Origin: an uncultured Eubacteriales bacterium
GTDB taxonomy: Bacteria > Acidobacteriota > Aminicenantia > Aminicenantales > Aminicenantaceae
DNA length: 64,000 nucleotides
Reading direction: 5' to 3'
NCBI GenBank assembly: GCA_964449165.1
Contig: CAYVAT010000013.1
Coordinates: forward strand, 407-64,406
Shown: positions 1 through 64,000 of the stretch, one piece after another
Position numbering within the stretch: position 1 is the stretch's first letter
How the letters are laid out: every line of letters starts with the position of its first letter
Notes under the pieces: generated by a model
Databases searched by the model: none
Told to the model about the DNA's origin: nothing
The model's input: only the letters and a program-made list of their open reading frames with translations
Position numbers and translations under genes: made by a program

Positions 1-1985
1 TGGGAATTACTCTAAAAGAGATTATTTATGATATTGGAGGCGGGATTCCCAAGGGAAAAAAATTTAAGGCAGTTCAGACCGGTGGACCATCAGGAGGCTG
101 TATCCCTGCAAGTCTGATTGATTTGCCAGTGGATTATGAAAAGTTGACTGAAGCCGGTTCCATAATGGGTTCCGGTGGAATGATTGTGATGGATGAAGAT
201 ACGTGTGTAGTGGATGTAGCGAAATATTTTATCGAGTTTACAAATGATGAATCCTGCGGAAAATGTTCATCCTGTAGAGAAGGCTCATCCCAACTCCTTG
301 AAATACTAAAAAAAATAACCAGGGGAGAAGGTGAAGAACAAGATCTTCAGACTTTGGAGGACCTCAGCCATGTGATAAAAGATACCTCAATGTGTGGATT
401 GGGTCAGACGCTGCCGAACCCGGTATTAAGCACATTGAAATATTTCATAAATGAATATATAGAACATATTAAATATAAAAGATGTTCTGCTTTAGTATGT
501 AAAGGTATAATTTCATCCGCCTGTCAGCATATATGTCCATTATCGCAGGATGTGCCCAGTTATATAGGGCTCATTGCTCAGGGAAAATTTGATGAAGCGA
601 TTAAAGTCGTAAGAAAAGAGAACCCATTACCCCTTATTTGCGGACGTGTATGTCATGCTCCTTGTGAAGAAAAGTGTGTAGCAGGGGAATGGGGTGATTC
701 CATAGCAATTAGATCGCTGAAACGTTTCCTCGCAGATTATGAGATGAAGAATGGGGTTATCATTGAAGAAAAACCGAAAAGTGAGAGAGCGGAGAAGATT
801 GCTGTGGTCGGTTCCGGTCCTGGAGGATTGACTTGTGCACATTACCTCGCCTTGGAGGGATATAAAGTTACTGTTTTTGAGAGTCAGGAAGTACCTGGAG
901 GCATGCTTGCGTTAGGCATCCCGGAATTCAGATTACCCAAGGGTGTATTGAAATATGAAATAGGCAGGATACGAAAATTAGGGGTTGAAATTAAAACAAA
1001 TACTACGATTGGGAAAGATATTCCGCTTGATAAGCTGAAAGAAGATTATAAGGCAATCTTCATTGCTGTCGGTGCCCACAAGGGTTTGAAGATGAAAGTC
1101 CCAGGTGAAGATTCTAAAGGAGTAATCGATGCGGTGGAATTCCTGAGGGATGTTAACCTGGGTCGCGAAGTAAAAATTGGGGATAAGGTTATAGTTATTG
1201 GTGGTGGAAATTCAGCCATAGATGCGGCTCGAGTAGTAAAACGAATGGGAAAGGACACGGAGATTTTATACCGAAGGACAAGAGCAGAGATGCCCGCTAT
1301 TAAGAGTGAAATCGAAGAAGCCATCATAGAGGGCATTGATATACAATTTCTCGCAGCTCCAGTTAAAGTTCTATCGAGCAATGGAAAAATGGAGGCTATA
1401 GAGGCTATCAGGATGGAACTAGGAGATGTAGATGCGAGCGGTAGAAGGCGCCCTGTTCCGATTGAGGGATCTGAATTTAAAATCAATGTGGATACTCTGA
1501 TCCTGGCCATAAGTCAGGAACCAGATGTGTCTTTATTGAATGGAAATGGATTGAATATTTCTAAGTGGAACACAATTGAAGTCGATCCTGAGACTCTTCA
1601 TACAAATATCGAGGGAGTATTTGCAGGTGGCGATGTGGTGACCGGCCCGAATACAGTAACCGAAGCCATGGCTCACGGAAAAGTTGGAGCTCAAATGATA
1701 GATAAATATATACGGGGAGATAAGCTGGAAAGAAAATACAAGGTGACTCGTCCGGCAGTCCGCGTTGAAGCCCTTGAGGTTGCAGAAGAAGAAATCAAAG
1801 AGCTCAAAAAACCTAAAATGCCATCGATGCCTATTGCTGAAAGGGTTAAGAGTTTCAAAGAAGTTGAATTGGGATTCACAGAAGCGGATGCGATTACTGA
1901 AGCGAAGCGTTGTCTCCGGTGTGATCTAGAAAGAGAAGAAGATAAAGCAGCAGAGAAAAAGAAGAATAACGAAGGGAAAAAATAA
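1..1985 (+). CDS. NuoF-like NAD(P)H-binding flavoprotein (C-terminal part) fused to a GltD-like FAD/NAD(P) oxidoreductase. It is 5'-partial: the reading frame is open from nucleotide 3.
   Basis: The frame opens upstream of the ORF-track Met: nt 3-122 translate to [35 protein letters not shown], the NuoF/HoxF FMN-NADH region. The [4Fe-4S] motif [12 protein letters not shown] and MCGLGQT are present. They are followed by a GltD-type Fe-S region ([13 protein letters not shown]) and a Rossmann motif [19 protein letters not shown]. Confidence 0.8.
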
Positions 1986-2085
1986 TGCTTCTTGAGATTG
2001 AAATTTTGGCATCTGATGACAAGAAGATACCAGGAATTGTAAACATAGAGAATTGTATTGAATGTGTTATAAGCGGAGGCTTGGC

Positions 2086-5000
2086 GTGATAGAGCTGACA
2101 ATAGATGGTAAGAAGAGTGAATTTCCTGAGGGTAAAACACTATTAGAATGTATTAAGAGTACTGGAATAAAGATACCGACTCTCTGTTATCATAAAGCTT
2201 TAACTCCATATGGAGCATGCAGATTATGTGTTGTAGAAGTGACTCAAGGCAACAGAACGGCAATTCAGGCTTCATGCACTTATCCGGCTATCAATGGTTT
2301 AATAGTGAACACCCATACTGAAAGAATAATAAAATCGAGAAAAATTATAGTTGAGCTATTATTAGCGAGATGCCCCGATTCAAAGGAGATACAGAAAATA
2401 GCAGAAGAATTGGGTGTAAAGGAAACACGGTTTAAGAAAAAAAATGAGGATTGTTTTCTTTGTGGCTTATGCGTGAGGATGTGTAATGAAAGGATGGGTA
2501 TCAGTGCAATCAATTTCGTTAATCGCGGTCCCCATAAGAAAGTAAGCCCGCCATTTGACGTGGTTTCTGATGTATGCCAGACATGTGGCGCCTGTGCTTT
2601 TATTTGTCCAACAGAAAGGATTAAACTCGAGGAAATCAGCAAGAATAAAGAAGTCCCCATATTGGATGAGTACAATGAAAGATTAATTAAAAGATCAGCT
2701 GCTTATATCCCATATCCTCAGGCTGTTCCTAATAAAGCTGTAATTGATGAGAGATATTGCGTACATATGCTTAAGGATGAATGTGGAGTCTGCAAAGAGT
2801 TTTGTGAAGCAGATGCAATTGATTATGAACAAAAAGAAAAGAAGAGTGAATTAAACGTCGGTGCAGTAGTTGTATCCCCAGGATTTGATATATTTGACGC
2901 AAAAATCAAGGAAGAATATGGATATGGATTATATCCAAATGTTGTTACGTCGCTTGAATTTGAAAGAATCTTATCTTCTACAGGGCCGTATCTCGGCAAA
3001 GTCTTAAGACCCAGTGATGGGACAAAGCCAAAAAGGATAGGATTTATTCAATGTGTCGGCTCGCGTGACATAGATCGGGATTATTGTTCCTCTGTATGCT
3101 GTATGTATGCGACAAAGGAAGCTATCATCGCTAAAGAGCATGCGGGTGAAGATTTAGAATGTGATATATTTTTTATGGACATGCGCGCATTCGGTAAAGG
3201 ATTTGATGCGTATTATCAAAGGGCAAAGGAACTTGGAGTAGATTATATCCGATGTCGTCCAGCTGCTGTGAAAGAAATTTCTCAAACAAAAAATCTTATA
3301 ATTGAGTATCTGATTGAAGATGATAAGAAAGTTTCTCGTGAATATGACATGGTTGTTCTATCTGTCGGTATAGTACCTCCAAAATCTGTAAAGGAAATTT
3401 CTGAAAAATTTGGCATCGAATTGAATGAATTTAACTTCTGTAAGACAGATCCATTTAGACCTGTTGAATCGACACGGGAGGGAATTTATACGTCAGGGCC
3501 TTTCACAGAGCCTAAAGATATACCTGAGACCATAATGCAAGCATCCGGAGCCTCATCAAAAGTTTTATCCCTTTTAAAAGACGTTAAAGGCAACTTAATA
3601 ACCCCAAAGGAATATCCGCCAGAAATAGATGTAGAAGGGCAGGAGCCAAGAATCGGAGTATTTATATGCCATTGCGGGACAAATATAGGCGGAGTGGTAA
3701 ATGTTCCAAGAGTCGTTGAATTTGCAAAAACACTTCCTAATGTTGTTTATGCAGAAGATAATTTATTTACCTGTTCAAATGATACTCAAAAAAAAATAAA
3801 AGAGAAAATAAAAGAACATAAGTTAAATCGTGTAGTCGTTGCTTCTTGTACGCCAAGGACTCACGAACCTCTATTCAGACATACAGTCCGGGAGGCGGGA
3901 CTAAACCCATATCTTTTTGAAATGGCGAATATCAGGGATCAATGCTCATGGATTCATATGCATGAACCTGAAAAAGCCACAGAGAAATCCAAAGACCTGG
4001 TGAGAATGACCGTAGCTAAATCAAGATTATTAGCACCTCTTCAAAAAATATCAGTACCAATAATAAAATCAGCGCTTGTTATCGGTGGCGGACTTTCTGG
4101 GATGACGTCTGCGCTTGAACTGGCAAGTCAAGGGTTTGATGTATATTTAGTGGAAAAAGAAAAAGAGCTGGGTGGAAATCTGAGACGTCTTCACTACTTA
4201 GTAACCGGAGAAAATCCGCAAGATGAGTTAAAAAAGCTTATTGAAAATGTAAAAAAGAATAAGAAAATCCATTTATATACAGAAGCCAGAATAGAAAAAT
4301 TTGAAGGTTCAATCGGAAATTTTAAAACAACTATTTCTTCAAAAGGAAAGTCAATAGAGCTTGGCCATGGTGTAGTGGTTGTTGCAACCGGTGCACAAGA
4401 ATATAAACCGAAAGAGTATTTATATGGTCAGCATGAAAGGGTTTTAACCCAACTCGAACTTGAAGAGCGCCTAAGCACAAACGGCGAGTGGTCAGCTCCA
4501 GATAAAAATCAAATGCCCAGGACCATTGTAATGATTCAATGCGTTGGCTCACGGGATGATGAAAGGCCTTATTGCTCAAGGGTTTGTTGTACAGAAGCTG
4601 TGAAGAACGCCTTAAAAATAAAAGAACTTTCACCTGAAGCATATATATATATATTGTACCGAGATATAAGAACTTATGGATTTAACGAAAGCTTCTATAC
4701 AGAAGCAAGGCGAAAGAACGTTGTATTCGTAAGGTATGATGAAGACCGGAAACCAGAAGTTTCAAAAAACGGAAACGGATTGCGGGTGGAAGTCTTTGAC
4801 CAGACTTTAAGGATGCCGATTGAGATATCTGCGGATTTAGTCGTGTTGTCAGCAGGAATAGTTCCAAATGATGACAGCGAAACAATTTCTCAATTTTTAA
4901 AAGTTCCTTTAAACACCGATGGATTTTTCCTTGAGGCACACATGAAGCTGAGACCGGTTGACTTTTCCACTGACGGTGTGTTTCTTGCGGGGATAGCCCA

Positions 5001-5352
5001 CAGCCCGAAGACGGTTTCAGAAAGCATTGCCCAGGCAGAGGCTGCCGCCTGCCGTGCAGCAGCAATTTTAAGCAAGGACGAGTATGAAACCGAGGCCACG
5101 ATTTCCTCGGTGAATGAAGAACTCTGTACCGGGTGCGGTACATGTGTCGAGGTATGCGAATTTGACACTCTTGAACTTGTCGAAACACCTGAGGGCGAGA
5201 TGGTATGCAGAGTGAATCAAGCGCTCTGCAAAGGCTGCGGCTGCTGCGCAGCGGCGTGCCCGAGCGGGGCGATCGAACAGAATGGCTTCAGGAGAGACCA
5301 GATCCTTTCAGCGGTTGATGCAGCAACAGCCTGGGGAGAAGAAAGTGGCTAA
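2086..5352 (+). CDS. Multidomain fusion: NuoG-like N-terminal 2Fe-2S/4Fe-4S domain, then a partial HdrA-like FAD segment, then a complete HdrA-like module (N-domain, FAD, C-terminal 2x[4Fe-4S]).
   Basis: The N-terminus TIDGKKSEFPEGKTLLECIKSTGIKIPTLCYH...GACRLCVV is NuoG/HydA-like, with Cys motifs CFLCGLCVRMC and CQTCGACAFICP. HdrA signatures QCVGSRD...YCSSVCC occur twice, plus GVFICHCGTNIGG, the dinucleotide motif VIGGGLSGM, and C-terminal CTGCGTCVEVCE / CKGCGCCAAACP. The likely start is GTG 2086 with a GGAGG 6 nt upstream; the ORF-track ATG 2062 is the alternative. Confidence 0.75.
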   Translation: MIELTIDGKKSEFPEGKTLLECIKSTGIKIPTLCYHKALTPYGACRLCVVEVTQGNRTAIQASCTYPAINGLIVNTHTERIIKSRKIIVELLLARCPDSKEIQKIAEELGVKETRFKKKNEDCFLCGLCVRMCNERMGISAINFVNRGPHKKVSPPFDVVSDVCQTCGACAFICPTERIKLEEISKNKEVPILDEYNERLIKRSAAYIPYPQAVPNKAVIDERYCVHMLKDECGVCKEFCEADAIDYEQKEKKSELNVGAVVVSPGFDIFDAKIKEEYGYGLYPNVVTSLEFERILSSTGPYLGKVLRPSDGTKPKRIGFIQCVGSRDIDRDYCSSVCCMYATKEAIIAKEHAGEDLECDIFFMDMRAFGKGFDAYYQRAKELGVDYIRCRPAAVKEISQTKNLIIEYLIEDDKKVSREYDMVVLSVGIVPPKSVKEISEKFGIELNEFNFCKTDPFRPVESTREGIYTSGPFTEPKDIPETIMQASGASSKVLSLLKDVKGNLITPKEYPPEIDVEGQEPRIGVFICHCGTNIGGVVNVPRVVEFAKTLPNVVYAEDNLFTCSNDTQKKIKEKIKEHKLNRVVVASCTPRTHEPLFRHTVREAGLNPYLFEMANIRDQCSWIHMHEPEKATEKSKDLVRMTVAKSRLLAPLQKISVPIIKSALVIGGGLSGMTSALELASQGFDVYLVEKEKELGGNLRRLHYLVTGENPQDELKKLIENVKKNKKIHLYTEARIEKFEGSIGNFKTTISSKGKSIELGHGVVVVATGAQEYKPKEYLYGQHERVLTQLELEERLSTNGEWSAPDKNQMPRTIVMIQCVGSRDDERPYCSRVCCTEAVKNALKIKELSPEAYIYILYRDIRTYGFNESFYTEARRKNVVFVRYDEDRKPEVSKNGNGLRVEVFDQTLRMPIEISADLVVLSAGIVPNDDSETISQFLKVPLNTDGFFLEAHMKLRPVDFSTDGVFLAGIAHSPKTVSESIAQAEAAACRAAAILSKDEYETEATISSVNEELCTGCGTCVEVCEFDTLELVETPEGEMVCRVNQALCKGCGCCAAACPSGAIEQNGFRRDQILSAVDAATAWGEESG

Positions 5353-5770
5353 GGAATTCGAACCCAGAATAGTGGCATTTCTTTGCAACTGGTGCTCGTA
5401 TGCTGGTGCAGATCTGGCTGGCGTCAGCAGGCTGCAGATGCCTCCCACATTCAGGGTTATCCGTGTGATGTGTTCGAGCCGCGTCGACCCGATGTTCGTG
5501 GTCAAAGCGTTTCTCGAAGGCGCTGACGGCGTGATCATGGCCGGATGCCTCCCGGGAGATTGTCACTACTTAAAGGGAAATTACTATGCGCGTCGAAGAT
5601 TTGCGGTTTTGAAAAAGACCTTTGAGAGTCTCGGATTGGAGCCTGAGCGTCTCCGGCTTTCGTGGGTTTCGGCCTCTGATGGACCGCGTTATGCGGAGGT
5701 CGTAAAAGAGTTCACAGAGGAAATACGAAAATTAGGACCTAGCCCGGCTCGTAGGGAAGTGTTTATCTAA
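5347..5770 (+). CDS. MvhD-like protein ([2Fe-2S] electron-transfer subunit of Mvh/Hdr complexes)
   Basis: FEPRIVAFLCNWCSYAGADLAG...RVMCSSRVDP...GCLPGDCHY is the MvhD signature. The start is uncertain: the ORF opens at 5282 and overlaps the upstream gene. GTG 5347 follows a GGGGAG, but ATG 5318 is also possible. Confidence 0.7.
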
Positions 5771-5872
5771 AGAAGACAGTATGTTAGGTCGAAAAAAGTA
5801 GTTCACAGGTTAAAGCAATAAAATTGGATATCGTGCCCATATTATTAAAAATTAAATAAGGAGAGAGAAAAG

Positions 5873-6229
5873 ATGGCAAAGATGGCAATTACATGCAATG
5901 GTTCGGCCGCACCGAATGTTTATCCGACCTTCATTCTCGGATCTTCAGCAGTGGCATCGGGTGATGAGGTAATCCTGTTCTTTACCCCGGGCGGAGCACC
6001 AGCCCTGGTGAAAGGCGAAATGGAGAAGATGCAGGACATAAAAGGGTACCCGAATTTGATTGAGCTGTACAATGGTATGGTCGAACTTGGGGCCAAAATC
6101 TACGCTTGCGAAATTTGCCTTGAGGCAAAGGATTTGAAGAAGGAAGACTTCAGGGAGGGAGTTGAGATCGTTGGGGCTACATCGTTTGTTAACGAGATTA
6201 AGGACGCGACAATTACGTTCTCGTTCTAG
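5873..6229 (+). CDS. DsrE/DsrF-like sulfur-relay family protein
   Basis: 118 aa of small alpha/beta protein with MAKMAITCNGS...ILFFTPGGAP...IYACEICLEAKDL. Size and conserved Cys context fit the DsrE/TusD family. A strong RBS, AAGGAGAGAG, lies upstream. Confidence 0.6.
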   Translation: MAKMAITCNGSAAPNVYPTFILGSSAVASGDEVILFFTPGGAPALVKGEMEKMQDIKGYPNLIELYNGMVELGAKIYACEICLEAKDLKKEDFREGVEIVGATSFVNEIKDATITFSF

Positions 6230-6264
6230 AGATCGATATAGGAAAATAAAAGGAGGAAGGAATA

Positions 6265-6486
6265 ATGGCTAATTATACGTTGGATACCCTAGGACTTAAA
6301 TGCCCACAGCCGGTTCTGAAGGTGGCTGTGAAGGCAAAGGAATTGCAGCCGGGAGACATGTTGGAGGTTATAGCCGACTGTGAGTCTTTTCCTAAAGATA
6401 TTGAGGCATGGTGCCAGAAGACAGGAAAGACGCTGCTTTTCTGTAATACAGAAGGTGGTAAACATACAGCACAGATTCAATTCTAG
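6265..6486 (+). CDS. TusA-like sulfurtransferase (SirA/YedF/YeeD family)
   Basis: 73 aa; LDTLGLKCPQPVLK carries the diagnostic CPxP motif of TusA-family sulfur carriers. RBS AAGGAGGAAGG lies upstream. Confidence 0.75.
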   Translation: MANYTLDTLGLKCPQPVLKVAVKAKELQPGDMLEVIADCESFPKDIEAWCQKTGKTLLFCNTEGGKHTAQIQF

Positions 6487-6606
6487 TTTTCAGTGATTGA
6501 TAGTTAGTAGCTAACAGGGATCGGATTCAGCCTTCCTGTCGGCTATTTCTATCAGCTTGTCGGAGTGGAGGCTGCATTGCCGGAGGAACAAGAAAAGGAA
6601 GAAAAG

Positions 6607-7026
6607 ATGAGCGAGGAATTTGAGCCGCGTATAGTTGCTTTTTTATGCAACTGGTGTTCGTATGCCGGTGCGGATGTGGCGGGTTCGAGCAAACTAGAGA
6701 TGCCGCCTACCATAACACCCGTGAAGGTAATGTGTTCGAGCCGGGTTGATCCGGTAATGGTGATCACAGCTTTTCTGCGCGGGGCCGACGGTGTGCTGAT
6801 TGCCGGATGTCATCCGGGAGATTGTCACTACGACAAAGGCAATTATTACGCGCGCAGGCGATTTGCGGTTTTAAGAGAAATTTTCAATACGCTTAGACTT
6901 GAAGGGGAGCGGTTGAGGCTTTCCTGGGTCTCCGCGTCGGAAGGACCGCGATACGCAGAGGTAGTGCGGGAGTTTTCCGAAAAGATCAAGCAGTTGGGCC
7001 CGAACCCTGTAAAACAGAAGACATAA
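6607..7026 (+). CDS. MvhD-like protein, second paralog
   Basis: MSEEFEPRIVAFLCNWCSYAGADVAG...VMCSSRVDP...GCHPGDCHY. The ORF-track start is GTG 6565; ATG 6607 with AAGGAAG upstream matches paralog N-termini better. Confidence 0.7.
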   Translation: MSEEFEPRIVAFLCNWCSYAGADVAGSSKLEMPPTITPVKVMCSSRVDPVMVITAFLRGADGVLIAGCHPGDCHYDKGNYYARRRFAVLREIFNTLRLEGERLRLSWVSASEGPRYAEVVREFSEKIKQLGPNPVKQKT

Positions 7027-7053
7027 AACACCTTCAGGTGCTGGAGAAAGACT

Positions 7054-8340
7054 ATGACTAAAAAACAGCAAGAGGCCAAGGATCAGGTTCTTGTGATCGG
7101 TGCGGGAATGGCCGGGATCGAGGCCAGCCTTACACTGGCCTCTGCCGACAAGAAGGTCTACCTCGTGGAGAAGGAACCGCTGTTCGGCGGAAAGGTTATC
7201 AAGTTCGAAGAAGTCTTTGCCAACATGGAATGCTCCACATGTATGGCAGCGCCGAAACAGCAAGAAGTGCTTCAGAATGAGAAGATCGAGTTGCTTACGC
7301 TCAGCAAGGTAAAAGAAGTTAAAGGAGAAGCGGGTAATTTTACTGTAAAGATTGAAAAAAAGGCAAGATACGTGAGCCTCGAGGACTGCATAGGCTGTAA
7401 CGAGTGTTTTGAACCCTGCCCGGTAAGTCTGCCCAATGAGTTCGAGGAGAACCTGGGTGAGAGAAAGGCTATATATATCCCCTGTCCCGGCGCGCTACCG
7501 AATGCCCCGTCGATAGATACAGATAATTGCGTGAGATTCACGAAGGGAGAAGATTGCCAGTTGTGCAAGGAAGCCTGCATGTTTGAGGCAATCGATTTCG
7601 ACCAGAAAGATGAAGAAGTGGAACTCAATGTTGGGGCCATAATTGTAGCTACAGGATTTGACCTTATGGATTCCGAGCAGATTTCTGACTGGGGTTACAA
7701 TGGCGAAGCGAACGTGTATACCGCACTTGAGATGGAAAGGTTGTATGCGTCGAACGGGCCAACTGCGGGAAAAATCATTTTAAGAAACAATAAAGAACCG
7801 GCATCCGCGGCAATGATTCACTGTGTGGGACGCGAAAAAGCGGGTTACTGTTCTGGCGTATGCTGTATGTACAGTTTCAAGTTTATTCATTACTTGAAAG
7901 ACAAACTGCCGGAAATAAAACTGTATGATGTCTACAGCGACTTTTGTATGCCAGGCAAGAGCTATCAGCCATTTTTCGAGCATTTGAAAGATAAAACAGA
8001 GTCGGTTCGGTTCCAAGATCTGAAAATCGTGCATCAGAACGGTAAAGTACGGATCAAATATAAATCCTTGGCAGGCAAGGAGGAAAAACTGGATGTAGAT
8101 ATGGTGATTCTTGCACCCGCTATCGTGCCCGCCAAGGGGGCATCGGAATTGGCCAAGAAACTGGGCATTGAACAAACTGAGAGCGGATTTTTTGGTTTTC
8201 AATCGAGTGACCGTTCACCGGAGGAGAGCGGCCGTGAGGGGATTTATCTTGCGGGGTGTGTTCTCGGGCCCGAAGACATTGGCAGAGCAATTGCCCAGGC
8301 CGAGGCAGCGGCAGGGAAAGTACTTGCATTGCTTAGTTGA
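7054..8340 (+). CDS. HdrA-like flavoprotein, central module: FAD domain with inserted 2x[4Fe-4S] ferredoxin, lacking the HdrA N- and C-terminal domains
   Basis: VLVIGAGMAGIEASL, FEEVFANMECSTCM, CIGCNECFEPCP, CQLCKEAC, IHCVGREKAGYCSGVCCMY. It is collinear with residues ~140-560 of the canonical HdrA at 15747-17669. Confidence 0.75.
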   Translation: MTKKQQEAKDQVLVIGAGMAGIEASLTLASADKKVYLVEKEPLFGGKVIKFEEVFANMECSTCMAAPKQQEVLQNEKIELLTLSKVKEVKGEAGNFTVKIEKKARYVSLEDCIGCNECFEPCPVSLPNEFEENLGERKAIYIPCPGALPNAPSIDTDNCVRFTKGEDCQLCKEACMFEAIDFDQKDEEVELNVGAIIVATGFDLMDSEQISDWGYNGEANVYTALEMERLYASNGPTAGKIILRNNKEPASAAMIHCVGREKAGYCSGVCCMYSFKFIHYLKDKLPEIKLYDVYSDFCMPGKSYQPFFEHLKDKTESVRFQDLKIVHQNGKVRIKYKSLAGKEEKLDVDMVILAPAIVPAKGASELAKKLGIEQTESGFFGFQSSDRSPEESGREGIYLAGCVLGPEDIGRAIAQAEAAAGKVLALLS

Positions 8341-8355
8341 GCGAAGAGGAGTGTA

Positions 8356-10038
8356 ATGGAGAAGAAGAGCGTAATGGATAGGAAAATCGGCGTTTATGTT
8401 TGTGAATGCGGGCCGAACATAGCAGATGCTCTGGATATAGACAGGGTTATCGAAGCTGTGTCGGGCATGGAGAATGTCGCTGTTATCGATAGGTATAAAC
8501 TCCTGTGCTCCCCGGACGGGAAGAAATACCTTGCCGAGCAGATAAAAGAACATGGGCTGACACACTTGGTGGTTGGAGCGTGTTCCCCAAAACAGCATGA
8601 AGCGACTTTTATGGGCGTATGTAAAGAAGGTGGGATGAATCCTTTCCTGATGCAGATGGCCAATCTTCGAGAGCAGATCGCATGGATAACTCCAGACAAA
8701 GAAAAAGCTACCGAACGGGCGATCAGGCACATGAAAGCGGCTGTTCGACGTGTCCGGTATCACGCGCCGTTGGAACAAAAAGAAATTGAATGTAATGCAG
8801 ATGTGCTGGTCATAGGTGGAGGTATAGCGGGAATGTCGGCAGCCCTGCTGCTGAGCAGTCCGGACCGAAAAGTGTTTCTAGTCGAAAAGAATACAGAACT
8901 CGGAGGAATGGTTTCAAGATACGAGAAGCTCTTTCCGGATATGATCAGAGGCAGTGAGATTACGGAAAGGCGCGTCAAGAGCTTGAAAGAAGACGATAAT
9001 ATCGAGGTGCTAACAGGTACAAAAGTGGAGAAAATCCTCGGCTTTTTCGGAAACTTTGTAGTTACTGTCCGCGAAGGAGAATCCGAACCTCGAGAGTTTA
9101 AAGTGGGAGCTGTTGTAGTGGCCACAGGTGCAGACCTTTTCGATCCCGGTACCCTGGAGGAATACGCGTACGGGAAGATAAAAAATGTTGTTACTGCCCC
9201 CGAGGTTGAAGAAATGAATCTGAAAGGAAACATTAAGCTCGAAAACGGAAAAGAACCGAAAAGTGTTGGGATTATTCATTGCGTTGGTCGGAAAGAGAAA
9301 GGGTACTGCTCAGAGGTGTGCTGCAGAGCGGGGATGAAGATATCGCGCTATCTGAAAGAAAAGATTCCGGCCGTTTCAATAAAGCATTTTTATCAGGATC
9401 TCTGTGTTCCGGGCTCTGGAGCGCAGGCGTTCTACGAGGAGACCCGGGATGCGGGGGCGGAGTTTGTCTGCACAGATACAGTTAAACTGAAGGAGTCCGA
9501 TAAAAATATCAAAATAGATCACGACGGTAAAGTTGATACAGTAGACATGGCGGTCCTTCTGCCCGCAATAGAACCGGCAGAAGACACTTCTGATATTTCC
9601 GAAATGCTCGGTGTTGAAAAGGGAAAGGGAGGATTTCTTACGGAAGAACACGAGAAGATAAGCCCGGTCACTACAACCGTCGAAGGAGTATGCCTGGCCG
9701 GGTCTGTTTCAGGACCAAAAACCGTACGTGACGCCGTGTCCCAGTCAGAAGCTGCAGCGGGGAAGATACTTTCCTCATTGGTGCCGGGTCGAAAACTGGA
9801 AACAGAAGCCAAGACTTCGAAAATATTCGAGAATTTGTGTACGGGCTGTAGAACTTGTCTGACGGTATGCTGTTACAGCGCAATCGAGTATGATGAATCG
9901 AGAGGAGTTTGTGTGGTTAATGAGGTGCTCTGCAAGGGATGCGGGAATTGCGCAGCAGCTTGCCCCTCTGGAGCGGCAATGCATCAGCAATTTACACCAA
10001 AACAAATCTACAGGGAAGTGATAGAGATATTGCGATGA
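8356..10038 (+). CDS. HdrA-like flavoprotein with N-terminal Cys domain and C-terminal 2x[4Fe-4S], but no inserted ferredoxin domain
   Basis: IGVYVCECGPNI...LLCSPDG...VGACSPKQ; VLVIGGGIAGMSAAL; IHCVGRKEKGYCSEVCC; C-terminal CTGCRTCLTVCC and CKGCGNCAAACPSG. RBS GAGGAG lies upstream. Confidence 0.75.
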   Translation: MEKKSVMDRKIGVYVCECGPNIADALDIDRVIEAVSGMENVAVIDRYKLLCSPDGKKYLAEQIKEHGLTHLVVGACSPKQHEATFMGVCKEGGMNPFLMQMANLREQIAWITPDKEKATERAIRHMKAAVRRVRYHAPLEQKEIECNADVLVIGGGIAGMSAALLLSSPDRKVFLVEKNTELGGMVSRYEKLFPDMIRGSEITERRVKSLKEDDNIEVLTGTKVEKILGFFGNFVVTVREGESEPREFKVGAVVVATGADLFDPGTLEEYAYGKIKNVVTAPEVEEMNLKGNIKLENGKEPKSVGIIHCVGRKEKGYCSEVCCRAGMKISRYLKEKIPAVSIKHFYQDLCVPGSGAQAFYEETRDAGAEFVCTDTVKLKESDKNIKIDHDGKVDTVDMAVLLPAIEPAEDTSDISEMLGVEKGKGGFLTEEHEKISPVTTTVEGVCLAGSVSGPKTVRDAVSQSEAAAGKILSSLVPGRKLETEAKTSKIFENLCTGCRTCLTVCCYSAIEYDESRGVCVVNEVLCKGCGNCAAACPSGAAMHQQFTPKQIYREVIEILR

Positions 10039-11117
10039 AAGAAGGGCATGTAATCAAAGCAGCTGAAGGGACGAGTAAAGCTATAGCCGGGCTTTTAAAG
10101 AGCTCGCTGGAGAAGAAAATCTTTGAGGCTGTGCTTGTGCCAATACGCACAAACGAAGGATATAACTACGTTTTGACGGATAACGCCGACCTTCTGGAAA
10201 GGGCCGAGATAATGCCCCCGGTGATGTCTGTTCAAGGGGGCAAGGTGTTGCAGGCTCTGACTCGGCACGGGAAAAGCAGGAAAATCGCCGCCGTAATGCG
10301 GATGTGCGAAATACGGGCTGCTGTAGAGCTTTCCAAGTTGGAGCAGACGGATTTGGAGAACGTTTTCTTTATCAGTGTGGATTGTAATGGCGTAACACCT
10401 CTCTCCGATTACCTGGAAGATCCGTCCAGCGCCGGCACGAAGCTCCGGCCACTTTGCGAAATCTGTACGTCATTCAGTGTTGTTGGAGATAAACAGGCCC
10501 AGGATGTTGATATACACGCTGCAACCATGGGTGTAGATGAAGGAGAAGTGTTGTTTATTCCCATGAGCGATGACGGTGAAAGTGTGCTGGAGAAACTGGC
10601 CATTGATAAGAAAAAAGACGCCGGGAAATGGGTAAAGGAAACAGAGAAGTTGCAGAAGCAGCGTATAGCCGCCAGGGAAAAAGCTCTGAAAGAAACAAAG
10701 GAAATGGTAAAAGGACTGAACGGTTTGCTGGAGGTGTTCAGCCGGTGCATAGAATGTCACAACTGCCGCAGTGTATGCCCGATATGCTATTGTCGGCTCT
10801 GCTTTTCTGATAAGGATACTTTCCGGGAAACAGGCGCGGAATATCTTGATCGTGTGCAGGCCCAAGGGGTGATGAAGTGTACAGATGACCTTCTGCAGTT
10901 CCATTTGGGCCGGATGTCGCACATGAGCTTATCGTGCGTGTCCTGCGGAATGTGTGAAGATGTGTGCCCGGTGGACATACCGGTTGGACAAGTATTCAGC
11001 GCCGTAGCCGAGAAAACTCAGGCGATATTTGACTATTTTGCGGGTAAAAGTTCTGATGAGGAACAGCCGCTCAGGACATTCGAGCTGGGTGAATTGGTTG
11101 AAGTAGAGGACAAATGA
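10035..11117 (+). CDS. FrhB/FdhB/FpoF-family protein (coenzyme F420 hydrogenase/dehydrogenase beta-subunit-like flavo-Fe-S protein), paralog 1
   Basis: RMCEIRAAVEL corresponds to the FrhB motif GTPCQIQAVR. C-terminal CIECHNCRSVCPICYC and CVSCGMCEDVCP. The start ATG at 10035 overlaps the previous stop (ATGA); the ORF-track Met at 9939 lies inside the upstream gene. Confidence 0.65.
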   Translation: MKEGHVIKAAEGTSKAIAGLLKSSLEKKIFEAVLVPIRTNEGYNYVLTDNADLLERAEIMPPVMSVQGGKVLQALTRHGKSRKIAAVMRMCEIRAAVELSKLEQTDLENVFFISVDCNGVTPLSDYLEDPSSAGTKLRPLCEICTSFSVVGDKQAQDVDIHAATMGVDEGEVLFIPMSDDGESVLEKLAIDKKKDAGKWVKETEKLQKQRIAAREKALKETKEMVKGLNGLLEVFSRCIECHNCRSVCPICYCRLCFSDKDTFRETGAEYLDRVQAQGVMKCTDDLLQFHLGRMSHMSLSCVSCGMCEDVCPVDIPVGQVFSAVAEKTQAIFDYFAGKSSDEEQPLRTFELGELVEVEDK

Positions 11118-11155
11118 ATGGTCTGTGACCGGCCGCGCATGCTTGGAGACTTGAA

Positions 11156-12265
11156 ATGACTAAGATGTTGAAAATAGATAAAGCGATTTCAGACGGGACC
11201 AGAGATTTTCTGCGCTATCTTCTGGACAGCAAGAACGTGCGTAGTGTGGCAGTGCTGAGGAGAGATAGGACGTCTGGCTGGGTCAGCTACAGCCTGATCT
11301 CTGATCCGGAAAAGATAGAGGAAGCGGTCCCTTTTTCTCCGGTCATGCCATACAACGCGGGTGAGTATCTCTCTCGCCTCACATCCAAGGGACCGTTCGA
11401 TAAGCCTGTTGCGGTGGTATTGCGTCCATGCGAACAGCGAGCGTTTGTGGAGCTTGTAAAACGACAGCAGGGCAGTTTGGACAATATCATAACAATCAGT
11501 TCGGTTTGTCCGGGAGTTTATCCTTTGAAAACATTTGTTCGTGAGAACGAGGACAAGCTGTTTAAGGATTACTGGTCGGTGGTAGCTGATGGAAAACAAC
11601 CTGAGGGGATCCGGGACACGTGTTCGTTCTGTGAGCATTTTGTTCCGGCTGAAGCCGACATTGTCATACCCATAGCAGGCGAGAAGGATACGGGCAAAGA
11701 ATGCAAATTGTTCGCGAATACCGAAAAGGGAGCTGAACTACTGAAGGGGATAGATGGGAAAATACAGGAATCTGAACTGGAGACAAAAGGAACCGAAGCT
11801 ATCCGGCAGTTGCGGAAGGAAAACGAAGAAAAGATGCTGGCCGATCTGGGGAAAAAGTTATCGGGATTAGATGGGCTGGTAGAAATGTTCAGTACGTGCA
11901 TTGGCTGTCATGGATGTCGGTCGGTTTGCCCGATTTGTTACTGCCGCTTATGTGAATTTGATTCTTCTCGAAGTGAATACGAGGCACGAAAATATGAAAT
12001 CGAACTGCGCAAGAAGGGGGGCGTAAGAATACCCCCGGGCTCCATAGCCTTTCAGATAGGTCGGATGATCCATATAGGCCTTTCCTGTGTGAGCTGCGGG
12101 ATGTGTAGCGACGTGTGTCCCGCCGATATCCCGGTTGCAAATATTTTCAGGAAAGCGGGAAAGGCGGTCCAGGATGTGTTCGAATACATTCCTGGAAAGG
12201 ACCTTGAGGATAGTATCCCTGTCACGACATTTGAAGAAGAGGAATTGAGAAGTGTTGAGGATTAA
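11156..12265 (+). CDS. FrhB/FdhB/FpoF-family protein, paralog 2
   Basis: RPCEQRAFVELVK; CIGCHGCRSVCPICYCRLC; CVSCGMCSDVCPADIP. It aligns with paralog 1 throughout. Confidence 0.65.
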   Translation: MTKMLKIDKAISDGTRDFLRYLLDSKNVRSVAVLRRDRTSGWVSYSLISDPEKIEEAVPFSPVMPYNAGEYLSRLTSKGPFDKPVAVVLRPCEQRAFVELVKRQQGSLDNIITISSVCPGVYPLKTFVRENEDKLFKDYWSVVADGKQPEGIRDTCSFCEHFVPAEADIVIPIAGEKDTGKECKLFANTEKGAELLKGIDGKIQESELETKGTEAIRQLRKENEEKMLADLGKKLSGLDGLVEMFSTCIGCHGCRSVCPICYCRLCEFDSSRSEYEARKYEIELRKKGGVRIPPGSIAFQIGRMIHIGLSCVSCGMCSDVCPADIPVANIFRKAGKAVQDVFEYIPGKDLEDSIPVTTFEEEELRSVED

Positions 12266-12729
12266 GAGGGTGGTGAATCAGATTTTATTATCTTTGTTAT
12301 TTCATCTACAATTCCCGGAATTTTACTTTTTACCCCAGGAGTACATTCCTCGCCAAACGTAGTATTATCTTCTATTTCTATTGCATAAATTTCAATAATT
12401 TGAGGTATTTTATATCCCAGCTTCCTTCCGAGTTCAATTGCAGTTCTAATATTCACTCCATGTGAGTATGATGGAGTTGAAAAAGTGCCTATATCTTCCA
12501 GGTTTAGTTTGTAAAGGGTGCCAGGTGTTTCTTTTTCTGTTTTTATGGAGTCGATGATGATAAGTCTCTCGTATTCACCAATATAGTCAAGCAGTGAAAT
12601 TCCCGCCAGACTTGTTTTTATCACTTCAATATCAGGAAGGGAAAGTTTCTCTATCTCATTTGCCACACAGATGCCTACCGAATCATCTGTCAGAATTGGG
12701 TTTCCAACTCCCAATATAAGAGTTTCCAT
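12262..12729 (-). CDS. [NiFe] hydrogenase maturation endopeptidase (HycI/HybD/FrhD family)
   Basis: ILGVGNPILTDDSVGICVANEI...IIIDS is typical of hydrogenase C-terminal processing proteases. It sits directly downstream of the large subunit. Confidence 0.8.
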   Translation of the reverse strand: METLILGVGNPILTDDSVGICVANEIEKLSLPDIEVIKTSLAGISLLDYIGEYERLIIIDSIKTEKETPGTLYKLNLEDIGTFSTPSYSHGVNIRTAIELGRKLGYKIPQIIEIYAIEIEDNTTFGEECTPGVKSKIPGIVDEITKIIKSDSPPS

Positions 12730-12786
12730 TTTTGAAGACGGGAAATATCAATCCACAGTAATGAGCGTGAAGAGATCGAAATATTT

Positions 12787-14250
12787 TTACGACCTTCTGA
12801 TAGTGTCTATTATATTCGCTTTATGATCTCTAATGTTGACTTCGAGAGGCATATGCCCGGGCAGTGAATGAGTAGCACAGGCAAGGCAAGGGTCATATGC
12901 ACGGAATGCCATTTCTACCATGTTAAGTAATCCCTCAGATACCTTTCCCTCCTTTATGAGCCCTTTTGCCGCTTTCTCTATTGACATACATATCGAAGCA
13001 GCATTGTTAACTGTAGCAACAATTAAATTGACGTCTGTAAGAACACCTTTATCGTCTGTCTTGTAATGATGATAGAGAGTACCTCTTGGTGCTTCTACTA
13101 CGCCAATCCCTTCATCAGGAACAGCGGTTGGGATACTTCTAACATCGGGGTCGAGAATTTCCTCGTCCTGGGCTAACTCCAAAAGCCTTTCAGCTGCATA
13201 GAGAAGCTCCACTAGCCTTGCCCAATGATAGGCAAGAGTGTTGTGTGCTGGCTTACCACCCAAGATATTATACATTTTTTCATATTCTACTTGAGCCAGT
13301 GGCGTTGCCATACCATCGGACGCATTGAGTCTTGCAAGAGGAGCTACTCGATAAACTCCGCTGTCCTTTCCATCAACGAATCCCTTCCAGCCGACACCTT
13401 TAAGATATGGAAATTTTATGTAGCTCCACGGCTCAACATGCTCCTCAATATGATTCAGATACTCCCGAGACTTAAACTTGGCAAACTCCTTACCTTCAGG
13501 GTCAACTACTCTAATATCTCCGTCATAAAAATTGACTTTATTGTTCTCATCAACAAGTCCCATATAATATGTTTTGTGTTTGTAAATATCTCCCACAATG
13601 ACATCTACATACTCTTTGTTTTTGAGAACAATGTCTTCAAAAGCTTTCAAAGCGAATTTGGCAAATTCTATCGCATCTTTCCCTATTTGGATATATTCTT
13701 CTCTATCTTCTTTGGTAACCCCCTTGGATACACCCCCAGGAAGATTACATACGGGGTGAATAACCCTGCCTCCCTGCTTTGTAATGATGTTGCGCAGCCG
13801 CTTTCTGATATCTATAACCTTCTTGCCCGCGTCAAGACCAACTTTCTGAATGACTCCCAAAATATTCCTCTCTCCTGCGGGTGCCTGTGGTCCAACAACA
13901 AAATCAGGTCCCCCAAGGAAGAAGAAGTGGAGAGTATGGTCTTCAGCCATGAAAGCAGAATTAATAAGCTCTCTTATCTTCTTGGCCGGTGACGGAGGGG
14001 TTACATGGAACAAATCATCAAGCGCCTTGCCAGATGCCATATGATGGGTAGTGGGACATACGCCACATATCTTGGGAGTGATTCTCGGCATTTCCTCTGC
14101 CATGCGTCCTTCAGAAAATTTCTCAAATCCCCTCAGCTCAGGAACTTGAAAAAAAGCCTTCTCCACATTTCCCTCGTTATTAAGAAATATTTCTATCTTC
14201 CCATGACCTTCAAGCCTTGTTATTGGGTCTATCGTTATTCTTTTTGCCAT
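12787..14250 (-). CDS. mvhA: [NiFe] hydrogenase large subunit, Mvh/group-3c-like
   Basis: N-terminal RLEGHGKIEI and PKICGVCPTTHH; C-terminal DPCLACATHSLPGH (the Ni-Fe ligating CxxC pair); RBS AGGGAGA. Confidence 0.85.
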   Translation of the reverse strand: MAKRITIDPITRLEGHGKIEIFLNNEGNVEKAFFQVPELRGFEKFSEGRMAEEMPRITPKICGVCPTTHHMASGKALDDLFHVTPPSPAKKIRELINSAFMAEDHTLHFFFLGGPDFVVGPQAPAGERNILGVIQKVGLDAGKKVIDIRKRLRNIITKQGGRVIHPVCNLPGGVSKGVTKEDREEYIQIGKDAIEFAKFALKAFEDIVLKNKEYVDVIVGDIYKHKTYYMGLVDENNKVNFYDGDIRVVDPEGKEFAKFKSREYLNHIEEHVEPWSYIKFPYLKGVGWKGFVDGKDSGVYRVAPLARLNASDGMATPLAQVEYEKMYNILGGKPAHNTLAYHWARLVELLYAAERLLELAQDEEILDPDVRSIPTAVPDEGIGVVEAPRGTLYHHYKTDDKGVLTDVNLIVATVNNAASICMSIEKAAKGLIKEGKVSEGLLNMVEMAFRAYDPCLACATHSLPGHMPLEVNIRDHKANIIDTIRRS

Positions 14251-14329
14251 TTTATCTCCCTTTTCCTCAAAGTGATGTAAATTGTCTTATAAACTTAACA
14301 AACAATAAAAAATTGCTCCAAGCATTCAT

Positions 14330-15310
14330 CTATGCCATTCTCTTCCTTTTTAACAGCGAAGAAGGCAAACTATACATATAGAAAAGACCTGCCGGATCTA
14401 CTATCTGGTCGATTAACTTCTTCGTGTCTTCCTCTGTCATCTTCTCTTCTTCTTCCACGCCTATTATGGATGCAATTGCTGATAATCCTTTTGCCCCCTG
14501 GTCTACTACTTCCTTTGTCGGTCCAAAACATCCGCGACACGGCATATTTGCATTTATGCATCTCTCACCACAGCCGCTCCTGGTTACAGGGCCTAAGCAG
14601 ATAAGCCCTTCTTCTAAAAAACACTTCTCAGGGTCTGGTATTATCTCGTAGGGTCTCTTTATTTCCTTTATTGAGAGTTTATCCGGTTTTGTCTCTCCAC
14701 GTGGGCAAGTTTCACACAAGGATTTATCAGGTGCGAGAACTGCTCCCTTTTCGGGAAGCTTACCTTCCAATATAGCTGTTACCGCATTCATAATTAAATC
14801 TGGTGGCGGTGCACATCCAGGAAGATAATAATCAACATCGATTGTCTGGTCCAGTGTCTTGACTGTATCATAGAACTCAGGAAGCGTAAGCTCACCCTCA
14901 GGAATATTTGTTTTTTGTTGTGGCACTATCCCATTGGGGTTTGCTATAGAGGGTACTGTCTTGTAAACCCTCGTGAAAATTGTTTCCCTATTCCAAAAAT
15001 TTGCAAGCCCTGGTATTCCACCTAAATGAGAACAGGACCCAAACGCGACTACAAGCCCAGATTTCTTTCTCAATAGTTTCACCATCTCTTCCTGTTCTTC
15101 TGTTCTAATAGCACCGTTTATGAAACTCACTGCTATTTCTCCATCGCCCATCGCCTCCACATCCTTTTTCTTAAAGTCCAGTGCGACTGGCCAGAACGCT
15201 ATATCCACTGCCTCCACTACTTTTAATATATCCTCATTAAGGTCGACAATAGCTTCCTCACATCCACCACATGAAGCGCACCAATAAAATGCTACTTTTG
15301 GTTTAGCCAT
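14330..15310 (-). CDS. mvhG: [NiFe] hydrogenase small subunit, Mvh/group-3c-like
   Basis: VAFYWCASCGGCEE at the N-terminus (proximal cluster), with further Cys motifs. RBS AGGAGG. Positioned between mvhD and mvhA. Confidence 0.8.
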   Translation of the reverse strand: MAKPKVAFYWCASCGGCEEAIVDLNEDILKVVEAVDIAFWPVALDFKKKDVEAMGDGEIAVSFINGAIRTEEQEEMVKLLRKKSGLVVAFGSCSHLGGIPGLANFWNRETIFTRVYKTVPSIANPNGIVPQQKTNIPEGELTLPEFYDTVKTLDQTIDVDYYLPGCAPPPDLIMNAVTAILEGKLPEKGAVLAPDKSLCETCPRGETKPDKLSIKEIKRPYEIIPDPEKCFLEEGLICLGPVTRSGCGERCINANMPCRGCFGPTKEVVDQGAKGLSAIASIIGVEEEEKMTEEDTKKLIDQIVDPAGLFYMYSLPSSLLKRKRMA

Positions 15311-15348
15311 AATTGCCTCCTTCTAAAATAGACATCATTTCTACTTAT

Positions 15349-15750
15349 TTAGGATAATTCTAGGGGACCTAAATTTTTTACAGTTTCTGCCATTTCATTT
15401 GCTACTTTTGCAAATCTCTCTCCTTCGCCTGCTGCAACCCAGTCCAATCTAACTCTTTCTTCTTCAATCCCCAGCTGCTTCAGGGTATTCTTCAAAAGAT
15501 GTGCTCTCCGAAGTGCCTTATAGTTTCCTGTTTTGTAATGGCAGTCCCCGGGATGGCATCCTAAAATTAACACTCCGCTTGCGCCCTCTTTTAATGCTTG
15601 TATCACAAGCTCTGGATCTACACGACCGCTGCACATAACCCGAACGATTCTTACATTCGCAGGATAATTCAATCGTGCGCCCCCAGCCTTATCTGCTCCT
15701 TCGTATGAACACCAATTACATAGAAAACTAACGATTGTTGGCTCATTCAT
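15349..15750 (-). CDS. mvhD: MvhD ([2Fe-2S] subunit linking hydrogenase and HdrA)
   Basis: TIVSFLCNWCSYEGADKAG...RVMCSGRVDP...GCHPGDCHY; RBS AAGGGGG; 4-nt overlap with the hdrA stop. Confidence 0.8.
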   Translation of the reverse strand: MNEPTIVSFLCNWCSYEGADKAGGARLNYPANVRIVRVMCSGRVDPELVIQALKEGASGVLILGCHPGDCHYKTGNYKALRRAHLLKNTLKQLGIEEERVRLDWVAAGEGERFAKVANEMAETVKNLGPLELS

Positions 15751-17669
15751 CTTACTACCCCCTTAATTTCAGCAAATATTTGCTCCTTTGTGAAGTGCTT
15801 TGCTCTCGCTGCACCCGACGGACAGGCTGATACACAAGTTCCACACCCTCTACAAAGAGTCTCATCTACAACTGCAATCTTTTTTTCTACATCCCGAGAT
15901 ATGGCAGAGTATGGACATAGAACAATACATACGTTACAGCCACTGCATAAATCTTCACTTATCTCTGATACCTTTGCTTCTAACTCAAGTTTTTCACCAG
16001 GTATAAGTCTTGAAAGTATTCTTCCTGCAGCGGCTCCTCCTTGAGCCACTGCATCTCCAATATCCTTTGGTCCCTGACAGCTCCCTACTGCAAAAACGCC
16101 TTCAAGTGCTGTAGCAAAAGGCTTCATCAATGTGTGCTCCTCAGCAAAAAAGCCCTGGTCATCTCTGGCTATATCAAGGAGTTCGGCTATTTTTTCAGTA
16201 TCTTCGTTAGGCTCAACTGCAGGTGCAAGTACTACCATATCTACGGATATCTCTTTTCCATTTGTTCCCACTTTTATTTTTTCTCCTTCATCAGTAACAG
16301 TCACATCCTCTCCACTTCTTATAAACTCTATACCTTTCTCCACAGCCTTCTTATGCATCATTTGATGTTCTTTCTTCGGAAGACATAGGTCAGTATAGAA
16401 GTGATGCATCTTTACCGCGGGCAATTTTTCTTTCATAAGATGGGCCAAGGTGAGTGAATACATACAGCATATGCCTGAGCAATAGCCCTTCTCTTTCCTG
16501 CCAACACAGTGAATGAAAGCTATGGATTTTGGCTCCTTCCCGTTCTTTAATTGAATCTTCCCTCCTGTTGGTCCATTTGAGGCATTCAACCTCTCTAATT
16601 GCATGGCTGTTAATACATTGTCATATTTTCCATATCCATATTGAGGAAGTTCTTTGGGATCAAAAAGTGCAGAGCCCGTAGCTAAAATAATTGCACCTAC
16701 GTTCTTCTCAATTGTCTTGTCCTCGTCATCATAATTAATGGCGTCAAAGGAACAACTTTCTTTGCAGATGCTGCATTCCTCTCCCTTGAATCTCTTGCAG
16801 TTATTCTTATCTATGACAGGCACATTAGGAAGACCACCAGCGAACGGAATATATATTGCTTTCCGGGATGACAATCCCTCATCATATTCATTGGGCACTT
16901 CCACAGGACACGGCTCAAAACATGCATCACATCCAATGCAGGCTTCTTCGTTTACGTATCGGGCTTTCTTCTTAACCTTGACAGTGAAATTCCCAAACGA
17001 CCCAACAACTTCCTCTAGCTCGCTATAAGTGAATGCTTCTATATTCTCTTTTTGAAGGACTTCTTGCAGTTCAGGTGCTATCATGCAAGGTGCACACTCC
17101 AAAGTTGGGTAAACTTCTTCAAATCTTGCTGTAAGCCCACCAATACAGGGGCTCTTTTCCACGAGATAGACCTTCCTGCCCTTCTGTGCGAGTGATAGAC
17201 ATGCCTCTAATCCAGCTACCCCTCCCCCTACTACTAGAACATCAGGCTGAATATCAATTTCCTTTTTCTCTATAGGTTCTTGTAAAGAAGTCCTGTTTAT
17301 TGCAGCTATAACAAGACTTTTTGCTTTTTCAGTTGCAGCAGATTTTTCAGCGGTAACCCAGGCACACTGCTCCCTTATGTTCGTCATCTGCATAAGATAA
17401 GGATTCAGCCCTGCTTCCTCACAAGCCCTCATAAATTTAATCTCGTACTGCTTTGGAGTGCAGGCAGCAATCACAACTCTTGAAAGCTTCTCATTCTTTA
17501 TTTCTTCTTTGAGAAATTTTAGCCCTTCTACTGAACACAGGAGATTATGACTCTTTGCCACTGCTACATCCTCGATGCCCTTTACTTCATTGGCAATAGC
17601 ATCTACATCTACCTTGTCTCCTATGTTTGGTCCACATTTACACACATATACGCCTATCTTTTCAGCCAT
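15747..17669 (-). CDS. hdrA: Heterodisulfide-reductase subunit A-like flavoprotein, canonical full-length HdrA architecture
   Basis: IGVYVCKCGPNIG, VLVVGGGVAGLEACL, inserted ferredoxin CIGCDACFEPCP/CSICKESC, IHCVGRKEKGYCSGICCMY, C-terminal CSGCNVCIVLCP/CRGCGTCVSACPSG; RBS AAGGAGG. Confidence 0.85.
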   Translation of the reverse strand: MAEKIGVYVCKCGPNIGDKVDVDAIANEVKGIEDVAVAKSHNLLCSVEGLKFLKEEIKNEKLSRVVIAACTPKQYEIKFMRACEEAGLNPYLMQMTNIREQCAWVTAEKSAATEKAKSLVIAAINRTSLQEPIEKKEIDIQPDVLVVGGGVAGLEACLSLAQKGRKVYLVEKSPCIGGLTARFEEVYPTLECAPCMIAPELQEVLQKENIEAFTYSELEEVVGSFGNFTVKVKKKARYVNEEACIGCDACFEPCPVEVPNEYDEGLSSRKAIYIPFAGGLPNVPVIDKNNCKRFKGEECSICKESCSFDAINYDDEDKTIEKNVGAIILATGSALFDPKELPQYGYGKYDNVLTAMQLERLNASNGPTGGKIQLKNGKEPKSIAFIHCVGRKEKGYCSGICCMYSLTLAHLMKEKLPAVKMHHFYTDLCLPKKEHQMMHKKAVEKGIEFIRSGEDVTVTDEGEKIKVGTNGKEISVDMVVLAPAVEPNEDTEKIAELLDIARDDQGFFAEEHTLMKPFATALEGVFAVGSCQGPKDIGDAVAQGGAAAGRILSRLIPGEKLELEAKVSEISEDLCSGCNVCIVLCPYSAISRDVEKKIAVVDETLCRGCGTCVSACPSGAARAKHFTKEQIFAEIKGVVR

Positions 17670-17733
17670 CGTTCCTCCTTATTATTTGAATTTTGACACT
17701 CCTCAATTGCGGCCATCTTCTGTATTTAATTAT

Positions 17734-17755
17734 CTTGATAATTAGATATATCAAG
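17734..17755. promoter_or_regulatory. Inverted repeat CTTGATA-N8-TATCAAG between the ArsR-family gene and hdrA; candidate operator
   Basis: A perfect 7-nt inverted repeat, read directly, about 65-85 nt upstream of the hdrA start codon and immediately downstream of the ArsR-family gene. Confidence 0.4.
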
Positions 17756-17763
17756 GGGAATAA

Positions 17764-18042
17764 TTATCTTTTTAATATTTGTAAGATTTTAACAACACGC
17801 TTATCAATAACTTTATAACATACTTCTACTCCCTTTTTGCTTCCATCAATTATACCTCTGTTCCTTAATATCTGAAGGTGCTGAGAAATTGTAGGTTGAG
17901 GAATGCCTAATATTTTCTGTATTGAACTAACGCTACATCCTTCATTGTGGAGTCCTAATAATAGCAGCTCTATTATTTGCAGACGTACAGGGTGAGCGAA
18001 TGCTTTCAAGAGCTCACTTTCATCCTTGTATTTATATTGCAT
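17764..18042 (-). CDS. ArsR/SmtB-family transcriptional regulator
   Basis: 92 aa; HPVRLQIIELLL...SVSSIQKILGIPQPTISQHLQILRNRGII is a winged-helix ArsR signature. Confidence 0.8.
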   Translation of the reverse strand: MQYKYKDESELLKAFAHPVRLQIIELLLLGLHNEGCSVSSIQKILGIPQPTISQHLQILRNRGIIDGSKKGVEVCYKVIDKRVVKILQILKR

Positions 18043-18350
18043 TTGTGGAAAGAACCATTATTTGACAGAGTATAATAACATAGTGAAACTTCTGCGTCTT
18101 ATATGCATCATTTCTTTTAACCGCATATTTAAATATATAAATAATGCAGTGTCAAGGGAAAAAATAATACATATGGGATTGTGTTATTTGTGAATCTAAA
18201 AAAGAGGTCCAGGATATGATGCGGAAATTCAAAAATGCTGGCTTTGAAGAAGAATTTATGAACCTAATGTTATATATCCCGTTTCTTAAAAAACAGGGGT
18301 AATACTTCCTCGGAAGTAAAAATCTTTACTAAAGAATTTGTTATTATATA

Positions 18351-19895
18351 ATGGTATCAGATGGAGAAATTGGTTTGAGACAGGAAGATAAAGTAACAAA
18401 AGAATTCTTAGAAAATATCTTAGAGAGCATGGAAGGGGGAGTGCTTACTGTAGACAAAAATGGCAGGATCACCTCGTTTAACCGTTCTGCTGAGGAAATT
18501 ACTGGTTTCAAGAGAGAGGAAGTACTGAATAAGGAATGTTGTCATATTCTTAAGACCGATCTCTGTGAAGAATTATGTCCTTTAGAAGAGATCTTAAAAG
18601 TTGGAAAGACAGTCCACAATTATGAGATTATGATTGCCAGCAAAGATGGGAATAAGGTTCCTGTAAACATAACGACTTCAGCATTACGATCCAGCAATAA
18701 TGAGATAATTGGCGCTATAGAAAACTTCAGGGATTTGACCAAACATAAAGGATTATGGGGGAAGCTGCGCCAGGAAAGAAACAAAGCACAGCAGTACCTC
18801 AACATTGCGGGAGTTATAATCATTGCTATTAATGACAAGGGAATAGTCACCCTTATCAACAAGAAGGGGTGCGATGTCTTGGGTTACAGAGAAGAAGAGA
18901 TCATCGGTAAAAACTGGTTTGATTTATGTGTTCCTGAAGCAGAGAAAAAAGAAAGAGAGGATACTTTTAAAAAAGTGATGGCAGGAAAAATACAGGAAGC
19001 TGAAGACTACGAAAACTCAATTCTGGCTAGATCTAGTGAGGAAAGGATTATCGCATGGCACAATACGACACTCACAGATGAAAAAGGTCATATCGTTGGC
19101 ACTCTTAGCTCAGGAGAAGACATCACCAAGCGCAAACAAACAGAGGAAGAATTGATCAGATCTGAAAAACTAGTCTCTTTAGGTCAGCTAGCTGCCAGCG
19201 TTGCTCACGAAGTGAATAATCCATTGGCCGGTATTATGGTTTATATCAAGCTTCTTATCAAGAAGTATAAAGAAAAGAAACTGCAGACAGGAAAAACTGA
19301 AGAGCAGCTTTTGAAAATGGAAAAAGAACTGGATAGGACTACCCGAATAATCAGAAATCTTCTCGATTTCGCCCGCCAATCAGAACCGGCCATAAGACCA
19401 GTCGAAATAAATAAAGTAGTAGAAGCCGCTTTGTTATTAGTCGGACATCAAATCAGCCTTGAAAACATAAAGCTCGAGAAGGAATTAGATACTGAGCTTC
19501 CTCTTGTTCTTGCGGACTTTGATAAAATCCAACAGGTATTGATAAACATCATCATGAACGCGATTCAGGCGATGCCTGAGGGGGGCAACTTGACAGTCTC
19601 TACATCGGTTGCTAAAAACGTTAAAATCAATCAGTTTCTCAAAGATACTGTTAGGATTGAAATCAAGGATACAGGAGTGGGAATTCCCAAAGAAAACTTA
19701 AGCAAACTTTTTACGCCTTTCTTCACTACTAAAGAAAAAGGCAAAGGTGTGGGGCTAGGACTCCCTGTTGTTCATGGAATTATTGAGCAGCATAAGGGAA
19801 AGATAGAAGTAGAAAGTGAACCCAACATAGGTACAGCATTCACGATATATCTGGAGGTAATGAATGAGGAAAAAGACAAAAATACTCGTAGTTGA
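18351..19895 (+). CDS. Cytoplasmic PAS-domain sensor histidine kinase
   Basis: Two PAS-like segments, then the H-box SVAHEVNNPLAGI and an HATPase region with N/G boxes (NAIQAM, DTGVGIP, GKGVGLGL). No TM segment. The Cys cluster ECCHILKTDLCEELCP lies in the first PAS. Confidence 0.8.
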   Translation: MVSDGEIGLRQEDKVTKEFLENILESMEGGVLTVDKNGRITSFNRSAEEITGFKREEVLNKECCHILKTDLCEELCPLEEILKVGKTVHNYEIMIASKDGNKVPVNITTSALRSSNNEIIGAIENFRDLTKHKGLWGKLRQERNKAQQYLNIAGVIIIAINDKGIVTLINKKGCDVLGYREEEIIGKNWFDLCVPEAEKKEREDTFKKVMAGKIQEAEDYENSILARSSEERIIAWHNTTLTDEKGHIVGTLSSGEDITKRKQTEEELIRSEKLVSLGQLAASVAHEVNNPLAGIMVYIKLLIKKYKEKKLQTGKTEEQLLKMEKELDRTTRIIRNLLDFARQSEPAIRPVEINKVVEAALLLVGHQISLENIKLEKELDTELPLVLADFDKIQQVLINIIMNAIQAMPEGGNLTVSTSVAKNVKINQFLKDTVRIEIKDTGVGIPKENLSKLFTPFFTTKEKGKGVGLGLPVVHGIIEQHKGKIEVESEPNIGTAFTIYLEVMNEEKDKNTRS

Positions 19896-21231
19896 TGATG
19901 AAGATATAGTAAGAGAATCACTCCGCGATTGGCTGAGCAGTGTTGGCTATAAAGTGGAAATTGCCTCCTCTGGAGAGGAAGCCCTCCGGATAATCAAACA
20001 GAAAAAGATCAAAATTATGCTTGCTGACCTCATCATGCCGGGCATGGACGGTATCGAACTGATGAAAAAGGCAAGAGAAATAGTTCCAACACTCTCAACG
20101 GTCATTATAACAGCCCATGGAACGATTCAAACAGCGATAACCGCGATCAGAGAAGGCGCTCATGATTACGTAGAGAAGCCGTTCTGCCCGGAAAAGGTCG
20201 AACTTATCATAAAGAATCTGGTGGAACATCAGGATCTGGTTGAGGAAAATATATCTCTTCGGCGGAAGATTGAAGCAAGATTCCACTTTGAGGGCATCAT
20301 CGCAAAGAGCCCCAAGATGTTGAAGATAATTGAACTTATTAAAACAGTAGCGCCGACTAATGCCACCATACTGATTATTGGGAGAACCGGAACGGGCAAG
20401 GAAGTCATTGCACGGACTATTCATCATCAAAGTCCGCGTCGAAGCAAACCTTTCATCGCCACAAGTTGCGCATCCCTTCCGGAAAGTCTGCTGGAAAGTG
20501 AACTTTTCGGCCACGAAAAGGGCTCTTTTACAGGGGCAATAGGAAGAAAAAAAGGCAAGTTTGAAGCTGCAGACAGAGGCACTTTATTCCTTGATGAAAT
20601 AGGCGAGATAAATCCCAACACCCAGATCCATCTCCTAAGAGCACTTGAGGAGAAGAAAATTACCAGAGTGGGTTGTAATGAAGAAATTGGTGTTGATGTA
20701 CGTATCATTGCTGCCACAAATAGAGATTTGAAAACTATGGTTGAGCAGGAGAAATTCAGAGAGGATCTGTATTACCGGTTGAATGTGGTAACTATAGACC
20801 TCCCTCCGCTTAAGGATAGGATGGAGGATATTCTACCGCTGGCAGAGCATTTTTTGAAGAAGTATGCTCAAGAAAATAATAAAAGCATCAAAAAATTTTC
20901 TCCTGAAATAGTAGAATTTATGCTGAATTATTCATGGCCTGGTAATGTTAGAGAGTTAGAGAACATGATCGAACGCGGTGTGATTATATCGAAGAATACG
21001 ACAATCACTCTGGGCGAACTTCCACATGAAATTATTCACCCAGCTCCTAAAGAAGGAAAAACCATCGAGGCGGTCGAGAGAAATCACATCATTAGTGTGC
21101 TCGAAGAGACAAAAGGCAATGTTTCAAAGGCAGCTAAGATACTCGGTATTCGGCGGACGACCCTTTATAACAAGCTGAAAAAATATAATTATACTGTCCA
21201 TAAATTAGACACGAATTGTCCAATTAATTAA
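19864..21231 (+). CDS. Sigma-54-dependent response regulator (NtrC family: receiver, AAA+, HTH)
   Basis: KILVVDDEDIV receiver; Walker A GRTGTGKEV; ESELFGHEKGSFTGA (GAFTGA motif); C-terminal HTH AAKILGIRRTTLYNKLKK. Confidence 0.85.
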   Translation: MRKKTKILVVDDEDIVRESLRDWLSSVGYKVEIASSGEEALRIIKQKKIKIMLADLIMPGMDGIELMKKAREIVPTLSTVIITAHGTIQTAITAIREGAHDYVEKPFCPEKVELIIKNLVEHQDLVEENISLRRKIEARFHFEGIIAKSPKMLKIIELIKTVAPTNATILIIGRTGTGKEVIARTIHHQSPRRSKPFIATSCASLPESLLESELFGHEKGSFTGAIGRKKGKFEAADRGTLFLDEIGEINPNTQIHLLRALEEKKITRVGCNEEIGVDVRIIAATNRDLKTMVEQEKFREDLYYRLNVVTIDLPPLKDRMEDILPLAEHFLKKYAQENNKSIKKFSPEIVEFMLNYSWPGNVRELENMIERGVIISKNTTITLGELPHEIIHPAPKEGKTIEAVERNHIISVLEETKGNVSKAAKILGIRRTTLYNKLKKYNYTVHKLDTNCPIN

Positions 21232-21341
21232 CACCTTTTCATTTTTTGGCCATTCTTCGGCAATCTTGTCCTTTATCATAAATCATTTATTTTTAGAGCG
21301 TTAGCGCTTTTCCTAAAAAAATTTTTGAACTGCGTCTATTT

Positions 21342-21357
21342 TGGCACGCTGCTTGCA
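21342..21357 (+). promoter_or_regulatory. Sigma-54 (-24/-12) promoter
   Basis: TGGCACGCTGCTTGCA is an exact match to TGGCAC-N5-TTGCA, about 100 nt upstream of the receiver gene at 21458 and downstream of the NtrC-type activator. Confidence 0.7.
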
Positions 21358-21457
21358 CTATAAATGAAATGAGATGACTAATTCCAATAGGATAGTCACT
21401 GTCGCCAAAGCTGTCCTGGTGGAAATTGACTAAAAAAACAAAAATTGGAGGTTAACA

Positions 21458-22252
21458 ATGAAAAAAGAAACTATGTTGGTTGTAGAAGATGAGGATATTA
21501 TGCGGGAGGCATTATCCGATTACTTCTCTGACGGGGGCCATAAAGTTGATACCGCCAATAATGGGGATAACGCATTGGAAAAATTTAATTTAGAAGATTA
21601 CAACGTCATGATAGTCGATCTTAAATTACCCGGGCGTGATGGGCTTTCCGTGCTGAAGGAGATTAGAGCGAAGAATCCGAAGGCAAAAGTTATTATCATC
21701 ACGGCTTATCCCTCGATTGATACTGCAAAAGAGGCTATACGTGGTGGTGCGCTTGACTACTTACCAAAACCTTTTGAGCTGGACTATCTTGAAACCATAA
21801 TCAACCGATCTTACGAAGTTGAAATAGTACCTACACCGCCTGTTGAAGAACCAATAGTTGAAGAGAAAATTGTAACTCCATGCATCTGGATGCAAGCTGG
21901 CTTAGTAAAAAAACGGATGTGTACGCTCGGTTATCAATGCAATAATGCGTGTAAGTTTCATGCAGCAATGATGAAAAAAGAGGAATTCAGGAATGATCCA
22001 AGGATTAAACCTTTTCTTGACAAACTTAACTCTCAAATAGGAAGGAAGCAGTGCAGATATACTATGAGTGGAGAAATTGCTCTGCGATCCTGCGATAGGC
22101 TTTACCGCTGCGAGAGCTGCGAATTTCACCAGACAATCGAGGATGAGGTAGACCGCCAACTTGCCATTAAGGCCGCAAATCAAAAAAGGAAGCAGGCCAA
22201 AATGTATGGCCGGGTGGCAACGATGCATAGTCCATCCCGAAGTGACCACTAA
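21458..22252 (+). CDS. Response-regulator receiver protein with a C-terminal cysteine-rich domain of unknown function
   Basis: CheY-like receiver (LVVEDEDIM...DLKLPGRDG...YLPKPF). The ~130 C-terminal residues carry about 10 Cys (CIWMQ...CTLGYQCNNACKFH...CRYT...SCDRLYRCESCEFH) and no recognizable DNA-binding motif. Confidence 0.65.
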   Translation: MKKETMLVVEDEDIMREALSDYFSDGGHKVDTANNGDNALEKFNLEDYNVMIVDLKLPGRDGLSVLKEIRAKNPKAKVIIITAYPSIDTAKEAIRGGALDYLPKPFELDYLETIINRSYEVEIVPTPPVEEPIVEEKIVTPCIWMQAGLVKKRMCTLGYQCNNACKFHAAMMKKEEFRNDPRIKPFLDKLNSQIGRKQCRYTMSGEIALRSCDRLYRCESCEFHQTIEDEVDRQLAIKAANQKRKQAKMYGRVATMHSPSRSDH

Positions 22253-22455
22253 ATCCGACTTGTTCCAACTACCTAACCCGTTTTGATTCGATGGCTCCTT
22301 GGTTGATTGCGGATTTAAGAAAAACATCGAGCTTATCTCATTCCCCCTGTTTTTCTAGTCTGCTTTTCTGCAGGAGAAGTGGCGGAAATAAATCAATCTA
22401 TTTGGTGCTTTCAATTCAGTGATGTTCTGTATCTTTTCTTTAAGAGTTGTTATTC

Positions 22456-22989
22456 TTATTTTCTATCTTTTTTTAGATTTTCCCTAATCATTCTTATCCC
22501 GTCAGGAGAATTGATAGGCATCTCCTTGAGCTGAGCCTTTATTTTTCTTGTGTCTAAATAGAACTTGTAGCTATTCTTTTTGTGGACATAGATTAAATCT
22601 ATTTCAGGATTCCCCAAAATAAGAGTTATGATTGTTTGTCCAATATCACCCAAAGGCTTCCGGTCGATATGGCTGTGCTGGAAATCGGCTTTGACTTTAG
22701 TCCCTTCTCCCTTTTTGGATTTTATGGAGAGGTGACCATTTGCTGCATTGGCGGCTTGTGATAAGAGAGACAGTCCTAGGCCAAATCGGCGAACCGTTTT
22801 AGAAGTGTAAAAGGGATCAAGCACCTTTTCCATGGTTTGCTTATCCATACCCATACCGTTGTCGGTGATTTCGATAGACAGAAAATCTTTCTCTTTGTCT
22901 TCTTTTATCCTTATTTCAATCTTATCGGCTTTGGCTGCCACAGAATTTTCGACGATGTCTAGAATGTGCAAAGAGAGATCTTCCATCAA
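22456..22989 (-). CDS. Small GHKL-type ATPase (anti-sigma-factor/Ser-kinase-like HATPase_c protein)
   Basis: LHILDIVENSV...ITDNGMGMD...GLGLSL are the N, G1 and G2 boxes of a histidine-kinase-like ATPase lacking a DHp domain. Confidence 0.6.
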   Translation of the reverse strand: MMEDLSLHILDIVENSVAAKADKIEIRIKEDKEKDFLSIEITDNGMGMDKQTMEKVLDPFYTSKTVRRFGLGLSLLSQAANAANGHLSIKSKKGEGTKVKADFQHSHIDRKPLGDIGQTIITLILGNPEIDLIYVHKKNSYKFYLDTRKIKAQLKEMPINSPDGIRMIRENLKKDRK

Positions 22990-23012
22990 AACCTCAGCCT
23001 GGATTATTCAGG

Positions 23013-23744
23013 TTAGTGAATTAATTTTCTCCCATCTTCATTTTTCAAGGCTTTTTTTATTTCGGCCACTGTGCCGTCCTTGAGCAAGAATGATGTAAAG
23101 CTTTTTCCGATATCATCGGGATAATGGGCATCTGAAGAGCAGGTGATCGGATAATCCTTTGAATACCTTTTCTTTGCCTCTTCGGAAGTGATTGCAGGAG
23201 AAATTTCTAAAGCATCCAATTCCAAATTATCCGGGATGAACCCCAGTTGGCCGATGATGCTGAAAGATTCTCTATCTATATGGGAGGCGATCGCTATTCC
23301 GTCGAGAGAGTGAATGATTTTGATGATTTTTTCAAGAGGAATAGTCGTAGCTCCAATCAAGAGTTTATTATTGAAACCAAGCACTTCCTCTTTTTCATTC
23401 ACGATGACTTGCATCCCGAAGGCTTCTTCATCATTTTCTCCAGGCAACTTATCATAGACATGCTCCTGCAGTTTTAGAGCGTTTTCTATTTCGTCAAAAA
23501 GTGCCAAGACATGAACTTCTTCTTGAGAGGTCACTTCCATCCCGGGGAAAACATTAATATTCATCTTCTTGGCAGCGTTCATTATGGCCAGAGAATTTTC
23601 AGATGAATTATGATCACAGATGCCTATGATATCTATTTTTTTTTTCTTTGCCGCCTTGAGTATTCTCTTTGGAGACATATCCAGTTCAGTACAGGGAGAA
23701 AGGCAGGTGTGGATATGCAAGTCCGCTTTGAAAGGTCTGAGCAT
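23013..23744 (-). CDS. PHP-domain metal-dependent phosphoesterase
   Basis: ADLHIHTCLSPC...IIGICDHN fits the PHP (polymerase/histidinol-phosphatase) His-rich motifs. Confidence 0.65.
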   Translation of the reverse strand: MLRPFKADLHIHTCLSPCTELDMSPKRILKAAKKKKIDIIGICDHNSSENSLAIMNAAKKMNINVFPGMEVTSQEEVHVLALFDEIENALKLQEHVYDKLPGENDEEAFGMQVIVNEKEEVLGFNNKLLIGATTIPLEKIIKIIHSLDGIAIASHIDRESFSIIGQLGFIPDNLELDALEISPAITSEEAKKRYSKDYPITCSSDAHYPDDIGKSFTSFLLKDGTVAEIKKALKNEDGRKLIH

Positions 23745-23747
23745 GAA

Positions 23748-24089
23748 TTAATCTTTTAAACTTATCAATTCATACAATTTACCCGAAACTTCAAAGGCCA
23801 TTTCTTCACTGCCAAGGAGGGGCAAATTTTCCTCCTTTGCTTTTTGAAGCGTGTTTTCATCAGGTTCTCGGTTATTGACTATGATTATTCCAGACAGGTC
23901 TTTCAGTTTGGCCACAGCGATAATATTCTGATGGGTCTGAAGAGTGATCCAGAGATTGTTTTCTTTGCTGTTGGCAATCACATCACTAAGAAGATCGCTC
24001 GTGTATCCACTTGTAACCTCTACATCCAACTTATCTTGGCCTGTCAAAACTTTAAGCTGTAATTTTTCAATGATCTCTTTAAGTTTCAT
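23748..24089 (-). CDS. DRTGG-domain protein
   Basis: 113 aa resembling the DRTGG/CBS-associated domain (TSDLLSDV...LWITLQTHQNIIAVA), and paralogous to 25905-26270. Confidence 0.5.
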   Translation of the reverse strand: MKLKEIIEKLQLKVLTGQDKLDVEVTSGYTSDLLSDVIANSKENNLWITLQTHQNIIAVAKLKDLSGIIIVNNREPDENTLQKAKEENLPLLGSEEMAFEVSGKLYELISLKD

Positions 24090-25462
24090 TTTATCGCCTT
24101 TCCTTTTTTGCTTGTTTTATTGACGGTAGACTTGGATTGAGTTAAAAAAGCAGATTTATTAAGCAATTTTGAAAATTCTTGGGTGAGTTTTTTTAACCTT
24201 CGGGGAAGATTGAAAATACAGTCAGTGAGTTCTGCTTCTCCTTTAACCACGTCTTCAGCAAAGGTTAAGCAAGTGGGAGCACCACATGCTCCGCAGTCAA
24301 TTTTGGGCAGTGATTCGTAGATATCCTCTTTTTCTTTTCTCTTCTTTATTGCTTTGGCTAAATCTTTATCGAGAGGTTTGAGGGGGCGGGGCTCCAGTTT
24401 TCCATCTAAGAAAAAGTATTTCTGGTTATAGAGCTTTCGTACCTCCCTGATGTCTGGACAAGCTTTTATTTGTTCGAACTCTAAGGTCTCGATCAATTTC
24501 AGAATTTTGTTGTAAGAAATATAAATATTTTGCACTGTCAAAGAGCCTCCGACACACCCTTGAGGGCAAGAATAGGCTTCGACGAAGTCAATGTTTCTCA
24601 GTTTTCCTCTTTCAATATCATCAAAGACTTTTAAGATTTCAGCTAGACCTGAAACAGCCAGGGAGTTTTTCATTCTCAAGGTTCGGCAGATGCCTCCAAC
24701 CATTGCCCATCCAATTCCCAGAATGCAGATGCTCTCCAGTGCTTTCCGGTAGCTGCCTTTTTCTATGCCTTCCATAGCCGAAAGAAGAGGTGGGTAAATG
24801 TCTGAGATAGAGATGGCTCCGTCTATGTAAGATTTCCCTCTTTCTGCAGGCTGTCTGATAGATATCATTTTCACCGGGCATGGTGTGAGATAAAAGATTC
24901 CGATCTCTTTTTCTTTAAGTTTTAGTTGTTTTGATTTTTCCTTTTTGATTTCTCGAGCAGCCAATTCTCGTGGAGTATCAATGGGTATAACTTGGTCGAT
25001 GAGGCCTGGATATTTGACCTGGATTAAACGCACGATAGTCGGACATACATTAGAAATAAGCGGCTTGGGACCCTTATATTCTCGGAGATATTCCTGGATG
25101 GCGAAACTAACTTCTCCGCAGGTAAACGCCAGGTCAAAAGCATCATCGAATCCCAGTTTTTTTAATCCGACGAGGATTTTCTCTGGCAGAATTTCTCTTC
25201 CGAATTGAGCATATAGAGCAGGAGAGGGCATGGCAACTGTGTGGCGGAATTTAGTGAGTTCTCCAAAGGGATCTGTCAAAGGGATGATGGCGTTGTGAGG
25301 ACAAACTGTGATACATTCTCCACAATCGATACATTTTTCTTCGATGATGGTTGACTTTCCATTTCTGATCCTGATGGCTTGAGTGGGACACACCCGCAAA
25401 CATTTCATACGGCCATGACACTTTTCCGGATCAATCCGGATGGAATGAAAGTATTGATTCAT
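24086..25462 (-). CDS. [FeFe]-hydrogenase-like protein with degenerate H-cluster motifs, an N-terminal 2x[4Fe-4S] ferredoxin and a C-terminal CxxCx4C..C Fe-S domain; probably sensory or non-catalytic
   Basis: CHGRMKCLRVCP and CIDCGECITVCP. H-domain motif equivalents: L1 NVCP (versus TSCCPxW), L2 TPCPVKM (versus MPCxxK), L3 EAYSCPQGCVGG (versus ExMACxGGCxxG). The C-terminus CGACGAPTC...C resembles the RnfB-type Fe-S domain. Confidence 0.6.
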   Translation of the reverse strand: MNQYFHSIRIDPEKCHGRMKCLRVCPTQAIRIRNGKSTIIEEKCIDCGECITVCPHNAIIPLTDPFGELTKFRHTVAMPSPALYAQFGREILPEKILVGLKKLGFDDAFDLAFTCGEVSFAIQEYLREYKGPKPLISNVCPTIVRLIQVKYPGLIDQVIPIDTPRELAAREIKKEKSKQLKLKEKEIGIFYLTPCPVKMISIRQPAERGKSYIDGAISISDIYPPLLSAMEGIEKGSYRKALESICILGIGWAMVGGICRTLRMKNSLAVSGLAEILKVFDDIERGKLRNIDFVEAYSCPQGCVGGSLTVQNIYISYNKILKLIETLEFEQIKACPDIREVRKLYNQKYFFLDGKLEPRPLKPLDKDLAKAIKKRKEKEDIYESLPKIDCGACGAPTCLTFAEDVVKGEAELTDCIFNLPRRLKKLTQEFSKLLNKSAFLTQSKSTVNKTSKKGKAIK

Positions 25463-25908
25463 TTTTTTTCTGTTTTATCCAGGCAGATCGTTATCTCTAA
25501 TGACGTTCCTTTGCCAGGGATTGAAGAAATTTCAAATTTATCAGCATTTTTTTTAATATTGGGAAGTCCCATGCCTGCGCCAAATCCCATCTCTCGCATT
25601 TCCTCGGTGGCGGTCGAAAAACCTTTCTCCATGGCCAAATCTACATTCTCAATCCCAGGACCTTCGTCTTCGAGCTTAAAATGAAGTTTCTCAGGAGTAA
25701 TGTTCAGAGTGAGCACACCTCTGTGAGCATACATAACAACATTCATTTCTGCCTCATAGGAGGCGATGGCTGCACGGACGATGACAGAATGGTCGATACC
25801 AATCTCCTGGAGAATTTCTTTGATACTTGTGGATGTCCTTCCTCCATTGCTGAAATCACCGCCTTTGATTTCAAAGCGATGAGATAATTTATTCTTGTCG
25901 CTCATCAT
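25459..25908 (-). CDS. Small GHKL-type ATPase (HATPase_c-only protein), paralog of 22456-22989
   Basis: LEDEGPGIENVDLAMEKGFST...GFGAGMGLPNIKK (G1/G2 boxes). The likely start is MMSDKNK, since the ORF-track N-terminus overlaps the upstream DRTGG gene. Confidence 0.55.
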   Translation of the reverse strand: MMSDKNKLSHRFEIKGGDFSNGGRTSTSIKEILQEIGIDHSVIVRAAIASYEAEMNVVMYAHRGVLTLNITPEKLHFKLEDEGPGIENVDLAMEKGFSTATEEMREMGFGAGMGLPNIKKNADKFEISSIPGKGTSLEITICLDKTEKK

Positions 25909-26270
25909 CGTTTTTTTGGGGAGAGGCCACTTACACCTGGAAGACCATGACTGAAGAGAAGGCCACAAGCTGTGTACATCATGTATTTGGTTAATAGAAG
26001 GGGGATTCTTTTTTCTCTGGCTAGCTCGATTCCCGTTTTATCTGGCTTTTTGCCCCGGACATACACAATAGCTTTGGCATCTATTATATTTGCTGTCCTG
26101 ACAGATTGAGCATTGGATAAACCAGTCAGAAGCAGAATTCCTGGTTTACCAAAAGCTAAGACATCGCTCATCAGGTCAGATCCTCCTGCAAATTTGATTT
26201 CCATGTCAAGACAGTCAATTCCGCTGATGACCTCAGCCTGAAGGAGTTCCTTGATTTCTTTTAAGGTCAT
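25905..26270 (-). CDS. DRTGG-domain protein
   Basis: 121 aa; SDLMSDVLAFGKPGILLLTGLSNAQSVRTANIIDAKAIVYVRG is paralogous to 23748-24089. It is the first gene of the minus-strand cluster. Confidence 0.5.
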   Translation of the reverse strand: MTLKEIKELLQAEVISGIDCLDMEIKFAGGSDLMSDVLAFGKPGILLLTGLSNAQSVRTANIIDAKAIVYVRGKKPDKTGIELAREKRIPLLLTKYMMYTACGLLFSHGLPGVSGLSPKKR

Positions 26271-26458
26271 TTTAGTTTTCTGGGGCGTTTCTTCTAAGTA
26301 AAGGAATGACTTTGGCTATTTTTATGTTGGCCGACGCCATATTCGCCCTTACTCTGGCTTTCTATGAATCTACCTTTTAGGAATTCATATGATAACTGTT
26401 CGGGTAGTCAGAAGTCAATATTAGTAAGCAGAGAGAAGGCATGCAAATCTAATGGGGA

Positions 26459-26893
26459 TCAGTTGCTTTTTCTTATTCCCGTACCCACATCTAGTAAGCA
26501 TATGTTTTCTGGAATATTGCAGGGATTTTTTCCATTTTGAAATCGAAGCATCTGTTGGGCAAGACGGCTGAATTTTTCTCTGAATTCTTCAAGTTCAGCT
26601 TGAGCCAGAGGCGTATCGATTTTATCAACGACATTGATTCTAGCCAGTGTATTGGTCCGATAAATCCCATTTGGATTATCCAGATCCATAGAAAATTCAC
26701 CTGCTTTCTTCGCATAAGGGAACTTCAAATAGGTCTAGGGTTCAACATGCTCACGGATATAATCGGTGCACTCATCGCATTTGAAATCTTCATAAGAACC
26801 GTCGACAGACATCATCCTCAGCTTTCCATCATAAAGATCGAGCAAACCATCTTCAGTCACAGTTCCTAAAAATCCTGTGTTTATAACACCCAT
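26459..26893 (-). pseudogene. Decayed fragment of a [NiFe] hydrogenase large-subunit gene (internal segment only, with an in-frame TAG)
   Basis: The minus-strand translation ...DGKLRMMSVDGSYEDFKCDECTDYIREHVEP*TYLKFPYAKKAGEF...IYRTNTLARINVVDKIDTPLAQAELEEF aligns with mvhA residues ...DGDIRVVDPEGKEFAKFKSREYLNHIEEHVEPWSYIKFPYLKGVGW...VYRVAPLARLNASDGMATPLAQVEYEK. The stop at 26735-26737 replaces the conserved Trp. There are no N- or C-terminal metal-binding regions. Confidence 0.65.
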
Positions 26894-27053
26894 GGATTTA
26901 ACGACTTCCAAATATTATATTAGGCCGAACAAATATCTTCACTGATCCTGGGTGACATTATTCAGGAATCAAAAATGTATTTAAACTTGCTTTTTTGCTG
27001 GAAAAAAAAGTAAAATGAGAAAAATTAAATCATAAAGAAAAGAAGGAGGAAGA

Positions 27054-27746
27054 ATGAGAAGAAAAATTCCAATCATTCTTGGATTAGCTTTTCTCATGTT
27101 CATCATGCAAACCTGCAAGCATAATCCAGAAGAGGGCCTTCTAAAAAGATATTTTCATGCTGTTTCTTTGAATGATTTAACAACCATGTCCACCATGGCA
27201 CTGGAGCCACTGACATTGGATGTTAAGAGTTGGAATATTACCAGCGTCAGCGAAGAAGTTATTGAGCCTGCATCGCTTCCAGAGCTGAATAAGAAGGAAT
27301 TGGAATTTAAGAAGAAATTGGAGGATCATGTAGGAGTCACCCTCGATGCAAGAGATGCTTTGGATGATGCTGAGTTTGAGCGGGAAAATGCCCGGACGAG
27401 AGCGGCGAGGAATGCAGCCCGGGCAAAGGTAAACGAACTCCAGACCAAGTATGATGAAATATATGAAGAACACAAAGAGCTTCAGAAGCAATACAACGAA
27501 TCCAAAGCTGCTGCGGCCAGAGAGGAAGAAATAACTCTCTTTTCCCTGGGTGCGGGAGAGCTTCCCAATGTCAGAGATTTAACAGGTAATATCCATTCCA
27601 AAGAGGTCGATGTGAAGATTGTGAGCAAGGATGGAGAAGAAAAGACCTATAAATTTTATTTGAGAAGATACGACTTAAGAGACGAAGCCATGGGCCTCGA
27701 TCGCAAGGGAAGATGGGTCATCATCCAATTCGAGCCCGTGGGCTGA
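27054..27746 (+). CDS. Hypothetical secreted or lipoprotein with a coiled-coil region
   Basis: N-terminal signal-like IPIILGLAFLMFIMQTC, a charged coiled-coil middle, and a strong RBS AAGGAGGAAG. Confidence 0.5.
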   Translation: MRRKIPIILGLAFLMFIMQTCKHNPEEGLLKRYFHAVSLNDLTTMSTMALEPLTLDVKSWNITSVSEEVIEPASLPELNKKELEFKKKLEDHVGVTLDARDALDDAEFERENARTRAARNAARAKVNELQTKYDEIYEEHKELQKQYNESKAAAAREEEITLFSLGAGELPNVRDLTGNIHSKEVDVKIVSKDGEEKTYKFYLRRYDLRDEAMGLDRKGRWVIIQFEPVG

Positions 27747-27747
27747 T

Positions 27748-27778
27748 ATTGACTTTTTTTCTGTATACTTATAATTAT
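27748..27778 (+). promoter_or_regulatory. Sigma-70-like promoter for the tRNA pair (TTGACT-N~16-TATAAT)
   Basis: A near-consensus -35 and perfect -10 sit about 14 nt upstream of tRNA-Lys. Coordinates are approximate, within ±2 nt. Confidence 0.5.
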
Positions 27779-27789
27779 TTTTTCCTTTC

Positions 27790-27864
27790 GGGCCGTTAGC
27801 TCAGAGGGAGAGCACCGGCCTTTTAAGCCGGGTGTCGCTGGTTCGAGTCCAGCACGGCTCACCA
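27790..27864 (+). tRNA. tRNA-Lys (anticodon UUU)
   Basis: GGGCCGTTAGCTCAGAGGGAGAGCACCGGCCTTTTAAGCCGG...GGTTCGAGTCCAGCACGGCTCACCA is a cloverleaf with anticodon loop CTTTTAA and an encoded CCA. Confidence 0.85.
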
Positions 27865-27874
27865 CGTCATGAAC

Positions 27875-27949
27875 GCCCCTGTCGTCTAGCTTGGTCTAGG
27901 ACATCGCCCTTTCAAGGCGGCAACACGGGTTCAAATCCCGTCGGGGGCG
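27875..27949 (+). tRNA. tRNA-Glu (anticodon UUC)
   Basis: GCCCCTGTCGTCTAGCTTGGTCTAGGACATCGCCCTTTCAAGGCGG...GGGTTCAAATCCCGTCGGGGGCG with anticodon loop CTTTCAA, followed by a T-run. Confidence 0.85.
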
Positions 27950-28054
27950 TTTTTCTATAGAGTTGCCAATGATGGGCAATGTCCATATAATCATATTTGA
28001 TTATATCCACTATCATGAGTAAGCTTGACCCGATTATGATGGCTTATCCTGAGG

Positions 28055-28702
28055 TTGATTGAGAGAGGAAAGTTGGCCAAAAAAATTCTTTTCATCATTT
28101 TGATGCTAACCGTTTTGTCTGGTCTCTATGCGGACGGATTCAAGCTTATGGTGGGATTGAATCTTTTAAAGTATTCAGCCAAGGCTAGTGAGGGCACTTT
28201 CCGATGGAGCCAAAAATTGGGATTGTGCGTGGGCGGTGGGTTCGAGTTTGATCTGTCCGAGAGTCAGAAGATTGCTATTGAGATTGATGGATTCATCGTG
28301 CAGAAGAAGGGGACCCGGATTGAGGAAGGCGAGCCCACAAATGGAGAATTGACCTTCAGCATGAGCACTCTTCGTATCCCCCTTCTCGTTCGGTTCAAAC
28401 CCAAAGCTTCCTTACCTCTTTATGTGCTAGGCGGGAGTGAATTTTCGCTTGTTTTATCTCATTCGTTTGAGAGAAGGATCGGAGAAAGCAAGCAGCAAGG
28501 GGATATAAAGGAGTTGACAAGAGGATCAGATCTGGGGATTGTTTTGGGTTGCGGTGTTGAGGTAAGAATGAAAGAATTCCAGAACCTTTTTGTGGAGATG
28601 CGATTCCATTATGGCTCGTTGAATATGAATGGAGATTATGAGGAATTTTCTTCTTTAAGAACTCATGTTCTTCTCTTAATTGTGGGTATCAAGGCCTTTT
28701 GA
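28055..28702 (+). CDS. Outer-membrane beta-barrel protein (OmpA-like/OMP_b-brl family)
   Basis: Signal peptide ...LSGLYA/DG, then alternating amphipathic beta-strand pattern, ending in an aromatic residue (...GIKAF). Confidence 0.55.
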   Translation: MIERGKLAKKILFIILMLTVLSGLYADGFKLMVGLNLLKYSAKASEGTFRWSQKLGLCVGGGFEFDLSESQKIAIEIDGFIVQKKGTRIEEGEPTNGELTFSMSTLRIPLLVRFKPKASLPLYVLGGSEFSLVLSHSFERRIGESKQQGDIKELTRGSDLGIVLGCGVEVRMKEFQNLFVEMRFHYGSLNMNGDYEEFSSLRTHVLLLIVGIKAF

Positions 28703-28734
28703 GGAGTTGAGTCCATCGGCCAGCCGGGTATGGG

Positions 28735-29358
28735 ATGAGAATCAGGAAAAAACCAATCAATCTGGCTATCCGGCTTCTTTTATGGACTGTGGTTATTTTC
28801 CCCCTCTATGCTGATTTTAAGATAATGGGAGGAATGAACATCTCCTGGTATGATGTCTCGCCTGAGTCAGCAAATATCCAGTGGGATTATAAAAGAGGAT
28901 TTTCGGCTGGAATCGGACTGGAAAAAATTTTGAATCCATTCATGCTGCTGGAACTGGATATTCTCTACTTCCAGAAAGGAAGTCGATCTGAATCGTCTTA
29001 TTTCCAAGACTCAGAGGCAAAATACAAGCTGAATGTCCTCAGTCTTCCCATTCTCTTCAGAAGCAAGTTTCTGTATAACTCCTCGCCTTATGTTGTGGGA
29101 GGAATTGAATTCTCCTCAATACTCTCCCATGAATTTGTCACCGGAGGAGAGGAGCCAGTGGATCTTAAGAATGATACCCGCAGCTTTGATTTCGGGTTTG
29201 TGTTCGGATGTGGTTTTGAGATCAAGATAGAGGATCGCCTGTTTTTTTTCGTCGAAGGGAGATACCACCTCGGATTCAGAAACATAGTGGCTAACCCTTT
29301 TTTGGAAGAAACCAAGAAAACCAGAGCTATCTTGATCCTCATCGGCCTCCGTTCTTGA
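28735..29358 (+). CDS. Outer-membrane beta-barrel protein, tandem paralog
   Basis: Signal peptide ...IFPLYA/DF. Motifs shared with the upstream gene: LYAD(G)FK(L/I)M(V)G(L/M)N, GCG(V/F)E. Confidence 0.55.
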   Translation: MRIRKKPINLAIRLLLWTVVIFPLYADFKIMGGMNISWYDVSPESANIQWDYKRGFSAGIGLEKILNPFMLLELDILYFQKGSRSESSYFQDSEAKYKLNVLSLPILFRSKFLYNSSPYVVGGIEFSSILSHEFVTGGEEPVDLKNDTRSFDFGFVFGCGFEIKIEDRLFFFVEGRYHLGFRNIVANPFLEETKKTRAILILIGLRS

Positions 29359-29424
29359 GTTTAGGGAATATCAAGGTTCATCATATCAAGGAATAAACTG
29401 AAAAATGTATGTTAGGTAGTGAGG

Positions 29425-29496
29425 CCGCGGTTCCCCTCCATCCTTGCCAAGACCCTCCCACCCTCCACCATGGGCTTCGGATGGACAGCAACCGCT
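29425..29496. repeat. Copy 1 of a ~72-nt structured repeat (hairpin with a C-rich loop), downstream of the GH38 gene
   Basis: GCGGTTCCCCTCCATCCTTGCCAAGACCCTCCCACCCTCCACCATGGGCTTCGGATGGACAGCAACCGC is about 90% identical to 33026-33102. Nested inverted repeats: GCGGTT/AACCGC and TCCATCC/GGATGGA. Confidence 0.6.
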
Positions 29497-29565
29497 GCTG
29501 GGATTGATTATATTCCTTATTATTAGCTGCCAAGGAAATGGCTTCCTTGGTAATTTTTATAGGCT

Positions 29566-32500
29566 CTAAAATACGACTTCGATGGTCTTGATTTCCGATT
29601 TTCCAAATTTGAGGGTTAGAGCATTTTTTTCCCAAGAGAGAGCTTGCTGCCGGTTTTCCATAAGATCCAGTTCGAAAATTTTCTTCGGAGATCGGAAGAA
29701 TTCAACCTGAGCTTGGGTGGGTGTTCCTTCTGCTTCATAAAGCCTGAGGATAAGACTTTCTCTGTCTTCTGCCTTCTTCACGGTCACCAGGATGATGTTT
29801 GAGGGAGATGCTTTAATGAAAGAATGCGAAGGTGGGAGTTCGCCGGAGTGAGAATCAACGAAGAGGGCTATCAGAGGGTAGTTAAATTCATAGCCCCTCT
29901 GGACTGTATCAGCCTTCCGCCAGTCGCCTTGATGGGGATAGAGAGCATAAGAGAAGCGATGTTTTCCCATGTCGGCCATGGGATCAGGCCACTTCGGAGA
30001 GCGCAGAAGGGTGAGTCTGATGACATTGTCTTTGATATCGTGGCCATATTTAGAATCATTGAGAAGGCTGACTCCGTAATTTTCGCTTGAGAGATCTGCC
30101 CAGCGGATGGCAGAGACTTCGAAGCGCGCTTTTTCCCAATCTGAGTTGCGGGAGGCGGGTCTTTGGACAGAAGCGAAAGGAATCTCATAAGTAGCCCAGT
30201 TGCTTCTGACATCGACTGGGAAAGCCACTTTGAGGAGGATGTGATCCTCCCACCAATCGGCCTTCATGTGGATGTCGATCCGGGGCAGATTTTCGTAGAG
30301 GACGATCTCCTGAGAAAAGAAAGAAGAGGGGAAGTCAGGAGTCGGTCCCCGGCGGGCCTTGGAAAGACCCAGAAAATGTTTCTCCACTTCCAGGGAGGCC
30401 AGGGCTGGCCCGTCATGGACGATTCTGATACCATCGGCTTTATCCAGCTTCCAGCTACGCCCAGTATAACCGATGTTCCATGCATCCCATCGGTCGGGCT
30501 TATCTTCAAAGAGCTGGAGTTCATTTCCGCAAGCTTCTGATGAGAGGACTTCTTTTTTCGCCAGCTTGTCGAATATGCTGATAATGTTTCCTGTTTCTGG
30601 ATGGAGATGGATGGAGAAATAACGATTTTCTAAGGATGTCTTGTTCACTTTCAAGGAACTCTCGTAGGAAGAACTCTTTCCTTCCTGGATGGTGAAGACC
30701 TTGTATCCCAGAGAGGGAATATTTCTGGCGATGAAGCAGAGAAATTTTCCTTTGTGAGAAGAAAGTACCTGGGAGGGGATTACTTCTCCCTGGTCATCGA
30801 AAACCAAGGCTCCGGCTTGCAAGGAGTCCGGCATTTTCACTTTGACTATTCCATCCCTTGCCCATGAGAGAGAGTTGAAGACGAGAAGCGGTGTTCCTTT
30901 ATTTTCTCTTGCTGTATTTATTCTCTGGGCGAGATGAAGAAGGCTTTCGTGGAGGATTGTGTTAAGAGTGCGGTAGGCTTCCAGATAGGATTCTCTAGCG
31001 TCTCTGTAGACAGGAGTAATGCTTGAGCCGGGGAGGATGTCGTGGAATTGATTCATCAAGACCTTTTCCCAGGCCTCCTTGAGTCCAGCTTGGTCGTATT
31101 CCTTGCCGAAAAGAGATGATATGGAGGCCAGTTTTTCCGTGTGGGAAAGAAGAACCTCAGATTTTCTGTTGAATTTTTTTGTTTCAGATTGGGTGGTATA
31201 GGTTCCTCGGTGGTACTCCAGATAAAGCTCATCCTTCCATACAGGAAGTGCCTCCAGATTTTTTTTGGGAAGTCCGTTCAAATATTTGGAAGCTCCGAGA
31301 TGTTTTACCTTGGGAAATATGGTCTGCTCTTTGTATTCTGTAAGACGATCGAGCATCTGGCGGTTGGGCCCCCCGCCGTGATTTCCAAGCCCGTAAAGGA
31401 TCAGGACATTCCTCAATCCTGTATTTTTTTCAAACTGTTTGAGGCCGACTGACATCCTTTCTGCCATCAGCTGGCCTACGTAGCCTGTCGGCGGGAAATA
31501 AGTCAGGATTCGCGACCCGTCCGGGCCTTCCCACCAGAAGAGGAAATAGGGGAAGAGGGTGGTGTCGTTCCAGCTTATTTTTTGGGTAATGAAGGCATCG
31601 ATACCACTCTTCTTGAAGAATTGGGGCATATTCCAGTTATAGCCGAATGAATCGGGATTCCAGCCAAGTTGCACATCGACTCCGAATTTTTGCTGGAAAT
31701 ACCTTTTCCCGTAGAGAATCTGCCGAATGAAGGACTCTCCATCTATGAGGTTGCAATCCGGCTCAACCCACATGCCTCCCACTATTTCCCAGCGGCCTTC
31801 CCGAACTTTCTTCTTGATGCGCTCAAAGACTTGAGGGTAATATTCTTCCATCCACTTGTAGGCTTGGGCCTGGCTCTGGGCATAGATAATATCAGGGTAT
31901 TCCTCCATGTTGTCCAAAATGGCAGAGAAAGTTTCTTTGGCAACCTCCACAGTCTCACGCCACCGCCACAACCAGGCCAGGTCGATATGAGAGTTTCCCA
32001 CAACAGCGATTTCATATTTATTTGAAAATTGTGAAACAGGTTTTGTTTGTTGGTAGAATTTAAGGAGAGAAGCCTTTGCTTCTGAAAGGTCGCCCTGTCG
32101 GAGGGCTTCCAGATCGAAGGTCATGACAGCCTTCTGGAACCTTTGTCTCAGGTTCTGAAATTCCTTTGAATCGATGAGGCGGGTGTACTGCTCAGAGAGA
32201 GGTCTATCACCTCTGCGGTCTGGACTCTTTTGAGCTTGCATATCGAGAAGGATGGCTCCGATTTTAAGATCCAGCAAGAACCGTGAGAGCCATTGAAAAG
32301 GCTCTTGGGCATTCTTGACAAGAAATCGGGCTTCTTGAAGTTGAAGGAATGTACCTGGTTCAGCTTCTTTTCTTTTGATCAGAGGCAAAAAGCCGGTGTT
32401 TTCGAAGTGGAAAGCCAGAAGCATCCTTTCTCCGGGTTTCGCCTTTTGGGTAAGGACAAAGGCTTTTTGGATTTCTTCGACTTGGTTTCCGAATTCGAGC

Positions 32501-32883
32501 TGGAAGCTCTCCTTGAGCTGCTCATTTTGGAAGAACTTGCCTTTGACCACCCCTATACCCCGAAAGAGGCAGGAAAGGATGATTTCGCTTCCTTGGGTTG
32601 AGACTCCGGAGAAGACGTCTGGTACCTCGAAGCGATGGCGCATCCAGAAGGCTTTGTCGCGGACTGTGGATCCTGTTCTTATCGACTGCCATGAAGCATC
32701 TTCAGTGCTAACCTTTTCTGCATCAGGGATATCTTGGATTGTCATTTTCCAGAAGGAAAGAGAATTATCCAGCAGCTTTTCTATCTCATCGATGCGATTT
32801 TGAAGAGTGTTCTGTCCGAAACCAAGGATGGTCACAGATAGAATAAAAACCAATAGAAAGTGCTTTGTCTTGAAGAATCTCAT
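29566..32883 (-). CDS. Secreted GH38-family alpha-mannosidase
   Basis: HIDLAWLW...GGMWVEPDCNL...LGWNPDSFGYN...HRGTYT are GH38 N-terminal catalytic motifs. Signal peptide MRFFKTKHFLLVFILSVTILGF. Start chosen at ATG 32883 behind AGGGGAG; the ORF-track Met at 32937 is the alternative. Confidence 0.8.
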   Translation of the reverse strand: MRFFKTKHFLLVFILSVTILGFGQNTLQNRIDEIEKLLDNSLSFWKMTIQDIPDAEKVSTEDASWQSIRTGSTVRDKAFWMRHRFEVPDVFSGVSTQGSEIILSCLFRGIGVVKGKFFQNEQLKESFQLEFGNQVEEIQKAFVLTQKAKPGERMLLAFHFENTGFLPLIKRKEAEPGTFLQLQEARFLVKNAQEPFQWLSRFLLDLKIGAILLDMQAQKSPDRRGDRPLSEQYTRLIDSKEFQNLRQRFQKAVMTFDLEALRQGDLSEAKASLLKFYQQTKPVSQFSNKYEIAVVGNSHIDLAWLWRWRETVEVAKETFSAILDNMEEYPDIIYAQSQAQAYKWMEEYYPQVFERIKKKVREGRWEIVGGMWVEPDCNLIDGESFIRQILYGKRYFQQKFGVDVQLGWNPDSFGYNWNMPQFFKKSGIDAFITQKISWNDTTLFPYFLFWWEGPDGSRILTYFPPTGYVGQLMAERMSVGLKQFEKNTGLRNVLILYGLGNHGGGPNRQMLDRLTEYKEQTIFPKVKHLGASKYLNGLPKKNLEALPVWKDELYLEYHRGTYTTQSETKKFNRKSEVLLSHTEKLASISSLFGKEYDQAGLKEAWEKVLMNQFHDILPGSSITPVYRDARESYLEAYRTLNTILHESLLHLAQRINTARENKGTPLLVFNSLSWARDGIVKVKMPDSLQAGALVFDDQGEVIPSQVLSSHKGKFLCFIARNIPSLGYKVFTIQEGKSSSYESSLKVNKTSLENRYFSIHLHPETGNIISIFDKLAKKEVLSSEACGNELQLFEDKPDRWDAWNIGYTGRSWKLDKADGIRIVHDGPALASLEVEKHFLGLSKARRGPTPDFPSSFFSQEIVLYENLPRIDIHMKADWWEDHILLKVAFPVDVRSNWATYEIPFASVQRPASRNSDWEKARFEVSAIRWADLSSENYGVSLLNDSKYGHDIKDNVIRLTLLRSPKWPDPMADMGKHRFSYALYPHQGDWRKADTVQRGYEFNYPLIALFVDSHSGELPPSHSFIKASPSNIILVTVKKAEDRESLILRLYEAEGTPTQAQVEFFRSPKKIFELDLMENRQQALSWEKNALTLKFGKSEIKTIEVVF

Positions 32884-33025
32884 TTTCTCCCCTCTTATTT
32901 CTTGGATTGTGTATATCTGATGGACATTTGAGCGCAAAAATCTTATCAGTTAAATGATGCAAGGTCAACAAGAATTAGGGGCGGTCCTCACGGGAAGAAT
33001 CTCCATTTCAGTCGTAGCTAATAAA

Positions 33026-33102
33026 GGTGTCGGTTCCTATCCATCCTTGCCAAGACCCTCCCACCCACCACTATGGGCTTCGAATGGACAGGAACCGACA
33101 CC
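33026..33102. repeat. Copy 2 of the ~75-nt structured repeat, upstream of the GH38 gene start
   Basis: GGTGTCGGTTCC...TATCCATCCTTGCCAAGACCCTCCCACCCACCACTATGGGCTTCGAATGGACA...GGAACCGACACC has a perfect 12-bp outer stem. The complementary strand carries GGTGGGTGGGAGGG. Confidence 0.6.
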
Positions 33103-33244
33103 TAATCCGAGCAGTCAAGCAAGCTGACTCGTCAGCCCGCGAATTTTCCCCAGCGAGGATGGAGAGGATCAGCTTTAGAGATTCAGGATTTTTTTCGACA
33201 TATCAGGCGGGGTTGCTGGATCTTTTCGATCTCAGGGAAAAATT

Positions 33245-33439
33245 TTAGGTTTTTTTCTTTTTTTTCCAGAGCCAGTAAATATACACTGCAGGCCACTGAT
33301 AAATGGCAAAGATGATGGGAGAAAGGATGAGCCAGTAGATGTTGAAATCCAGAACAAAAAGAAAAACAAAGGCTGTAACACCACCTAGGGAGGCTAAAAT
33401 GGAAGCAGCAAGAAGAGGCCAGCAGTGTATCTTTTTCAC
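33245..33439 (-). CDS. Small hypothetical membrane protein (2 predicted TM helices)
   Basis: 64 aa, hydrophobic with a K-rich C-terminus, GTG start and weak RBS; could be spurious. Confidence 0.25.
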   Translation of the reverse strand: MKKIHCWPLLAASILASLGGVTAFVFLFVLDFNIYWLILSPIIFAIYQWPAVYIYWLWKKKKKT

Positions 33440-33770
33440 ACTTCTTTTTTACTCTTAGAAACTGCGTATTGCAAGTGATTTAGGGAGAAGGCTGCTCGAG
33501 TCTTTCCTTATCTTTAAACTCGGTGGTTTGAAGGTTTCGGTTGATTTGTTTCTCTTTTCTGGATGTTGACCTTGCCTTTTTGGAATGTGATACTCTTATT
33601 TCTGGATGTCAGTGGATAGAAATTATAGAAAATTGAAATTCTTTAGGTGAATACACATGTCCTGAAAAGATTACAGTCTTGTATAGAGGAGACAGGTATA
33701 GGCTCTAATCAATTCTGGCATGAGATTTGCTGAAGGAATAAGCAAAGGTGACTCGAGCTGGAAAAATTGA

Positions 33771-35885
33771 TTGCAAATAAGGATGTTCATATTGAATAAA
33801 AAAAATTCCTTTATCATCCTCCTTCCCAGTTTTCTCATGATTCTTTATGGTTATGTATCGAATTCCGCTTATTCACAGGAAAAGAAAGATCAAGAAGTCA
33901 TGGAATATGAAGTGAGTGTTACTCTAAAACTGGTCCAGGTTTATGTCACGGACAGCGACGGCAAACCTGTGATAAATTTAGAAAAAGAAGATTTTGAGCT
34001 TTACGACAACGGAAAGCTCCAGTCCATCACAGATATTGAGAAACACACCCTCTTCATGCCCTCCGACAAGCCAAGGCCGCAACAAAAAGAAGAAATCCCA
34101 TCTCGCACTAATTTAAATCGTAAATTTTTTCTCTTCTTTGATTTTGCATTCAATTCTCCCAGAGGGATAAAAAACGCCAAGGAAGCAGCTCTCTATTTTA
34201 TTGATCATCAATTGGACCCATCTGATGAGGTTGGGGTTCTTTCTTATTCCATTACCAAGTATTTGACTGTTCATGAGAACTTAACGACCAATCACAAAAA
34301 AGTCAGGGAAGCTGTTGAAGGGTTGGGCATAAAAGGTATCTTGGGAAGAGCAGAAGACGTGGAGCAAAAATACTGGGAAATGGTAGGTGAAATCGATAGA
34401 AATCCTAATTTACCGGAGATTGAGAAAATAAGTTTAGAAAATGATTTTATTCAACTCAGCTATGATAGGATTTATTTCAAACAGCACGTGTCAAATTTTT
34501 CTAGAACAATGAAAGAATTAGGCCAAGCACTCAGCCATGTACAAGGACGTAAGAATATTCTTTATCTCTCAACCGGGATTCCCGGTTCAATATTTGAAGG
34601 TGGCGGAACAAAATCCCCATATCACTCACGGAAGTTAATCTTTAAGGGTGCTATTGCAGATACACACCTAAACGATAGATACGAAGAGATGATAAAGATT
34701 TTAGCCGCGTCGAACAGCTCTGTTTACCCTATATATGCAGAAGGAACAAGCATGGACTTAAATCAGAGATATGGCTTTCAGGATAAGGGTCAGCTTGGAA
34801 AATCTTCACTCCAGAGAATGGCTATAGGAACAGGAGGAAAGTATTTTGGCAACATCAACAGCTACGAGACATTCATGGAAGAGATTCAAAGTGCCACCAG
34901 CTCTTTTTATGTGCTGGGTTACTACATAGGGGAGAAATGGGATGGAAAATATCATAAAATAACAGTAAAAGTCAGGCGAAAAGGATGCAAAGTCCGCTCT
35001 CAAGCAGGATATTTCAATCCCAAGCCATTCAGCGAGCTATCTGAGTTCGAAAAGGAGTTAGATTTTATAGAATTGGCCCTGGAAGAAAGCTCACAATATC
35101 AGGCTCCTCTTAGTTTTCCTGTGGGAACCATCTCTTTTTCGGCTGAAAGAATATCTGGACTTGCTACCATATCTAAAATACCCGTTGAAATGGTTCGCGA
35201 GCTCTCCGGAAAAAAGGTTGAATTCGTTAATCTTATCTTCGATGAGAAGGACGATCTCTTTTCCTTCAAGGGTTGGAGAATAAATCTTGCTAAATTACCT
35301 CAAAATGACATTTTTTATTATTCTCTTGCCTCTCTTCCTCCCGGCAAATACACATCCCGCATTGTCATACGAAACACGAAAACGGGAAAATCAGCAGTGT
35401 CTTCTTCGCCGGTTATCATTCAAAGACCTCTAGATTCCGGCTTAAATCTCTCCTCTCCTCTGCTACTTGTGTCTGAAAAAAGTCCGGTCTATTTGAAAGG
35501 AGGTCTTATAGAGCAGGAGGATGAAGATAAAAAATCTATCGACCTGATAGACTTGTATTCCTGCAACCTCAAATTTTTTGCGCCTGTTGTGAAAGAAATA
35601 GAGCAAGGAATTCCAGAGCTTACAGCGGTGATTCGCAGTTACATTCCTCAAATCCAATATCCAGACATGAAGATTTCTCTTCGTGTGATGGATCAATCTT
35701 CAGGTGAAATCATGCCTATACCTTTTTCTATTCTTCGCCAAGATCCCAAGAATCATACTCAAATATCCTTTATCATTCTTGAAGTTCACTCCTTAAAACC
35801 AGGTAACTATATTATCTATTTCGATGCGGAAGAGACAAAGACTCGATGGAAATCCCAAGTCAGCACCACTTTTTCCATTAAATGA
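33771..35885 (+). CDS. Secreted von Willebrand factor A (VWA)-domain protein
   Basis: Signal peptide, then a VWA-like segment RKFFLFFDFAFNSPRGIKNAKEAALYFID...DEVGVLSYS that resembles the 'VWFA-related' domain common in Acidobacteria-like lineages. Confidence 0.55.
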   Translation: MQIRMFILNKKNSFIILLPSFLMILYGYVSNSAYSQEKKDQEVMEYEVSVTLKLVQVYVTDSDGKPVINLEKEDFELYDNGKLQSITDIEKHTLFMPSDKPRPQQKEEIPSRTNLNRKFFLFFDFAFNSPRGIKNAKEAALYFIDHQLDPSDEVGVLSYSITKYLTVHENLTTNHKKVREAVEGLGIKGILGRAEDVEQKYWEMVGEIDRNPNLPEIEKISLENDFIQLSYDRIYFKQHVSNFSRTMKELGQALSHVQGRKNILYLSTGIPGSIFEGGGTKSPYHSRKLIFKGAIADTHLNDRYEEMIKILAASNSSVYPIYAEGTSMDLNQRYGFQDKGQLGKSSLQRMAIGTGGKYFGNINSYETFMEEIQSATSSFYVLGYYIGEKWDGKYHKITVKVRRKGCKVRSQAGYFNPKPFSELSEFEKELDFIELALEESSQYQAPLSFPVGTISFSAERISGLATISKIPVEMVRELSGKKVEFVNLIFDEKDDLFSFKGWRINLAKLPQNDIFYYSLASLPPGKYTSRIVIRNTKTGKSAVSSSPVIIQRPLDSGLNLSSPLLLVSEKSPVYLKGGLIEQEDEDKKSIDLIDLYSCNLKFFAPVVKEIEQGIPELTAVIRSYIPQIQYPDMKISLRVMDQSSGEIMPIPFSILRQDPKNHTQISFIILEVHSLKPGNYIIYFDAEETKTRWKSQVSTTFSIK

Positions 35886-36142
35886 TTTGACCTGGCCTCT
35901 TCCGTTCCAGTCCGCAGCCGCTTCTTATGGCCGCTGAAGAAAGCACAAAATTTTTGGGCTGAGCCGAGACTAGTATGACGAAGAGCAGAGGCAAAAACAG
36001 GGTTGAAAGGCTCACAGGAATCTTCTTAAAGCATCCCCGCTTCTTCAGATTAGCAATTACACTTGCTATTTATGGCTTACATTTTCGAGAAATTATGGGA
36101 ACATAAGCGCCAAAAGAGAGTTATCCTTCTATGCTTGCCCGA

Positions 36143-36379
36143 TTACTCTTTTTCGATTAATTCGAGATTAAATCTTTTTTTCAGCTTCATTCCAGCAGCA
36201 CCGAGAATAACTCTGATAGCCTGGACATTTCTTCCCTGTTTTCCGATAATCTTACCCACATCTTCAGGAGCAACCTTTAATTCAATGATCGAGCTCTGCT
36301 CTCCGTCTAATTGGGAAACCTTAACCTTTTCTGGATTGTCCACTAATGACTTGGCAATCAATTCAACGATTTCTTTCAC
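36143..36379 (-). CDS. KH-domain RNA-binding protein (KhpA/YlqC-like)
   Basis: 78 aa; IIGKQGRNVQAIR is a GxxG KH motif, and LVDNPEKVKV is typical of this family. Confidence 0.75.
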   Translation of the reverse strand: MKEIVELIAKSLVDNPEKVKVSQLDGEQSSIIELKVAPEDVGKIIGKQGRNVQAIRVILGAAGMKLKKRFNLELIEKE

Positions 36380-36775
36380 TGTAACCTCCCTTAATACTTA
36401 AATTTTTTTCACTTTTGAGAATATCTTTCTCCTCATTCGTCTTTTCCAAGGACCGTCAATTCACATAAGCGTTCCTTAAAGCTCTGAAATTTTTTCTTTC
36501 ATTACTCTTTTTTGGAATTTAACAGCTGAACACAACTTCTCAAATTCAACTCAAGTTGCCTCTGCCTTGTATGGAAGGCCAATGATCGAGTGGCCTGACG
36601 TTTAACAAACAATCACGAGGCAGATTAGGTGCTTTTCAGGAGGGATTTTCCATTTTTTAACTGGAATGATAGGTGTATTTACGGATTTGTAGAGGCAAAT
36701 GAGCTGGTCAAGCAACCCTCATATATGCTTTGATGTGGAATTCGGCTATGATCTTGAATCTCTGAGTGCCTCTTG

Positions 36776-37060
36776 TCAGAAGCGTCTTTTTCCCCCAAAT
36801 CCACCTCGGCGGTCGTCACGGCGAGGGCGGGCCTCGTTGACCTTAATAGTTCGCCCCTTCAAATCTTTGCCGTCGAGCCCGGAAATTGCGGACTGAGCTT
36901 CGCTGGAGTTAGGCATCTCGACGAATCCGAATCCCCTCGATTCGCCAGTGTACTTGTCTGTTATGATTTTGGCAGATGTGACCTGCCCGAAGGCTTCAAA
37001 AGCCTCTCGTAAATCTCCTTCTGTGGATTCCCGTGACAAATTGCCTACATAAATATTCAT
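36776..37060 (-). CDS. RRM-type RNA-binding protein with a Gly/Arg-rich tail
   Basis: NIYVGNLS (RNP2), RGFGFVEM (RNP1), C-terminal RRDDRRGGFGGKRRF. Confidence 0.8.
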   Translation of the reverse strand: MNIYVGNLSRESTEGDLREAFEAFGQVTSAKIITDKYTGESRGFGFVEMPNSSEAQSAISGLDGKDLKGRTIKVNEARPRRDDRRGGFGGKRRF

Positions 37061-37342
37061 TCTGGCTTCCTTTAATATTGGAATTGTAATAAGGGAGGGA
37101 TGTCATTTTTACCTGTTGAAATTTTCCCTCATCCTTTGTGATCCCTGCCTCTTCTTGGAAGCGGACAGGTCTCTTTTATTTCAACGCAAAAGATGATAGC
37201 ACAAGAAAGCTATGTCGTCAATGAATGTTGGGGTATTTACTTTCTTATCAACCATAATCTTCTGAGGCTCTGAATGAATGCTTGAATAGGCAAGTTGACA
37301 AAAAGAGGATTAGAACAGAAGCAGGGCTCCGTTTTTTTAGCT

Positions 37343-37804
37343 TTAATTATAAAATTTAGTTAAAACGCCTACTAATCGCTCTGCATGCACCTTGTCGTCA
37401 GCAGAGAGTCTCTCAAATAATTCTTTTAAAGATGCATCATTTACTTCTGCAAGTGTTTTTAGATGAAATTGCTCAAAAAGCCTTTCCAGCTCTGCAGCAT
37501 CATTTATGGCCTCTTGTAAGTCGATTCTTTTGTTGTGAACATCATCAATGAGCTTGATAACCCTGTATAATCCAATTTTTAACTCAGTTATTCTTTCTGA
37601 TTTCAGACTGAATGCATCAGGCGTCTCTTTTAAATAATTTTTGCCGGTGATCAAAAGCCTCATATGGTCTGTCTCGTCTTTAGAGAGCATCATTAATTCT
37701 CTTGAAATTGATCCAACACGACATAACTGACCAATCTGTTCATAGCATTCTGACATTTTCTCTTCCACCTGAATAGCAAGATTAAAAAGTTCATTGACAC
37801 TCAT
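37343..37804 (-). CDS. Ferritin-like/rubrerythrin-family diiron protein (no rubredoxin domain)
   Basis: ExxH-type motifs EEKMSECYEQ, DETDHMRLL, ELERLFEQFH, DDKVHAERL. Start chosen at MSVNELF because AGGAGG lies 5 nt upstream; the ORF-track start at 37891 is the alternative. Confidence 0.55.
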   Translation of the reverse strand: MSVNELFNLAIQVEEKMSECYEQIGQLCRVGSISRELMMLSKDETDHMRLLITGKNYLKETPDAFSLKSERITELKIGLYRVIKLIDDVHNKRIDLQEAINDAAELERLFEQFHLKTLAEVNDASLKELFERLSADDKVHAERLVGVLTKFYN

Positions 37805-38036
37805 ATCTCCTCCTTTTTCAACACAGATAGTCTTTAGTTCTTGATGGGAATACTGATTTTTCTCCTTATAACGGGCAAACAGCGAGAACATGTTAATAGA
37901 TATATTTTCTGTGAGTAAATAGCCTTAAAAGATGATTTCAGGGGTGATTTAAAAATAACCCCCTAGGTGCATATCTCTGCAAAGAACAATATGTTTTGTC
38001 TAATTGATAAGAAATTCGTTTTTCCCCTTATATCTC

Positions 38037-38111
38037 TGGTGGGCGGTACTGGGTTCGAACCAGTGACCCCCGGTTTGTAAGACCGGTACTCTACCGCTGA
38101 GCTAACCGCCC
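38037..38111 (-). tRNA. tRNA-Val (anticodon UAC)
   Basis: The reverse complement GGGCGGTTAGCTCAGCGGTAGAGTACCGGTCTTACAAACCGG...GGTTCGAACCCAGTACCGCCCACCA has anticodon loop CTTACAA and an encoded CCA. Confidence 0.85.
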
Positions 38112-38122
38112 GTTGTTTTCTA

Positions 38123-38151
38123 ATTAAAATCGAGAAGAGATTTTTTGTCAA
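38123..38151 (-). promoter_or_regulatory. Sigma-70-like promoter for tRNA-Val (TTGACA-N17-TTTAAT on the minus strand)
   Basis: The reverse complement reads CTTGACAAAAAATCTCTTCTCGATTTTAAT, about 12 nt upstream of the tRNA 5' end, divergent from the rplU promoter. Confidence 0.45.
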
Positions 38152-38163
38152 GCCGAAGGGTGA

Positions 38164-38192
38164 TTGACATAAAAATAACCATATGTTAAATT
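38164..38192 (+). promoter_or_regulatory. Sigma-70-like promoter for rplU-rpmA-obg (TTGACA-N17-TAAATT)
   Basis: TTGACATAAAAATAACCATATGTTAAATT lies about 40 nt upstream of the rplU start. Confidence 0.45.
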
Positions 38193-38232
38193 TAGATTCC
38201 TTTTACAATAAATTTCATTAAAGGTCAGAAGG

Positions 38233-38709
38233 ATGTTTGCTGTTATTAGAACAGGAGGAAAACAGTACCGAGTCCAGGAGGGAGATATTCTCGAGGTGGA
38301 GAAACTCCGGAAAAAAGAGGGACAGAAAGTCGTCTTTAAGGAAGTCCTTCTCGTCGAAGACGGAGATAGTGTTCTGTTGGGCATGCCTCTGGTCGATAAG
38401 GCCCAGGTAAAAGCAGAAGTGGTGGAAAATTTCAAGGATGAGAAGATCATCATTTTTAAGAAGAAGAGAAGAAAGCAGTATCGAAGGACAACAGGACACC
38501 GTCAGGAGTTGACTCGGGTGAAGATTGAACAGATTATCGCCGAGGCCAAAGCTCCTGTCGAGAAGCCCAAGGTCAAAAAGAAGGAGGAAGAGAAGACTCC
38601 AAAGAGACCGAAGGCGAAAAAAACCAGAGCCTCGAAGACACCAGAGAAAAAACAGAAGGTAGCCAAGAAAGCTCCTTCCTCCAGAAAAGTGACCAGGACA
38701 AAGGAGTAA
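38233..38709 (+). CDS. rplU: 50S ribosomal protein L21 with a long Lys-rich C-terminal extension
   Basis: [18 protein letters not shown]...; about 55 extra residues [25 protein letters not shown]... Confidence 0.9.
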
Positions 38710-38713
38710 GAGG

Positions 38714-38968
38714 ATGGCGCATAAAAAATCCGGCGGAAGTGCAAAAAACGGAAGGGACAGTTACTCAAAGCGGCTGGGCGTGAAACGTTCAGGAGGCCAG
38801 TTTGTCAAGGCGGGTTCTATCCTGGTGCGGCAAAGAGGAACGCCCTTCAAGCCTGGTTTAAACGTAGGTCGGGGGAAAGACGATACTCTCTTTGCCAAAA
38901 TCACCGGCTTTGTCCGTTTTGAGACAAGAGGAAGAGGACAGAAATTCGTTTCCGTCCTTCCTTCCTAG
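38714..38968 (+). CDS. rpmA: 50S ribosomal protein L27
   Basis: [16 protein letters not shown]...[10 protein letters not shown]. Confidence 0.9.
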
Positions 38969-38992
38969 AAGGAGGGCCGAGCCTCTTTAAGC

Positions 38993-40012
38993 ATGTTCGT
39001 TGATCAAGTTAAAGTGACCCTCCGAGCTGGCAAGGGAGGCAACGGCTGTATGAGTTTCCGCCGGGAATGGGGGGTTCCTCGTGGCGGACCCGATGGGGGC
39101 CGGGGCGGAAATGGAGGAAATATCCATATCGTTTCCGACAGCCACATCAATTCACTGGCTTATTTCCGGTTTCATCCCATAATCAAATCCCAGAGAGGTG
39201 CACACGGGGAAGGGGGGAATCGCCAGGGAAAGAGCGGCGAAGACCTCTTCCTGAAAGTCCCTGTTGGAACCGTTGTCAGAGAAGAGAATAGAGACGAGGT
39301 TCTTTTCGATTTTACCGCCCCTGATCAGAAGTATTTAGCTGTCCGTGGAGGAAAAGGAGGGAGGGGAAACGCTTCCTTCGCCACTCCGACTCATCAGGCT
39401 CCTCGAGAGTCAGAGAAAGGGAAGGAAGGAGAGGAGCACAGCTTTATTCTGGAACTTAAACTCATCGCTGATGTTGGGGTTGTCGGTTTTCCCAACGTGG
39501 GAAAGTCAACGCTCATCTCCAAAATTTCTGCAGCCAGACCCCTCATCGCCGATTATCCGTTCACCACTCTGGTGCCTAATTTAGGGGTGGTGGATGTAGA
39601 TGAATTCCGAAGCTTTGTCATCGCCGATATTCCCGGTCTCATCCAAGGAGCTCATTTGGGCCATGGCCTGGGAATCCAGTTCCTGAAGCACGTGGAGAGG
39701 ACAAAAATTTTGGTTCACATGGTCGATGTCTCCCCTTACAACCAGAGAGATCCTGTCGAGGATTTCCAGACGGTGATGAAAGAGCTCGAGGCTTTCGGTC
39801 CTCAGCTGGTTGAGAAAAGCCAGATATTAACAGCCAACAAGATAGACCTTCTGGGCAAGGAAAAAGAGAGACTCGAGAGGGTGGAGAGATTAGCTCGGAG
39901 AGAAAAATTACCCTTTTTTGCCATTTCAGCCTTGAAGGCAGTCGGGTTGAGAGGGCTCGTGGCAAAAATGGCAGAAACTCTGAATTTTCCCGGAGACGAG
40001 AGACGGGTTTGA
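38993..40012 (+). CDS. obg: GTPase Obg/CgtA
   Basis: MFVDQVKVTLRAGKGGNGCMSFRRE (Obg fold); G motifs GFPNVGKST, DIPGLI, NKID. Confidence 0.9.
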   Translation: MFVDQVKVTLRAGKGGNGCMSFRREWGVPRGGPDGGRGGNGGNIHIVSDSHINSLAYFRFHPIIKSQRGAHGEGGNRQGKSGEDLFLKVPVGTVVREENRDEVLFDFTAPDQKYLAVRGGKGGRGNASFATPTHQAPRESEKGKEGEEHSFILELKLIADVGVVGFPNVGKSTLISKISAARPLIADYPFTTLVPNLGVVDVDEFRSFVIADIPGLIQGAHLGHGLGIQFLKHVERTKILVHMVDVSPYNQRDPVEDFQTVMKELEAFGPQLVEKSQILTANKIDLLGKEKERLERVERLARREKLPFFAISALKAVGLRGLVAKMAETLNFPGDERRV

Positions 40013-40674
40013 TGGAACGAATAGGAGTCCTCGGAGGCACTTTCAATCCCATACATATGGGGCATTTGAAGGTTGCAGATACGGTCCAGAGGTCATTTTA
40101 TCTCAGCAAGATTCTCTTCGTTCCCTCTTACATCCCTCCCCACAAAAAATCTTCGGAGATTGCTGCACCTTCGGATCGGTTGAAGATGGTGGAATTAGCT
40201 CTTGCCTCCTCCCCTCGGTTCATTCCCTCTTCGATCGAGATTCGAGCCAAGGGAAAGTCTTACTCCATCCTGACATTGAAGAAGCTGAAGAAACTCTATC
40301 CTCAGGCTTCAATCTTTTTCATCCTGGGTATAGATGCTTTCTTGGAGATTGACACGTGGAAGGAATACAGGGAAGTTCTCCAGCAGTGCTTTTTCGTGAT
40401 CGTCAGCCGTCCAGGATACAGGCTGGAAAATGCCAGGAGTGTTCTGGAAGAGAATTATCGAGAGAGGATGATTGAAATTTCAGAATCGGAAAGGATTAGG
40501 GAAGATATGCTTCAGAACTATCGGCTCTTTCTTCTATCCATGAACAGCGTGGATGTTGCCTCCACAGAAATCCGTGAAAAGATAAGGAGCGGAGAATCTA
40601 TTCGAGGAATGGTCCCACAGGCCGTGGAAAAATACATATTGGAGAACAGTCTCTATCGCGATAAAAATGATTGA
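40009..40674 (+). CDS. nadD: Nicotinate-nucleotide adenylyltransferase
   Basis: RIGVLGGTFNPIHMGHL (HxGH motif); conserved synteny after obg. Confidence 0.85.
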   Translation: MMERIGVLGGTFNPIHMGHLKVADTVQRSFYLSKILFVPSYIPPHKKSSEIAAPSDRLKMVELALASSPRFIPSSIEIRAKGKSYSILTLKKLKKLYPQASIFFILGIDAFLEIDTWKEYREVLQQCFFVIVSRPGYRLENARSVLEENYRERMIEISESERIREDMLQNYRLFLLSMNSVDVASTEIREKIRSGESIRGMVPQAVEKYILENSLYRDKND

Positions 40675-41038
40675 GAAAAAGACTAAAAAGCTGACCAAGC
40701 GCAATCTTCCTCCTGAAGTGAGGATTTCGGTCAAGGCCAGCTTAGCCAAGAAGGGCGAGGATCTTGTGGTGCTCGATTTAAGAGGCATTTCCTCTTTCAC
40801 CGATTTCTTCGTCATTACCCACGGAAACTCGCTCAGGCAGAATATCGCTCTTTATGAGAGTGTCGAAGAGGAATTAAAGAAGAAAGATATCCGTCCTTTG
40901 AGCATCGAGGGCAAGGAACATAGCGAATGGATCTTGATGGATTATGGAAGTTTTATAGTGCACATCTTCTCCAAAAGAGCAAGAGAGTATTACTCTCTGG
41001 AAAAATTATGGGGAGATGCACAGAAACTCTTCTATTGA
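40667..41038 (+). CDS. rsfS: Ribosomal silencing factor RsfS (Iojap family)
   Basis: About 120 aa; LVVLDLRGISSFTDFFVITHGNS is Iojap-like; synteny nadD-rsfS-rlmH. Confidence 0.8.
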   Translation: MIEKKTKKLTKRNLPPEVRISVKASLAKKGEDLVVLDLRGISSFTDFFVITHGNSLRQNIALYESVEEELKKKDIRPLSIEGKEHSEWILMDYGSFIVHIFSKRAREYYSLEKLWGDAQKLFY

Positions 41039-41341
41039 TCCTCTAATTTCATCGTGTTTCTTCAAGGAGTAGAGCTCCGCAGAAGTCACATTGGGAGAAG
41101 ATTGGCTTATCTGGATCTTTTATAACTCCATGTTATAGAAAATCAAGAAACAGTCCATTTTTATTACTGTCAGTAAGATCCTTAATCCCCGGTTTTCTCT
41201 ATAATCTAGGTGAGAGACAAATTAAAATCTCAGAGAATATTTTTCTACAAAAAATGGTTGACATTTGACTGGATAGGCATTATTTTATTGTAAATTTTTA
41301 AGTAATATTTCTCGAGATGGGAGGTAAATCAGCGTTCCACT

Positions 41342-41809
41342 ATGAGATTGAAGATTCTGTGGCCAGGAAAAACACGGAACAAAGAAATCGGACGATTGGA
41401 GGAGTTCTATCTCAGAAGAATCAATCAGTTAGAAAAGTGTGAACTGATTGAAACCAAGGAAGCGAGAGGTATTGAAGAAAGGTTTGCCGAAAAAATAATG
41501 AAGATAGAAGCCCAAGGTCTTGAAAAACACATCGGAGATGATTATATTATCTGCCTTTCTGATAGAGGAAAGGAAATGAATTCTGAGGAATTTGCCCGAT
41601 ATTTAGAGCAGAGAGTATCCCTGACTCCTAAGGTTGTCACTTTTGTGGTGGGTGGATTTCTCGGGCTGGAGGAGAGATTTTTAAGGAAGGCCCATTTTCT
41701 GCTGTCTCTTTCTCGAATGACATTTTCTCATGAACTGGTGCGTCTTCTTCTCTTGGAACAGATTTATCGTGCCTTGACCATCATGAAAGGAAGTCATTAT
41801 GTTAAATAA
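41342..41809 (+). CDS. rlmH: 23S rRNA (pseudouridine1915-N3)-methyltransferase RlmH (SPOUT)
   Basis: MRLKILWPGKTRNKEIGRLEEFYLRRI...; 155 aa SPOUT fold. Confidence 0.8.
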   Translation: MRLKILWPGKTRNKEIGRLEEFYLRRINQLEKCELIETKEARGIEERFAEKIMKIEAQGLEKHIGDDYIICLSDRGKEMNSEEFARYLEQRVSLTPKVVTFVVGGFLGLEERFLRKAHFLLSLSRMTFSHELVRLLLLEQIYRALTIMKGSHYVK

Positions 41810-41820
41810 GGGGGTTAAGA

Positions 41821-42174
41821 GTGAAAAAGCAAGATAAAGAGCGATACAAGAAGAAGCTGTTGAACAGGAAGAATGAGATCATCGACAAACTGAATGAGGC
41901 CTACACAGAGAGCATAGAAGTGGAGCCCAACTTTGCTCAGGATGTGGGGGACAAGGCTGAGACATCTTACACCAAGGAATTCCTCTTAAGCCTCTCTGAC
42001 TCGGAAAGAAAACAGCTTTTTATGATCGATGAAGCCTTGAAGAAAATCGGAGAGTGCACATACGGAATGTGCCAGATGTGCAACAAGCCAATAGGTAAAA
42101 AAAGGCTGAATGCCATCCCTTGGGCTCTCTATTGCATTCAGTGTCAGGAGAAGGCTGAGAGAGAATCCCCGTGA
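41821..42174 (+). CDS. DksA/TraR-family C4 zinc-finger protein
   Basis: CQMCNKPIGKKRLNAIPWALYCIQCQ is the C-terminal C4 finger typical of DksA/TraR. Confidence 0.7.
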   Translation: MKKQDKERYKKKLLNRKNEIIDKLNEAYTESIEVEPNFAQDVGDKAETSYTKEFLLSLSDSERKQLFMIDEALKKIGECTYGMCQMCNKPIGKKRLNAIPWALYCIQCQEKAERESP

Positions 42175-42911
42175 TTTCTCTCCGAGATAGATACTCTTCT
42201 CTCGCCAAATTAACAGAACTCATTTTTTTCCCCTCCCGTTGTCACATCTGTTCCGCACTGCTTGAGCAGCCCCATGAGAAAATCGTCTGTCAGTCCTGTC
42301 TGGCAAGCATGAAAAGGCCTCGGTTTTGTTTTTGCTTGTGCTGCGGTCGTTTTTTCGATTATTTAGGAGAACCCCACCTCTGTTCAACATGCATAAAAAG
42401 TGCGCCTCCTTTCTCCCGTCATCGTTCTTGCGGTCGGTATCAAGGGATATTGAAGGATGTTATCCTTCTCTACAAATACCGGAAATATAAAGTGTTGGGG
42501 AAGAGACTGGCCATTTTTGCCCACCAGGCCTTGGGAAAAAGCGAAGAGCTGTGGGAAGGGACAGAAGTTGTTATGGCGGTTCCTCTACATCCTGAGAAGA
42601 AAAGACAGCGGGGATTTAACCAGGCCGGGATCATAGCCCGGGAGATAGCCAGGATGCAAGGATTGGTTTTTGTCGAGGATGCCCTGACAAAATTTAAGAT
42701 GACACCTGCTCAGACTTCGCTCGCAGCAGAAGAGAGAAGACGCAATGTCAAAGGAGTCTTCCGCCTTAAAAAAAGAGAGAGAATCGAGAAGAAAACAGTC
42801 ATCCTTGTGGATGATGTTTTTACAACAGGCTCAACTCTGCGCGAATGCAGTATTGTGCTCAGAGAAGGAGGAGCCAAGGAAGTCAGGGCATTGACTTTAG
42901 CTCAAGCTTAG
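42171..42911 (+). CDS. ComF-family phosphoribosyltransferase-domain protein
   Basis: N-terminal Cys zinc-ribbon; C-terminal PRTase motif VILVDDVFTTGST. Confidence 0.75.
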   Translation: MISLRDRYSSLAKLTELIFFPSRCHICSALLEQPHEKIVCQSCLASMKRPRFCFCLCCGRFFDYLGEPHLCSTCIKSAPPFSRHRSCGRYQGILKDVILLYKYRKYKVLGKRLAIFAHQALGKSEELWEGTEVVMAVPLHPEKKRQRGFNQAGIIAREIARMQGLVFVEDALTKFKMTPAQTSLAAEERRRNVKGVFRLKKRERIEKKTVILVDDVFTTGSTLRECSIVLREGGAKEVRALTLAQA

Positions 42912-42927
42912 ATGTTTTATTAGGCAT

Positions 42928-42962
42928 AAAAAAAGAGCCCTGAGCTCTAGGGCCCAGGGCTC
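42928..42962 (-). terminator. Rho-independent terminator downstream of hsp20
   Basis: On the minus strand: GAGCCCTG-GGCCCTAGAGCT-CAGGGCTC followed by TTTTTTT. Placed between the convergent comF-family and hsp20 genes. Confidence 0.6.
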
Positions 42963-42973
42963 AGAATATTCGC

Positions 42974-43444
42974 TTATTTCTTAGCTTTCTCTGCGGATTT
43001 TGTTTTGAGGACCTTGACTTTTCGAGGCTTTAACTCTGGCTTTTTGGGCATGGTAATCTTGAGGACGCCGTTTTCATGATGAGCTTCGATCTTGTCTTGG
43101 TTGATGTAGTTGGGAAGAGTGAAAGAACGGTAGAAGGATCCGTAAGCACGTTCGATTCGGTGGTAGCTTTCCTCCTTAGTTTCTTTTTCGAATTTTCTCT
43201 CTCCAGAGAGAGTAAGGGTATTATCTTCTATCTTGATCTCGATGTCGTTCTCGTCGATTCCAGGAACTTCAGCACTAAGGATAAGGGCATTCTCGGTCTC
43301 GTAGATATCGACTGAAGGTGTCCATGTGCCGGCAACAAGATCTTTTTCTTCGCCTCGAGATGTGAAAGTTTCCTCAAAAAGCCGATTCATTTTTTCTCGC
43401 AGAGAAACAAGATCTCTAAATGGATCCCATCTGATGATCGCCAT
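42974..43444 (-). CDS. Small heat-shock protein (Hsp20/alpha-crystallin family)
   Basis: MAIIRWDPFRDLVSLREKMNRLFEE...; alpha-crystallin domain with ...LPGIDENDIEI... and a C-terminal I/L-K-I motif. Confidence 0.85.
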   Translation of the reverse strand: MAIIRWDPFRDLVSLREKMNRLFEETFTSRGEEKDLVAGTWTPSVDIYETENALILSAEVPGIDENDIEIKIEDNTLTLSGERKFEKETKEESYHRIERAYGSFYRSFTLPNYINQDKIEAHHENGVLKITMPKKPELKPRKVKVLKTKSAEKAKK

Positions 43445-43700
43445 TTTAAATACCTCCTTAAATCTTAGTCAAGAAACAATATAATATATTAGTGCCTATT
43501 TGTCAAGTAATTTTAAAAAAATTTTTAATTTTTACATAAAATAGGCTGATTTGTCTTGAATGAGAGCAAATCCTGCTGAAAAAGCCATTATATGGCTTAA
43601 TTTTGATCTATAAAGAGGATATCCGGATGAAAATACTTTTTTTTGGGAAGATACAGGGATTTACGCAGATAAGACTTCTGACATTAGAGAAAAAAAGAAG

Positions 43701-44453
43701 TTACTCTCCTGATATGTTTCTTGCTGATTTTCTTTTTGATGCCCTTTCCCTGGAGCCCTGAACAAGGATGGTGGATTCACCCTTTAATTTCCGCTTCTCC
43801 AAGCTCACCAATAGTTCTCCAGGGGTTCCTCTTAAGAATTCTTCATACATCTTGGTCATCTCTCGGGCTATAACAACCTGTCTTGGACCCATTTCTTCTG
43901 CGGTCAGGCTTAAAAATGAGGAGAGCCTTCGTAAGGGAAGATAAAAAACCAGAGTCCCCTCTTCTTCCTTCAGAGAGGAGAGCAGTTTTCGAGTGGCTTC
44001 CTTTTTTGGAGGTGGAAATCCGATAAAGAGGAATCTATGGGTTGAAAGTCCGGAGGCAGAAAGGGCTGCGGTCAGGGCAGAGGCTCCTGGTATGGGGACG
44101 ATACTGATTTTCTCTTCTATGGCTTTTTTTATCAGAGGAAAACCAGGATCGGAGAGACCGGGAGTACCGGCATCTGAGACAAGGGCTATGTCGCGTCCTT
44201 CTTTGAGCAGCTTGATAATTTTGGGGACCTTTTGTCTTTCTTTTGGTTGGTAGTAGCTTATCAGATTCTTTTTGAGTTGATACCTGCCCAGCAATTTCCT
44301 TGTCTGGCGGGTATCTTCGCAGGCGATCCAGTCCACTTCACCCAGAATCCTCAAGGCTCTCAAGGTCAGGTCTTCGAGGTTTCCGATAGGGGTGGCCACG
44401 ATATAAAGCTTTCCCTTGTTTTTTTGCTCTTGGGGTTCCTCTGCGTTGACCAT
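43701..44453 (-). CDS. rsmI: 16S rRNA (cytidine1402-2'-O)-methyltransferase
   Basis: LYIVATPIGNLEDLTLRAL...ACEDTRQTRKLL. Confidence 0.8.
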   Translation of the reverse strand: MVNAEEPQEQKNKGKLYIVATPIGNLEDLTLRALRILGEVDWIACEDTRQTRKLLGRYQLKKNLISYYQPKERQKVPKIIKLLKEGRDIALVSDAGTPGLSDPGFPLIKKAIEEKISIVPIPGASALTAALSASGLSTHRFLFIGFPPPKKEATRKLLSSLKEEEGTLVFYLPLRRLSSFLSLTAEEMGPRQVVIAREMTKMYEEFLRGTPGELLVSLEKRKLKGESTILVQGSRERASKRKSARNISGE

Positions 44454-44458
44454 GACCT

Positions 44459-45271
44459 CTATTTATCCCAGTCATAGGGAAAGAGAAAATCATGGCCGAC
44501 TGTCCGGGAGGATATTTTTGCTATAGGAGGAAGCTTTCTTTTGAATTCAGAATTTTTTATCAGATGGATGATCCTCTTTACATCCTCTTTCTTGAAGCCG
44601 GCTGTGATAACATCATTTTTTGATTTCCTCAGGTCAACAAGCTGGAATAGAATCTCATCCATGGTCTCGTAAGGAAGGCCAAGCTCTCCTTCATCGCTTT
44701 GGCCAGTCCAGAGCCCGGCTGATGGGGCTTTTTTTCGTATTTTCTCGGGAACACCCAGATGGACGGCCAATTGCCTGATTTGAGTCTTGTACAGATCACC
44801 CAGAGGATTGATGCCGGAGGCCATATCGCCATGAATTGTGCCGTACCCCAGGAGGAGCTCTGTTTTGTTGCTTGTGCCCAGAATGATCGCTTTCTCTCGG
44901 GCAGAAAAGTCATAGAGGATGGACATTCGTTCTCTGGCCATCTTGTTTCCCTTGATAATCCTGCTGGGTGTGGGGTATTTCGAAAAGTAGGCATCCACCA
45001 TGGGAGAGATATCGATCGTTTTTGAGCGGATGCCCACTAGCTTCGCTATCTCTTGAGCATCCCGGATATCATCTTGGCAGGCTTTTCCGTAGGGAAGGAT
45101 GAGAGCAATCACATTGTCCGGCTTGAGGGCCCTGGCAGCCAGGAAGGCACAGACAGAAGAGTCCACGCCCCCTGAAAGACCCAGGATACCCTTTTTGAAA
45201 TGAAACTTGGCCAGCTCCTCCTTGATAAAGGAGGTAAGGACTTTTTCCACAAAACCTGGGTTAATCTTCAT
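44459..45271 (-). CDS. nadE: NH3-dependent NAD+ synthetase
   Basis: GLSGGVDSSVCAFLA is the PP-loop (SGGxDS). Start chosen at MKINPGF to avoid overlapping the upstream gene. Confidence 0.8.
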   Translation of the reverse strand: MKINPGFVEKVLTSFIKEELAKFHFKKGILGLSGGVDSSVCAFLAARALKPDNVIALILPYGKACQDDIRDAQEIAKLVGIRSKTIDISPMVDAYFSKYPTPSRIIKGNKMARERMSILYDFSAREKAIILGTSNKTELLLGYGTIHGDMASGINPLGDLYKTQIRQLAVHLGVPEKIRKKAPSAGLWTGQSDEGELGLPYETMDEILFQLVDLRKSKNDVITAGFKKEDVKRIIHLIKNSEFKRKLPPIAKISSRTVGHDFLFPYDWDK

Positions 45272-46109
45272 AATCTTGGATGATCCTTTGGAGTGAATGA
45301 AGAATGATTTCGGGTTTTTCGTCTCTTTTGTAAGGCCATTTCTTGCGGGTTTCCCGGATATCATCCAGGTTGATCTTCTGGATCAGCAGCTCTTCATCCA
45401 GATAGGAGGCCTGGGCAAGAAGTTGACCCAGGGGGTTGAAGATGAACGAACCGCCGGAAAAATGTTTTCCGTCCTCAAAACCTACCCGGTTGCAGTAAAA
45501 AAGAAAGGCTGATGAAAAACGGGAGATAGCTTCTCCCATCACCTCCCACATCCGGTTTGACTCATATTTTTCTTTTTCTGAGAAACCGCGGCCTGGTGCT
45601 GCGCTGATAACGGTGATGATTTCAGATCCGCCAGCAAAGAGGAGGTAGCTTGACCCGTAGTGAAGAAAATCATAACAGATCAGCATTCCCATTTTGCCAA
45701 AAGGCGTAGAAAAGGTCTTGAAGTTTTTTCCCAAAGCAAAAAATTTCATTTCTTCGAACATCCCGTAGGTAGGAGGGAACACTTTGCGGTGGATATGCAG
45801 GATCTTCCCGCCAGAGAGGAAAGCCGCTGAATTGTAGAAAAGCCCTTTCTCCTTCTCCTCCACAAAACCGACAACAAGAGAAAGATCGCGGCTCAAGGTC
45901 TTGAGCTTTGAAAAGACAGGATCCTTCTCTGGACGTATGGCTACCTCTTCCACGAGATCCTTGAGAGTATATCCTGTCAAACTAAGCTCGGGGAAGATCA
46001 GGAGATCGACCTTTTTCTTTTTTGCTTTTTCGATTGTACGGAGATGGAGGTCGAAATTTTTGCGGACATTCCCCAGAACAGGGGCAATCTGAGCCAATCC
46101 CGCTTTCAT
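45261..46109 (-). CDS. Carbon-nitrogen hydrolase (nitrilase superfamily), likely glutamine amidotransferase partner of NadE
   Basis: MKAGLAQIAP...LIFPELSLTGY...catalytic Cys in MLICYD. The start uses the internal Met of the ORF-track model. Confidence 0.7.
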   Translation of the reverse strand: MKAGLAQIAPVLGNVRKNFDLHLRTIEKAKKKKVDLLIFPELSLTGYTLKDLVEEVAIRPEKDPVFSKLKTLSRDLSLVVGFVEEKEKGLFYNSAAFLSGGKILHIHRKVFPPTYGMFEEMKFFALGKNFKTFSTPFGKMGMLICYDFLHYGSSYLLFAGGSEIITVISAAPGRGFSEKEKYESNRMWEVMGEAISRFSSAFLFYCNRVGFEDGKHFSGGSFIFNPLGQLLAQASYLDEELLIQKINLDDIRETRKKWPYKRDEKPEIILHSLQRIIQDYED

Positions 46110-46307
46110 GATGCAGAAATTAACACAATTTATCCTCCTTTGCAATTCCGCTCTGGAAGAATATAATATATAAAGAAAATGAATGGTATGATATGGTTCT
46201 TAGGTAAAAAAGATGAGGAAATCAGAGACATATGCCGATCTTCTGAAATCGGTGGTATGCCCTTGATTTCCATGCTTAAGAAGGAGAGGAGTATCGTCTG
46301 AACTGAG

Positions 46308-47741
46308 ATGGAACATGTCGCTTGTTATTTAAAGGATATTCATTTTAACAAAAAAAGCGGTCGTCTTGTCTTTCGCCATCAAGATATCCAAAAATACTTT
46401 TTCTTCCAGGATGGGGCTCTCATCCACGCCAAGACCAATCAGAAACAAGAATTGTTGGGCGAAATTCTATTCAGATTAGGGAAGCTTCCCAAGGAAGATT
46501 TTGAGAGGATTGATGAATACATCAAGCCCGGAGAGAGCTTGGGAGAATCATTGATAAAAAAAGGGCTTATATCCAGGAAGGATCTGAGCGATGGCCTCGT
46601 CTATCAAATGAGAGAGATCACTTTGAACATTTTCCCCTTCTTTGAGGGAGAGTTGAGTTTTCAAGAAATAGATGAGTTTGTGGATAAAGCCCAGGATGTG
46701 GAGATCGATGTTGCTGCTTTGATCGAGGACGGGATAAGGAGGATGAAATTCGATCCTTCCCTGAAGGACTTTCTGGCCAAGAGAGTCCCCTTTACCAAGA
46801 ACAGGGAGTTTTTCTACCGTCTGGCAGAGGATGAAAGAGACGTCTTGAAGCATGTTGATGGCTCATCTATGAGCGAAAAACTTCTTACTGAATCCAAGAT
46901 GAATCCAGAAATCTTCTGGAAGAATCTCTTCCTTTTTTACTGCTTGGATTTGATCGACTTTGAAAAAGAGAAGGAACCCACAGTAGAAGAGAAGAAAAAG
47001 GAAGAAACAGACGAGGATGTCAGAAGAAAGCTTGAAAATGTCATAAGCCTGAGTGAGAATCTTTCTCGGATGAACTATTATCAGATTTTGAGTGTTCCAC
47101 CTTCTTCTTCCCAAGAGGAAATAAAAAAATCCTATTTTAGGCTGGCTCGCACCTACCATCCAGACCTTTTTGACCAGGCACTTCCCCAAGATATGAAACA
47201 GAAAATCGAGGAAGTATTTGCCTCGATCACCAAAGCCTACCGCACTCTCAGCGACGATGGGGAAAGGCACGTTTATGACTCCAAGATGGAATCTGTTTCT
47301 CCAGAGAGAAAAAAAGATGTGGTCAAGGATGCAGAGATTAAGTTTCGCCAGGGAAAGACTCTCTACGACAAAGGGATGTATGAGGATGCTATGCTTCTTT
47401 TAGAAGAAGCAACACGACTGATAAAGGAAAAGGGAAGCTATTTTTTGCTCCTTGCCCTCGCAGAGTCCAAGATTCCAGCTTATCATAAAAGGGCCGAGGA
47501 ACATTTTATGCGTGCCGTAAAATTAGATCCGTGGAATCCAGAGGCGCATGTGGGATTAGGGCTTCTCTACAAAAAGTCCGGGCTTACGGTGAAGGCGAAA
47601 AAGCGCTTTGAAAAAGCCCTCAGCCTCGACCCCGATCACCCCATTGCCAGCAAGGAATCAAGTCCCCTTAAGAAAGAAAAAAAGAAAATGGGATTAAAAG
47701 ATATCCTGTCAATGGATATCTTCGGCAAAAAGAAAAAGTAG
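46308..47741 (+). CDS. J-domain (DnaJ-like) protein with C-terminal TPR repeats
   Basis: YYQILSVPPSSSQEEIKKSYFRLARTYHPD (J domain with HPD); C-terminal TPR-like repeats. Confidence 0.7.
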   Translation: MEHVACYLKDIHFNKKSGRLVFRHQDIQKYFFFQDGALIHAKTNQKQELLGEILFRLGKLPKEDFERIDEYIKPGESLGESLIKKGLISRKDLSDGLVYQMREITLNIFPFFEGELSFQEIDEFVDKAQDVEIDVAALIEDGIRRMKFDPSLKDFLAKRVPFTKNREFFYRLAEDERDVLKHVDGSSMSEKLLTESKMNPEIFWKNLFLFYCLDLIDFEKEKEPTVEEKKKEETDEDVRRKLENVISLSENLSRMNYYQILSVPPSSSQEEIKKSYFRLARTYHPDLFDQALPQDMKQKIEEVFASITKAYRTLSDDGERHVYDSKMESVSPERKKDVVKDAEIKFRQGKTLYDKGMYEDAMLLLEEATRLIKEKGSYFLLLALAESKIPAYHKRAEEHFMRAVKLDPWNPEAHVGLGLLYKKSGLTVKAKKRFEKALSLDPDHPIASKESSPLKKEKKKMGLKDILSMDIFGKKKK

Positions 47742-47788
47742 AGGATAAGCTTTTTTCCGTAACGAAAAAATTGTCCGTTGTCTTCCCT

Positions 47789-49861
<2,073 letters not shown>

Positions 49862-49922
49862 TTAGGTCAGGGAAAAGTGCAATCGGGTGGAATCAGGAAG
49901 ATGGAGGATTAGAGAATAATAT

Positions 49923-51113
49923 TTAACTGATGCCTAATCTTTTCTTGGCTTGATCGATGAGCTTTTGAAATTCTGCCAAGGCTTCCTTTTGTTCGGCCTC
50001 TAGTTTCTTGATGGCTGCTTCTTCATTCTTGATTTTTGCCAGGGTTTCTTTCATTTCTTTTTTTTCCTGGTCGCTCAGGTCCTCCTCAACTTTCTCTCCG
50101 AATTTCTTGTTGAATTCTTCTGTGAGAGCATCCAGTTCTTCGGTTTTTTCCTTAAGCTCTTTGACCTTCTCGTTGTAGTTGAGTTTGCTGTTTCCTGTGA
50201 AGAATAGCCTTTCGGCCAGGGACATGGCTTTTTCAGAATTTTTGGGGGAGAGGAAGCTGGCATCCAGCAAGTATTTTATAGCTTCTGGCTGGAAAGATGG
50301 ATCTTTTTTTGCCTTTCCGGCCAGGATGATTCCTATATTGTAGGCAATTTCACCGCTTTTTTGTTGGCCGTAGGCCTGTTTGAAATAAGTGAGCGCTTCG
50401 TCTTTTTTCCCAGTTCGATAGAGAGTCTTGGCATAGAAAAGGCAGCTGGCGAAATCTTTTAAAGTATCACAGGCCACTCGAAAAGCTTTCTCTGCATCAT
50501 TGTAAAACTTGAAATCATAAAGGGATTTCCCTACCTTCATTAGATCATTGGCGATCTGTTTATTTTTTAAGATTTTGAAAGAATTTATGTATGAATCGAC
50601 CGAGCCCTTAAGGTCCTTGTTCTTCTCCAAGGCTTGGGCTTGGGCATAATACCCAGCTCCCATAAGCTGATTCCATTGTTCTGGAGGCTCAGGGGTAGAT
50701 TCTTTATTCTTGTTCGCTTTGCTGATTTGGACAACCTGAAGGGCATAGTTTTGGGCTTTATCTAGATTTTGACCGAGGCTGCTGTATATTCCTGAAAGTA
50801 CGATGTAGATCTGACACTTGGTAAAATCATCCAGGCCGCCGAGCGCCAAGGCCTTTTCTCCGTAGCTTATGGTTTCATTTGGCGTCTTACCCTGATAAGG
50901 AGTGAGACAGAGCTGAGCATAAACATGATTTTCGTATTTTGTCCCCTTACCTCCGTATGAGTTGATATATTCCTTTAGAAGCTTAACTTTCTGAGCAGTA
51001 TCAGGTGTGGTGACAGCCTTGATGTACAGTTCATCAGCCGTGTTTTGGCCGAGAAGGGAAAAAGGCAGGATAAAGAGGATGAGGACAACTATGGTCAGTG
51101 TTCTTCCTTTCAT
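49923..51113 (-). CDS. TPR-repeat protein with N-terminal signal peptide
   Basis: Signal peptide LTIVVLILFILPFSLLGQ; TPR-like repeats; C-terminal coiled-coil EKKEMKETLAKIKNEEAAIKKLEAEQ. Confidence 0.5.
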   Translation of the reverse strand: MKGRTLTIVVLILFILPFSLLGQNTADELYIKAVTTPDTAQKVKLLKEYINSYGGKGTKYENHVYAQLCLTPYQGKTPNETISYGEKALALGGLDDFTKCQIYIVLSGIYSSLGQNLDKAQNYALQVVQISKANKNKESTPEPPEQWNQLMGAGYYAQAQALEKNKDLKGSVDSYINSFKILKNKQIANDLMKVGKSLYDFKFYNDAEKAFRVACDTLKDFASCLFYAKTLYRTGKKDEALTYFKQAYGQQKSGEIAYNIGIILAGKAKKDPSFQPEAIKYLLDASFLSPKNSEKAMSLAERLFFTGNSKLNYNEKVKELKEKTEELDALTEEFNKKFGEKVEEDLSDQEKKEMKETLAKIKNEEAAIKKLEAEQKEALAEFQKLIDQAKKRLGIS

Positions 51114-51376
51114 CTTATGACCTCTCTACAGAATTTTATGCATAATAGCCTGACATGAGATAAAAGTCAATATCTGAAATATTATTACCAAATAAATGGT
51201 AGCAAAATATGTGCCAAATTTAAATCTCGGCTTGGCGAGGATGGATAGGAACCGGAGCTGTGTCTAATTATATCCCTCATCATAGAAATGGATGTTTCCT
51301 TCTCTATCATTGAGATAGAGATGTTTCAACTCTTACCTTTTTGGACTTTTTAGATGACATTGTATAGAATGAGTCC

Positions 51377-52321
51377 ATGGCTCCGGAGAAAGATTTCTCC
51401 TCCCTTTTCATGAGGGCTTTTGGAAGGTCATTCCGAAGGTCTGTTCCTTTGAGCGAATATTCCCATTTCAAGATAGGCGGTCGAGCCGATTACTTTTTCG
51501 AAGCCGAAACACTCGCGGAACTGGTGAGAGCTGTCAAGATCTGCCGTAAATCCAATTTTCCCTATTATGTCATAGGAGCAGGCTGCAATCTTTTATTTGA
51601 TGATCAAGGATTCCGCGGTATCATCATCAAGAACGCAGCCAAAGGTATAAGCCTGAGAAAGGAGAGAGGAGAGGTAGAAGCCTTGTCAGGTACATCGTTG
51701 AATGAGCTTGTTGATTTTTGTCTGCAGAGAGGCTTAGCCGGTGTCGAAATTTTAGCTGGAATTCCAGGAACTGTGGGAGGAGCTGTCTTCAGTAATGCTG
51801 GAGCGTTCGGGAAGAGCATGGGAGATCTTTTGAAGGAAGCCATTCTCCTCGATGAAGAAGGTAAAAAGATAAGGGTCAGCAGGGATTATTTTGCATTTGA
51901 TTATAGGGACAGTTTTCTCAAGAGAAAACATCTTCTTCTGTTGAAGGCTGTCTTTATCCTTCAACCAGGTGAGAAAGAGAGGATAAAAGAGACCATCGAG
52001 GAAAATCTCAAGAGCAGAGAAAACAAGCATCCGCCCCAGAATACAGCCTATGCCGGAAGTTATTTCAAGAATCCTGTTTTTCCCGATGGGAAGAAAGTTG
52101 CAGCTGCCTATCTTCTGGACCAGGTTGGAGCCAAGGCGCTTAAAGTCGGTGGGGCAGCCGTCTCCAGCTTACATTCCAATTTTATCATTAACCAGGAGAA
52201 TGCCTCTTCCAGAGATATTCGGGCTTTGGCCCAGGAATTGAAAGGCCGGGTGAAAGATAAATTCAACATCGAGCTTGAGGAAGAGGTCATTTATCTTCCA
52301 GCAAGCTCATCAATGCCTTGA
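51377..52321 (+). CDS. murB: UDP-N-acetylenolpyruvoylglucosamine reductase
   Basis: FAD-binding region GGRADYFFEA...YYVIGAGCNLLFDD; C-terminal MurB domain. Confidence 0.85.
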   Translation: MAPEKDFSSLFMRAFGRSFRRSVPLSEYSHFKIGGRADYFFEAETLAELVRAVKICRKSNFPYYVIGAGCNLLFDDQGFRGIIIKNAAKGISLRKERGEVEALSGTSLNELVDFCLQRGLAGVEILAGIPGTVGGAVFSNAGAFGKSMGDLLKEAILLDEEGKKIRVSRDYFAFDYRDSFLKRKHLLLLKAVFILQPGEKERIKETIEENLKSRENKHPPQNTAYAGSYFKNPVFPDGKKVAAAYLLDQVGAKALKVGGAAVSSLHSNFIINQENASSRDIRALAQELKGRVKDKFNIELEEEVIYLPASSSMP

Positions 52322-53153
52322 TTTTTTGAGAAGAAAGCTTTCCCTCTTTTCTGGCGATTTCCAAGGTTTGTTTAGCGAGAGTAATGTAGACCTCTTGATA
52401 GAGCGGGAAACAGCGCAAGGCCTGGATATGTTTTTCTATCGAACGCCGGTCTCCTCTAACCAGAGGCCCGGTCAGAGAGGACTCGATGTTAAATTTTTTT
52501 ACATTATGTAAAGTACCTTTCACCAGCGGGAAGAGAATCTGGAAGGATTCTTCTTTAAGTCCCATCTGCTGGAGAAGAGAGGTGGCTATCTCCAGCAGGG
52601 CCACAAAAAAATTGGAGGCGATGCTGCAGGCCGCGTGGTAGAGCGGTTTGTCGGAGGCCTCAAGGATGATGACTTTCCCACCAAGATGACGCACCATTTC
52701 CTTGCCTAGAGACAAGGATTCCGCACATCCTTCCAGGCCAAAATAGATACCCTTAAACTGGCTTTCCTCGCTTCTCTTGGAAGGAAAAGACTGGACAGGA
52801 TGGAAGGAAGCGGTGAAGGCCCCTTTCTTCCTCAAAGGAGAGAGAATTCGAGAGGGATGAAGGCCGCTGCAATGAAAAACGTATCTCTCTGACCAATTGA
52901 AATCTGAGCGGGAAAGCTCTTTGGCAACCTTCGCGATCTCTTCGTCCGGAACACAGATGAAAACAATCTCTCCTTTACTTGCCGTTTCCCTGTTATCGGT
53001 GAGCGCTCTTCCCTGTCCGATGATTTTTCGACTCTCTCTTGCAGAAGAGATGCTTTTGCAGGTTATGGCTTTTATCGTGTATCCTTTTTTCCTGAACGCA
53101 TAACCCAGGGAAGTGCCCAATCTGCCGGCACCGATTATAGCGATATCCATCAT
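52287..53153 (-). CDS. Rossmann-fold NAD(P)-binding protein (DUF2520-like)
   Basis: N-terminal MDIAIIGAGRLGTSLG dinucleotide motif; C-terminal DUF2520-like region. Confidence 0.5.
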   Translation of the reverse strand: MMDIAIIGAGRLGTSLGYAFRKKGYTIKAITCKSISSARESRKIIGQGRALTDNRETASKGEIVFICVPDEEIAKVAKELSRSDFNWSERYVFHCSGLHPSRILSPLRKKGAFTASFHPVQSFPSKRSEESQFKGIYFGLEGCAESLSLGKEMVRHLGGKVIILEASDKPLYHAACSIASNFFVALLEIATSLLQQMGLKEESFQILFPLVKGTLHNVKKFNIESSLTGPLVRGDRRSIEKHIQALRCFPLYQEVYITLAKQTLEIARKEGKLSSQKIKALMSLLEDK

Positions 53154-53629
53154 TTCCTCCTCTCAAAAATTTTGCTCCAATGGTCTATTTCGAGAGGCGA
53201 AAGTATGATCTCTTCTTTTTTCATCTCCAAAGATTTCCTGTATTCTTTGAGCGAAGCTTTTAACAGGCGATGAAATTCTCTCGAGTTGAGGGATTTTGCT
53301 CCCCTGGCCTTGGTAAAACGGCGGATCTCGCGGTCAGAGCTGACCACAAAGAATCTCCTCAAATATGTCTGTTTCTCGATGATTCGTTTTATCACCTGGT
53401 CTGCATTTTCCTCTAAAGACGGGAAAATGACAGTCAGCGATTTTTTCTGGAGCTTGTCAGTTTCCAAATCTGGAAGAGGGGGGCCATCAAAGACCAGATA
53501 GATTTTTGTCTTTTTCAGGTGCTTGAAAATCAACAGCTGTGAGATCAAGATGTACTTGCTTTTTGGCTCTCTGAGATGTGAGGGCCAGAGGTAACCGATT
53601 AAGTTGTTGCCATCGATTAGATATGCCAC
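53150..53629 (-). CDS. NYN-domain (YacP/Rae1-like) putative ribonuclease
   Basis: MAYLIDGNNLIG...YLVFDGPP...FVVSSDREI is the NYN/PIN-like acidic triad. Confidence 0.6.
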   Translation of the reverse strand: MAYLIDGNNLIGYLWPSHLREPKSKYILISQLLIFKHLKKTKIYLVFDGPPLPDLETDKLQKKSLTVIFPSLEENADQVIKRIIEKQTYLRRFFVVSSDREIRRFTKARGAKSLNSREFHRLLKASLKEYRKSLEMKKEEIILSPLEIDHWSKIFERRK

Positions 53630-53665
53630 TTGCGGGGTGGTCCCTCAATCATGGGCGTTTTGGCA

Positions 53666-54319
53666 TCACAAGGTATAGGATTCTCCTGGCTTGAGGATGA
53701 TAACCTCTGCCATGTTTCCGACTCTCTGTTTGAACTCCTCAGGATTGGATTCGATTATGGGGAAGGTTCCGTAATGGATGGGGATCACTTTTTTGGTTTG
53801 GATAAATTCCACGGCTTTCACAGCAGAAGGCACACCCATGGTATAACGATCTCCTATGGGAATAAAGCTCAAATCGGGCTTGAAGAATTCGGCGATAAGC
53901 TTCATATCATAGGTGAGGCCTGTATCGCCGGCGTGATAGAGGGTCTTTCCATCCAATTCAATAACCACGCCTGATGGATCCCCTTTTTCGGCTGAATGGA
54001 GAGCGGTGACCATATGGACGGTGACTCCCTTGGCTTCCACTGTGCCTCCTATGTTCATCCCCTCTGTTTTTATGCCCTCTGCTTCAGCCTCCACAGCCAC
54101 TTCATGGATGGAGACCAGGGTGGCTGCTGTTTTTTTACAGATGGCGAAGGCATCTCCGAGATGATCGCTATGATAATGGGTGACCACCACTACATCTGCT
54201 TCTGTGATTTCTTCGGGGGTAATAGAGGCAGCAGGATTATCAGTTAAGAAGGGATCGATATATATTGTCTTTGAGCCCTTGATTTTAACTGCTGAATGTC
54301 CTAACCAGGTGATTTCCAT
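53666..54319 (-). CDS. Metallo-beta-lactamase-fold hydrolase (UPF0173 family)
   Basis: THYHSDHLGD motif; about 217 aa. Confidence 0.75.
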   Translation of the reverse strand: MEITWLGHSAVKIKGSKTIYIDPFLTDNPAASITPEEITEADVVVVTHYHSDHLGDAFAICKKTAATLVSIHEVAVEAEAEGIKTEGMNIGGTVEAKGVTVHMVTALHSAEKGDPSGVVIELDGKTLYHAGDTGLTYDMKLIAEFFKPDLSFIPIGDRYTMGVPSAVKAVEFIQTKKVIPIHYGTFPIIESNPEEFKQRVGNMAEVIILKPGESYTL

Positions 54320-54372
54320 TTTTTACCTCCTGTGGTAATTTTTTTCCCGGATAAATTATGCTTTTTCCCAGA

Positions 54373-54717
54373 CTATCCGGGAGGCCAATGCATCCTTCTT
54401 CCTCCCAGTAAATGCAGGTGTATGTGGAAGACTTCCTGTCCAGAGTCCCTCTCGGTGTTGAGTACGATCCTGTAGCCGCTTTGGGCGATCCCTTTTTCCT
54501 CTGCAATCTGGCGAGCCTTAAGAAGAAGATAGCTGAGAATTTCCTTCTTTTCCTCTGGAATTGCGTTTAAGGAACCGAAGTGTTCTTTGGGGATAAGCAG
54601 GATATGGGTGGGTGCCTGAGGGTTGATGTCGTTAAAGGCAAGAATGTCCTTATCTTCATAAACAATCTTTGAGGGAATTTCTTTATTGACGATTTTGCAA
54701 AAAATGCACTCGTCCAT
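54373..54717 (-). CDS. HIT-family (histidine triad) nucleotide hydrolase
   Basis: CIFCKI...HIHLHLLGG (HxHxHxx). Confidence 0.85.
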   Translation of the reverse strand: MDECIFCKIVNKEIPSKIVYEDKDILAFNDINPQAPTHILLIPKEHFGSLNAIPEEKKEILSYLLLKARQIAEEKGIAQSGYRIVLNTERDSGQEVFHIHLHLLGGRRMHWPPG

Positions 54718-54719
54718 TT

Positions 54720-55994
54720 TTATGGTGTCTCCCTGTCTTTTATCCTCTCTATCTGGGCGCCTATGGATTTCAGCTTCTCCTCGATTCTCTCATAACCCCT
54801 GTCCAGGTGTTCAACCTCGTTGATCATGGTTTCTCCGCTGGCGATCAATCCAGCCAGGACGAGGGAAGCTGAGGCCCTCAGGTCTGTGGCTATGATCTCT
54901 GCCCCTGAAAGGGGAGTTTTTCCTCTGACTATGGCTTTATCACCGGAGACTTCGATAGAAGCTCCCAGACGCAAAAGCTCGTTTATATGGCTGAACCGCC
55001 GGTCAAAGATGGTCTCTGTTATGATGGATGTGCCTTCCGCCTGAGTCATCAACATGATGAACTGGGCCTGCATATCGGTGGGAAAGCCTGGATATGGAGA
55101 GGTGGTCACATCCTGCGGCCTGATCCGGGGGCTTCCTTTGATTCTGAGAGAATTGAGGTTTAATTTTTCTATCACTGCTCCTGAGTATCTCAGCTTTTCG
55201 ATGATGGTGTCGAGATGATCGGTCCGGACCTTGGTGAGGGAGAGGTCCCCTCGAGACAAAGCACCTGCCACCAGGAAAGTGCCGGCTTCGATACGGTCAG
55301 GGATGATTTCATGGACGGCACCTCCCAGATCATCCACTCCCTTAATCCGGATGGTCTCCTCACCGACTCCATCGATTTTCGCTCCCATTTTCAGCAGAAG
55401 CTCGCAGAGATTGGTTACTTCCGGTTCGACGGAACAGTTTTTAAGGGTAGTCTCTCCCCGAGCCAGGGAAGCGGCCATGATCAGGTTTTCTGTCCCGCCT
55501 ACGGTTTTCTTCTCGAATTCGATCTCCGAACCCTGAAGCCTTCTCGCTTCAGCCTGGATATAGCCGTGCTGGAGACTGATGGTAGCCCCCAGTTTTTCCA
55601 GGCCGTGGATATGAAGGTCTATGGGACGAGAACCGATGGCGCAGCCTCCGGGTAAGGCAACAACAGCTCTTCCCCGCCTGGCAATCAAGGGGCCGAGGAC
55701 AAGGATGGAGGCTCTCATCGCCCGAACCAATTCATAGGCGGCTTCTTCTGAGCGGATCTTTCTGGTTTGGATGGAGAGAGAATTTTTCTTGATGCTGTAA
55801 TCTGCTCCCAGCTCTTTCATCAAGGTCAGGATGGTGAAAACATCTTTCACTCTGGGTGTGTTTTTCAGCTTTATCTTTTCCCGCGTCAGGAGAGAGGCGG
55901 TGATGGCTGGAAGCACTGCATTCTTGGCTCCGCTGATTTTTACTCTTCCTTTGAGCCGAAGGTTATGATTTCCCAGAATTCTGATCTTATCCAT
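54720..55994 (-). CDS. murA: UDP-N-acetylglucosamine 1-carboxyvinyltransferase
   Basis: MDKIRILGN...VKISGAKNAVLP...; EPSP-synthase fold; catalytic Cys region LPGGCAIGSRPIDLH. Confidence 0.9.
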   Translation of the reverse strand: MDKIRILGNHNLRLKGRVKISGAKNAVLPAITASLLTREKIKLKNTPRVKDVFTILTLMKELGADYSIKKNSLSIQTRKIRSEEAAYELVRAMRASILVLGPLIARRGRAVVALPGGCAIGSRPIDLHIHGLEKLGATISLQHGYIQAEARRLQGSEIEFEKKTVGGTENLIMAASLARGETTLKNCSVEPEVTNLCELLLKMGAKIDGVGEETIRIKGVDDLGGAVHEIIPDRIEAGTFLVAGALSRGDLSLTKVRTDHLDTIIEKLRYSGAVIEKLNLNSLRIKGSPRIRPQDVTTSPYPGFPTDMQAQFIMLMTQAEGTSIITETIFDRRFSHINELLRLGASIEVSGDKAIVRGKTPLSGAEIIATDLRASASLVLAGLIASGETMINEVEHLDRGYERIEEKLKSIGAQIERIKDRETP

Positions 55995-56081
55995 ATAGTG
56001 TAATTCTAAAATAATATCTCTGAAAATTCAATGTGTTGACTTATCCGGGATTGTGTTTTATTAGTGAGGAAAGGAGGTCTC

Positions 56082-57467
56082 ATGGGAATTTCGAGGCGAA
56101 ATTTTATGAAGAATCTAAGCTATGGGTTTGCTGCCGCAGGGTTAGGCAGGAAATCCGGATCCTTTTCTTTTCCTCAGAAGGAGGGCTCGGAAAGCCTGCT
56201 GATTAAGAACCCAGACCATCCCCAGGAAGCGGCATTCGACCGGCTTCCCCTCTCATGGTACAAGAAGACAGTGAGCCGGCTGAAGGAGAAAGTTGCCGAG
56301 AAGGGCATTGAAGCGATTATCCTTCAAAATCGGTGGAACCTGATCTACTTTACCGGACTCTTTCATAGTACTACGGAACGTCCCTTCTATGTTCTCTTCC
56401 CGGTCAAAAAGGATGCGATCTACTGGTATCACCCGGGTCTGGATAGAGACCTGGTTTCGTCCTGGTGGTCTACAGAGAATGATTACTACTTTGACTATCT
56501 CCATGCCGAGGGAGGTTTTCCTGAAAAGGGAAAAGTGGTCCAGGGGAAAACCGTTGATCTTTTTGAGTGGCTGCTCGAAGGATTGAAAAAGAGAGGATAT
56601 GCCGATAAGGTCATCGGAGTGGACAAAGAATTTCCTCCTTCCAGGATGAAAAAGATCAAGAAGATCCTTCCTCAGGCCAAGTTTGTCGATATCAGCCAGG
56701 CCTGCCTCAAGATGAGGATAGTCAAGACCCCCGAAGAGATCGCTCTCACTCAGAGGGCCATGAATTACTTCAGCAAGATCCACGCTTTTGCTCGTGATTA
56801 TCTTCTGGAAAAGGGGACAGATGCCACAGACTTTGAGGTGGGACATGCGGCTTCAGAATACGGCACTGATCTGATCATGAAGGATGTAAAGAGAGACGGT
56901 AAGCCTCACAATGCCGTGGGAATTTCCGTGCACATAGGCTGCCGCACAGGTGTGGCCACAGCCTATCCCCATCCCAACCAGTTCTTCCACAAGAGGATCG
57001 AAAAAGGTGATGCTTTGCAGATATCTGGCGTGGTCAGGGTTGGAGGCTACGGAGGGGAGCTCTACCGCTATTTCCAGATCGCTCCCTGGGACGCTCATCG
57101 GGAGAAGCTGTGGCAAGTGGTGACCGACTGTGTCCGGATCCAGGAGGAGGAGTCCATGGCTGGGAAGACCTGTTCTGAGCTGGCTTTCAAGATCCATCAG
57201 TACCAGGTCAAGAACGGAGTGGCCAAATACATCTATCATCGGCCTGCCCACGGAGAGGGGATGGAAGGGCACCAGGCACCCTGGCTCGCTCTGGGTGATT
57301 ACACTGTTTTAGAAGAAGGGATGACCTTCAGTGTGGAACCTGGCCTTTATGATCCCGAGAATGGCTTTGGCTATAATCCCAGCGATAACCTGCTGGTGAC
57401 AGAGAAGAAGGGAGTGCTGATGAGCAGCGTTCCCTACTCCAAAGCGTGGATGTTCTTGAAGCTTTAA
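56082..57467 (+). CDS. Tat-exported M24-family metallopeptidase (creatinase/Xaa-Pro peptidase-like)
   Basis: Twin-arginine signal MGISRRNFMKNLSYGFAAAGLG; creatinase N-domain; C-terminal pita-bread metal ligands (HGEGMEGHQAPW, VEPGLY). AAGGAGG RBS before ATG 56082. Confidence 0.7.
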   Translation: MGISRRNFMKNLSYGFAAAGLGRKSGSFSFPQKEGSESLLIKNPDHPQEAAFDRLPLSWYKKTVSRLKEKVAEKGIEAIILQNRWNLIYFTGLFHSTTERPFYVLFPVKKDAIYWYHPGLDRDLVSSWWSTENDYYFDYLHAEGGFPEKGKVVQGKTVDLFEWLLEGLKKRGYADKVIGVDKEFPPSRMKKIKKILPQAKFVDISQACLKMRIVKTPEEIALTQRAMNYFSKIHAFARDYLLEKGTDATDFEVGHAASEYGTDLIMKDVKRDGKPHNAVGISVHIGCRTGVATAYPHPNQFFHKRIEKGDALQISGVVRVGGYGGELYRYFQIAPWDAHREKLWQVVTDCVRIQEEESMAGKTCSELAFKIHQYQVKNGVAKYIYHRPAHGEGMEGHQAPWLALGDYTVLEEGMTFSVEPGLYDPENGFGYNPSDNLLVTEKKGVLMSSVPYSKAWMFLKL

Positions 57468-57552
57468 GAATAGCAAGAGAGTCAGGTGTTGTGATAAGCT
57501 GGAGGATCAGTGTGTTTAGCGGAATAGAATTTTTTTGTAAGGAGGAAGTCCA

Positions 57553-58965
57553 ATGAGAATGCTTATCGGAGAAAATTGGGTGGAAAAGGATGAGAAGATC
57601 GATGTCCGCAACCCCTACAATAACGAACTCATCGACACTGTTCCCTCCGCAGATAAGAGTGATGTGGAAGCCGCTTATCAGGCGGCTGAGCAAGGATACA
57701 GAATCAATCGCGATCTGCCCGTCCACCAGCGTATTTCCATCCTCTACAGGACAGCAGAAATACTCAGAGAACGCTCCGAAGAATTCGCCAAGACCATCGC
57801 CACTGAAGGAAGCAAAACCATCAAAGAGGCCAGAAAAGAGGCAAGCCGCTGTATCGATACCATCACCATCTCTGCCGAGGAGGCAAGGCGTGTGGTGGGA
57901 GAGACCGTGCCATTTTCGAGCCGAGAGGGATCTGAAAACAGAGTGGGCTACTACTACCGGTTTCCCATCGGAGTTATCCTGGCCATTACTCCCTTTAATG
58001 ACCCTTTGAACCTGGTAGCTCATAAGGTAGGGCCGGCCATTGCGGGAGGAAACTCCGTAGTCCTCAAACCGGCCACTGTCACTCCTCTCTCTGCGCTTAA
58101 GCTGGGAGAGGCCATGATAGAAGCCGGCCTTCCCTGGAAAGTATTGAACATCGTCACCGGTTACGGCTCCAAAATCGGCGATGCCTTGGTCACGGATCCA
58201 AGGCCCAGGATGATTTCCTTCACCGGAGGCACCGAAGCAGGGCAGGAGATCGTTAAGAAAGCCGGGTTAAAGAAAATAGGAATGGAACTGGGGTCAAACT
58301 CTCCTGTCATCGTCATGGATGATGCAGACCTCGAGCAGGCTGTGGAGCTCTGTGTTTCAGGAGCGTTCTGGGCGGTGGGACAGAATTGTATCGGAGTGCA
58401 GCGTATCTATATCCACGAAAACATCTATGATCGCTTTGAAAGAGCGTTTGTGGAGCAGACCAAGAAGATGAAAATTGGTTACCAGCTGGATGAAGCGACA
58501 GACATGGGCCCTATGATCACAGAATCAGAAGCAGAGCGGGTGGAGAGATGGGTTAAGGAGGCCTCGGAGGAAGGGGCAGAACTTCTCTGTGGGGGGCGCA
58601 GAAATGGGACACTCTTTGACCCCACGGTCTTTAAGAATATGCCCGACCAAGCCAAGCTGAACTGCGAAGAAGTGTTCGGTCCTGTGGTCAGCCTGTATAA
58701 AGTCTCTTCCCTTGATGAGGCCATCTCATCAGCCAACAGCGTCAAGTACGGCCTGCATGGCGCGATTTTTACCCGTTCCCTCACCCGTGCCTTCAAAGCT
58801 ATCAAAGAGCTTGATGTGGGAGGGGTGATGGTCAACGACTCCACAGATTACCGCATCGATATGATGCCTTTTGGAGGAGTGAAGTGGAGCGGGCTGGGAA
58901 GAGAAGGAATCAAATTTGCTCTGCTTGAGATGACCGAACCCAAGGTTGTCTGCTTTAACCTCTAG
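57553..58965 (+). CDS. NAD(P)-dependent aldehyde dehydrogenase family protein
   Basis: ELGSNSP (catalytic Glu), GQNCIGVQRIY (catalytic Cys), GGTEAGQEI. Confidence 0.85.
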   Translation: MRMLIGENWVEKDEKIDVRNPYNNELIDTVPSADKSDVEAAYQAAEQGYRINRDLPVHQRISILYRTAEILRERSEEFAKTIATEGSKTIKEARKEASRCIDTITISAEEARRVVGETVPFSSREGSENRVGYYYRFPIGVILAITPFNDPLNLVAHKVGPAIAGGNSVVLKPATVTPLSALKLGEAMIEAGLPWKVLNIVTGYGSKIGDALVTDPRPRMISFTGGTEAGQEIVKKAGLKKIGMELGSNSPVIVMDDADLEQAVELCVSGAFWAVGQNCIGVQRIYIHENIYDRFERAFVEQTKKMKIGYQLDEATDMGPMITESEAERVERWVKEASEEGAELLCGGRRNGTLFDPTVFKNMPDQAKLNCEEVFGPVVSLYKVSSLDEAISSANSVKYGLHGAIFTRSLTRAFKAIKELDVGGVMVNDSTDYRIDMMPFGGVKWSGLGREGIKFALLEMTEPKVVCFNL

Positions 58966-58968
58966 GCC

Positions 58969-60375
58969 TTAAACAGAGCGGAGGGCCTGGTCGAGATCCC
59001 TGATAATATCATCCGGATCTTCGGCTCCCACGCAGAGCCGTATCATCTGAGGGGGGACATCCGCCATTTGGCGGGCTTGCTCGCCTTGCTGGAGATGGGT
59101 GGATATGGCCGGGATTGTGGCGATACTTTTGATCCGGCCCAGGTCCCCTGCTCTCATGATTATCTTGAAGCTGTCGAAGACTTTGCGGGCGTTTTGAGCA
59201 GGACCATCCACCCGGAAGCTCAACAGGTGGCCGTAGCGGTTTATCTCGTTTCCCTCTCCGTCGTCCGAATCAACCAGTTTCATGTATTTTCTGGCCAGAT
59301 CGTGGAGAGGGAAGCTGGGAAGTCCCAGATAGTCGACCTGGTATACTCTAGGATGCTGGCTGAGGAATTCAGAAACCTTCTCTGAGTTCTGGCTTAGAAG
59401 ATCCATTTTCGATCGCAGGGTGCGCAGGTCGTTCAAGGTAAAAAGAGCATTCATCGGAGATGCTGCCGGCCCGTTATCGCGGAAGGGAAGAAACTTTATG
59501 TATTCAGCGAACCTTTCTCTGAAAAGCGGATTGTCATTCCTGACTTTGGTGGTGATGGGGTTGCGGCTGATCAAAGCCCCTCCCATGGCCAGTCCCCCTG
59601 AAGTCATGGATTTGGTGAGGGAATGGATGACCAGATCTGCTCCATAGGCGATGGGTCTCATCAGGGCAGGAGTGGCACAGGTGGAATCGATGATGAAGGG
59701 AATATCCCAGGAGTGGGCCAGATCTGCCAAGGCCTTCACATCGCAGAAAGCCTGTTGAGGATTGCTCGGCGCCTCTGCAAAGAGAAAGCGTGTGTTGTCA
59801 TCGATTTTTGCCTTCCATTCTTCTATGTCCTCTGGATGGTGCACCCATCGCACATCGATTCCCCGTTCTTTCATCTTGCGGATCGAGAAATGCTGGTAAG
59901 TGCCTCCATAGATTTGGATGGATGAGACAAAATTTATTTCTTCTGGGCCTTGTTTTTGCTTGACCAGCAGGGCATCCACAGCCAGCATGATGGCTGACAT
60001 CCCGGAAGCCGTCACCACACAGGAGGTCTCGCAGCCAGTTTGGTACCCTTCAAGAAGAGCCAGAAGACATTCCAGATAGTAGGTAGTTGGATTGGCAAAA
60101 CGCGTGTAGCACCAGGTAGGGATGAGATAGGCTAAAGCGGCTTCCAGCTCATCAGAATCGCGGTAGGCCTGTGCTGTTGAAAGGTAGAGAGGCTCTATGA
60201 CAGCCCCCTGGTTCTGGCTCAGAGCTTCCTCCACTGTGTAGAAGCCGTGGACTGCTATGGTGTCGAACTTAAGTTTTTTTACCCGCTTCAGCTCTTCCTG
60301 TTTTTGAGCCAGGAATTTTTTGGCTTGTTCAATGTACTTCTGAACACCGGGTGAATATTTTTGCTCCTTGCTCAT
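58969..60375 (-). CDS. PLP-dependent Cys/Met-metabolism enzyme (O-acetylhomoserine/cystathionine family)
   Basis: HSLTKSMTSGG (PLP-Lys region), about 468 aa, and an N-terminal region typical of the trans-sulfuration family. Confidence 0.6.
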   Translation of the reverse strand: MSKEQKYSPGVQKYIEQAKKFLAQKQEELKRVKKLKFDTIAVHGFYTVEEALSQNQGAVIEPLYLSTAQAYRDSDELEAALAYLIPTWCYTRFANPTTYYLECLLALLEGYQTGCETSCVVTASGMSAIMLAVDALLVKQKQGPEEINFVSSIQIYGGTYQHFSIRKMKERGIDVRWVHHPEDIEEWKAKIDDNTRFLFAEAPSNPQQAFCDVKALADLAHSWDIPFIIDSTCATPALMRPIAYGADLVIHSLTKSMTSGGLAMGGALISRNPITTKVRNDNPLFRERFAEYIKFLPFRDNGPAASPMNALFTLNDLRTLRSKMDLLSQNSEKVSEFLSQHPRVYQVDYLGLPSFPLHDLARKYMKLVDSDDGEGNEINRYGHLLSFRVDGPAQNARKVFDSFKIIMRAGDLGRIKSIATIPAISTHLQQGEQARQMADVPPQMIRLCVGAEDPDDIIRDLDQALRSV

Positions 60376-60443
60376 GCGTCCATCTCCTTAGAAAAGGCCA
60401 CTTGCTTTTTTTTAAAAAAAGAGAGCTGTTTGTCCCTTTTTCC

Positions 60444-61658
60444 TTATCTCTGGTCTTGATGCCGCTTGATAACTTTGCTTAACCTTCTTACTCCCTCGGC
60501 AATCTGGTCCTTGGTGGGGTAAGAAAAATTGATTCTCATGGTATTGAAGCGGCGAAAGTCTTGAGGGTAGAGCACCTCTCCCGGGACGAAAGCCACATTC
60601 TCTTCGATGGCTTTGTAGAAGAGGTCGGTGGTGTTGATATTTTCCGGGCCTGTGATCCAGAGGAAGAGTCCCCCTTCGGATTTTGTCCACTTGACCACCA
60701 TTTCTTCGGGAAAATTCTCTTCCAAGGCCTCGAGGAAGAAATTCAGCTTCTCGGAGTTGTACTTGATGACTTTATCGAAGTGGGCATCCAGGTCATATTC
60801 GCGCAGAAAGGCTGTGCAGATATCCTGGTTGAGCTTTGGAGTGTTGAGTGTGTTTCCTCCCTTTATGAAAGTGAATTTCTGGATAACCTCCGGAGGACCG
60901 ATGTTGAATCCCACGCGAAGGCCAGGGCAGAGGATCTTGGAGAAGGTGTAAATGCCGATGACATTTCCCTGGTTTTTGTCCAGAGAATAAATAGAGGGGA
61001 TGGTCTCTCCTCTGTAGCGCAGCTCCCTGTAAGGGCTGTCCTCCACGATGGGGATTCCAAATTTTTTGCCCAGGGAAAGAAGGGAAAGCCTTTTTTCAAG
61101 GCTCATGGTTATCCCGGAGGGATTCTGGAAATCAGGAACCACATAGATGAACTTGGGCTTTCTGCCCCGGTTGATGGATTGTTCTATCTCCTGCTCCATG
61201 CCTTTAACATCAGATCCATCCTCCTCGATATCGAGGGCGATGTATTTGGCATCTTCCATCTCGAAGGAAGCCAAAGCGCCTCCGAATGTGGGAAGATCTG
61301 AAACGATTAGATCTTGGGGTTCCAGGAAAAGCCTGCCTATCAGGTCGATGCCGTGCTGTCCGGAGGTGGTGATGAGAATATTTTCTGGTTCGATGTGGAT
61401 ATCGTCCCGCTTAAGGTATTCGATGACCGCCTCTATCAGATCATCTTCTCCGGGAACTGAGGAATACTGGAGTACCTGATCCCAGTCTTGTTTGAGTGAT
61501 GTCTCTGCAGCCTTGCGGATAAGGTCGAGAGGAAAGACATCCGGGCTGGGCAGACCTCCTGCGAAAGAGATGACTTTAGGATCACTGATATAACCCATCA
61601 TTTTTCCTATGGTATATCCCTCGTATCCTTGCATGATTTTGGTGAATAATTCTTTCAT
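60444..61658 (-). CDS. PLP-dependent aminotransferase (class I/II fold)
   Basis: YTFSKILCPGLRVGF (Lys-containing SKxxxxPGxR motif), size 404 aa. Confidence 0.65.
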   Translation of the reverse strand: MKELFTKIMQGYEGYTIGKMMGYISDPKVISFAGGLPSPDVFPLDLIRKAAETSLKQDWDQVLQYSSVPGEDDLIEAVIEYLKRDDIHIEPENILITTSGQHGIDLIGRLFLEPQDLIVSDLPTFGGALASFEMEDAKYIALDIEEDGSDVKGMEQEIEQSINRGRKPKFIYVVPDFQNPSGITMSLEKRLSLLSLGKKFGIPIVEDSPYRELRYRGETIPSIYSLDKNQGNVIGIYTFSKILCPGLRVGFNIGPPEVIQKFTFIKGGNTLNTPKLNQDICTAFLREYDLDAHFDKVIKYNSEKLNFFLEALEENFPEEMVVKWTKSEGGLFLWITGPENINTTDLFYKAIEENVAFVPGEVLYPQDFRRFNTMRINFSYPTKDQIAEGVRRLSKVIKRHQDQR

Positions 61659-61680
61659 TGCGTCCCTCTAGAAATTTCTT

Positions 61681-62037
61681 TCATTTGATTTTATAACGAT
61701 TGGGATCGTCAAAGACATCTATCACATGAACCCTGGTCAGGAAAGTTGCTGAATGCACAACCCCTTCAGGGATGAAATACCAGTCTCCCTTGCTGTAAAC
61801 CTTGGTTTTCTTTCCGATGGTCAGCCTCATTTTTCCTTCCACCACCAGCCCCCATTGAGCGCAGTGAGAGTGGGGAGGGACTACTCCTATGGGAAGGATA
61901 TCGAAAAAAACCACTTGCTTATCTTTGCTCTGGATGGCCCAGCCTCTTATTCCTTCCAGAGGTGTATCGATTTCTGGAAGTTCTCTGATTATTCCTGGAT
62001 AGAATGTTTGGTCCTGTTCTTTTTTTGGATTCTTCAT
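61681..62037 (-). CDS. Cupin-domain protein
   Basis: GVVPPHSHCAQWGLVVEG...VHSA contains cupin motif 1 and 2 histidines. Confidence 0.6.
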   Translation of the reverse strand: MKNPKKEQDQTFYPGIIRELPEIDTPLEGIRGWAIQSKDKQVVFFDILPIGVVPPHSHCAQWGLVVEGKMRLTIGKKTKVYSKGDWYFIPEGVVHSATFLTRVHVIDVFDDPNRYKIK

Positions 62038-62082
62038 CTCACCCTTCCTTTTGGAGACAGCCTCCTCATTAGTTGTCCCCGT

Positions 62083-62874
62083 TTACAACAGTCCTTTCAC
62101 CCATCCGCCGTCGACCTGAAGAGAAACTCCGGTAATGTAGGAGGCTCTCTCCGAGGCCAAAAAGGCCACAGCATCGGCGATCTCCTCCGGCCTGCCCAAC
62201 CTTCCCAGAGGAATGTTCTCTTCCACAGCGCGGTAGAAGTCTTCTTCGCTCCCTTTTCCTTTCTTGGCGAATGCCCTGGCCAGCTCTTCGACTCTTTCCG
62301 TCCTGGCGTAACCCGGACAGACCGAGTTTACCGTGATTCCATGGGGGGCCAACTGCTCTGAGAGGGATTTGGAAAAGCCCAGAACTCCAGCCCTTGCCGT
62401 GTTGGAAAGAATCAGGGTTTTCAAGGGTTGCTTGGCCGATATGGAAGTCATGGTAATGATCCGCCCCCATTTCTGTTTTTTCATCAAGGGCATCACTTCA
62501 TAACAGAGATTAACCGTGCTCATAAGATTGAGCTCTAAGGCCTGCCTATAGTCGTCCACAGTAAAATCTTCCACCAAGCCTGCCGGAGGTCCCCCAGCAT
62601 TGCAGACCAGGATATCCACAGCGGAAAACTCGTCCACTGCCTGTTGGACCATCTGTTTGACCTGATCTCTATCTGTAACGTCTGCCACGATGGCCTTAAC
62701 AGCTCCTCCGGTTTCAGAGATGATTTCATCCCTTGTCTTTAAGAGCTTCTCTTTTCCTCTGGCGCAGATAAAGACCTTTGCTCCTTCCCTGGATAACCGG
62801 AGGGCGATGGCCTTTCCCAGGCCACGGCTGGATGCTGCCACCAGAGCCACTCTGTTTCTTATGCCCATATCCAT
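62083..62874 (-). CDS. Short-chain dehydrogenase/reductase (SDR)
   Basis: VALVAASSRGLGKAIA (TGxxxGxG-like), NAG motif (VCNAGGP), YxxxK catalytic region. Confidence 0.8.
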   Translation of the reverse strand: MDMGIRNRVALVAASSRGLGKAIALRLSREGAKVFICARGKEKLLKTRDEIISETGGAVKAIVADVTDRDQVKQMVQQAVDEFSAVDILVCNAGGPPAGLVEDFTVDDYRQALELNLMSTVNLCYEVMPLMKKQKWGRIITMTSISAKQPLKTLILSNTARAGVLGFSKSLSEQLAPHGITVNSVCPGYARTERVEELARAFAKKGKGSEEDFYRAVEENIPLGRLGRPEEIADAVAFLASERASYITGVSLQVDGGWVKGLL

Positions 62875-62900
62875 CTAGTTTCTCCTGGTTTAGTCCCGAT

Positions 62901-63983
62901 TTATTCTCTGTAGGAGATTTTGGCAAACCTTGTCTTATGGCCTCTTCTCATGATCTCCTTAGCGTCTTTGTCACAGCGGACACATTTATGATAGATCACA
63001 TCGCCGATGAAATCCGCCTTCTCGTTTCTTTCTTCATCGGGGAGAAAATAGGCTTCCATGGTATCGTAGGGCCTCGACTCGCCATCGCTTTCGTATTTTA
63101 TGGTCAGATCTTTTCCAGCATCGAGTACCTTATAGGCGTTCTCTGTCCAGTTGAAATCAGCTATTCCCAGGTCGGGATTGATCCTGAGATGGGCAGCTAG
63201 ATAGATTTTGGGAAGGCCCGAGGCCTCGATCTCTTCTGCGCACTGGATGAACGTTTCCGGAGTGGCGGCGTTTCCGATGTTGATCTCGTAGATAGGTGTG
63301 GAGCCGTCATCTCGAATGTATTCTTTGAAGATGTTGAGCAGCATCCGCAGCTGGATGGTGTTCTGGGTGGAGAGCAGCATGGAGATTTTGAAGGAGAGGT
63401 TGGGAATTTCCCGGGCGTAATAGCAGGCTGCCACGATGGTTGACCAGCTGGGATTGAGGTAGAAATTCCCGCCTGTCTCGAGCGCGGCCCGGGTGATTCC
63501 GTCAAGATAAACGAGATGGTTGTTGTTTCCCACTTCCACCCCGCCGAGATTGCCGAAGGGAGTCCCCATATTCTTCAGGATGATCTGGTTTAAACCTTCA
63601 CCCAGATCCCTTCTTTCGAATTTCTCGCCGGTGACTTTCTCCACTCTCAAAAACCTCTCCTCAGGAAGTGGGGTGCCCAGGAGGTTGGTGGAGCAGAACT
63701 TGCTTGCTCCTAGAATATTTTCAGCCATGGCCAGAGTTGCCAGAAGGTCTCCGCTGTAAACATAGTTCTCCGTCAGTCCGACCACAGAAATCATCTCGGT
63801 GGGAAAGAGCACATCCCCGTTCTCAGCCACTCTTTTTATGCAGTCAAAGGTGGGACGGGCTCCCTGAAAGCCGGAGACTTGAGCTGTGCAGATACCCTCC
63901 TTGCTGGTTGTGATTCCTTCTTTCTTTATAAAGTCCTCCACCTTGGCAAATTTCTTCACATATTCTTCTGCTCGCTCCAGCAT
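62901..63983 (-). CDS. Uncharacterized conserved protein of about 360 aa
   Basis: An intact ORF with good codon periodicity and no motif I can assign by eye. It is co-oriented with the SDR, cupin and PLP-enzyme genes. Confidence 0.4.
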   Translation of the reverse strand: MLERAEEYVKKFAKVEDFIKKEGITTSKEGICTAQVSGFQGARPTFDCIKRVAENGDVLFPTEMISVVGLTENYVYSGDLLATLAMAENILGASKFCSTNLLGTPLPEERFLRVEKVTGEKFERRDLGEGLNQIILKNMGTPFGNLGGVEVGNNNHLVYLDGITRAALETGGNFYLNPSWSTIVAACYYAREIPNLSFKISMLLSTQNTIQLRMLLNIFKEYIRDDGSTPIYEINIGNAATPETFIQCAEEIEASGLPKIYLAAHLRINPDLGIADFNWTENAYKVLDAGKDLTIKYESDGESRPYDTMEAYFLPDEERNEKADFIGDVIYHKCVRCDKDAKEIMRRGHKTRFAKISYRE

Positions 63984-64000
63984 TTCCCCGTAGCCTTTAT

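What the first reader, a model, noticed from the sequence alone, without database searches (positions are those of the whole stretch)
5347..7026. DsrE-like and TusA-like genes sandwiched between two MvhD paralogs
MvhD normally bridges a hydrogenase to HdrA. Here two MvhD copies (5347-5770 and 6607-7026) flank the DsrE-like/TusA-like pair with ~100-nt and ~120-nt gaps, and both sulfur-carrier genes have strong RBSs. That tight linkage suggests the sulfur carriers are stoichiometric partners of an MvhD-HdrA electron path rather than chance neighbours. TusA is a known hub for persulfide trafficking. Coupling it to an Hdr-type bifurcation module would be a new route for sulfur reduction or oxidation in an anaerobe.
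Basis: partly seen in the sequence, partly recalled or inferred. Interest (0 to 1): 0.75.

Follow-up and report, generated by a model that had tools for sequence, protein, structure and literature searches.

The report
Sulfur-carrier pair wired to Hdr electron-bifurcation genes
Two small sulfur-carrier genes (DsrE-like and TusA-like) head a gene cluster for a heterodisulfide-reductase-type electron-splitting enzyme. The cluster recurs in the same gene order in about 60 uncultured anaerobic bacterial and archaeal species, which suggests the carriers are the enzyme's unknown sulfur substrate or shuttle.

Summary
The genes are MvhD (5345-5770), DsrE-like (5873-6229), TusA-like (6265-6486) and MvhD (6607-7026). 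All pass Pfam thresholds, both carrier genes have strong ribosome-binding sites, and the catalytic cysteines are invariant.

The linkage is not chance. I fetched 80 loci, one per GTDB species, from many bacterial phyla and from Thermoplasmata archaea.
- TusA follows DsrE in 68 of 73 loci.
- An HdrA gene lies within 5 kb in 62 of 69.
- 40 of 53 keep the full order dsrE-tusA-mvhD-hdrA'-hdrA''-elpB'-elpB''.

The module carries two mvhD genes. The second usually sits at the 3' end. Only in the window's lineage and in Dehalococcoidia does it sit upstream of dsrE. The "sandwich" is therefore a permutation, not the conserved feature.

hdrA' and hdrA'' have complementary domains and should form a heterodimer. 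The two downstream Fe-S proteins are ElpB/FdhB-type flavoproteins. The core module has no HdrBC.

My best reading is inferred, not shown. DsrE and TusA would present protein-bound sulfane sulfur or a disulfide as the electron-accepting substrate of these HdrA-MvhD complexes.

The closest known system is the DsrE/TusA-fed sulfur-oxidising sHdr system. This architecture differs from it, and I found no description of it in the searchable literature.

The parts
3..1985 (+). NuoF (C-terminal part)::GltD/NfnB-like NAD(P)H oxidoreductase. The gene is cut by the window start and belongs to the upstream NAD(P)H-linked Hdr module.
   Evidence: The reading frame is open from base 3. Pfam NADH_4Fe-4S, Fer4_20 and Pyr_redox_2. 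The full-length homologue in L003 is 1024 aa, has Complex1_51K, and is preceded by hdrC-hdrB-nuoE-like genes.
2062..5352 (+). 1096-aa fusion: NuoG/HoxU-like N-terminus (2Fe-2S and 4Fe-4S) joined to a duplicated HdrA.
   Evidence: Pfam Fer2_4 and Pyr_redox_2; NCBIfam HdrA2 887 bits in 3 stretches; HoxU/NuoG match at residues 10-191.
5345..5770 (+). MvhD #1 (FlpD, [2Fe-2S] electron connector). Its start overlaps the stop of the HdrA fusion. It is probably the module's second MvhD, moved to the 5' side.
   Evidence: PF02662 E = 1e-55. 72% identical to MvhD#2. Five invariant cysteines. Upstream and terminal MvhD are mutually exclusive across loci. Profile scores against the 'a' and 'b' types are ambiguous, 241.9 vs 242.8 bits.
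5873..6229 (+). DsrE-like sulfur carrier, 118 aa, with a single invariant Cys79. It belongs to a compact clade of PF13686 whose nearest relatives are DsrE2B and DsrE3A.
   Evidence: Pfam. PDB profile hits: 2qs7 E = 5e-11, 3mc3 E = 6e-10. AF2 model pLDDT 97. Foldseek 2qs7 TM 0.84 and 30% identity. Cys79 present in 41 of 41 orthologues.
6265..6486 (+). TusA-family sulfur carrier, 73 aa. It has the CPQP active cysteine (C13) plus two further near-invariant cysteines (C39, C60).
   Evidence: PF01206 E = 2e-19. Invariant columns. Cysteine frequencies. 76-97% identity among the 120 best database homologues, whose source names span several phyla; median 73% identity to the window across the GTDB loci. 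AF2 model pLDDT 86 with beta-alpha-beta-alpha-beta-beta topology.
6497..6555 (+). Long RNA hairpin just after the tusA stop, with no T-tract. It could be an mRNA-stabilising or processing element that uncouples carrier and enzyme expression levels.
   Evidence: Centroid fold. Homologous hairpins in L001 and L002 have z = -4.5 and -5.9. 11 of 40 loci have z < -2. One A-U to G-C compensatory change against L001/L002.
6607..7026 (+). MvhD #2, the conserved 'a-type' MvhD that follows tusA in most loci.
   Evidence: PF02662 E = 1e-51. Scores 260 bits against the a-type profile and 236 against the b-type. Follows TusA in 57 of 71 loci.
7054..8340 (+). HdrA' (428 aa): FAD/thioredoxin-reductase domain with the inserted ferredoxin domain. 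[quoted passage not shown]
   Evidence: NCBIfam HdrA2 positions 133-560. Alignment to HdrA structures places C60/C63 on the C-x-x-C that contains Cys197. Conserved cysteines.
8356..10038 (+). HdrA'' (560 aa): N-terminal Fe-S domain, FAD domain without the inserted ferredoxin domain, and C-terminal ferredoxin domain. It lacks the Cys197 equivalent, so it is the complementary partner of HdrA'.
   Evidence: NCBIfam HdrA matches 6-239 and 312-639, skipping the inserted domain. Conserved cysteines. The complementarity rule comes from PMC9012536.
10035..11117 (+). ElpB/FdhB-like flavo-iron-sulfur protein #1 (FrhB family).
   Evidence: PDB hits: 9t1s_M E = 7e-32, 8rvu_E E = 3e-28, 7bkb_E E = 6e-20. 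15 invariant cysteines.
11156..12265 (+). ElpB/FdhB-like flavo-iron-sulfur protein #2, a paralogue of #1.
   Evidence: PDB hits: 9t1s_M E = 3e-34, 8rvu_E E = 9e-31. Pfam FrhB_FdhB_C E = 2e-8.
12262..17669 (-). Convergent operon hdrA-mvhD-mvhG-mvhA-hycI. It encodes a group 3c [NiFe] hydrogenase with its own HdrA and MvhD, a likely H2 input or output for the same electron network.
   Evidence: The ORF translations are recognisable as a [NiFe]-hydrogenase large subunit, small subunit, MvhD and HdrA; no profile search was run on these ORFs. MvhD#3 is 57% identical to MvhD#2. Homologues of these five window proteins lie next to dsrE-tusA in L005, L011 and L021.
17767..18041 (-). ArsR-family regulator with two cysteines, heading the minus-strand hdrA-mvh operon. 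It is homologous to the ArsR gene found directly upstream of dsrE in 12 related loci.
   Evidence: phmmer E = 9e-13 against the L007 ArsR. Sequence. Alignment shows cysteines at the same two positions.

Best explanation
The DsrE-like and TusA-like proteins are a dedicated sulfur-relay, or thiol-redox carrier, pair for cytoplasmic HdrA-MvhD flavin-based electron-bifurcating complexes in strict anaerobes.

In the window they head a module that should assemble as follows:
- an HdrA'/HdrA'' heterodimer, with one bifurcating FAD path and one ferredoxin-reducing branch;
- two MvhD [2Fe-2S] connectors;
- two ElpB/FdhB-type flavoproteins that exchange hydride with a soluble cofactor.

The proposed mechanism has four steps.
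1. Sulfane sulfur from polysulfide, thiosulfate or organic persulfide is picked up as a Cys-persulfide on DsrE Cys79.
2. It is passed to TusA Cys13. There it might be held as a di- or trisulfide bridge with Cys39, analogous to the DsrC trisulfide.
3. The Hdr complex reduces this protein-bound sulfur or disulfide to H2S plus free thiols. This provides the high-potential electron-accepting branch that CoM-S-S-CoB provides in methanogens.
4. The low-potential branch reduces ferredoxin. Electrons come from H2 (neighbouring MvhAG), NAD(P)H (upstream NuoF::GltD-HdrA module) or a deazaflavin- or NAD(P)H-type hydride donor at ElpB.

Shown: gene identities, invariant cysteines, the domain complementarity of the two HdrA paralogues, and conserved co-oriented synteny across phyla and domains.

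Inferred: physical interaction, the chemical form of the bound sulfur, the direction of electron flow, and which subunit reduces the carrier. That subunit could be HdrB where one is present, or otherwise one ElpB-MvhD arm taking the place of HdrBC.
For: 1. Synteny in 80 loci, one per GTDB species. TusA follows DsrE in 68 of 73. MvhD or an HdrA::MvhD fusion comes next in 62 of 71. The full six-gene order is kept in 40 of 53. Median intergenic gaps are 3-78 nt.
2. The partner set varies but always contains HdrA and MvhD.
   - (i) mvhD-hdrA'-hdrA''-elpB'-elpB''-mvhD.
   - (ii) hdrA::mvhD-hdrC-hdrB, with or without a fumarate-reductase-like pair (L027, L028, L029, L050).
   - (iii) hdrA-mvhD-mvhGA (L005, L011, L021).
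   In type (ii) the carriers sit directly in front of a canonical HdrABC.
3. In L003, a close relative of the window (86% DsrE identity), hdrC-hdrB heads the upstream module.
4. The carriers are more conserved than the enzymes. Mean pairwise identity is 72.5% for TusA and 68.6% for DsrE, against 50-58% for HdrA'/HdrA''/ElpB. Their distance matrices correlate with those of the enzymes (r about 0.7).
5. Invariant cysteines: DsrE C79; TusA C13, C39 and C60.
6. Neighbours in related loci point to inorganic or reactive sulfur:
   - YeeE/YedE sulfur transporter in 5 loci;
   - ArsR-type two-cysteine regulator directly upstream of dsrE in 12 loci, with a homologue in the window at 17767-18041;
   - CsoR-family two-cysteine regulator lacking the Cu-ligand His in 6 Dehalococcoidia loci;
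   - Cys/Met PLP enzyme in 8 loci.
7. The structural logic has precedent. ElpB/FdhB passes electrons through MvhD/ElpC to HdrA (PMC12350162). Tandem HdrA paralogues with complementary Cys197 and N-terminal domain form heterodimers (PMC9012536; checked here).
8. DsrE3A and TusA physically interact and transfer sulfur next to Hdr-like genes in sulfur oxidisers (PMC4175335).
Against: - There is no direct evidence of interaction or catalysis.
- The majority module has no HdrB/CCG subunit, which is the only known disulfide-reducing site of Hdr enzymes. None is encoded in the 64-kb window. The carrier-reducing site is therefore unknown.
- S0/H2S (about -270 mV, from general knowledge) is a much weaker 'high-potential' acceptor than CoM-S-S-CoB. 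Bifurcation from NAD(P)H would not be driven. It would be feasible only from H2 or a low-potential donor, or the system may run in reverse.
- Four loci (L019, L034, L059, L072) have this DsrE clade with no Hdr homologue detected in the fetched flanks; L019 and L072 keep TusA next to DsrE, and only L019's neighbours were scanned with Pfam.
- The window from 18 to 44 kb shows a saccharolytic, hydrogen-sensing fermenter with no other sulfur-metabolism genes.
- Proximity of TusA C13 and C39 is inferred from fold topology only.
- Most loci come from MAGs, many taxon labels are unreliable, and the counts are not phylogenetically independent.
Confidence: 0.45

Rival explanations
1. Reactive-sulfur (persulfide/polysulfide) detoxification. 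The same carriers and Hdr-type complex reduce intracellular sulfane sulfur to H2S as a homeostatic or stress response. This would not be an energy-conserving bifurcation branch, and expression would be switched on by persulfide-sensing repressors.
For: An ArsR-type two-cysteine regulator (12 loci plus the window) and a CsoR-family two-cysteine regulator lacking the His ligand (6 loci) sit next to the module. These are the two families that contain known persulfide sensors such as BigR/SqrR and CstR (from memory). [quoted passage not shown] The host looks like a fermenter, not a sulfur respirer.
Against: An eight-gene, cluster-rich bifurcation-type machine with two flavoprotein arms is elaborate for detoxification, since simple NAD(P)H persulfide or polysulfide reductases exist. 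The module is tightly linked to hydrogenase, NAD(P)H and fumarate-reductase energy modules. The sensing chemistry of the regulators is untested.
Confidence: 0.2
2. Biosynthetic sulfur supply. DsrE and TusA deliver sulfur for assembly or repair of the many Fe-S clusters (or another sulfur cofactor) of the Hdr complex. They would be maturation factors, not substrates.
For: [quoted passage not shown] An IscU/NifU_N-like gene lies near the module in 6 loci, in three of them right after the terminal mvhD. The encoded proteins carry dozens of cluster-ligand cysteines.
Against: No cysteine desulfurase is a conserved neighbour. Canonical Mvh-Hdr operons need no such carriers. The carriers sit at the 5' end, have the strongest ribosome-binding sites and are more conserved than the enzymes. 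That pattern is typical of abundant substrates or shuttles. YeeE transporters and thiol-type regulators point to external or reactive sulfur.
Confidence: 0.12
3. Oxidative direction, as in sHdr. The carriers feed sulfane sulfur into the Hdr-like complex for oxidation (to sulfite or thiosulfate), or for sulfur disproportionation, and the electrons reduce ferredoxin, NAD(P)+ or protons.
For: The only experimentally studied DsrE/TusA-Hdr association is the sulfur-oxidising sHdr system (PMC4175335, PMC11094781). [quoted passage not shown] YeeE occurs in 5 related loci.
Against: The defining sHdr parts are absent from the module and the window: hdrC1B1-hyp-hdrC2B2 and lipoate-binding LbpA (no unassigned ORF remains in the operon). 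MvhD and ElpB/FdhB-type subunits and the domain-complementary tandem HdrA pair are parts described for bifurcating Hdr complexes or proposed for bifurcation/confurcation; no MvhD appears in the sHdr core gene set. No sulfite-handling genes are nearby. The hosts are mostly sediment fermenters.
Confidence: 0.1
4. Neighbours without a shared function. This would be genomic hitch-hiking or a lineage-specific accident, or the carriers would serve selenium trafficking for HdrA/MvhD, which are selenoproteins in some organisms.
For: A few loci carry the pair without Hdr genes. The TusA-like protein also matches YedF selenium-metabolism models weakly, at 36.6 bits. HdrA and MvhD are selenoproteins in some organisms (PMC13188914).
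Against: Order and orientation are conserved in about 60 species across many phyla and in archaea, with short gaps. The HdrA and MvhD proteins here use Cys, not Sec. Sec insertion is co-translational and needs no adjacent carrier.
Confidence: 0.03

Closest known systems
sHdr (sulfur-oxidising heterodisulfide-reductase-like) system with DsrE3/TusA/LbpA. Examples: Metallosphaera cuprina dsrE3A-dsrE2B-tusA next to hdrC1B1A-hyp-hdrC2B2; Hyphomicrobium denitrificans; Aquifex.
   Same: A DsrE-family protein and a TusA-family protein are encoded side by side, directly adjacent to genes for an Hdr-type complex that contains an HdrA flavoprotein. The DsrE protein belongs to the same PF13686 branch: its closest structures are SSO1126 (DsrE2B) and SSO1125 (DsrE3A). 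The carriers have the equivalent active-site cysteines.
   Different: The core module has no HdrB1/B2 (CCG) or HdrC1/C2, no 'hyp' protein and no lipoate-binding LbpA. It has two MvhD, a domain-complementary HdrA'/HdrA'' pair and two ElpB/FdhB-like flavoproteins, none of which occur in sHdr. The DsrE has one conserved cysteine, not the C-X7-C of DsrE3A. The TusA has two extra invariant cysteines. The hosts are anaerobic fermenter-type uncultured lineages, not sulfur oxidisers.
Mvh/Fdh/Elp-HdrABC flavin-based electron-bifurcating complexes of methanogens (PDB 5ODC, 7BKB, 8RVU).
   Same: HdrA with FAD and the same cluster-ligand cysteines. MvhD as the [2Fe-2S] connector. An ElpB/FdhB-type FAD and 4x[4Fe-4S] subunit as a hydride-cofactor entry point (E = 1e-28 to 1e-34 against these chains). 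A group 3c MvhAG hydrogenase is encoded next door.
   Different: The module has no HdrBC. Its HdrA is split into two complementary paralogues, and the ElpB-like subunit is duplicated. There is no ElpA or FdhA. The hosts are not known or expected to make CoM/CoB (inference; not tested here). The module is preceded by sulfur-carrier genes, which are not part of the methanogen Mvh-, Fdh- or Elp-Hdr complexes described in the papers read here.
Tandem or heterodimeric HdrA clusters with FdhB/FrhB-only partners in ANME-1 (Chadwick et al. 2022), and QmoAB of sulfate reducers.
   Same: Two adjacent HdrA paralogues, one with the N-terminal domain but no Cys197 and the other with Cys197 but no N-terminal domain. 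They are associated with MvhD and, in ANME-1, with FdhB homologues and no FdhA.
   Different: The ANME paper appeared in neither the DsrE+MvhD nor the TusA+MvhD full-text search, so it appears not to mention either carrier. Qmo has a membrane QmoC and works with AprAB, and neither is present here. The gene order and the duplicated ElpB/MvhD are specific to this module.
DsrC, the 'bacterial heterodisulfide' of Dsr-based sulfur metabolism (general knowledge).
   Same: Conceptually, a small protein whose cysteines carry a di- or trisulfide that an Hdr-type (CCG) enzyme reduces. The TusA here has a second and a third invariant cysteine that could play the same role.
   Different: There is no sequence or fold relationship. 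No DsrAB or DsrMK is present. The redox role of these cysteines is untested.
YTD (YedE-TusA-DsrE) clusters of sulfur disproportionators, also called DsrEFH type II.
   Same: TusA and a DsrE-like gene are adjacent. A YeeE/YedE transporter gene accompanies the pair in 5 of the related loci.
   Different: The window has no YedE and no two conserved hypothetical (DsrF/H-like) partners. YTD clusters are not linked to HdrA/MvhD.

Membership tests
DsrE/DsrF/DsrH-like superfamily (Pfam PF02635 / PF13686) | Profile match above the curated gathering score | tested here: met
   PF13686 56.1 bits (cut-off 25); PF02635 39.9 bits (cut-off 22.7).
DsrE/DsrF/DsrH-like superfamily (Pfam PF02635 / PF13686) | DsrE fold | tested here: met
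   AF2 model pLDDT 97. Foldseek: 2qs7 TM 0.84, 3mc3 0.77, DsrEFH 2hy5 0.77, YchN 0.81.
DsrE/DsrF/DsrH-like superfamily (Pfam PF02635 / PF13686) | Conserved active-site cysteine at the DsrE position | tested here: met
   C79 is invariant (18 of 18; 41 of 41). It aligns with the cysteine in 'KVFACSTT' of 2qs7 and 'KMYVCVQS' of 3mc3.
DsrE3A (thiosulfonate carrier, prototype Mcup_0681) | Two conserved cysteines in a Cys-X7-Cys motif (PMC4175335) | tested here: not met
   Only C79 is conserved. The window's C82 occurs in 2% of orthologues, and no cysteine lies 8 residues downstream.
DsrE2 (NCBIfam NF047629 equivalog) / DsrE2A | Score above the equivalog cut-off; DsrE2A has two strictly conserved cysteines | tested here: not met
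   48 bits against a cut-off of 210, matching the C-terminal half only. The family has one conserved cysteine.
DsrE2B (prototype Mcup_0682 / SSO1126) | Clade membership by phylogeny; genetic link to Dsr or Hdr systems | tested here: inconclusive
   The closest solved structure is SSO1126 (30% identity; E = 5e-11, against 6e-10 for the DsrE3A structure). The link to Hdr genes is met. No reference-based tree could be built, because no reference sequences were available.
DsrEFH / TusBCD heterohexamer | Adjacent DsrF/TusC and DsrH/TusB paralogues | tested here: not met
   There is a single DsrE-like gene in the window and in nearly all loci (L063 has two).
TusA family (PF01206) | Profile match above cut-off and the Cys-Pro-X-Pro motif | tested here: met
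   69.7 bits (cut-off 28.6). K-C-P-Q-P is invariant.
E. coli-type TusA (NF001423 equivalog) / YedF | Score above the equivalog cut-off | tested here: not met
   TusA 46.3 bits against 78; YedF 36.6 bits against 79.
MvhD/FlpD (PF02662) | Profile match; conserved cysteine ligands | tested here: met
   187 and 174 bits. Five invariant cysteines in both module copies.
sHdr sulfur-oxidation system | Core hdrC1B1A-hyp-hdrC2B2 with CCG-domain HdrB subunits | tested here: not met
   No CCG/HdrB or HdrC homologue was found in six-frame translations of the whole window. Gene-by-gene Pfam and NCBIfam scans of 1-12.3 kb found none.
sHdr sulfur-oxidation system | Lipoate-binding protein LbpA encoded with the cluster | tested here: inconclusive
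   Every + strand ORF from 3 to 12265 is assigned to another family, so no unassigned ORF remains in the operon. No LbpA/GcvH profile was run on the rest of the window.
Canonical HdrABC-MvhADG | HdrB and HdrC encoded with HdrA; homodimeric four-domain HdrA | tested here: not met
   The module has none. HdrA is split into complementary HdrA' and HdrA''. HdrCB is present upstream in relative L003 and adjacent in L027, L028, L029 and L050.
Elp-Hdr (F420H2-dependent donor module) | ElpB/FdhB-type subunit plus an MvhD-type connector | tested here: met
   E = 9e-31 and 3e-28 against 8rvu_E. Two MvhD genes are present.
Elp-Hdr (F420H2-dependent donor module) | ElpA (truncated FdhA) present; F420 as the cofactor | not testable with these tools
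   No FdhA- or ElpA-like ORF is in the module. Cofactor specificity cannot be read from the sequence here.
QmoABC | Membrane QmoC subunit and linkage to aprAB | tested here: not met
   No such ORFs are in or next to the module. All module ORFs are assigned otherwise.
YTD cluster | YedE-like transporter and two conserved hypothetical proteins next to tusA-dsrE | tested here: not met
   No YeeE homologue is in the window. One is present in 5 of 80 related loci.

The most novel reading that the evidence does not exclude
The TusA/DsrE pair would be the physiological 'heterodisulfide' of non-methanogenic HdrA-MvhD complexes. This would be a protein-borne persulfide, disulfide or trisulfide, possibly bridging TusA C13 and C39. 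Its reduction would pull flavin-based electron bifurcation in many uncultured sediment and subsurface lineages, including Aminicenantes, WOR-3, TA06, Cloacimonadota, Marinimicrobia, Dehalococcoidia and Thermoplasmata. In the HdrBC-less majority module, a second MvhD-ElpB arm would replace HdrBC as the high-potential exit. This would define a new class of bifurcating sulfur (persulfide) reductase and a hidden sulfur sink or source in anoxic sediments.
Probability: 0.3. Interest if true: 0.85.

Novelty: new variant of a known kind. Interest (0 to 1): 0.68.

Why it matters
HdrA/MvhD-type bifurcation modules are widespread outside methanogens, and what they reduce in place of CoM-S-S-CoB is largely unknown (general knowledge; DsrC is the proposal for sulfate reducers).

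This locus, and about 60 syntenic loci from abundant but uncultured anaerobic lineages, place a highly conserved DsrE/TusA pair at the head of such modules. That gives a concrete, testable candidate substrate or shuttle.

If the carriers are the electron-accepting partner, many 'fermentative' sediment bacteria and archaea would couple hydrogen, NAD(P)H or ferredoxin metabolism to cryptic reduction, or turnover, of zero-valent sulfur. This would bear on sulfur cycling, on hydrogen budgets and on annotation, because the two genes are currently labelled 'predicted peroxiredoxin' and 'tRNA 2-thiouridine synthesizing protein A'.

It also extends the known DsrE/TusA-Hdr partnership from aerobic and microaerobic sulfur oxidisers (sHdr) to a mechanistically different, MvhD-containing enzyme family.

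Tried and rejected
- **Promoter and terminator scan of 1-12.8 kb.** The hit counts equal the shuffle expectation and nothing lies in the two gaps. This says nothing about co-transcription, because the host's promoter type is unknown.
- **Rfam search of 5000-7300 at E <= 1.** No hits.
- **Redox-active CxxC in HdrA'.** I considered whether C60/C63 could be the site that reduces the carrier. I rejected this. C63 aligns with Cys197 of M. wolfeii HdrA, a ligand of the partner subunit's N-terminal [4Fe-4S] cluster.
- **Orthology of MvhD#1.** I tried to decide whether it is the orthologue of the 3'-terminal MvhD by scoring it against a-type and b-type profiles. The result was ambiguous, 241.9 vs 242.8 bits. 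The mutual-exclusion table is the better evidence.
- **Distance between TusA C13 and C39.** I wanted to measure it in the AF2 model, but model coordinates are not exposed to the scripting environment.
- **Literature.** Eight full-text searches combined DsrE, TusA, MvhD, HdrA, Qmo, Aminicenantes, COG2210 and sulfurtransferase. None found a paper describing this module. The key review on HdrA(BC) module diversity (Appel et al. 2021) and the TusA review (Tanabe et al. 2019) are not in the held library, so prior mention there cannot be excluded.
- **Overall fold of the 131-nt tusA-mvhD gap.** It is not significant by z-score (-1.0). Only the central hairpin and its relatives stand out.
- **Host taxonomy.** It was not resolved. 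The closest named homologues are from Chitinispirillaceae, and many MAG labels ('uncultured Eubacteriales') are unreliable.

Full report
**1. What is at the coordinates**

The + strand from base 3 to 12265 is one uninterrupted run of co-oriented genes:
- A NuoF::GltD-like NAD(P)H oxidoreductase, cut by the window start.
- A 1096-aa NuoG-like::double-HdrA fusion (2062-5352).
- MvhD#1. Its GTG at 5345 overlaps the fusion's stop codon, and it ends at 5770.
- A DsrE-like gene (5873-6229).
- A TusA-like gene (6265-6486).
- MvhD#2 (6607-7026).
- Two HdrA paralogues (7054-8340 and 8356-10038).
- Two paralogous Fe-S proteins (10035-11117 and 11156-12265).

A convergent hdrA-mvhD-mvhG-mvhA-hycI operon follows on the minus strand (12262-17669).

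All four genes of the finding exceed their Pfam gathering scores:

| Gene | Pfam family | E-value |
|---|---|---|
| MvhD#1 | FlpD | 1e-55 |
| MvhD#2 | FlpD | 1e-51 |
| DsrE-like | DrsE_2 | 5e-15 |
| DsrE-like | DsrE | 5e-10 |
| TusA-like | TusA | 2e-19 |

The two flanking MvhD proteins are 72% identical.

**2. The carriers**

The DsrE-like protein is a compact 118-aa member of the PF13686 branch.
- A profile built from 18 homologues finds the Sulfolobus DsrE2B structure (2qs7, E = 5e-11) and the DsrE3A structure (3mc3, E = 6e-10) as the closest solved relatives. C79 lies on their active-site cysteine.
- An AlphaFold model (pLDDT 97) superposes on 2qs7 with TM 0.84 and 30% identity, and also on DsrEFH and YchN.
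- It therefore fails the C-X7-C definition of DsrE3A and the two-cysteine definition of DsrE2A (definitions from PMC4175335).
- It scores 48 bits against the 210-bit cut-off of NCBI's DsrE2 model.
- I treat it as an unclassified, DsrE2B-like clade.

The TusA-like protein has an invariant K-C-P-Q-P motif. Unusually, it also has two further near-invariant cysteines: C39, inside an invariant motif A-D-C-x-S-F-P, and C60. By my own hand alignment with the E. coli TusA sequence recalled from memory, C39 falls where that protein has an Asp of its 'ADDP' motif; this is a lead, not a tool result. The model gives the TusA beta-alpha-beta-alpha-beta-beta fold. In that fold C13 lies in the beta1-alpha1 loop and C39 in the beta2-alpha2 loop, and these loops are neighbours.

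Both proteins are strikingly conserved. The 120 best database homologues of TusA, whose source names span several phyla, are 76-97% identical to it. Sources mostly label the two genes 'predicted peroxiredoxin' and 'tRNA 2-thiouridine synthesizing protein A'.

**3.

A scan of one genome per GTDB species with the DsrE alignment returned 99 hits, of which 80 loci were kept. By record title they come from Aminicenantes/Acidobacteriota, WOR-3, TA06, Cloacimonadota, Neomarinimicrobiota, Fidelibacterota, Fibrobacterota, Planctomycetia, Aerophobetes, Fermentibacteraceae, Dehalococcoidia and Thermoplasmata archaea. Many labels are unreliable.

I annotated the loci with the window's proteins:

| Feature | Loci with the feature / loci with enough sequence |
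|---|---|
| TusA directly follows DsrE | 68 / 73 |
| MvhD follows TusA | 57 / 71 |
| HdrA::MvhD fusion follows TusA | 5 more of the 71 |
| HdrA homologue within 5 kb | 62 / 69 |
| Full order dsrE-tusA-mvhD-hdrA'-hdrA''-FeS1-FeS2 | 40 / 53 |
| Those full-order loci ending with a second mvhD | 32 / 39 |

Of the seven loci without an HdrA homologue within 5 kb, three are truncated or interrupted. Four (L019, L034, L059, L072) have no Hdr homologue detected in the fetched flanks; only L019's neighbours were scanned with Pfam. Median intergenic distances in the module are 3-78 nt, and the tusA-mvhD gap is the longest.

An mvhD immediately upstream of dsrE, as in the window, occurs in only 11 of 71 loci. 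It is mutually exclusive with the 3'-terminal mvhD: 30 loci have only the terminal copy, 5 only the upstream copy, 1 has both and 2 have neither (Fisher p = 2e-4). These counts are not phylogenetically independent. The window itself has the upstream copy and no terminal copy.

So the conserved rule is two MvhD genes per module. MvhD#1 may also serve the upstream HdrA fusion, to which it is translationally coupled.

**4. What the module encodes**

- HdrA' (428 aa) covers HdrA positions 133-560. It has the FAD domain and the inserted ferredoxin domain.
- HdrA' carries an invariant C-x-x-C (C60/C63). C63 aligns with Cys197 of M. wolfeii HdrA. HdrA'' has the four N-terminal cluster cysteines but no Cys197 equivalent.
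- Chadwick et al. (PMC9012536) described exactly this complementarity for tandem HdrA genes in ANME archaea. They argued that it enforces a heterodimer, because Cys197 of one subunit ligates the N-terminal [4Fe-4S] cluster of the other on the path to ferredoxin.
- The two downstream proteins are not HdrC-like, as first suspected. They are FrhB-family flavo-Fe-S proteins. Their best PDB matches are the FdhB/ElpB chains of the Fdh-Hdr and Elp-Hdr supercomplexes (9t1s_M, 8rvu_E, 7bkb_E; E = 1e-20 to 3e-34).

The module thus has the parts for an HdrA'A'' heterodimer with two MvhD-ElpB arms. It has no HdrBC. No CCG protein is encoded anywhere in the window.

**5. Variants that bear on function**

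The DsrE-TusA pair is not tied to the ElpB-type module as such. It is tied to HdrA and MvhD.
- L027, L028, L029 and L050 have dsrE-tusA-hdrA::mvhD-hdrC-hdrB. In L027 and L028 a fumarate-reductase-like FrdBA pair follows, and fumarase and malic enzyme genes flank the cluster.
- L005, L011 and L021 put the pair next to hdrA-mvhD-mvhGA.
- L003 is 86% identical in DsrE to the window. It shows that the window's upstream module begins with hdrC-hdrB-nuoE-like genes. The window's operon therefore probably starts upstream of base 1 with an HdrBC-containing, NAD(P)H-linked complex.

Other recurrent neighbours, most of them consistent with inorganic or reactive sulfur:
- A YeeE/YedE sulfur transporter in 5 loci. 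In two of them it lies directly after dsrE-tusA.
- A 90-aa ArsR-family regulator with two conserved cysteines, directly upstream of dsrE, in 12 loci.
- A divergent CsoR-family regulator in 6 Dehalococcoidia loci. It has two conserved cysteines but lacks the His found four residues before the second cysteine in Cu-sensing CsoR. That pattern is CstR-like, but this is my recollection of the fingerprints and only a lead.
- Cys/Met PLP enzymes in 8 loci.
- An IscU-like gene in 6 loci.

The window itself has a homologue of the ArsR regulator, with cysteines at the same two positions, at 17767-18041 (-). It heads the convergent hdrA-mvh operon.

**6. Co-inheritance**

Across the window plus the 40 full loci, mean pairwise identity falls in this order: TusA 72.5%, DsrE 68.6%, MvhD 68.5%, HdrA' 58.3%, HdrA'' 56.9%, ElpB-like 49-50%. 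The carriers' distance matrices correlate with those of the enzymes (Mantel r = 0.64-0.74, p = 0.001). Shared phylogeny alone would give some correlation. Still, the same gene order occurs in Thermoplasmata archaea and in many bacterial phyla at 55-75% DsrE identity. That means the carriers travel with the enzyme genes as one unit.

**7. How it most likely works**

*Shown:* gene identities, invariant cysteines, HdrA domain complementarity, ElpB/FdhB homology and conserved synteny.

*Established elsewhere:*
- DsrE-type proteins and TusA carry sulfane sulfur or thiosulfonate on their active cysteines, interact physically and pass sulfur on (PMC4175335).
- MvhD connects donor modules to HdrA (PMC12350162).
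- HdrA bifurcates electrons between ferredoxin and a higher-potential acceptor reached through HdrBC.

*Inferred:* the DsrE/TusA pair provides that acceptor. It would be protein-bound persulfide sulfur or a protein di- or trisulfide, possibly between TusA C13 and C39, analogous to DsrC. It would be reduced by HdrB where HdrBC is encoded. In the HdrBC-less majority module it would be reduced through the second MvhD-ElpB arm.

The main weaknesses are these:
- The majority module has no known disulfide-reducing site.
- The redox potential of S0/H2S is modest.
- There is no experimental datum of any kind.

The rivals are a detoxifying persulfide reductase under thiol-sensing repressors, biosynthetic sulfur supply for Fe-S assembly, and an oxidative or disproportionating role as in sHdr. 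None is excluded. Chance co-location is effectively excluded.

**8. Comparison with known systems and novelty**

The partnership of DsrE/TusA with an Hdr-like complex is already known from sulfur oxidisers (sHdr; PMC4175335, PMC11094781). The idea of coupling these carriers to Hdr is therefore not categorically new.

This module fails the defining sHdr features. It has no HdrB1/B2/C1/C2 and no LbpA. It carries MvhD, a heterodimeric HdrA pair and ElpB/FdhB-type subunits, which are parts described for methanogen Hdr complexes and for ANME gene clusters proposed to bifurcate or confurcate electrons.

Eight full-text searches found no paper that links DsrE or TusA with MvhD/HdrA modules in anaerobes. 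Two relevant subscription reviews could not be read.

I classify it as a new variant of a known kind. It is widespread, with at least about 60 species-level genomes in this sample. It also offers a testable answer to what Hdr-type bifurcating complexes reduce in organisms that are not known to make CoM/CoB.

**9. Side observation on expression**

A roughly 59-nt hairpin lies immediately after tusA (6497-6555).
- Stronger homologues occur in the two closest relatives (z = -4.5 and -5.9).
- One A-U to G-C compensatory change separates the window from them.
- 11 of 40 related loci with a 40-300-nt gap have a hairpin with z < -2.
- No T-tract follows in the window, and no terminator-like site was called there.

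This fits co-transcription with differential mRNA stability, giving more carrier than enzyme. It argues, weakly, against strict stoichiometry.

Noticed in passing
window 6497-6555 (+); L001, L002 and others: A long hairpin lies directly after the tusA stop codon. It is conserved in the closest relatives with one compensatory A-U to G-C change. Unrelated strong hairpins sit at the same position in 11 of 40 loci. No T-tract follows in the window.
   Followed up: partly
window 17767-18041 (-): A 91-aa ArsR-family regulator with two cysteines ('NEGCSV', 'VEVCYKV') heads the convergent hdrA-mvhD-mvhG-mvhA-hycI operon. It is homologous (E = 9e-13) to the ArsR gene found directly upstream of dsrE in 12 related loci. 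It may be a thiol- or persulfide-sensing repressor.
   Followed up: partly
L037, L038, L040, L042, L043, L061 (about 0.9 kb upstream of dsrE, opposite strand): A CsoR/RcnR-family repressor (PF02583) has two conserved cysteines and no His at the Cu-ligand position. This is CstR-like (from memory), so it may be a second, unrelated type of persulfide sensor next to the same module.
   Followed up: partly
L025 10638-11837; L072 9425-10459; L063 8773-9810; L073 17833-18849; L069 831-2255: YeeE/YedE 'sulphur transport' genes (PF04143) lie next to or inside the DsrE-TusA-Hdr module. Four of these five loci (L025, L063, L069, L073) carry a second TusA copy.
   Followed up: partly
L027 7791-18546 (similar in L028); L066, L070, L074, L077 upstream regions: dsrE-tusA-hdrA::mvhD-hdrC-hdrB is followed by fumarate-reductase-like FrdB/FrdA and flanked by fumarase, succinyl-CoA ligase and malic enzyme genes. 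Other loci carry FrdAB plus two 2-oxoacid:ferredoxin oxidoreductase sets upstream. This is reminiscent of thiol:fumarate reductase logic.
   Followed up: partly
window 3-5352 (+); L003 294-9448: The upstream module is an unusual NAD(P)H-linked Hdr. It comprises NuoF fused to a GltD/NfnB-like domain (about 1024 aa when complete) and a NuoG/HoxU-like N-terminus fused to a duplicated HdrA (1096 aa). In relative L003 it is preceded by hdrC-hdrB and two NuoE-like genes.
   Followed up: partly
window 8356-10038 (HdrA'' residues 108 and 450): The window's HdrA'' has Ile108 and Ser450 where 93% and 85% of orthologues have Cys. Two otherwise conserved cysteines are therefore missing in this lineage.
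   Followed up: no
window 18351-25968: A regulatory cluster lies beside the Hdr/Mvh island. It contains a PAS histidine kinase with a sigma-54 response regulator, a further response regulator, and a sensory-type [FeFe]-hydrogenase-like protein (24086-25462, -; Fe_hyd_lg_C plus 'Putative Fe-S cluster') flanked by HATPase and PHP-domain genes. This may be H2-responsive regulation.
   Followed up: no
window 4001-12000 versus 2001-4000 and 12001-20000: G+C is 0.45-0.49 over the DsrE-TusA-Hdr module, against 0.38-0.43 in the adjacent Hdr fusion and Mvh genes. This would fit lateral acquisition of the module. However, other parts of the window also reach 0.49-0.52.
   Followed up: no
L015, L018, L045 (upstream); L008, L022, L024, L030, L036 (downstream); L007, L015, L045 (after the terminal mvhD): Cys/Met-metabolism PLP enzymes (PF01053) and IscU/NifU_N-like genes recur within a few kb of the module in Aminicenantes-type loci.
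   Followed up: no

Follow-up and report, generated by a model that had tools for sequence, protein, structure and literature searches.

The window, meaning the whole stretch of 64,000 nucleotides that was analysed, belongs to a Gram-negative bacterium and encodes four HdrA-type sequences, as correctly counted in a preliminary description of this DNA: a canonical HdrA (15747-17669), a 1096-aa fusion (2062-5352) and two shorter paralogs, here called core and shell. HdrA drives flavin-based electron bifurcation in methanogens and many anaerobes, and the gating of electrons between its symmetric halves by a mobile arm is still debated. The core and shell genes lie 15 nt apart in the same frame on the forward strand, preceded by genes for a DsrE-like protein and an MvhD-type connector and followed by two genes for FdhB/ElpB-like subunits (Table 1). 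The DsrE-like protein matched NCBIfam DsrE2 with 1.5e-12, which is under the curated cut-off, and harbours a single conserved cysteine (C79). Orthologs of MvhD are ~141 aa long, so that its translation probably begins at the ATG at 6607. The first FdhB/ElpB-like gene overlaps the shell stop codon with its start (ATGA), and the two FdhB/ElpB-like subunits are 35% identical. Promoter and terminator scans within the operon gave background level only.

Table 1. Genes of the operon and features within core and shell
Feature	Position	Strand	Remarks
DsrE/DsrE2-like small protein	5873..6229	+	118 aa; first gene of the conserved module; Pfam DrsE_2 5e-15, DsrE 5e-10
MvhD/FlpD-type [2Fe-2S] connector	6565..7026	+	Pfam FlpD 1e-51
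HdrA core paralog	7054..8340	+	428 aa; FAD domain and inserted ferredoxin; HdrA6-type architecture
Core Cys60-x-x-Cys63 (ECSTC)	7231..7242	+	aligned to canonical C192/C195; equivalent of the Cys197 motif
Core inserted 2x[4Fe-4S] ferredoxin domain	7363..7611	+	aa 104-186; 8 Cys kept in 80/80 core orthologs
Core Cys257, 266, 270, 271	7822..7866	+	predicted FAD-domain [4Fe-4S] ligands (high-potential exit); K276 (K409 equivalent) next
HdrA shell paralog	8356..10038	+	560 aa; N-terminal cluster domain, FAD domain, C-terminal 2x[4Fe-4S] ferredoxin
Shell N-terminal domain, Cys16, 18, 51, 76	8356..8769	+	aa 1-138; predicted shuttle [4Fe-4S] site, fourth ligand from partner
Shell residues 198-201 (RGSE)	8947..8958	+	C-x-x-C in canonical HdrA and core; trans-ligand motif lost
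Shell junction	9070..9078	+	aa 239-241; ~80-residue inserted ferredoxin missing
Shell Cys309, 318, 322, 323	9280..9324	+	predicted FAD-domain [4Fe-4S] ligands, then K328 (K409 equivalent)
Shell C-terminal 2x[4Fe-4S] ferredoxin domain	9784..10035	+	aa 477-560; Pfam Fer4_7; part of the mobile input arm in solved complexes
FdhB/ElpB-like subunit 1	10035..11117	+	360 aa; PDB matches 9t1s_M 7e-32, 8rvu_E 3e-28, 7bkb_E 6e-20
FdhB/ElpB-like subunit 2	11156..12265	+	369 aa; PDB matches 9t1s_M 3e-34, 8rvu_E 9e-31, 7bkb_E 1e-26; Pfam FrhB_FdhB_C

Complementary domain content of core and shell

When core was searched against the PDB sequences, the match to solved HdrA (8rvu_a/8rvv_A) was limited to residues 150-568 (E 9e-99), which comprise the thioredoxin-reductase-like FAD domain and the inserted ferredoxin, and neither terminal domain of HdrA was matched. 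All eight cysteines of the inserted ferredoxin are present (C112, 115, 118, 122, 159, 168, 171 and 175). Shell aligned in two stretches, with HdrA residues 4-243 and 320-649 (E 6e-107), so that residues ~244-319, the inserted ferredoxin, are missing with a clean junction at shell aa 239/240. [quoted passage not shown] The possibility that the two are full-length paralogs with unrecognised domains does not agree with the alignment, and neither protein has the full four-domain HdrA architecture in a single polypeptide.

The same presence and absence of domains was observed across 80 core and 67 shell orthologs. The cysteines of the N-terminal domain are conserved in 67/67 shell orthologs, whereas this domain is missing from 80/80 core orthologs; the eight cysteines of the C-terminal ferredoxin are found in 66-67/67 shell orthologs, and this domain is also missing from the core orthologs. 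Conversely, the region of the inserted ferredoxin is a gap in all 67 shell orthologs. The best 120 database matches of core were all 418-438 aa long. We also considered whether MvhD could be a detached homologue of the N-terminal domain that core lacks, but BLASTP against this domain of shell gave an E value of 0.34 and Pfam gave nothing.

Although complementary, the two genes are not the halves of a split HdrA, as they had been called. The FAD domain is complete in both, with ~40% identity between them, and GxGxxG and the glycine motifs that go with it do not vary among 81 core and 68 shell sequences. Each paralog is nearer to the canonical HdrA of the window (51% identity for core, 47% for shell) than to the other. 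In the ortholog set the identities were 0.59 between cores, 0.57 between shells and 0.43 between core and shell, and in a neighbour-joining tree built from numpy-computed distances the core and shell orthologs formed separate clades in 40/40 and 28/40 bootstrap replicates, respectively. The complete FAD domains, their divergence and the separate clades rule out a gene split or frameshift, and no room for hidden exons was found in the 27 nt between the MvhD end and the core ATG or in the gap between core and shell. On these comparisons, core and shell arose by an old duplication, after which each lost what the other kept.

Core and shell scored 402 and 439 bits, respectively, far under the NCBIfam HdrA2 equivalog cut-off of 1100, as might be seen if an HdrA gene had been frameshifted, truncated or mis-assembled, or if only pseudogene remnants were left. 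Such an artefact or decay is hardly conceivable, since the motifs of both FAD domains are intact, 67-80 independent assemblies share the architecture, thousands of database proteins have it at matching lengths, and identical core and shell proteins were found on several independent contigs.

The complementarity extends to single ligands. The cysteine of the Cys197 motif is present in 80/80 core orthologs and in 0/67 shell orthologs, so that core conserves a ligand for a domain that it does not itself contain. The cysteines of the FAD-domain [4Fe-4S] site (C386, C399, C403 and C404 in M. thermolithotrophicus) are on the other hand kept on both sides, in 76-79/80 core and 67/67 shell orthologs. 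Also retained are the equivalents of E356 and K409, which are E228/K276 in 81/81 core sequences and E285/K328 in 67/68 shell sequences. Given that flavin and cluster residues are kept to this extent, the earlier expression "two differently wired flavin sites" is a fair one. R360 and a G-P-T loop, conserved in canonical HdrA and core, are lost in shell, and H512/P517 are complementary losses of core; no roles for these residues were found in the open literature.

Conservation of the operon in bacteria and archaea

Shell is located directly 3′ of core in 67/68 loci, the median distance being 12 nt, and these loci come from many bacterial and archaeal lineages of distant phyla. Species-level genome matches numbered at least 241, from both domains of life, and include Dehalococcoidia, Thermoplasmata, Aminicenantes, WOR-3 and Cloacimonadota. 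The neighbourhood is conserved as well: MvhD directly precedes core in 65/73 loci, the DsrE-like gene lies upstream of core in 59/69, an FdhB/ElpB-like subunit 1 gene follows shell in 58/61, and two FdhB-like paralogs occur in 58/61. A second mvhD is present in 38/59 loci, while the operon of the window has one. YeeE-like and rhodanese genes are found near the pair in some loci.

No HdrB/HdrC-like (CCG-domain) gene was detected among the annotated ORFs of the window, and the neighbourhoods of 79 loci contained no conserved gene of this kind. Homologs of FdhB/ElpB and of MvhD/ElpC, as in the donor arm of the Elp/Fdh type, are both encoded in the operon, which contains no scaffold subunit of the FdhA/ElpA (molybdopterin) family and has a second FdhB paralog instead. 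We found no specific description of this operon in the literature outside ANME, nor in a bioRxiv preprint on HdrA evolution or a paper on deep-sea Chloroflexi. The HdrBC-less arrangement DsrE-MvhD-core-shell-two FdhB-like genes is therefore apparently undescribed.

A predicted asymmetric heterodimer

In the solved homodimers of HdrA, one protomer places its arm on the FAD′, HA4′ and HA5′ of its partner (PMC12350162, PMC13518236), and Cys197 ligates the [4Fe-4S] cluster in the N-terminal domain of the partner in trans (PMC9012536). Electrons enter from the donor via the C-terminal ferredoxin and the [2Fe-2S] cluster of MvhD to the partner's FAD′, and leave either through the FAD-domain cluster, towards HdrC/B, or through the N-terminal-domain cluster to the inserted ferredoxin (PMC9012536, PMC12350162), the latter being the low-potential exit (PMC12350162, PMC13518236). 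The cited figure legends disagree on the terminus to which HA1/2 and HA3 belong, and the assignment used here was inferred from cluster counts. Since the C-terminal ferredoxin is an input path in these complexes, the pair does not partition two exits between two polypeptides, as had been suggested when the C-terminal clusters were taken for an exit; both exits would lie on core and the input arm on shell.

The data show that core and shell are complementary in domains, ligands and synteny; physical heterodimerisation, the direction of electron flow and the substrates are inferred. The reading we prefer, with a probability of roughly two in three, is that the two proteins are diverged HdrA paralogs forming an obligate asymmetric heterodimer. 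It is the best reading because the complementarity of the Cys197 motif, the separate orthologous families and the almost invariable adjacency point in the same direction. The FdhB-like neighbours support it further, being homologous to ElpB/FdhB, which in solved complexes pass electrons to HdrA via MvhD, and so does the equivalent reasoning published for the tandem pairs HdrA5/6 and 12/13 of ANME archaea.

The two proteins might instead be separate enzymes encoded in one operon, core forming a homodimer like minimal sHdrA-type proteins and shell another. A minimal HdrA-like protein without ferredoxin domains, matched by both core and shell, is a stable homodimer (PDB 6tjr), and HdrA6-type proteins are common (171 sequences in PMC12054007). 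However, a shell homodimer would be unable to complete its universally conserved N-terminal cluster, since no shell ortholog has the cysteine of the Cys197 motif, and all core orthologs keep this cysteine although they lack the domain it serves. Together with the tight spacing of the genes across distant phyla, this makes two separate homodimers quite improbable.

In the heterodimer that we favour, one of the two symmetric HdrA units would have been kept and the other deleted. In solved HdrA each bifurcation unit is built in trans, the arm feeding the FAD of the other protomer. This arm carries the shuttle [4Fe-4S] cluster, with Cys197 of the other protomer as fourth ligand, and low-potential electrons pass from the shuttle cluster to the inserted ferredoxin of that protomer. 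In the pair, shell would provide the arm, with the N-terminal cluster domain, the C-terminal ferredoxin and the docking site for MvhD, while core would contribute the flavin body, with the trans ligand Cys60, the FAD and both exits, the high-potential one through the FAD-domain cluster and the low-potential one through the inserted ferredoxin. Shell arm and core flavin with both exits would make up one complete trans-wired unit. The flavin body of shell would retain its FAD and [4Fe-4S] cluster, with neither an arm to serve it nor a low-potential exit, and would most likely act as a non-bifurcating redox site or as docking platform for one FdhB-like subunit. The pair would act within the conserved module of DsrE-like protein, MvhD, core, shell and two FdhB/ElpB-like flavo-iron-sulfur subunits, without HdrBC. 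That HdrBC is missing from both operon and window counts against this reading. A PDB sequence search returned no solved structure of a pair of this type. To our knowledge, no such HdrA heterodimer has yet been purified or solved.

The shell flavin bears on how many functional units the heterodimer has. Its FAD motifs, four cluster cysteines and E356/K409 equivalents are kept in 67/68 sequences, which speaks against a single functional unit and rules out a firm claim that this flavin is vestigial; as the site is not degenerate, "one functional unit" may understate it. The glutamate and lysine in question contact flavin N5 and have been treated as the mark of a bifurcation-competent HdrA (PMC12054007). 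The heterodimer could then have catalytic activity at both flavins, in two redox units with wiring of their own, one on core that is arm-fed and ferredoxin-coupled, the other on shell and fed or drained by an MvhD/FdhB-like module of its own, which comes close to the wiring suggested in the preliminary description. The two fdhB-like and two mvhD genes found in most loci could represent two active input/output modules, which again counts against the favoured reading. We nevertheless consider two active flavins rather unlikely: shell has neither the inserted ferredoxin nor Cys197, it has lost R360 and the G-P-T loop, the operon of the window has a single mvhD, and an exit through the C-terminal ferredoxin conflicts with the solved complexes.

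Relation to known Hdr systems

Complementary HdrA pairing is already known from ANME archaea, and is found here in a bacterium and in a widely conserved operon. For adjacent HdrA5/6 and HdrA12/13 as well as fused HdrA3/4 of ANME, heterodimers have been proposed (Chadwick et al. 2022, PLoS Biol, PMC9012536). Both this precedent and the Cys197 complementarity, which is the most informative feature of the pair, were missed in the preliminary description. Judged from the published descriptions of HdrA5/6 and 12/13, the likeness includes two hdrA genes side by side on the same strand, a C-terminal ferredoxin in only one of the two proteins (here in shell), MvhD and FdhB-type genes nearby, and a proposed symmetry-breaking heterodimer. 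In contrast to the ANME pairs, the host is a Gram-negative bacterium, the family spans many lineages of bacteria and archaea that do not metabolise methane, and the operon has two FdhB-like genes and a DsrE-like gene but no HdrBC/HdrD. There was no ANME-labelled genome among the 80 loci kept. In a survey limited to methane- and alkane-metabolising archaea, whose text does not discuss heterodimers, HdrA6 is a type I class that lacks the C-terminal ferredoxin domain as well as the N-terminal cluster domain, and fused type II HdrA is derived from the A6 and A12 classes (PMC12054007, Microbiol Spectr 2025). The domain set of core, which keeps the inserted ferredoxin, is that of HdrA6, and shell can be likened to A12 or A5 by description only.

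The canonical complexes (MvhAGD-HdrABC)2, Fdh-Hdr-Fmd and Elp-Hdr (5odc, 7bkb, 8rvu) share with the pair the FAD domain, the cluster ligands and E356/K409, and with the operon the MvhD and FdhB/ElpB homologs. In those complexes the homodimer is symmetric, both of its units are complete and HdrBC forms the high-potential branch, whereas the dimer predicted here would be asymmetric, having a single arm and a single inserted ferredoxin, and is encoded without HdrBC or an FdhA/ElpA homolog. The sHdrA of Hyphomicrobium denitrificans (PDB 6tjr) is likewise a reduced HdrA, with FAD and a single [4Fe-4S] cluster. The sulfur-oxidising sHdr system has DsrE, TusA, rhodanese and YeeE accessory proteins, and our loci resemble it in the association with a DsrE family protein and, in some cases, with YeeE-like and rhodanese genes (see also PMC11094781). 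However, sHdrA lacks any ferredoxin domain, its partners are HdrB/C paralogs and LbpA, none of which is found here, and it was a much weaker match (E 4e-22 and 3e-33, versus 1e-99 for methanogen HdrA).

Tentatively, the seven-gene module (DsrE-like, MvhD, core, shell, two FdhB-like and often a second MvhD) may be an undescribed HdrBC-independent bifurcating or confurcating enzyme with an asymmetric single-unit HdrA and a new substrate pair, a possibility that we regard as doubtful. The substrates could for instance be ferredoxin with two hydride carriers via the FdhB-like subunits, or DsrE-bound sulfur. The wide occurrence of the operon among uncultured sediment bacteria and archaea outside the methane cycle suggests that it encodes an abundant redox-balancing enzyme. 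If the module is an enzyme of the kind outlined, it would be a natural "half-sites" HdrA, in which gating by arm swinging could be tested free of the ambiguity that two symmetric units bring; a naturally asymmetric pair of one arm and one fully wired flavin would allow the roles of the two halves to be separated. For annotation, this would mean that "heterodisulfide reductase subunit A" calls of ~425 and ~560 aa denote two halves of one complex, and are no evidence for CoM-S-S-CoB metabolism.

Core and shell as complementary HdrA paralogs

A tight run of plus-strand genes was found at 5.8-12.3 kb, extending from a DsrE-like gene to the second of two FdhB-like genes and including the two HdrA-like paralogs, termed core and shell. 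From mvhD onward, the successive genes are separated by 27 nt, 15 nt, a 4-nt ATGA overlap and 38 nt, and these intergenic gaps leave no room for hidden exons. For MvhD, an ATG at 6607 seems the likelier start, judging from orthologs of ~141 aa that lack its first ~14 residues. Since MurA, NAD-dependent LigA, sigma-54 regulators and OMP beta-barrel proteins are encoded by the host, the host is a Gram-negative bacterium.

Features of the window and positions of the residue losses discussed in the text
Feature	Position	Strand	Remarks
NuoF-GltD fusion	1-1985	+	upstream of the DsrE-like gene
1096-aa HdrA-type fusion	2062-5352	+	upstream of the DsrE-like gene
Further MvhD			upstream of the DsrE-like gene
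DsrE-like protein	5873-6229	+	opens the operon; single conserved Cys (C79)
MvhD	6565-7026	+	ORF listed from GTG at 6565
Core, HdrA-like	7054-8340	+	428 aa
Core loss site	~8203-8220		core aa 384/389
Shell, HdrA-like	8356-10038	+	560 aa
Shell loss site	~9211-9231		shell aa ~286-292; 5-residue deletion here
FdhB-like protein 1	10035-11117	+	
FdhB-like protein 2	11156-12265	+	
Hydrogenase protease, MvhA, MvhG, MvhD, canonical HdrA	12262-17669	-	convergent cluster
Canonical HdrA	15747-17669	-	640 aa
ArsR-type HTH gene	17764-18042		
[FeFe]-hydrogenase-related region	22456-25968	-	458-aa protein and flanking genes

Each protein was compared with the sequences of solved structures, and a four-way alignment of the HdrA-type sequences was made. 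The canonical HdrA of the window aligned end to end with solved HdrA (E 5e-169). The core matched only residues 150-568 of M. marburgensis HdrA (E 9e-99), which comprise the FAD domain and the inserted ferredoxin. The shell matched in two blocks, 4-243 and 320-649 (E 6e-107), and the part skipped between them is exactly the inserted ferredoxin. [quoted passage not shown] The idea that a single gene had been split did not hold, as the FAD domain is complete in both proteins. Over this domain they share ~40% identity, less than either shares with canonical HdrA (core 51%, shell 47%). None of the solved-structure sequences was closer to the core or the shell than canonical HdrA.

The best 120 database homologs of the core were all 418-438 aa long, and the best homologs of the shell nearly all 554-579 aa, with a few shorter ones. 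When one genome per GTDB species was scanned, at least 241 loci were found and 80 were retained, with labels such as Dehalococcoidia, Thermoplasmata, Aminicenantes, WOR-3, Cloacimonadota, Aerophobetes, Spirochaetales and Armatimonadota. The shell lies directly 3′ of the core in 67 of the 68 loci with enough sequence (median gap 12 nt); in the sole exception, L014, the two are ~900 nt apart (~9280-10178). Both FdhB-like genes follow downstream in 58/61 loci, MvhD is located 5′ of the core in 65/73, a DsrE-like gene lies upstream in 59/69 and a second mvhD is present at the trailing end of the operon in 38/59. MvhAG genes are close by in just 9 of 79 loci. On 336 shared columns, the core orthologs formed a clade in 40/40 resamplings and the shell orthologs in 28/40; as the two clades are separate, the duplication predates the spread of the operon.

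Cluster ligands and electron wiring

Cysteine ligands were tallied in 80 core and 67 shell orthologs. The four Cys of the N-terminal domain are absent from the core and present in all 67 shell orthologs, while the C-x-x-C at the position of the HdrA Cys197 motif (C60/C63 in the core) occurs in 80/80 core and 0/67 shell orthologs. Likewise, the eight Cys of the inserted ferredoxin are found in 80/80 core orthologs and are deleted from the shell, and the eight of the C-terminal ferredoxin are absent from the core and present in 66-67 of the 67 shell orthologs. Both proteins keep the four Cys of the FAD-domain cluster. In the crystal structure, the N-terminal cluster of one HdrA receives a ligand, Cys197, from the other (PMC9012536). 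Because this ligation occurs in trans, the core keeps a ligand for a domain that it does not have; the shell keeps the N-terminal cluster domain but without the fourth ligand of that cluster. On a straightforward reading of the sequences, core and shell would form an obligate heterodimer. We consider it probable (about 0.7) that this is an obligate asymmetric HdrA heterodimer in which one bifurcating flavin is fully wired and a second flavin is also conserved.

In the solved Fdh-Hdr-Fmd and Elp-Hdr complexes, a mobile arm swings across its partner protomer. From the donor, electrons pass through the two C-terminal-ferredoxin clusters and the [2Fe-2S] cluster of MvhD to the partner FAD′; the high-potential exit runs via the FAD-domain cluster of the partner, and the low-potential exit from the N-terminal-domain shuttle cluster of the arm to the inserted ferredoxin of the partner (PMC12350162; PMC13518236; PMC9012536). 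For HA1/2 and HA3, the 2025 figure legends have the 'N' and 'C' terminus interchanged. We placed the two-cluster set in the C-terminal ferredoxin because, of the two domains, it alone has eight Cys; the wiring argument is indifferent to the swap, since the arm includes both. Mapped onto this scheme, the shell would act as the arm and the core, with both exits and the trans ligand, as the flavin body. A homodimer has two symmetric units; here one would have been retained whole and the other deleted. The C-terminal clusters, earlier taken for an electron exit, are the input path in the solved complexes, and the exits are not divided between the two proteins as had been supposed, both mapping to the core.

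The shell flavin and partner proteins

The FAD glycine motifs and the equivalents of the flavin-N5-contacting E356/K409 persist in 67/68 shell and 81/81 core orthologs; in the literature, these two residues mark HdrA that is competent for bifurcation (PMC12054007). The flavin site of the shell is therefore not decaying, and this flavin and its cluster are very probably functional. The shell lacks R360 and the G-P-T loop, both conserved 100% in canonical HdrA and the core, and the core lacks the H512/P517 motif ('EAHxKxxP'), conserved 99-100% in canonical HdrA and the shell. That the shell carries a second, differently wired redox site stays a live alternative to the single fully wired flavin, because most loci have two FdhB-like and two mvhD genes. 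Two differently wired flavin sites, as first suggested, are upheld only to this limited extent.

Both FdhB-like proteins are homologous to the Hdr-attached FdhB/ElpB in PDB 9t1s, 8rvu and 7bkb (E 1e-34 to 6e-20) and share 35% identity with each other. ElpB oxidizes F420H2 and passes the electrons to HdrA through ElpC/MvhD (PMC12350162). No FdhA/ElpA homolog and no HdrB/C were found in the window, and none is conserved in the loci. YeeE/YedE-like membrane proteins flank the operon in 8 loci and ArsR-type regulators in 8 loci, and a multi-rhodanese protein does so in some other genomes (flanked loci include L032, L042, L019, L016 and L031); the window also has an ArsR-type gene. The Cys of the DsrE-like protein and these neighbours are hints of sulfur trafficking, and prove nothing.

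Known HdrA pairs and other redox genes

Chadwick et al. 2022 described tandem hdrA pairs in ANME (HdrA5/6 and 12/13) as well as fusions (HdrA3/4 and Moorella HdrA), and proposed symmetry-breaking of the two-fold HdrA dimer by heterodimers (PMC9012536). The ANME pairs and fusions show exactly the complementarity of N-terminal domain/Cys197 and C-terminal ferredoxin seen in core and shell, and fused type II HdrA is derived from A6 plus A12 (PMC12054007). The heterodimer idea and the domain architectures are therefore already published. In the searchable literature, we found no report of the pair in bacteria or non-methane-cycle archaea, no description of a fixed operon that combines DsrE with two FdhB-like genes and lacks HdrBC, and no explicit mapping of the pair onto the arm-in-trans mechanism. 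The pair is of value mainly as a single-arm system provided by nature, and it points to a widespread, uncharacterised HdrBC-less complex.

The 1096-aa HdrA-type fusion has three parts. Residues 1-195 resemble the N-terminus of HoxU/NuoG, with [2Fe-2S] and [4Fe-4S] motifs. Residues ~196-507 form a partial core-like HdrA; because it begins only within the latter half of the inserted ferredoxin, the GxGxxG segment and Cys197 motif are missing from it. A complete shell-like HdrA makes up the third part; it has the N-terminal domain and a C-terminal ferredoxin but neither Cys197 nor an inserted ferredoxin. This core-like then shell-like order is the reverse of that in the fused HdrA3/4 of ANME. Large proteins resembling this fusion are encoded upstream of the core-shell operon at many loci. 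In the first gene of the window, the C-terminal [4Fe-4S] region of NuoF is joined to an NAD(P)-binding flavoprotein resembling GltD/NfnB; its reading frame stays open as far as base 3, so the gene extends beyond the window start, and homologs at other loci are 617-1125 aa long.

In the canonical HdrA beside MvhDGA, residue 407 is Thr, compared to K409 in M. thermolithotrophicus; the position is Lys in seven other canonical HdrAs examined and also in core and shell. Finally, the 458-aa [FeFe]-hydrogenase-related protein gave a weak match to group A/B models and has an N-terminal 2x[4Fe-4S] region. Its flanking genes encode small histidine-kinase-type ATPase proteins and a PHP-domain protein, and the region could therefore be a sensory hydrogenase-like module.

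Follow-up and report, generated by a model that had tools for sequence, protein, structure and literature searches.

A candidate autoregulated ArsR-HdrA-Mvh hydrogenase operon in an Aminicenantes bacterium

Described relatives of the hydrogenase module and its regulator

The MvhADG-HdrABC complex of hydrogenotrophic methanogens (group 3c, PDB 5ODC) is matched by the hydrogenase genes of an Aminicenantes bacterium in the 64-kb stretch of contig DNA analyzed here (the window). HdrA aligned end to end with its methanogen counterpart (residues 4-640 to 5-651 of the 654 residues of 5odc_A, E=1.6e-166), the best solved relative of MvhA was the methanogen MvhA (5odc_F, E=4.7e-120), and MvhD, MvhG and the endopeptidase were all present. 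Unlike the methanogen system, this one has a bacterial host, and the operon has no HdrB or HdrC partner gene. The absence of HdrB noted in the initial annotation held for the whole window, in which no HdrB (CCG-domain) gene was found. What group 3c enzymes do in bacterial hosts has been described as unresolved (PMC6472368).

The operon begins with a small ArsR-family gene, whose closest solved sequence relative is PagR of Bacillus anthracis (PDB 2ZKZ, E=9e-12). PagR likewise is a minimal ArsR-fold protein (about 99 aa) that lacks metal sites, but the residues aligned to Cys36 and Cys75 are not cysteines, and its targets are toxin and S-layer genes. Rv0081, an ArsR-family protein whose gene comes first in a hydrogenase (FHL) operon, represses that operon via an inverted repeat located upstream of the Rv0081 gene itself (bioRxiv 10.1101/465575). 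This Mycobacterium tuberculosis protein (PDB 6JMI) is also small, lacks metal sites, heads a hydrogenase operon and matches the present ArsR in sequence (E=3.7e-7) and fold (TM 0.82); however, it has no cysteines, its hydrogenase is of the group 4 FHL type, and its operator is, as far as known, unrelated in sequence to those considered here. The ArsR-type repressors SqrR, BigR, SoxR and sHdrR, which sense sulfane sulfur and control rhodanese, TusA, DsrE and Hdr-like sulfur genes (PMC12423496), share the fold and family, and the gene neighborhoods of the ArsR homologues are similar. Their two-cysteine switch is formed by residues in alpha-2 and alpha-5 (Cys50 and Cys116 in sHdrR), whereas the cysteines here are residues 36 and 75, or 22 in some relatives. 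By comparison with the published BigR and SqrR positions (PMC12423496), the corresponding residues of this ArsR are not cysteines: Cys50 of sHdrR corresponds to Glu25, and Cys116 has no equivalent, as the chain stops at residue 92. The score against the NCBIfam BigR model was 50.6 versus a cut-off of 155. SurR of Pyrococcus furiosus is a winged-helix protein with a cysteine redox switch that couples hydrogenase expression to sulfur availability, as is proposed here, but it is an archaeal protein of about 230 aa that relies on a CxxC motif, binds a GTTn3AAC site and controls a membrane-bound hydrogenase.

Gene content, linkage and the ArsR protein

ORF calls, Pfam and NCBIfam identified six minus-strand genes, arsR, hdrA, mvhD, mvhG, mvhA and a maturation protease (Table 1), confirming the gene content originally reported. 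The mvhD start and the hdrA stop share 4 nt. MvhG matched the VhuG model at 4.6e-64 with a score under the model cut-off, and all NCBIfam equivalog scores of the hydrogenase-HdrA genes were under their cut-offs. The protease ORF and the ORF 11156-12265 on the plus strand share 4 nt at their stop codons (12262-12265). This overlap is real, but it attests only convergent transcription and gives no evidence of a functional join of the two redox arrays.

Table 1. Positions of genes and candidate regulatory elements in the window
Feature	Position	Strand	Description
dsrE	5873-6229	+	Pfam DsrE/DrsE_2; in convergent array
tusA	6265-6486	+	Pfam TusA; in convergent array
Hydrogenase maturation endopeptidase	12262-12729	-	Pfam HycI; TIGR00072 96.4 versus cut-off 47.45
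mvhA	12787-14250	-	[NiFe] large subunit; ICGVCPTTHH and DPCLACATH; C-terminal extension past DPCLACATH
mvhG	14330-15310	-	[NiFe] hydrogenase small subunit; Pfam Oxidored_q6
mvhD	15349-15750	-	[2Fe-2S] adaptor subunit MvhD/FlpD; Pfam FlpD 5e-55
hdrA	15747-17669	-	640 aa, full-length HdrA flavoprotein; RBS AGGAGG at 17674-17679
Intergenic phased array	17722-17749	-	ATAT-ctaa-TTAT-caag-ATAA-ttaa-ATAC; 8-bp period; overlaps the inverted repeat
Inverted repeat	17734-17755	.	CTTGATA-tatctaat-TATCAAG; perfect
arsR	17764-18042	-	92-aa ArsR/SmtB-family winged-helix regulator; Pfam HTH_5 3e-11
Conserved arsR promoter/operator box	18125-18165	-	T-tract, -35 TTGACA (18150-18155), spacer and -10 region

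An arsR gene followed by hdrA-mvhDGA was found in dozens of Aminicenantes loci, with arsR identities of 66-100% and in two gene orders, arsR-spacer-hdrA-mvhDGA-protease and arsR-protease-hdrA-mvhDGA (type B), the latter with arsR abutting the next gene. The upstream position of arsR had been taken to tie the regulator to the hydrogenase, and this recurring linkage supports such a functional tie as a reading of gene order. In some loci hdrA-mvh has been exchanged for porin-yeeE, with about nine hdrA codons remaining and the spacer array kept; the arsR homologues preceding the porin and the YeeE sulfur transporter were 78-80% identical.

The ArsR protein scored 75.1 against NCBIfam NF033788 (cut-off 55), and its AF2 model (pLDDT 90) matched ArsR/SmtB structures with TM values of 0.75-0.85. 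Cys36, at the N-cap before helix alpha-3, was present in 119 of 120 homologues, and Cys75, in wing strand beta-2, in 105. Since Cys36 was combined with Cys75 in 104 of the 120 and with Cys22 in 10, the two partner positions are nearly exclusive. Among the canonical metal sites, the alpha-5 ligands are absent and the alpha-3 box is reduced to one cysteine. Consequently, the suggested metal control of the hydrogenase is unlikely, and a putative thiol or sulfur switch fits this protein better.

Operator candidates on either side of arsR

The promoter and spacer elements are all AT-rich, and ATAT-like words are common in such DNA. The promoter box was found upstream of arsR in every Aminicenantes locus with enough upstream sequence (about 45 loci), at a distance from the arsR ATG that varied from 42 to 198 nt, and its core columns were invariant in an 18-sequence alignment. 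Its spacer and -10 region carry TTAT-N4-ATAT-N4-ATAT (18125-18144; phased score 11/12, P=0.015), and its core is a perfect 12-mer palindrome, ATATTTAAATAT (18125-18136). This 12-mer is one of four exact ATAT-N4-ATAT sites in the window and the top PWM match outside a coding (AT)n run, and the box as a whole had a single match in the 64 kb. In L087 and L088 the operator unit is tandemly duplicated. The strongest candidate for an operator is found upstream of arsR and not in the arsR-hdrA spacer, where it had been placed by the initial annotation.

Across many phyla, DNA upstream of arsR homologues was enriched in ATAT-N4-ATAT by a factor of about 117 (4.69 per kb within the upstream 200 nt versus 0.04 per kb in the rest of these loci), with 132 sites observed versus 5.8 +/- 2.4 in Markov-resampled upstream regions and with 74 of 141 distinct loci carrying the motif, counts that are not independent because the loci are related. 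The spacing between successive sites was 8 nt in 43 of 55 cases, and the recognition helix PQxTISQHL was nearly invariant across the regulator family. Classical ArsR dimer operators are of the 12-2-12 type, and a half-site period of 8 bp is unusual. Many homologues of less than 45% identity have the ATAT motif and no cysteines; therefore, the motif can be separated from the sensing chemistry.

The array between arsR and hdrA had 13 of 16 tetramer matches (P=0.0095 versus dinucleotide shuffles), with other periods reaching at most 11. It contains a conserved box, ATATCTAATTAT (17738-17749), which in many lineages, the cargo-swapped ones among them, starts at a fixed offset of 12-14 nt past the arsR stop, and a near-perfect 12-2-12 dyad, TATCTAATTATC/GATAATTAAATA (17723-17748). 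Relatives' spacers carry five phased tetramers (16-18/20, P<=0.007), the 8-bp phasing was significant in six of six tested spacers, each at some array length, and the spacers of the window and of L007/L008 differ by 8 nt, one repeat period. For the spacer tetramers the match is 3/4, and TTATCAAGATAA, the central 12-mer, agrees with ATATTnnAATAT at only 6 of 10 specified positions. Insertions have replaced or split the array in L006/L086/L097, L087 and L088/L089, with hdrA intact up to the contig ends, and type-B operons lack it; judged by these comparisons, the spacer array is dispensable.

The repeat CTTGATA-N8-TATCAAG, first put forward as the operator, is indeed perfect and lies between arsR and hdrA, beginning 9 nt past the arsR stop and 64 nt ahead of the hdrA ATG. 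Its left arm holds a -35-like TTGATA (17749-17754), with a -10-like TTAAAT 19 nt downstream (17724-17729); this TTGATA-like/N19/TATAAT-like layout was seen by eye, as consensus resemblance only, in the spacers of the window, L008, L090, L009 and L016. When the 94-nt spacer was shuffled by dinucleotides, 16% of the shuffles contained a perfect inverted repeat whose arms were 7 nt or longer and whose loop was 0-20 nt, as did 26% of the 94-nt tiles of the window that were equally AT-rich, so the repeat does not have the significance implied for it. Among the perfect repeats of the spacer, the best is instead TAATTATC-N2-GATAATTA (17727-17744, P about 0.05). All seven arm pairs were kept only in same-species contigs, five or six in three lineages and at most four elsewhere; in L008, L009, L010, L012, L016 and L017 three or four pairs remain, with no conservation of the outer arms. 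Conservation is highest in its "spacer" and also covers the inner arms, and both are parts of the phased array. The repeat is thus no conserved operator unit; overall, what had been observed was partly confirmed and what had been concluded from it partly supported.

Proposed regulation and competing explanations

We propose, with about even confidence, that arsR-hdrA-mvhD-mvhG-mvhA-protease forms an autoregulated operon in which the small ArsR-family protein most likely acts as a repressor. ArsR would recognize ATAT tetramers every 8 bp, overlapping into ATAT-N4-ATAT palindromes. Its first array would lie within the invariant arsR promoter, in the spacer and the -10 region, and the second, weaker array would cover the sigma-70-like element between arsR and hdrA. 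The inverted repeat may then arise as a by-product where the -35-like TTGATA meets the first two tetramers of this second array. Switching would occur via chemistry on the invariant Cys36 with Cys75, possibly a disulfide, a persulfide or a sulfur bridge.

An operator role for the 7-8-7 palindrome itself, gating a separate hdrA promoter by redox state or metal, appears improbable. Its perfect symmetry, its site between the regulator gene and hdrA and its -35-like left arm would suit such a role, the inner TRATA...TATYA pairs are often kept, and one compensatory change (G:C to A:T, arm position 4) keeps five or six of the seven pairs in L007/L091 and L094. However, its chance level is 0.16-0.26, its outer arms vary among relatives while conservation peaks in its loop, the element is deleted or split where hdrA remains intact up to the contig ends and absent from type-B operons, the ArsR has no canonical metal sites, and the family-wide ATAT motif runs in a different register. 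Action of ArsR at its own promoter only, on one transcript, is possible but rather unlikely; the intergenic box would then bind no regulator, being a neutral remnant or a promoter of the form TTGATA-N19-TTAAAT that is internal or vestigial. The arsR promoter as the sole invariant element, the abutting genes of type-B operons, a plastic spacer that tolerates insertions and has no terminator-like site, and the resemblance of the window's spacer to the arsR promoter (CTTGAYA...TTAAATA) are all in its favor, but it leaves unaccounted for the fixed offset of the spacer box in many lineages, with swapped cargo included, the phasing in all six tested spacers and the variation of spacer length in one-period steps.

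It is very improbable that the repeat acts as an RNA hairpin of the arsR-hdrA co-transcript, as a processing site, stabilizer or attenuator of hdrA translation. The isolated 33-nt segment folds into a 7-bp hairpin (-7.1 kcal/mol, z=-4.2), yet the MFE structure of the full spacer does not use it (z-score -0.24), the AU-rich stem has no U-tract and no terminator was called, its pairs are lost in relatives, and Rfam gave no match. A PAS histidine kinase and an NtrC-type regulator adjoin arsR and could be the real controller. Main control by this divergent kinase and sigma-54 activator, with ArsR minor or unrelated, is hardly to be expected: the genes stand head-to-head with arsR in the window, L004-L006, L016, L086, L087 and L097, but no sigma-54 promoter with up to two mismatches was found in front of either arsR or hdrA, the single perfect match (21342-21357) stands before the next response-regulator gene, and many arsR-hdrA loci have no nearby kinase.

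Under the autoregulated, phased-tetramer model, hydrogenase-HdrA expression would track the availability of some sulfur or thiol compound, which is consistent with an H2-driven HdrA module that would feed a sulfur-based acceptor, not CoM-S-S-CoB. Elsewhere, ArsR homologues precede CoADR-rhodanese(-TusA-DsrE) fusions, thioredoxin or TusA. In the window, the convergent array around dsrE and tusA contains HdrA-like, MvhD and FrhB/HdrC-like genes.

The hydrogenase operon and the convergent array

The minus strand at 12262-18042 carries six consecutive ORFs, whose identities were checked against Pfam, NCBIfam, and solved structures. The gene content was as described in the initial annotation, with the ORFs and the Pfam, NCBIfam, and structure matches in agreement, and the gene order was hdrA-mvhD-mvhG-mvhA. 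Both nickel-binding motifs typical of group 3c large subunits (RxCGxCxxxH and DPCxxCxxH) were present in the translation, and the MvhD ([2Fe-2S]) and MvhG genes stood alongside, adjoining HdrA, as in that group. The top NCBIfam model for the large subunit was VhuA (1.8e-120), with a score of 402 that lies below the equivalog cut-off of 800. HdrA had the full-length architecture (defined as an N-terminal cluster domain, a FAD/thioredoxin-reductase-like domain, and ferredoxin domains both inserted and at the C-terminus), with Pyr_redox_2 and three Fer4 stretches in Pfam, and matched the NCBIfam HdrA2/HdrA models at 1.7e-202 with scores under their cut-offs. The enzyme part belongs to the known group 3c Mvh-HdrA kind, here in a bacterium; clusters of this sort have already been reported in Aminicenantes and other uncultured phyla, and their role was termed unresolved (PMC6472368).

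Features of the hydrogenase operon and of the convergent redox genes
Feature	Coordinates	Strand	Description
Convergent array	123-12265	+	NuoF/GltD-like (620 aa), 1096-aa Fer2-HdrA-like fusion, mvhD, dsrE, tusA, second mvhD, HdrA-like 428 aa and 560 aa, two FrhB_FdhB_C/HdrC-like
dsrE	5873-6229	+	
tusA	6265-6486	+	
Maturation endopeptidase	12262-12729	-	
[NiFe] large subunit	12787-14250	-	ICGVCPTTHH, DPCLACATH, and C-terminal extension; best solved relative MvhA 5odc_F, E=4.7e-120
[NiFe] small subunit MvhG	14330-15310	-	Pfam Oxidored_q6 2e-22
MvhD	15349-15750	-	Pfam FlpD 5e-55
Full-length HdrA	15747-17669	-	residues 4-640 align to 5-651 of the 654-residue methanogen HdrA 5odc_A, E=1.6e-166
ArsR/SmtB-family regulator	17764-18042	-	92 aa

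The last plus-strand gene of the convergent array (11156-12265) ends 4 nt inside the protease gene, which confirmed the stop-codon overlap described before. Its two FrhB_FdhB_C/HdrC-like paralogues were 35% identical to each other, and the HdrA-type content of the array could be counted either as three HdrA-like genes plus an HdrL-like 1096-aa protein or as the fusion plus the 428- and 560-aa proteins. No HdrB/HdrC catalytic partner (CCG-domain) was found among the ORFs of at least 120 aa within the 64 kb, the nearby FeS proteins having HdrC-like 2x[4Fe-4S] and FrhB_FdhB_C domains only, and the earlier description of an HdrA without HdrBC was thus borne out over this range. Among uncultured anaerobic bacteria, group 3c [NiFe] hydrogenases that have HdrA but lack HdrBC are widespread.

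The regulator and its relatives

The regulator had an ArsR-family fold according to Pfam (HTH_5, 3e-11) and NCBIfam (NF033788, score 75.1 above the cut-off of 55). Its AF2 model (pLDDT 90) had the secondary structure H-H-H-H-E-E-H, corresponding to the α1-α2-α3-αR-β1-β2-α5 topology used as the definition of ArsR/SmtB proteins, and Foldseek matched it at TM 0.75-0.85 to SmtB, YgaV, PagR, CadC, BigR, SqrR, and Rv0081. A metal or metalloid site was defined as an α-3 ELCV(C/G)D box with at least two to three Cys, or as His/Asp/Glu ligands in α-5. The canonical site was absent from the regulator, in which the α-3 box reads NEGCSVS with one Cys and α-5 (DKRVVKILQILKR) carries no ligand residues, and the metal control proposed at first is unlikely.

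Cys36, located in the loop right before α-3, was present in 119 of 120 homologues, and Cys75, in the middle of β-2, in 105. The pair Cys36+Cys75 was found in 104 homologues, Cys22+Cys36 in 10, and all three cysteines in one. In the canonical winged-helix topology, the loop before α-3 and the last wing strand pair with each other. For a two-cysteine switch, one constant cysteine with changing partners would be the expected pattern. ArsR-type two-cysteine sulfur sensors are already known, and the sulfane-sulfur sensors among them are defined by an α-2/α-5 cysteine pair (PMC12423496). Proteins of this SqrR/BigR/SoxR/sHdrR clade carry Cys50/Cys116 (sHdrR numbering) at these positions, whereas the regulator has neither: in the alignment, the equivalent of BigR Cys42 is Glu25, and the protein ends ahead of any α-5 Cys. 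It also scored under the cut-off of the BigR NCBIfam model. Since the lineage lacks the clade's defining cysteine positions, it should not be filed with the known two-cysteine sulfur sensors.

Exact and near-exact copies of the protein occurred on metagenome contigs, and homologues at 66-91% identity came from Aminicenantes (Acidobacteriota-related) MAGs. The window proteins were mapped onto 165 fetched loci (L numbers), and three arrangements were found behind the arsR homologues of this group. Type A comprises arsR, the spacer, hdrA-mvhD-mvhG-mvhA, and then the protease where the contig reaches (window, L001, L008); its start was also seen in L017, L086-L095, and L097. In type B (e.g., L013, L015, L016, L018-L022, L099-L107), arsR is directly adjacent to a protease paralogue of 30% identity, behind which lies hdrA-mvhDGA, with HdrA only about 47% and MvhA about 71% identical to those of the window. 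Type C (L009, 6279-9113; L011, 1101-3942/L098; L096; L104; L108) consists of arsR (78-80% identity), a spacer array as in type A, an hdrA remnant (its first nine or so codons), then GTTATACAGTGCTnTTATAAA and genes for a porin-like protein and a 'Sulf_transp' transporter (YeeE/YedE), and is a case of swapped hydrogenase cargo with the regulatory cassette retained. Compared across these loci, the link of arsR to hdrA-mvh is strongly conserved and forms a modular cassette.

Two loci combined these arrangements in other ways. In L011, a type-B arsR-protease-hdrA operon directly follows the type-C unit. In L016 (5775-12050), a type-B operon (HdrA 47% identical) occupies the genomic slot of the window's type-A operon, with divergent kinase and regulator genes upstream, an 86%-identical FrhB/HdrC-like gene converging downstream, and the arsR-proximal ATAT box kept; this layout suggests an in-situ replacement of the hydrogenase module.

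Behind more distant homologues (Pfam, n=52), the downstream genes encoded pyridine-nucleotide-disulfide oxidoreductase domains in 12 cases, Rhodanese in 10, DsrE_2 in eight, TusA in seven, and thioredoxin in five. Individual cases included thioredoxin and CoA-disulfide-reductase/rhodanese fusions, some of which also contain TusA and DsrE domains; such fusions stood downstream of both cysteine variants. Homologues were located upstream of CoADR-rhodanese(-TusA-DsrE), thioredoxin, TusA, and YeeE genes, the kind of sulfur-gene setting that marks the SqrR/BigR/SoxR/sHdrR clade. The regulator may work like members of that clade, in view of this association and not of clade membership. An arsR of a Spirochaetales MAG (L024:5959-9680; 53% identity, Cys36+Cys75) was followed by two HdrA-like genes, and one of a Chloroflexia MAG (L078:6001-11982; 38% identity) by a TusA-domain protein, with HdrA-like genes next in line.

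Candidate operators in the arsR promoter and the arsR-hdrA spacer

An arsR promoter box, TTTTTTyCTTGACATTGywTTATTyATATATwTAAATA, was present upstream of arsR in every locus with enough sequence, at a distance to the ATG of 42 to 198 nt depending on the locus, and its T-tract, CTTGA-A, and TATATTT-AATA were invariant columns in an 18-sequence alignment. The window copy (18125-18165) was the sole match in 64 kb. Its core ATATTTAAATAT (18125-18136) is an exact instance of ATAT-N4-ATAT and forms, with the preceding TTAT, three phased tetramers (11/12, P=0.015), while the type-B arsR promoters scored up to 18/20 (P<0.0005). The operator-like unit after the -35 (ACATTGyTTTrTTTATrTATTTAAAT) was tandemly duplicated in two relatives (L087:2860-2925, L088:2862-2925), placing about 26 nt extra between the -35 and the leader. 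The arsR leader of about 80 nt (window 18043-18124; AAAAATGATGCATATAAGACGCA...TATTATTATATTCTG...) was conserved in type-A, type-C, and some type-B loci and had no Rfam match; a conserved upstream peptide was rejected on account of a disrupted reading frame in L008, which leaves conservation at the nucleotide level only.

Because homologues from Aminicenantes to Firmicutes share a nearly unchanged recognition helix (P48 Q49 x T51 x S53 Q54 H55 L56), the upstream regions of distant homologues were read as well, and evident arrays were found there (e.g., ATATTCGAATATgctAATATAATAATATgttAATATAAT in L159). Over the 200 nt preceding arsR homologues, ATAT-N4-ATAT occurred 4.69 times per kb, versus 0.04 per kb in the rest of those loci, with 132 sites observed versus 5.8 +/- 2.4 expected from first-order Markov resamplings, and the motif was present in 74 of 141 distinct loci. 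Successive sites were 8 nt apart in 43 of 55 cases, and the arrays are thus ATAT tetramers phased at 8 bp. Candidates for the dyad-symmetric operator that ArsR/SmtB proteins bind over the promoter of their own operon were identified by this conservation and enrichment; nothing usable on TsoR or on BigR operators was found in the literature. Four exact ATAT-N4-ATAT sites occurred in the 64 kb, including the arsR promoter core, with two more in a coding (AT)n run. The only other non-repeat site (ATATAATCATAT, 27985-27996) is intergenic, upstream of two outer-membrane beta-barrel genes (28055-28702 and 28735-29358). Further regulon members were not found in the window, as the box ATATCTAATTAT and the promoter pattern occurred nowhere else in the 64 kb.

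In the 94-nt spacer between arsR and hdrA, the conserved bases (T/C)TrATATATCTAATTAT begin 12-14 nt past the arsR stop. The window array ATAT-ctaa-TTAT-caag-ATAA-ttaa-ATAC (17722-17749) scored 13/16 (P=0.0095; other periods at most 11), and the spacers of relatives held five phased tetramers with scores of 16-18/20 (P 0 to 0.007). The spacer length in the window differed from that in L007/L008 by 8 nt, exactly one period. Both elements are headed by -35-like hexamers (TTGACA, 18150-18155; TTGATA, 17749-17754), and in all lineages read the spacer has a -10-like hexamer 19 nt after its -35-like one (TTAAAT in the window; TATAAT in L008, L007, L090, and L094; TATGAT in L009), these being consensus resemblances only; promoter-like sites from the scanner were at chance rate. 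The spacer box shares ATTATT with the spacer of the promoter, a likeness that was set aside as too weak in AT-rich DNA. Since the scan found no terminator-like site in the spacer, co-transcription of arsR and hdrA is plausible, and in type B hardly avoidable.

Regulatory readings and neighbouring elements

The favoured reading, which we regard as evenly balanced between right and wrong, is an autoregulated operon with ATAT-array operators and a thiol-reactive effector, in which we infer binding, repression, signal, and acceptor alike. The first operon gene would encode a non-metal ArsR-type repressor that controls its own expression, with the primary operator being the ATAT array within the arsR promoter. 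A secondary array would lie over the internal promoter-like element, the palindrome of the initial annotation being an incidental part of it. The effector would probably be thiol-reactive and possibly sulfane sulfur. For an ArsR-family protein that heads a hydrogenase operon and represses it, Rv0081 is a precedent (bioRxiv 10.1101/465575).

The palindrome CTTGATA-tatctaat-TATCAAG is perfect at 17734-17755, as had been reported, and its 'spacer' and inner arms coincide with the conserved spacer bases. That it is, in exactly this form, the operator is nevertheless improbable, since its outer arms are not conserved and such a repeat is at chance level: mismatch-free inverted repeats (at least 7 nt per arm, loop 0-20 nt) arose in 16% of the shuffles that preserved the dinucleotides of the spacer (94 nt, 32% GC) and in 26% of equally AT-rich 94-nt window tiles. 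All seven pairs were kept in same-species contigs only, six in L094, five in L090 and L007/L091 (with one compensatory G:C to A:T change), and three to four in L008, L009, L010, L012, L016, L011, L017, and L096. The longest perfect repeat of the spacer is another one, TAATTATC-aa-GATAATTA (17727-17744), which grows to a 12-2-12 dyad with one mismatch. ATAT being self-complementary, arrays of it yield many inverted repeats, this palindrome included.

Regulation at the arsR promoter only, with a passive spacer, is less improbable than an operator role of the palindrome and still unlikely. The spacer segment is replaced by insertion in L006/L086/L097 and L087 and split in L088/L089; the insertions are members of a family of repeats bounded by terminal inverted repeats, and hdrA is intact to the extent of the contigs. 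An RNA hairpin is highly unlikely, as the full-spacer fold gave z=-0.24; this value and the lack of a terminator-like site in the spacer also led to the rejection of the palindrome as a terminator or attenuator. In the MFE structure, UUCCCCUUG pairs with the hdrA RBS, an anti-Shine-Dalgarno idea that was dropped because the C-run is missing in relatives, and an Rfam E-value scan of 12000-18500 returned just two chance-level snoRNA matches. Control by the neighbouring kinase and sigma-54 activator has very little probability: a scan for TGGCAC-N5-TTGCW with up to two mismatches found no site upstream of arsR or hdrA. One perfect sigma-54 consensus (TGGCACGCTGCTTGCA, 21342-21357, plus strand) immediately follows the gene of the NtrC-type activator (19864-21231), but it is assigned to another gene, that of a response regulator (21458-22252) which starts about 100 nt further on.

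The initial remark on a non-heterodisulfide acceptor finds support in the autoregulated, thiol-responsive reading, which would point it towards TusA/DsrE-carried sulfur. A regulator conserved beside the Mvh-HdrA module gives a concrete handle on the module's purpose, and its relatives appear to control genes for handling persulfide and thiosulfate. What appears to be new is the arrangement of the cysteines, the operator candidate of ATAT tetramers phased at 8 bp, and the regulator's coupling to HdrA-Mvh or porin-YeeE. More tentatively, and with the balance somewhat against it, the lineage may be an undescribed class of thiol/sulfane-sulfur sensors (an invariant α-3 N-cap Cys with wing Cys75 or α-2 Cys22) that reads 8-bp-phased ATAT arrays and lets sulfur compounds control the Aminicenantes HdrA-MvhADG or, alternatively, a porin with a YeeE importer. 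In that case, the acceptor of bacterial group 3c hydrogenase-HdrA modules would be a sulfur species, with the TusA/DsrE and Hdr-like proteins encoded nearby handling it. Should all of these readings fail, what is left is an ordinary hydrogenase operon with a correct annotation.

Several neighbouring elements were also recorded. The divergent histidine kinase (18351-19895, plus strand) has a cysteine-rich stretch (ECCHILKTDLCEELCP) in its first PAS domain that could bind a cofactor or metal cluster. A four-gene minus-strand cluster (22456-25968) comprises a PHP-domain gene, two HATPase-type genes, and an [FeFe]-hydrogenase-like gene (24086-25462) with Fe_hyd_lg_C and 'Putative Fe-S cluster' domains, and resembles putative H2-sensing regulatory hydrogenase clusters.

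A repeat element some 260 bp long, whose terminal inverted repeats (CTGGATTATTCA...TGAATAATTCAGG) are imperfect, lies between mvhG and mvhA in L001 (3758-4056) and is absent from the window (14251-14329), although the Hdr/Mvh proteins of L001 are 96-99% identical to the window's. Copies or shorter derivatives occur in the arsR-hdrA spacers of relatives (L087:3392-3596, L088:3300-3471, L006:791-1047), one of them splitting the conserved box, and the repeat resembles a MITE-type element that is still active. Within the insertion, a perfect inverted repeat of 11 nt (CAGCAATATCA...TGATATTGCTG) surrounds an 11-nt loop (L086:3310-3345), the orientation of which is opposite between contigs (GGAAGTTATCT versus AAATAACTTCC; L086:3310-3345 versus L087:3310-3348 and L097:1199-1239) with the flanks unchanged.
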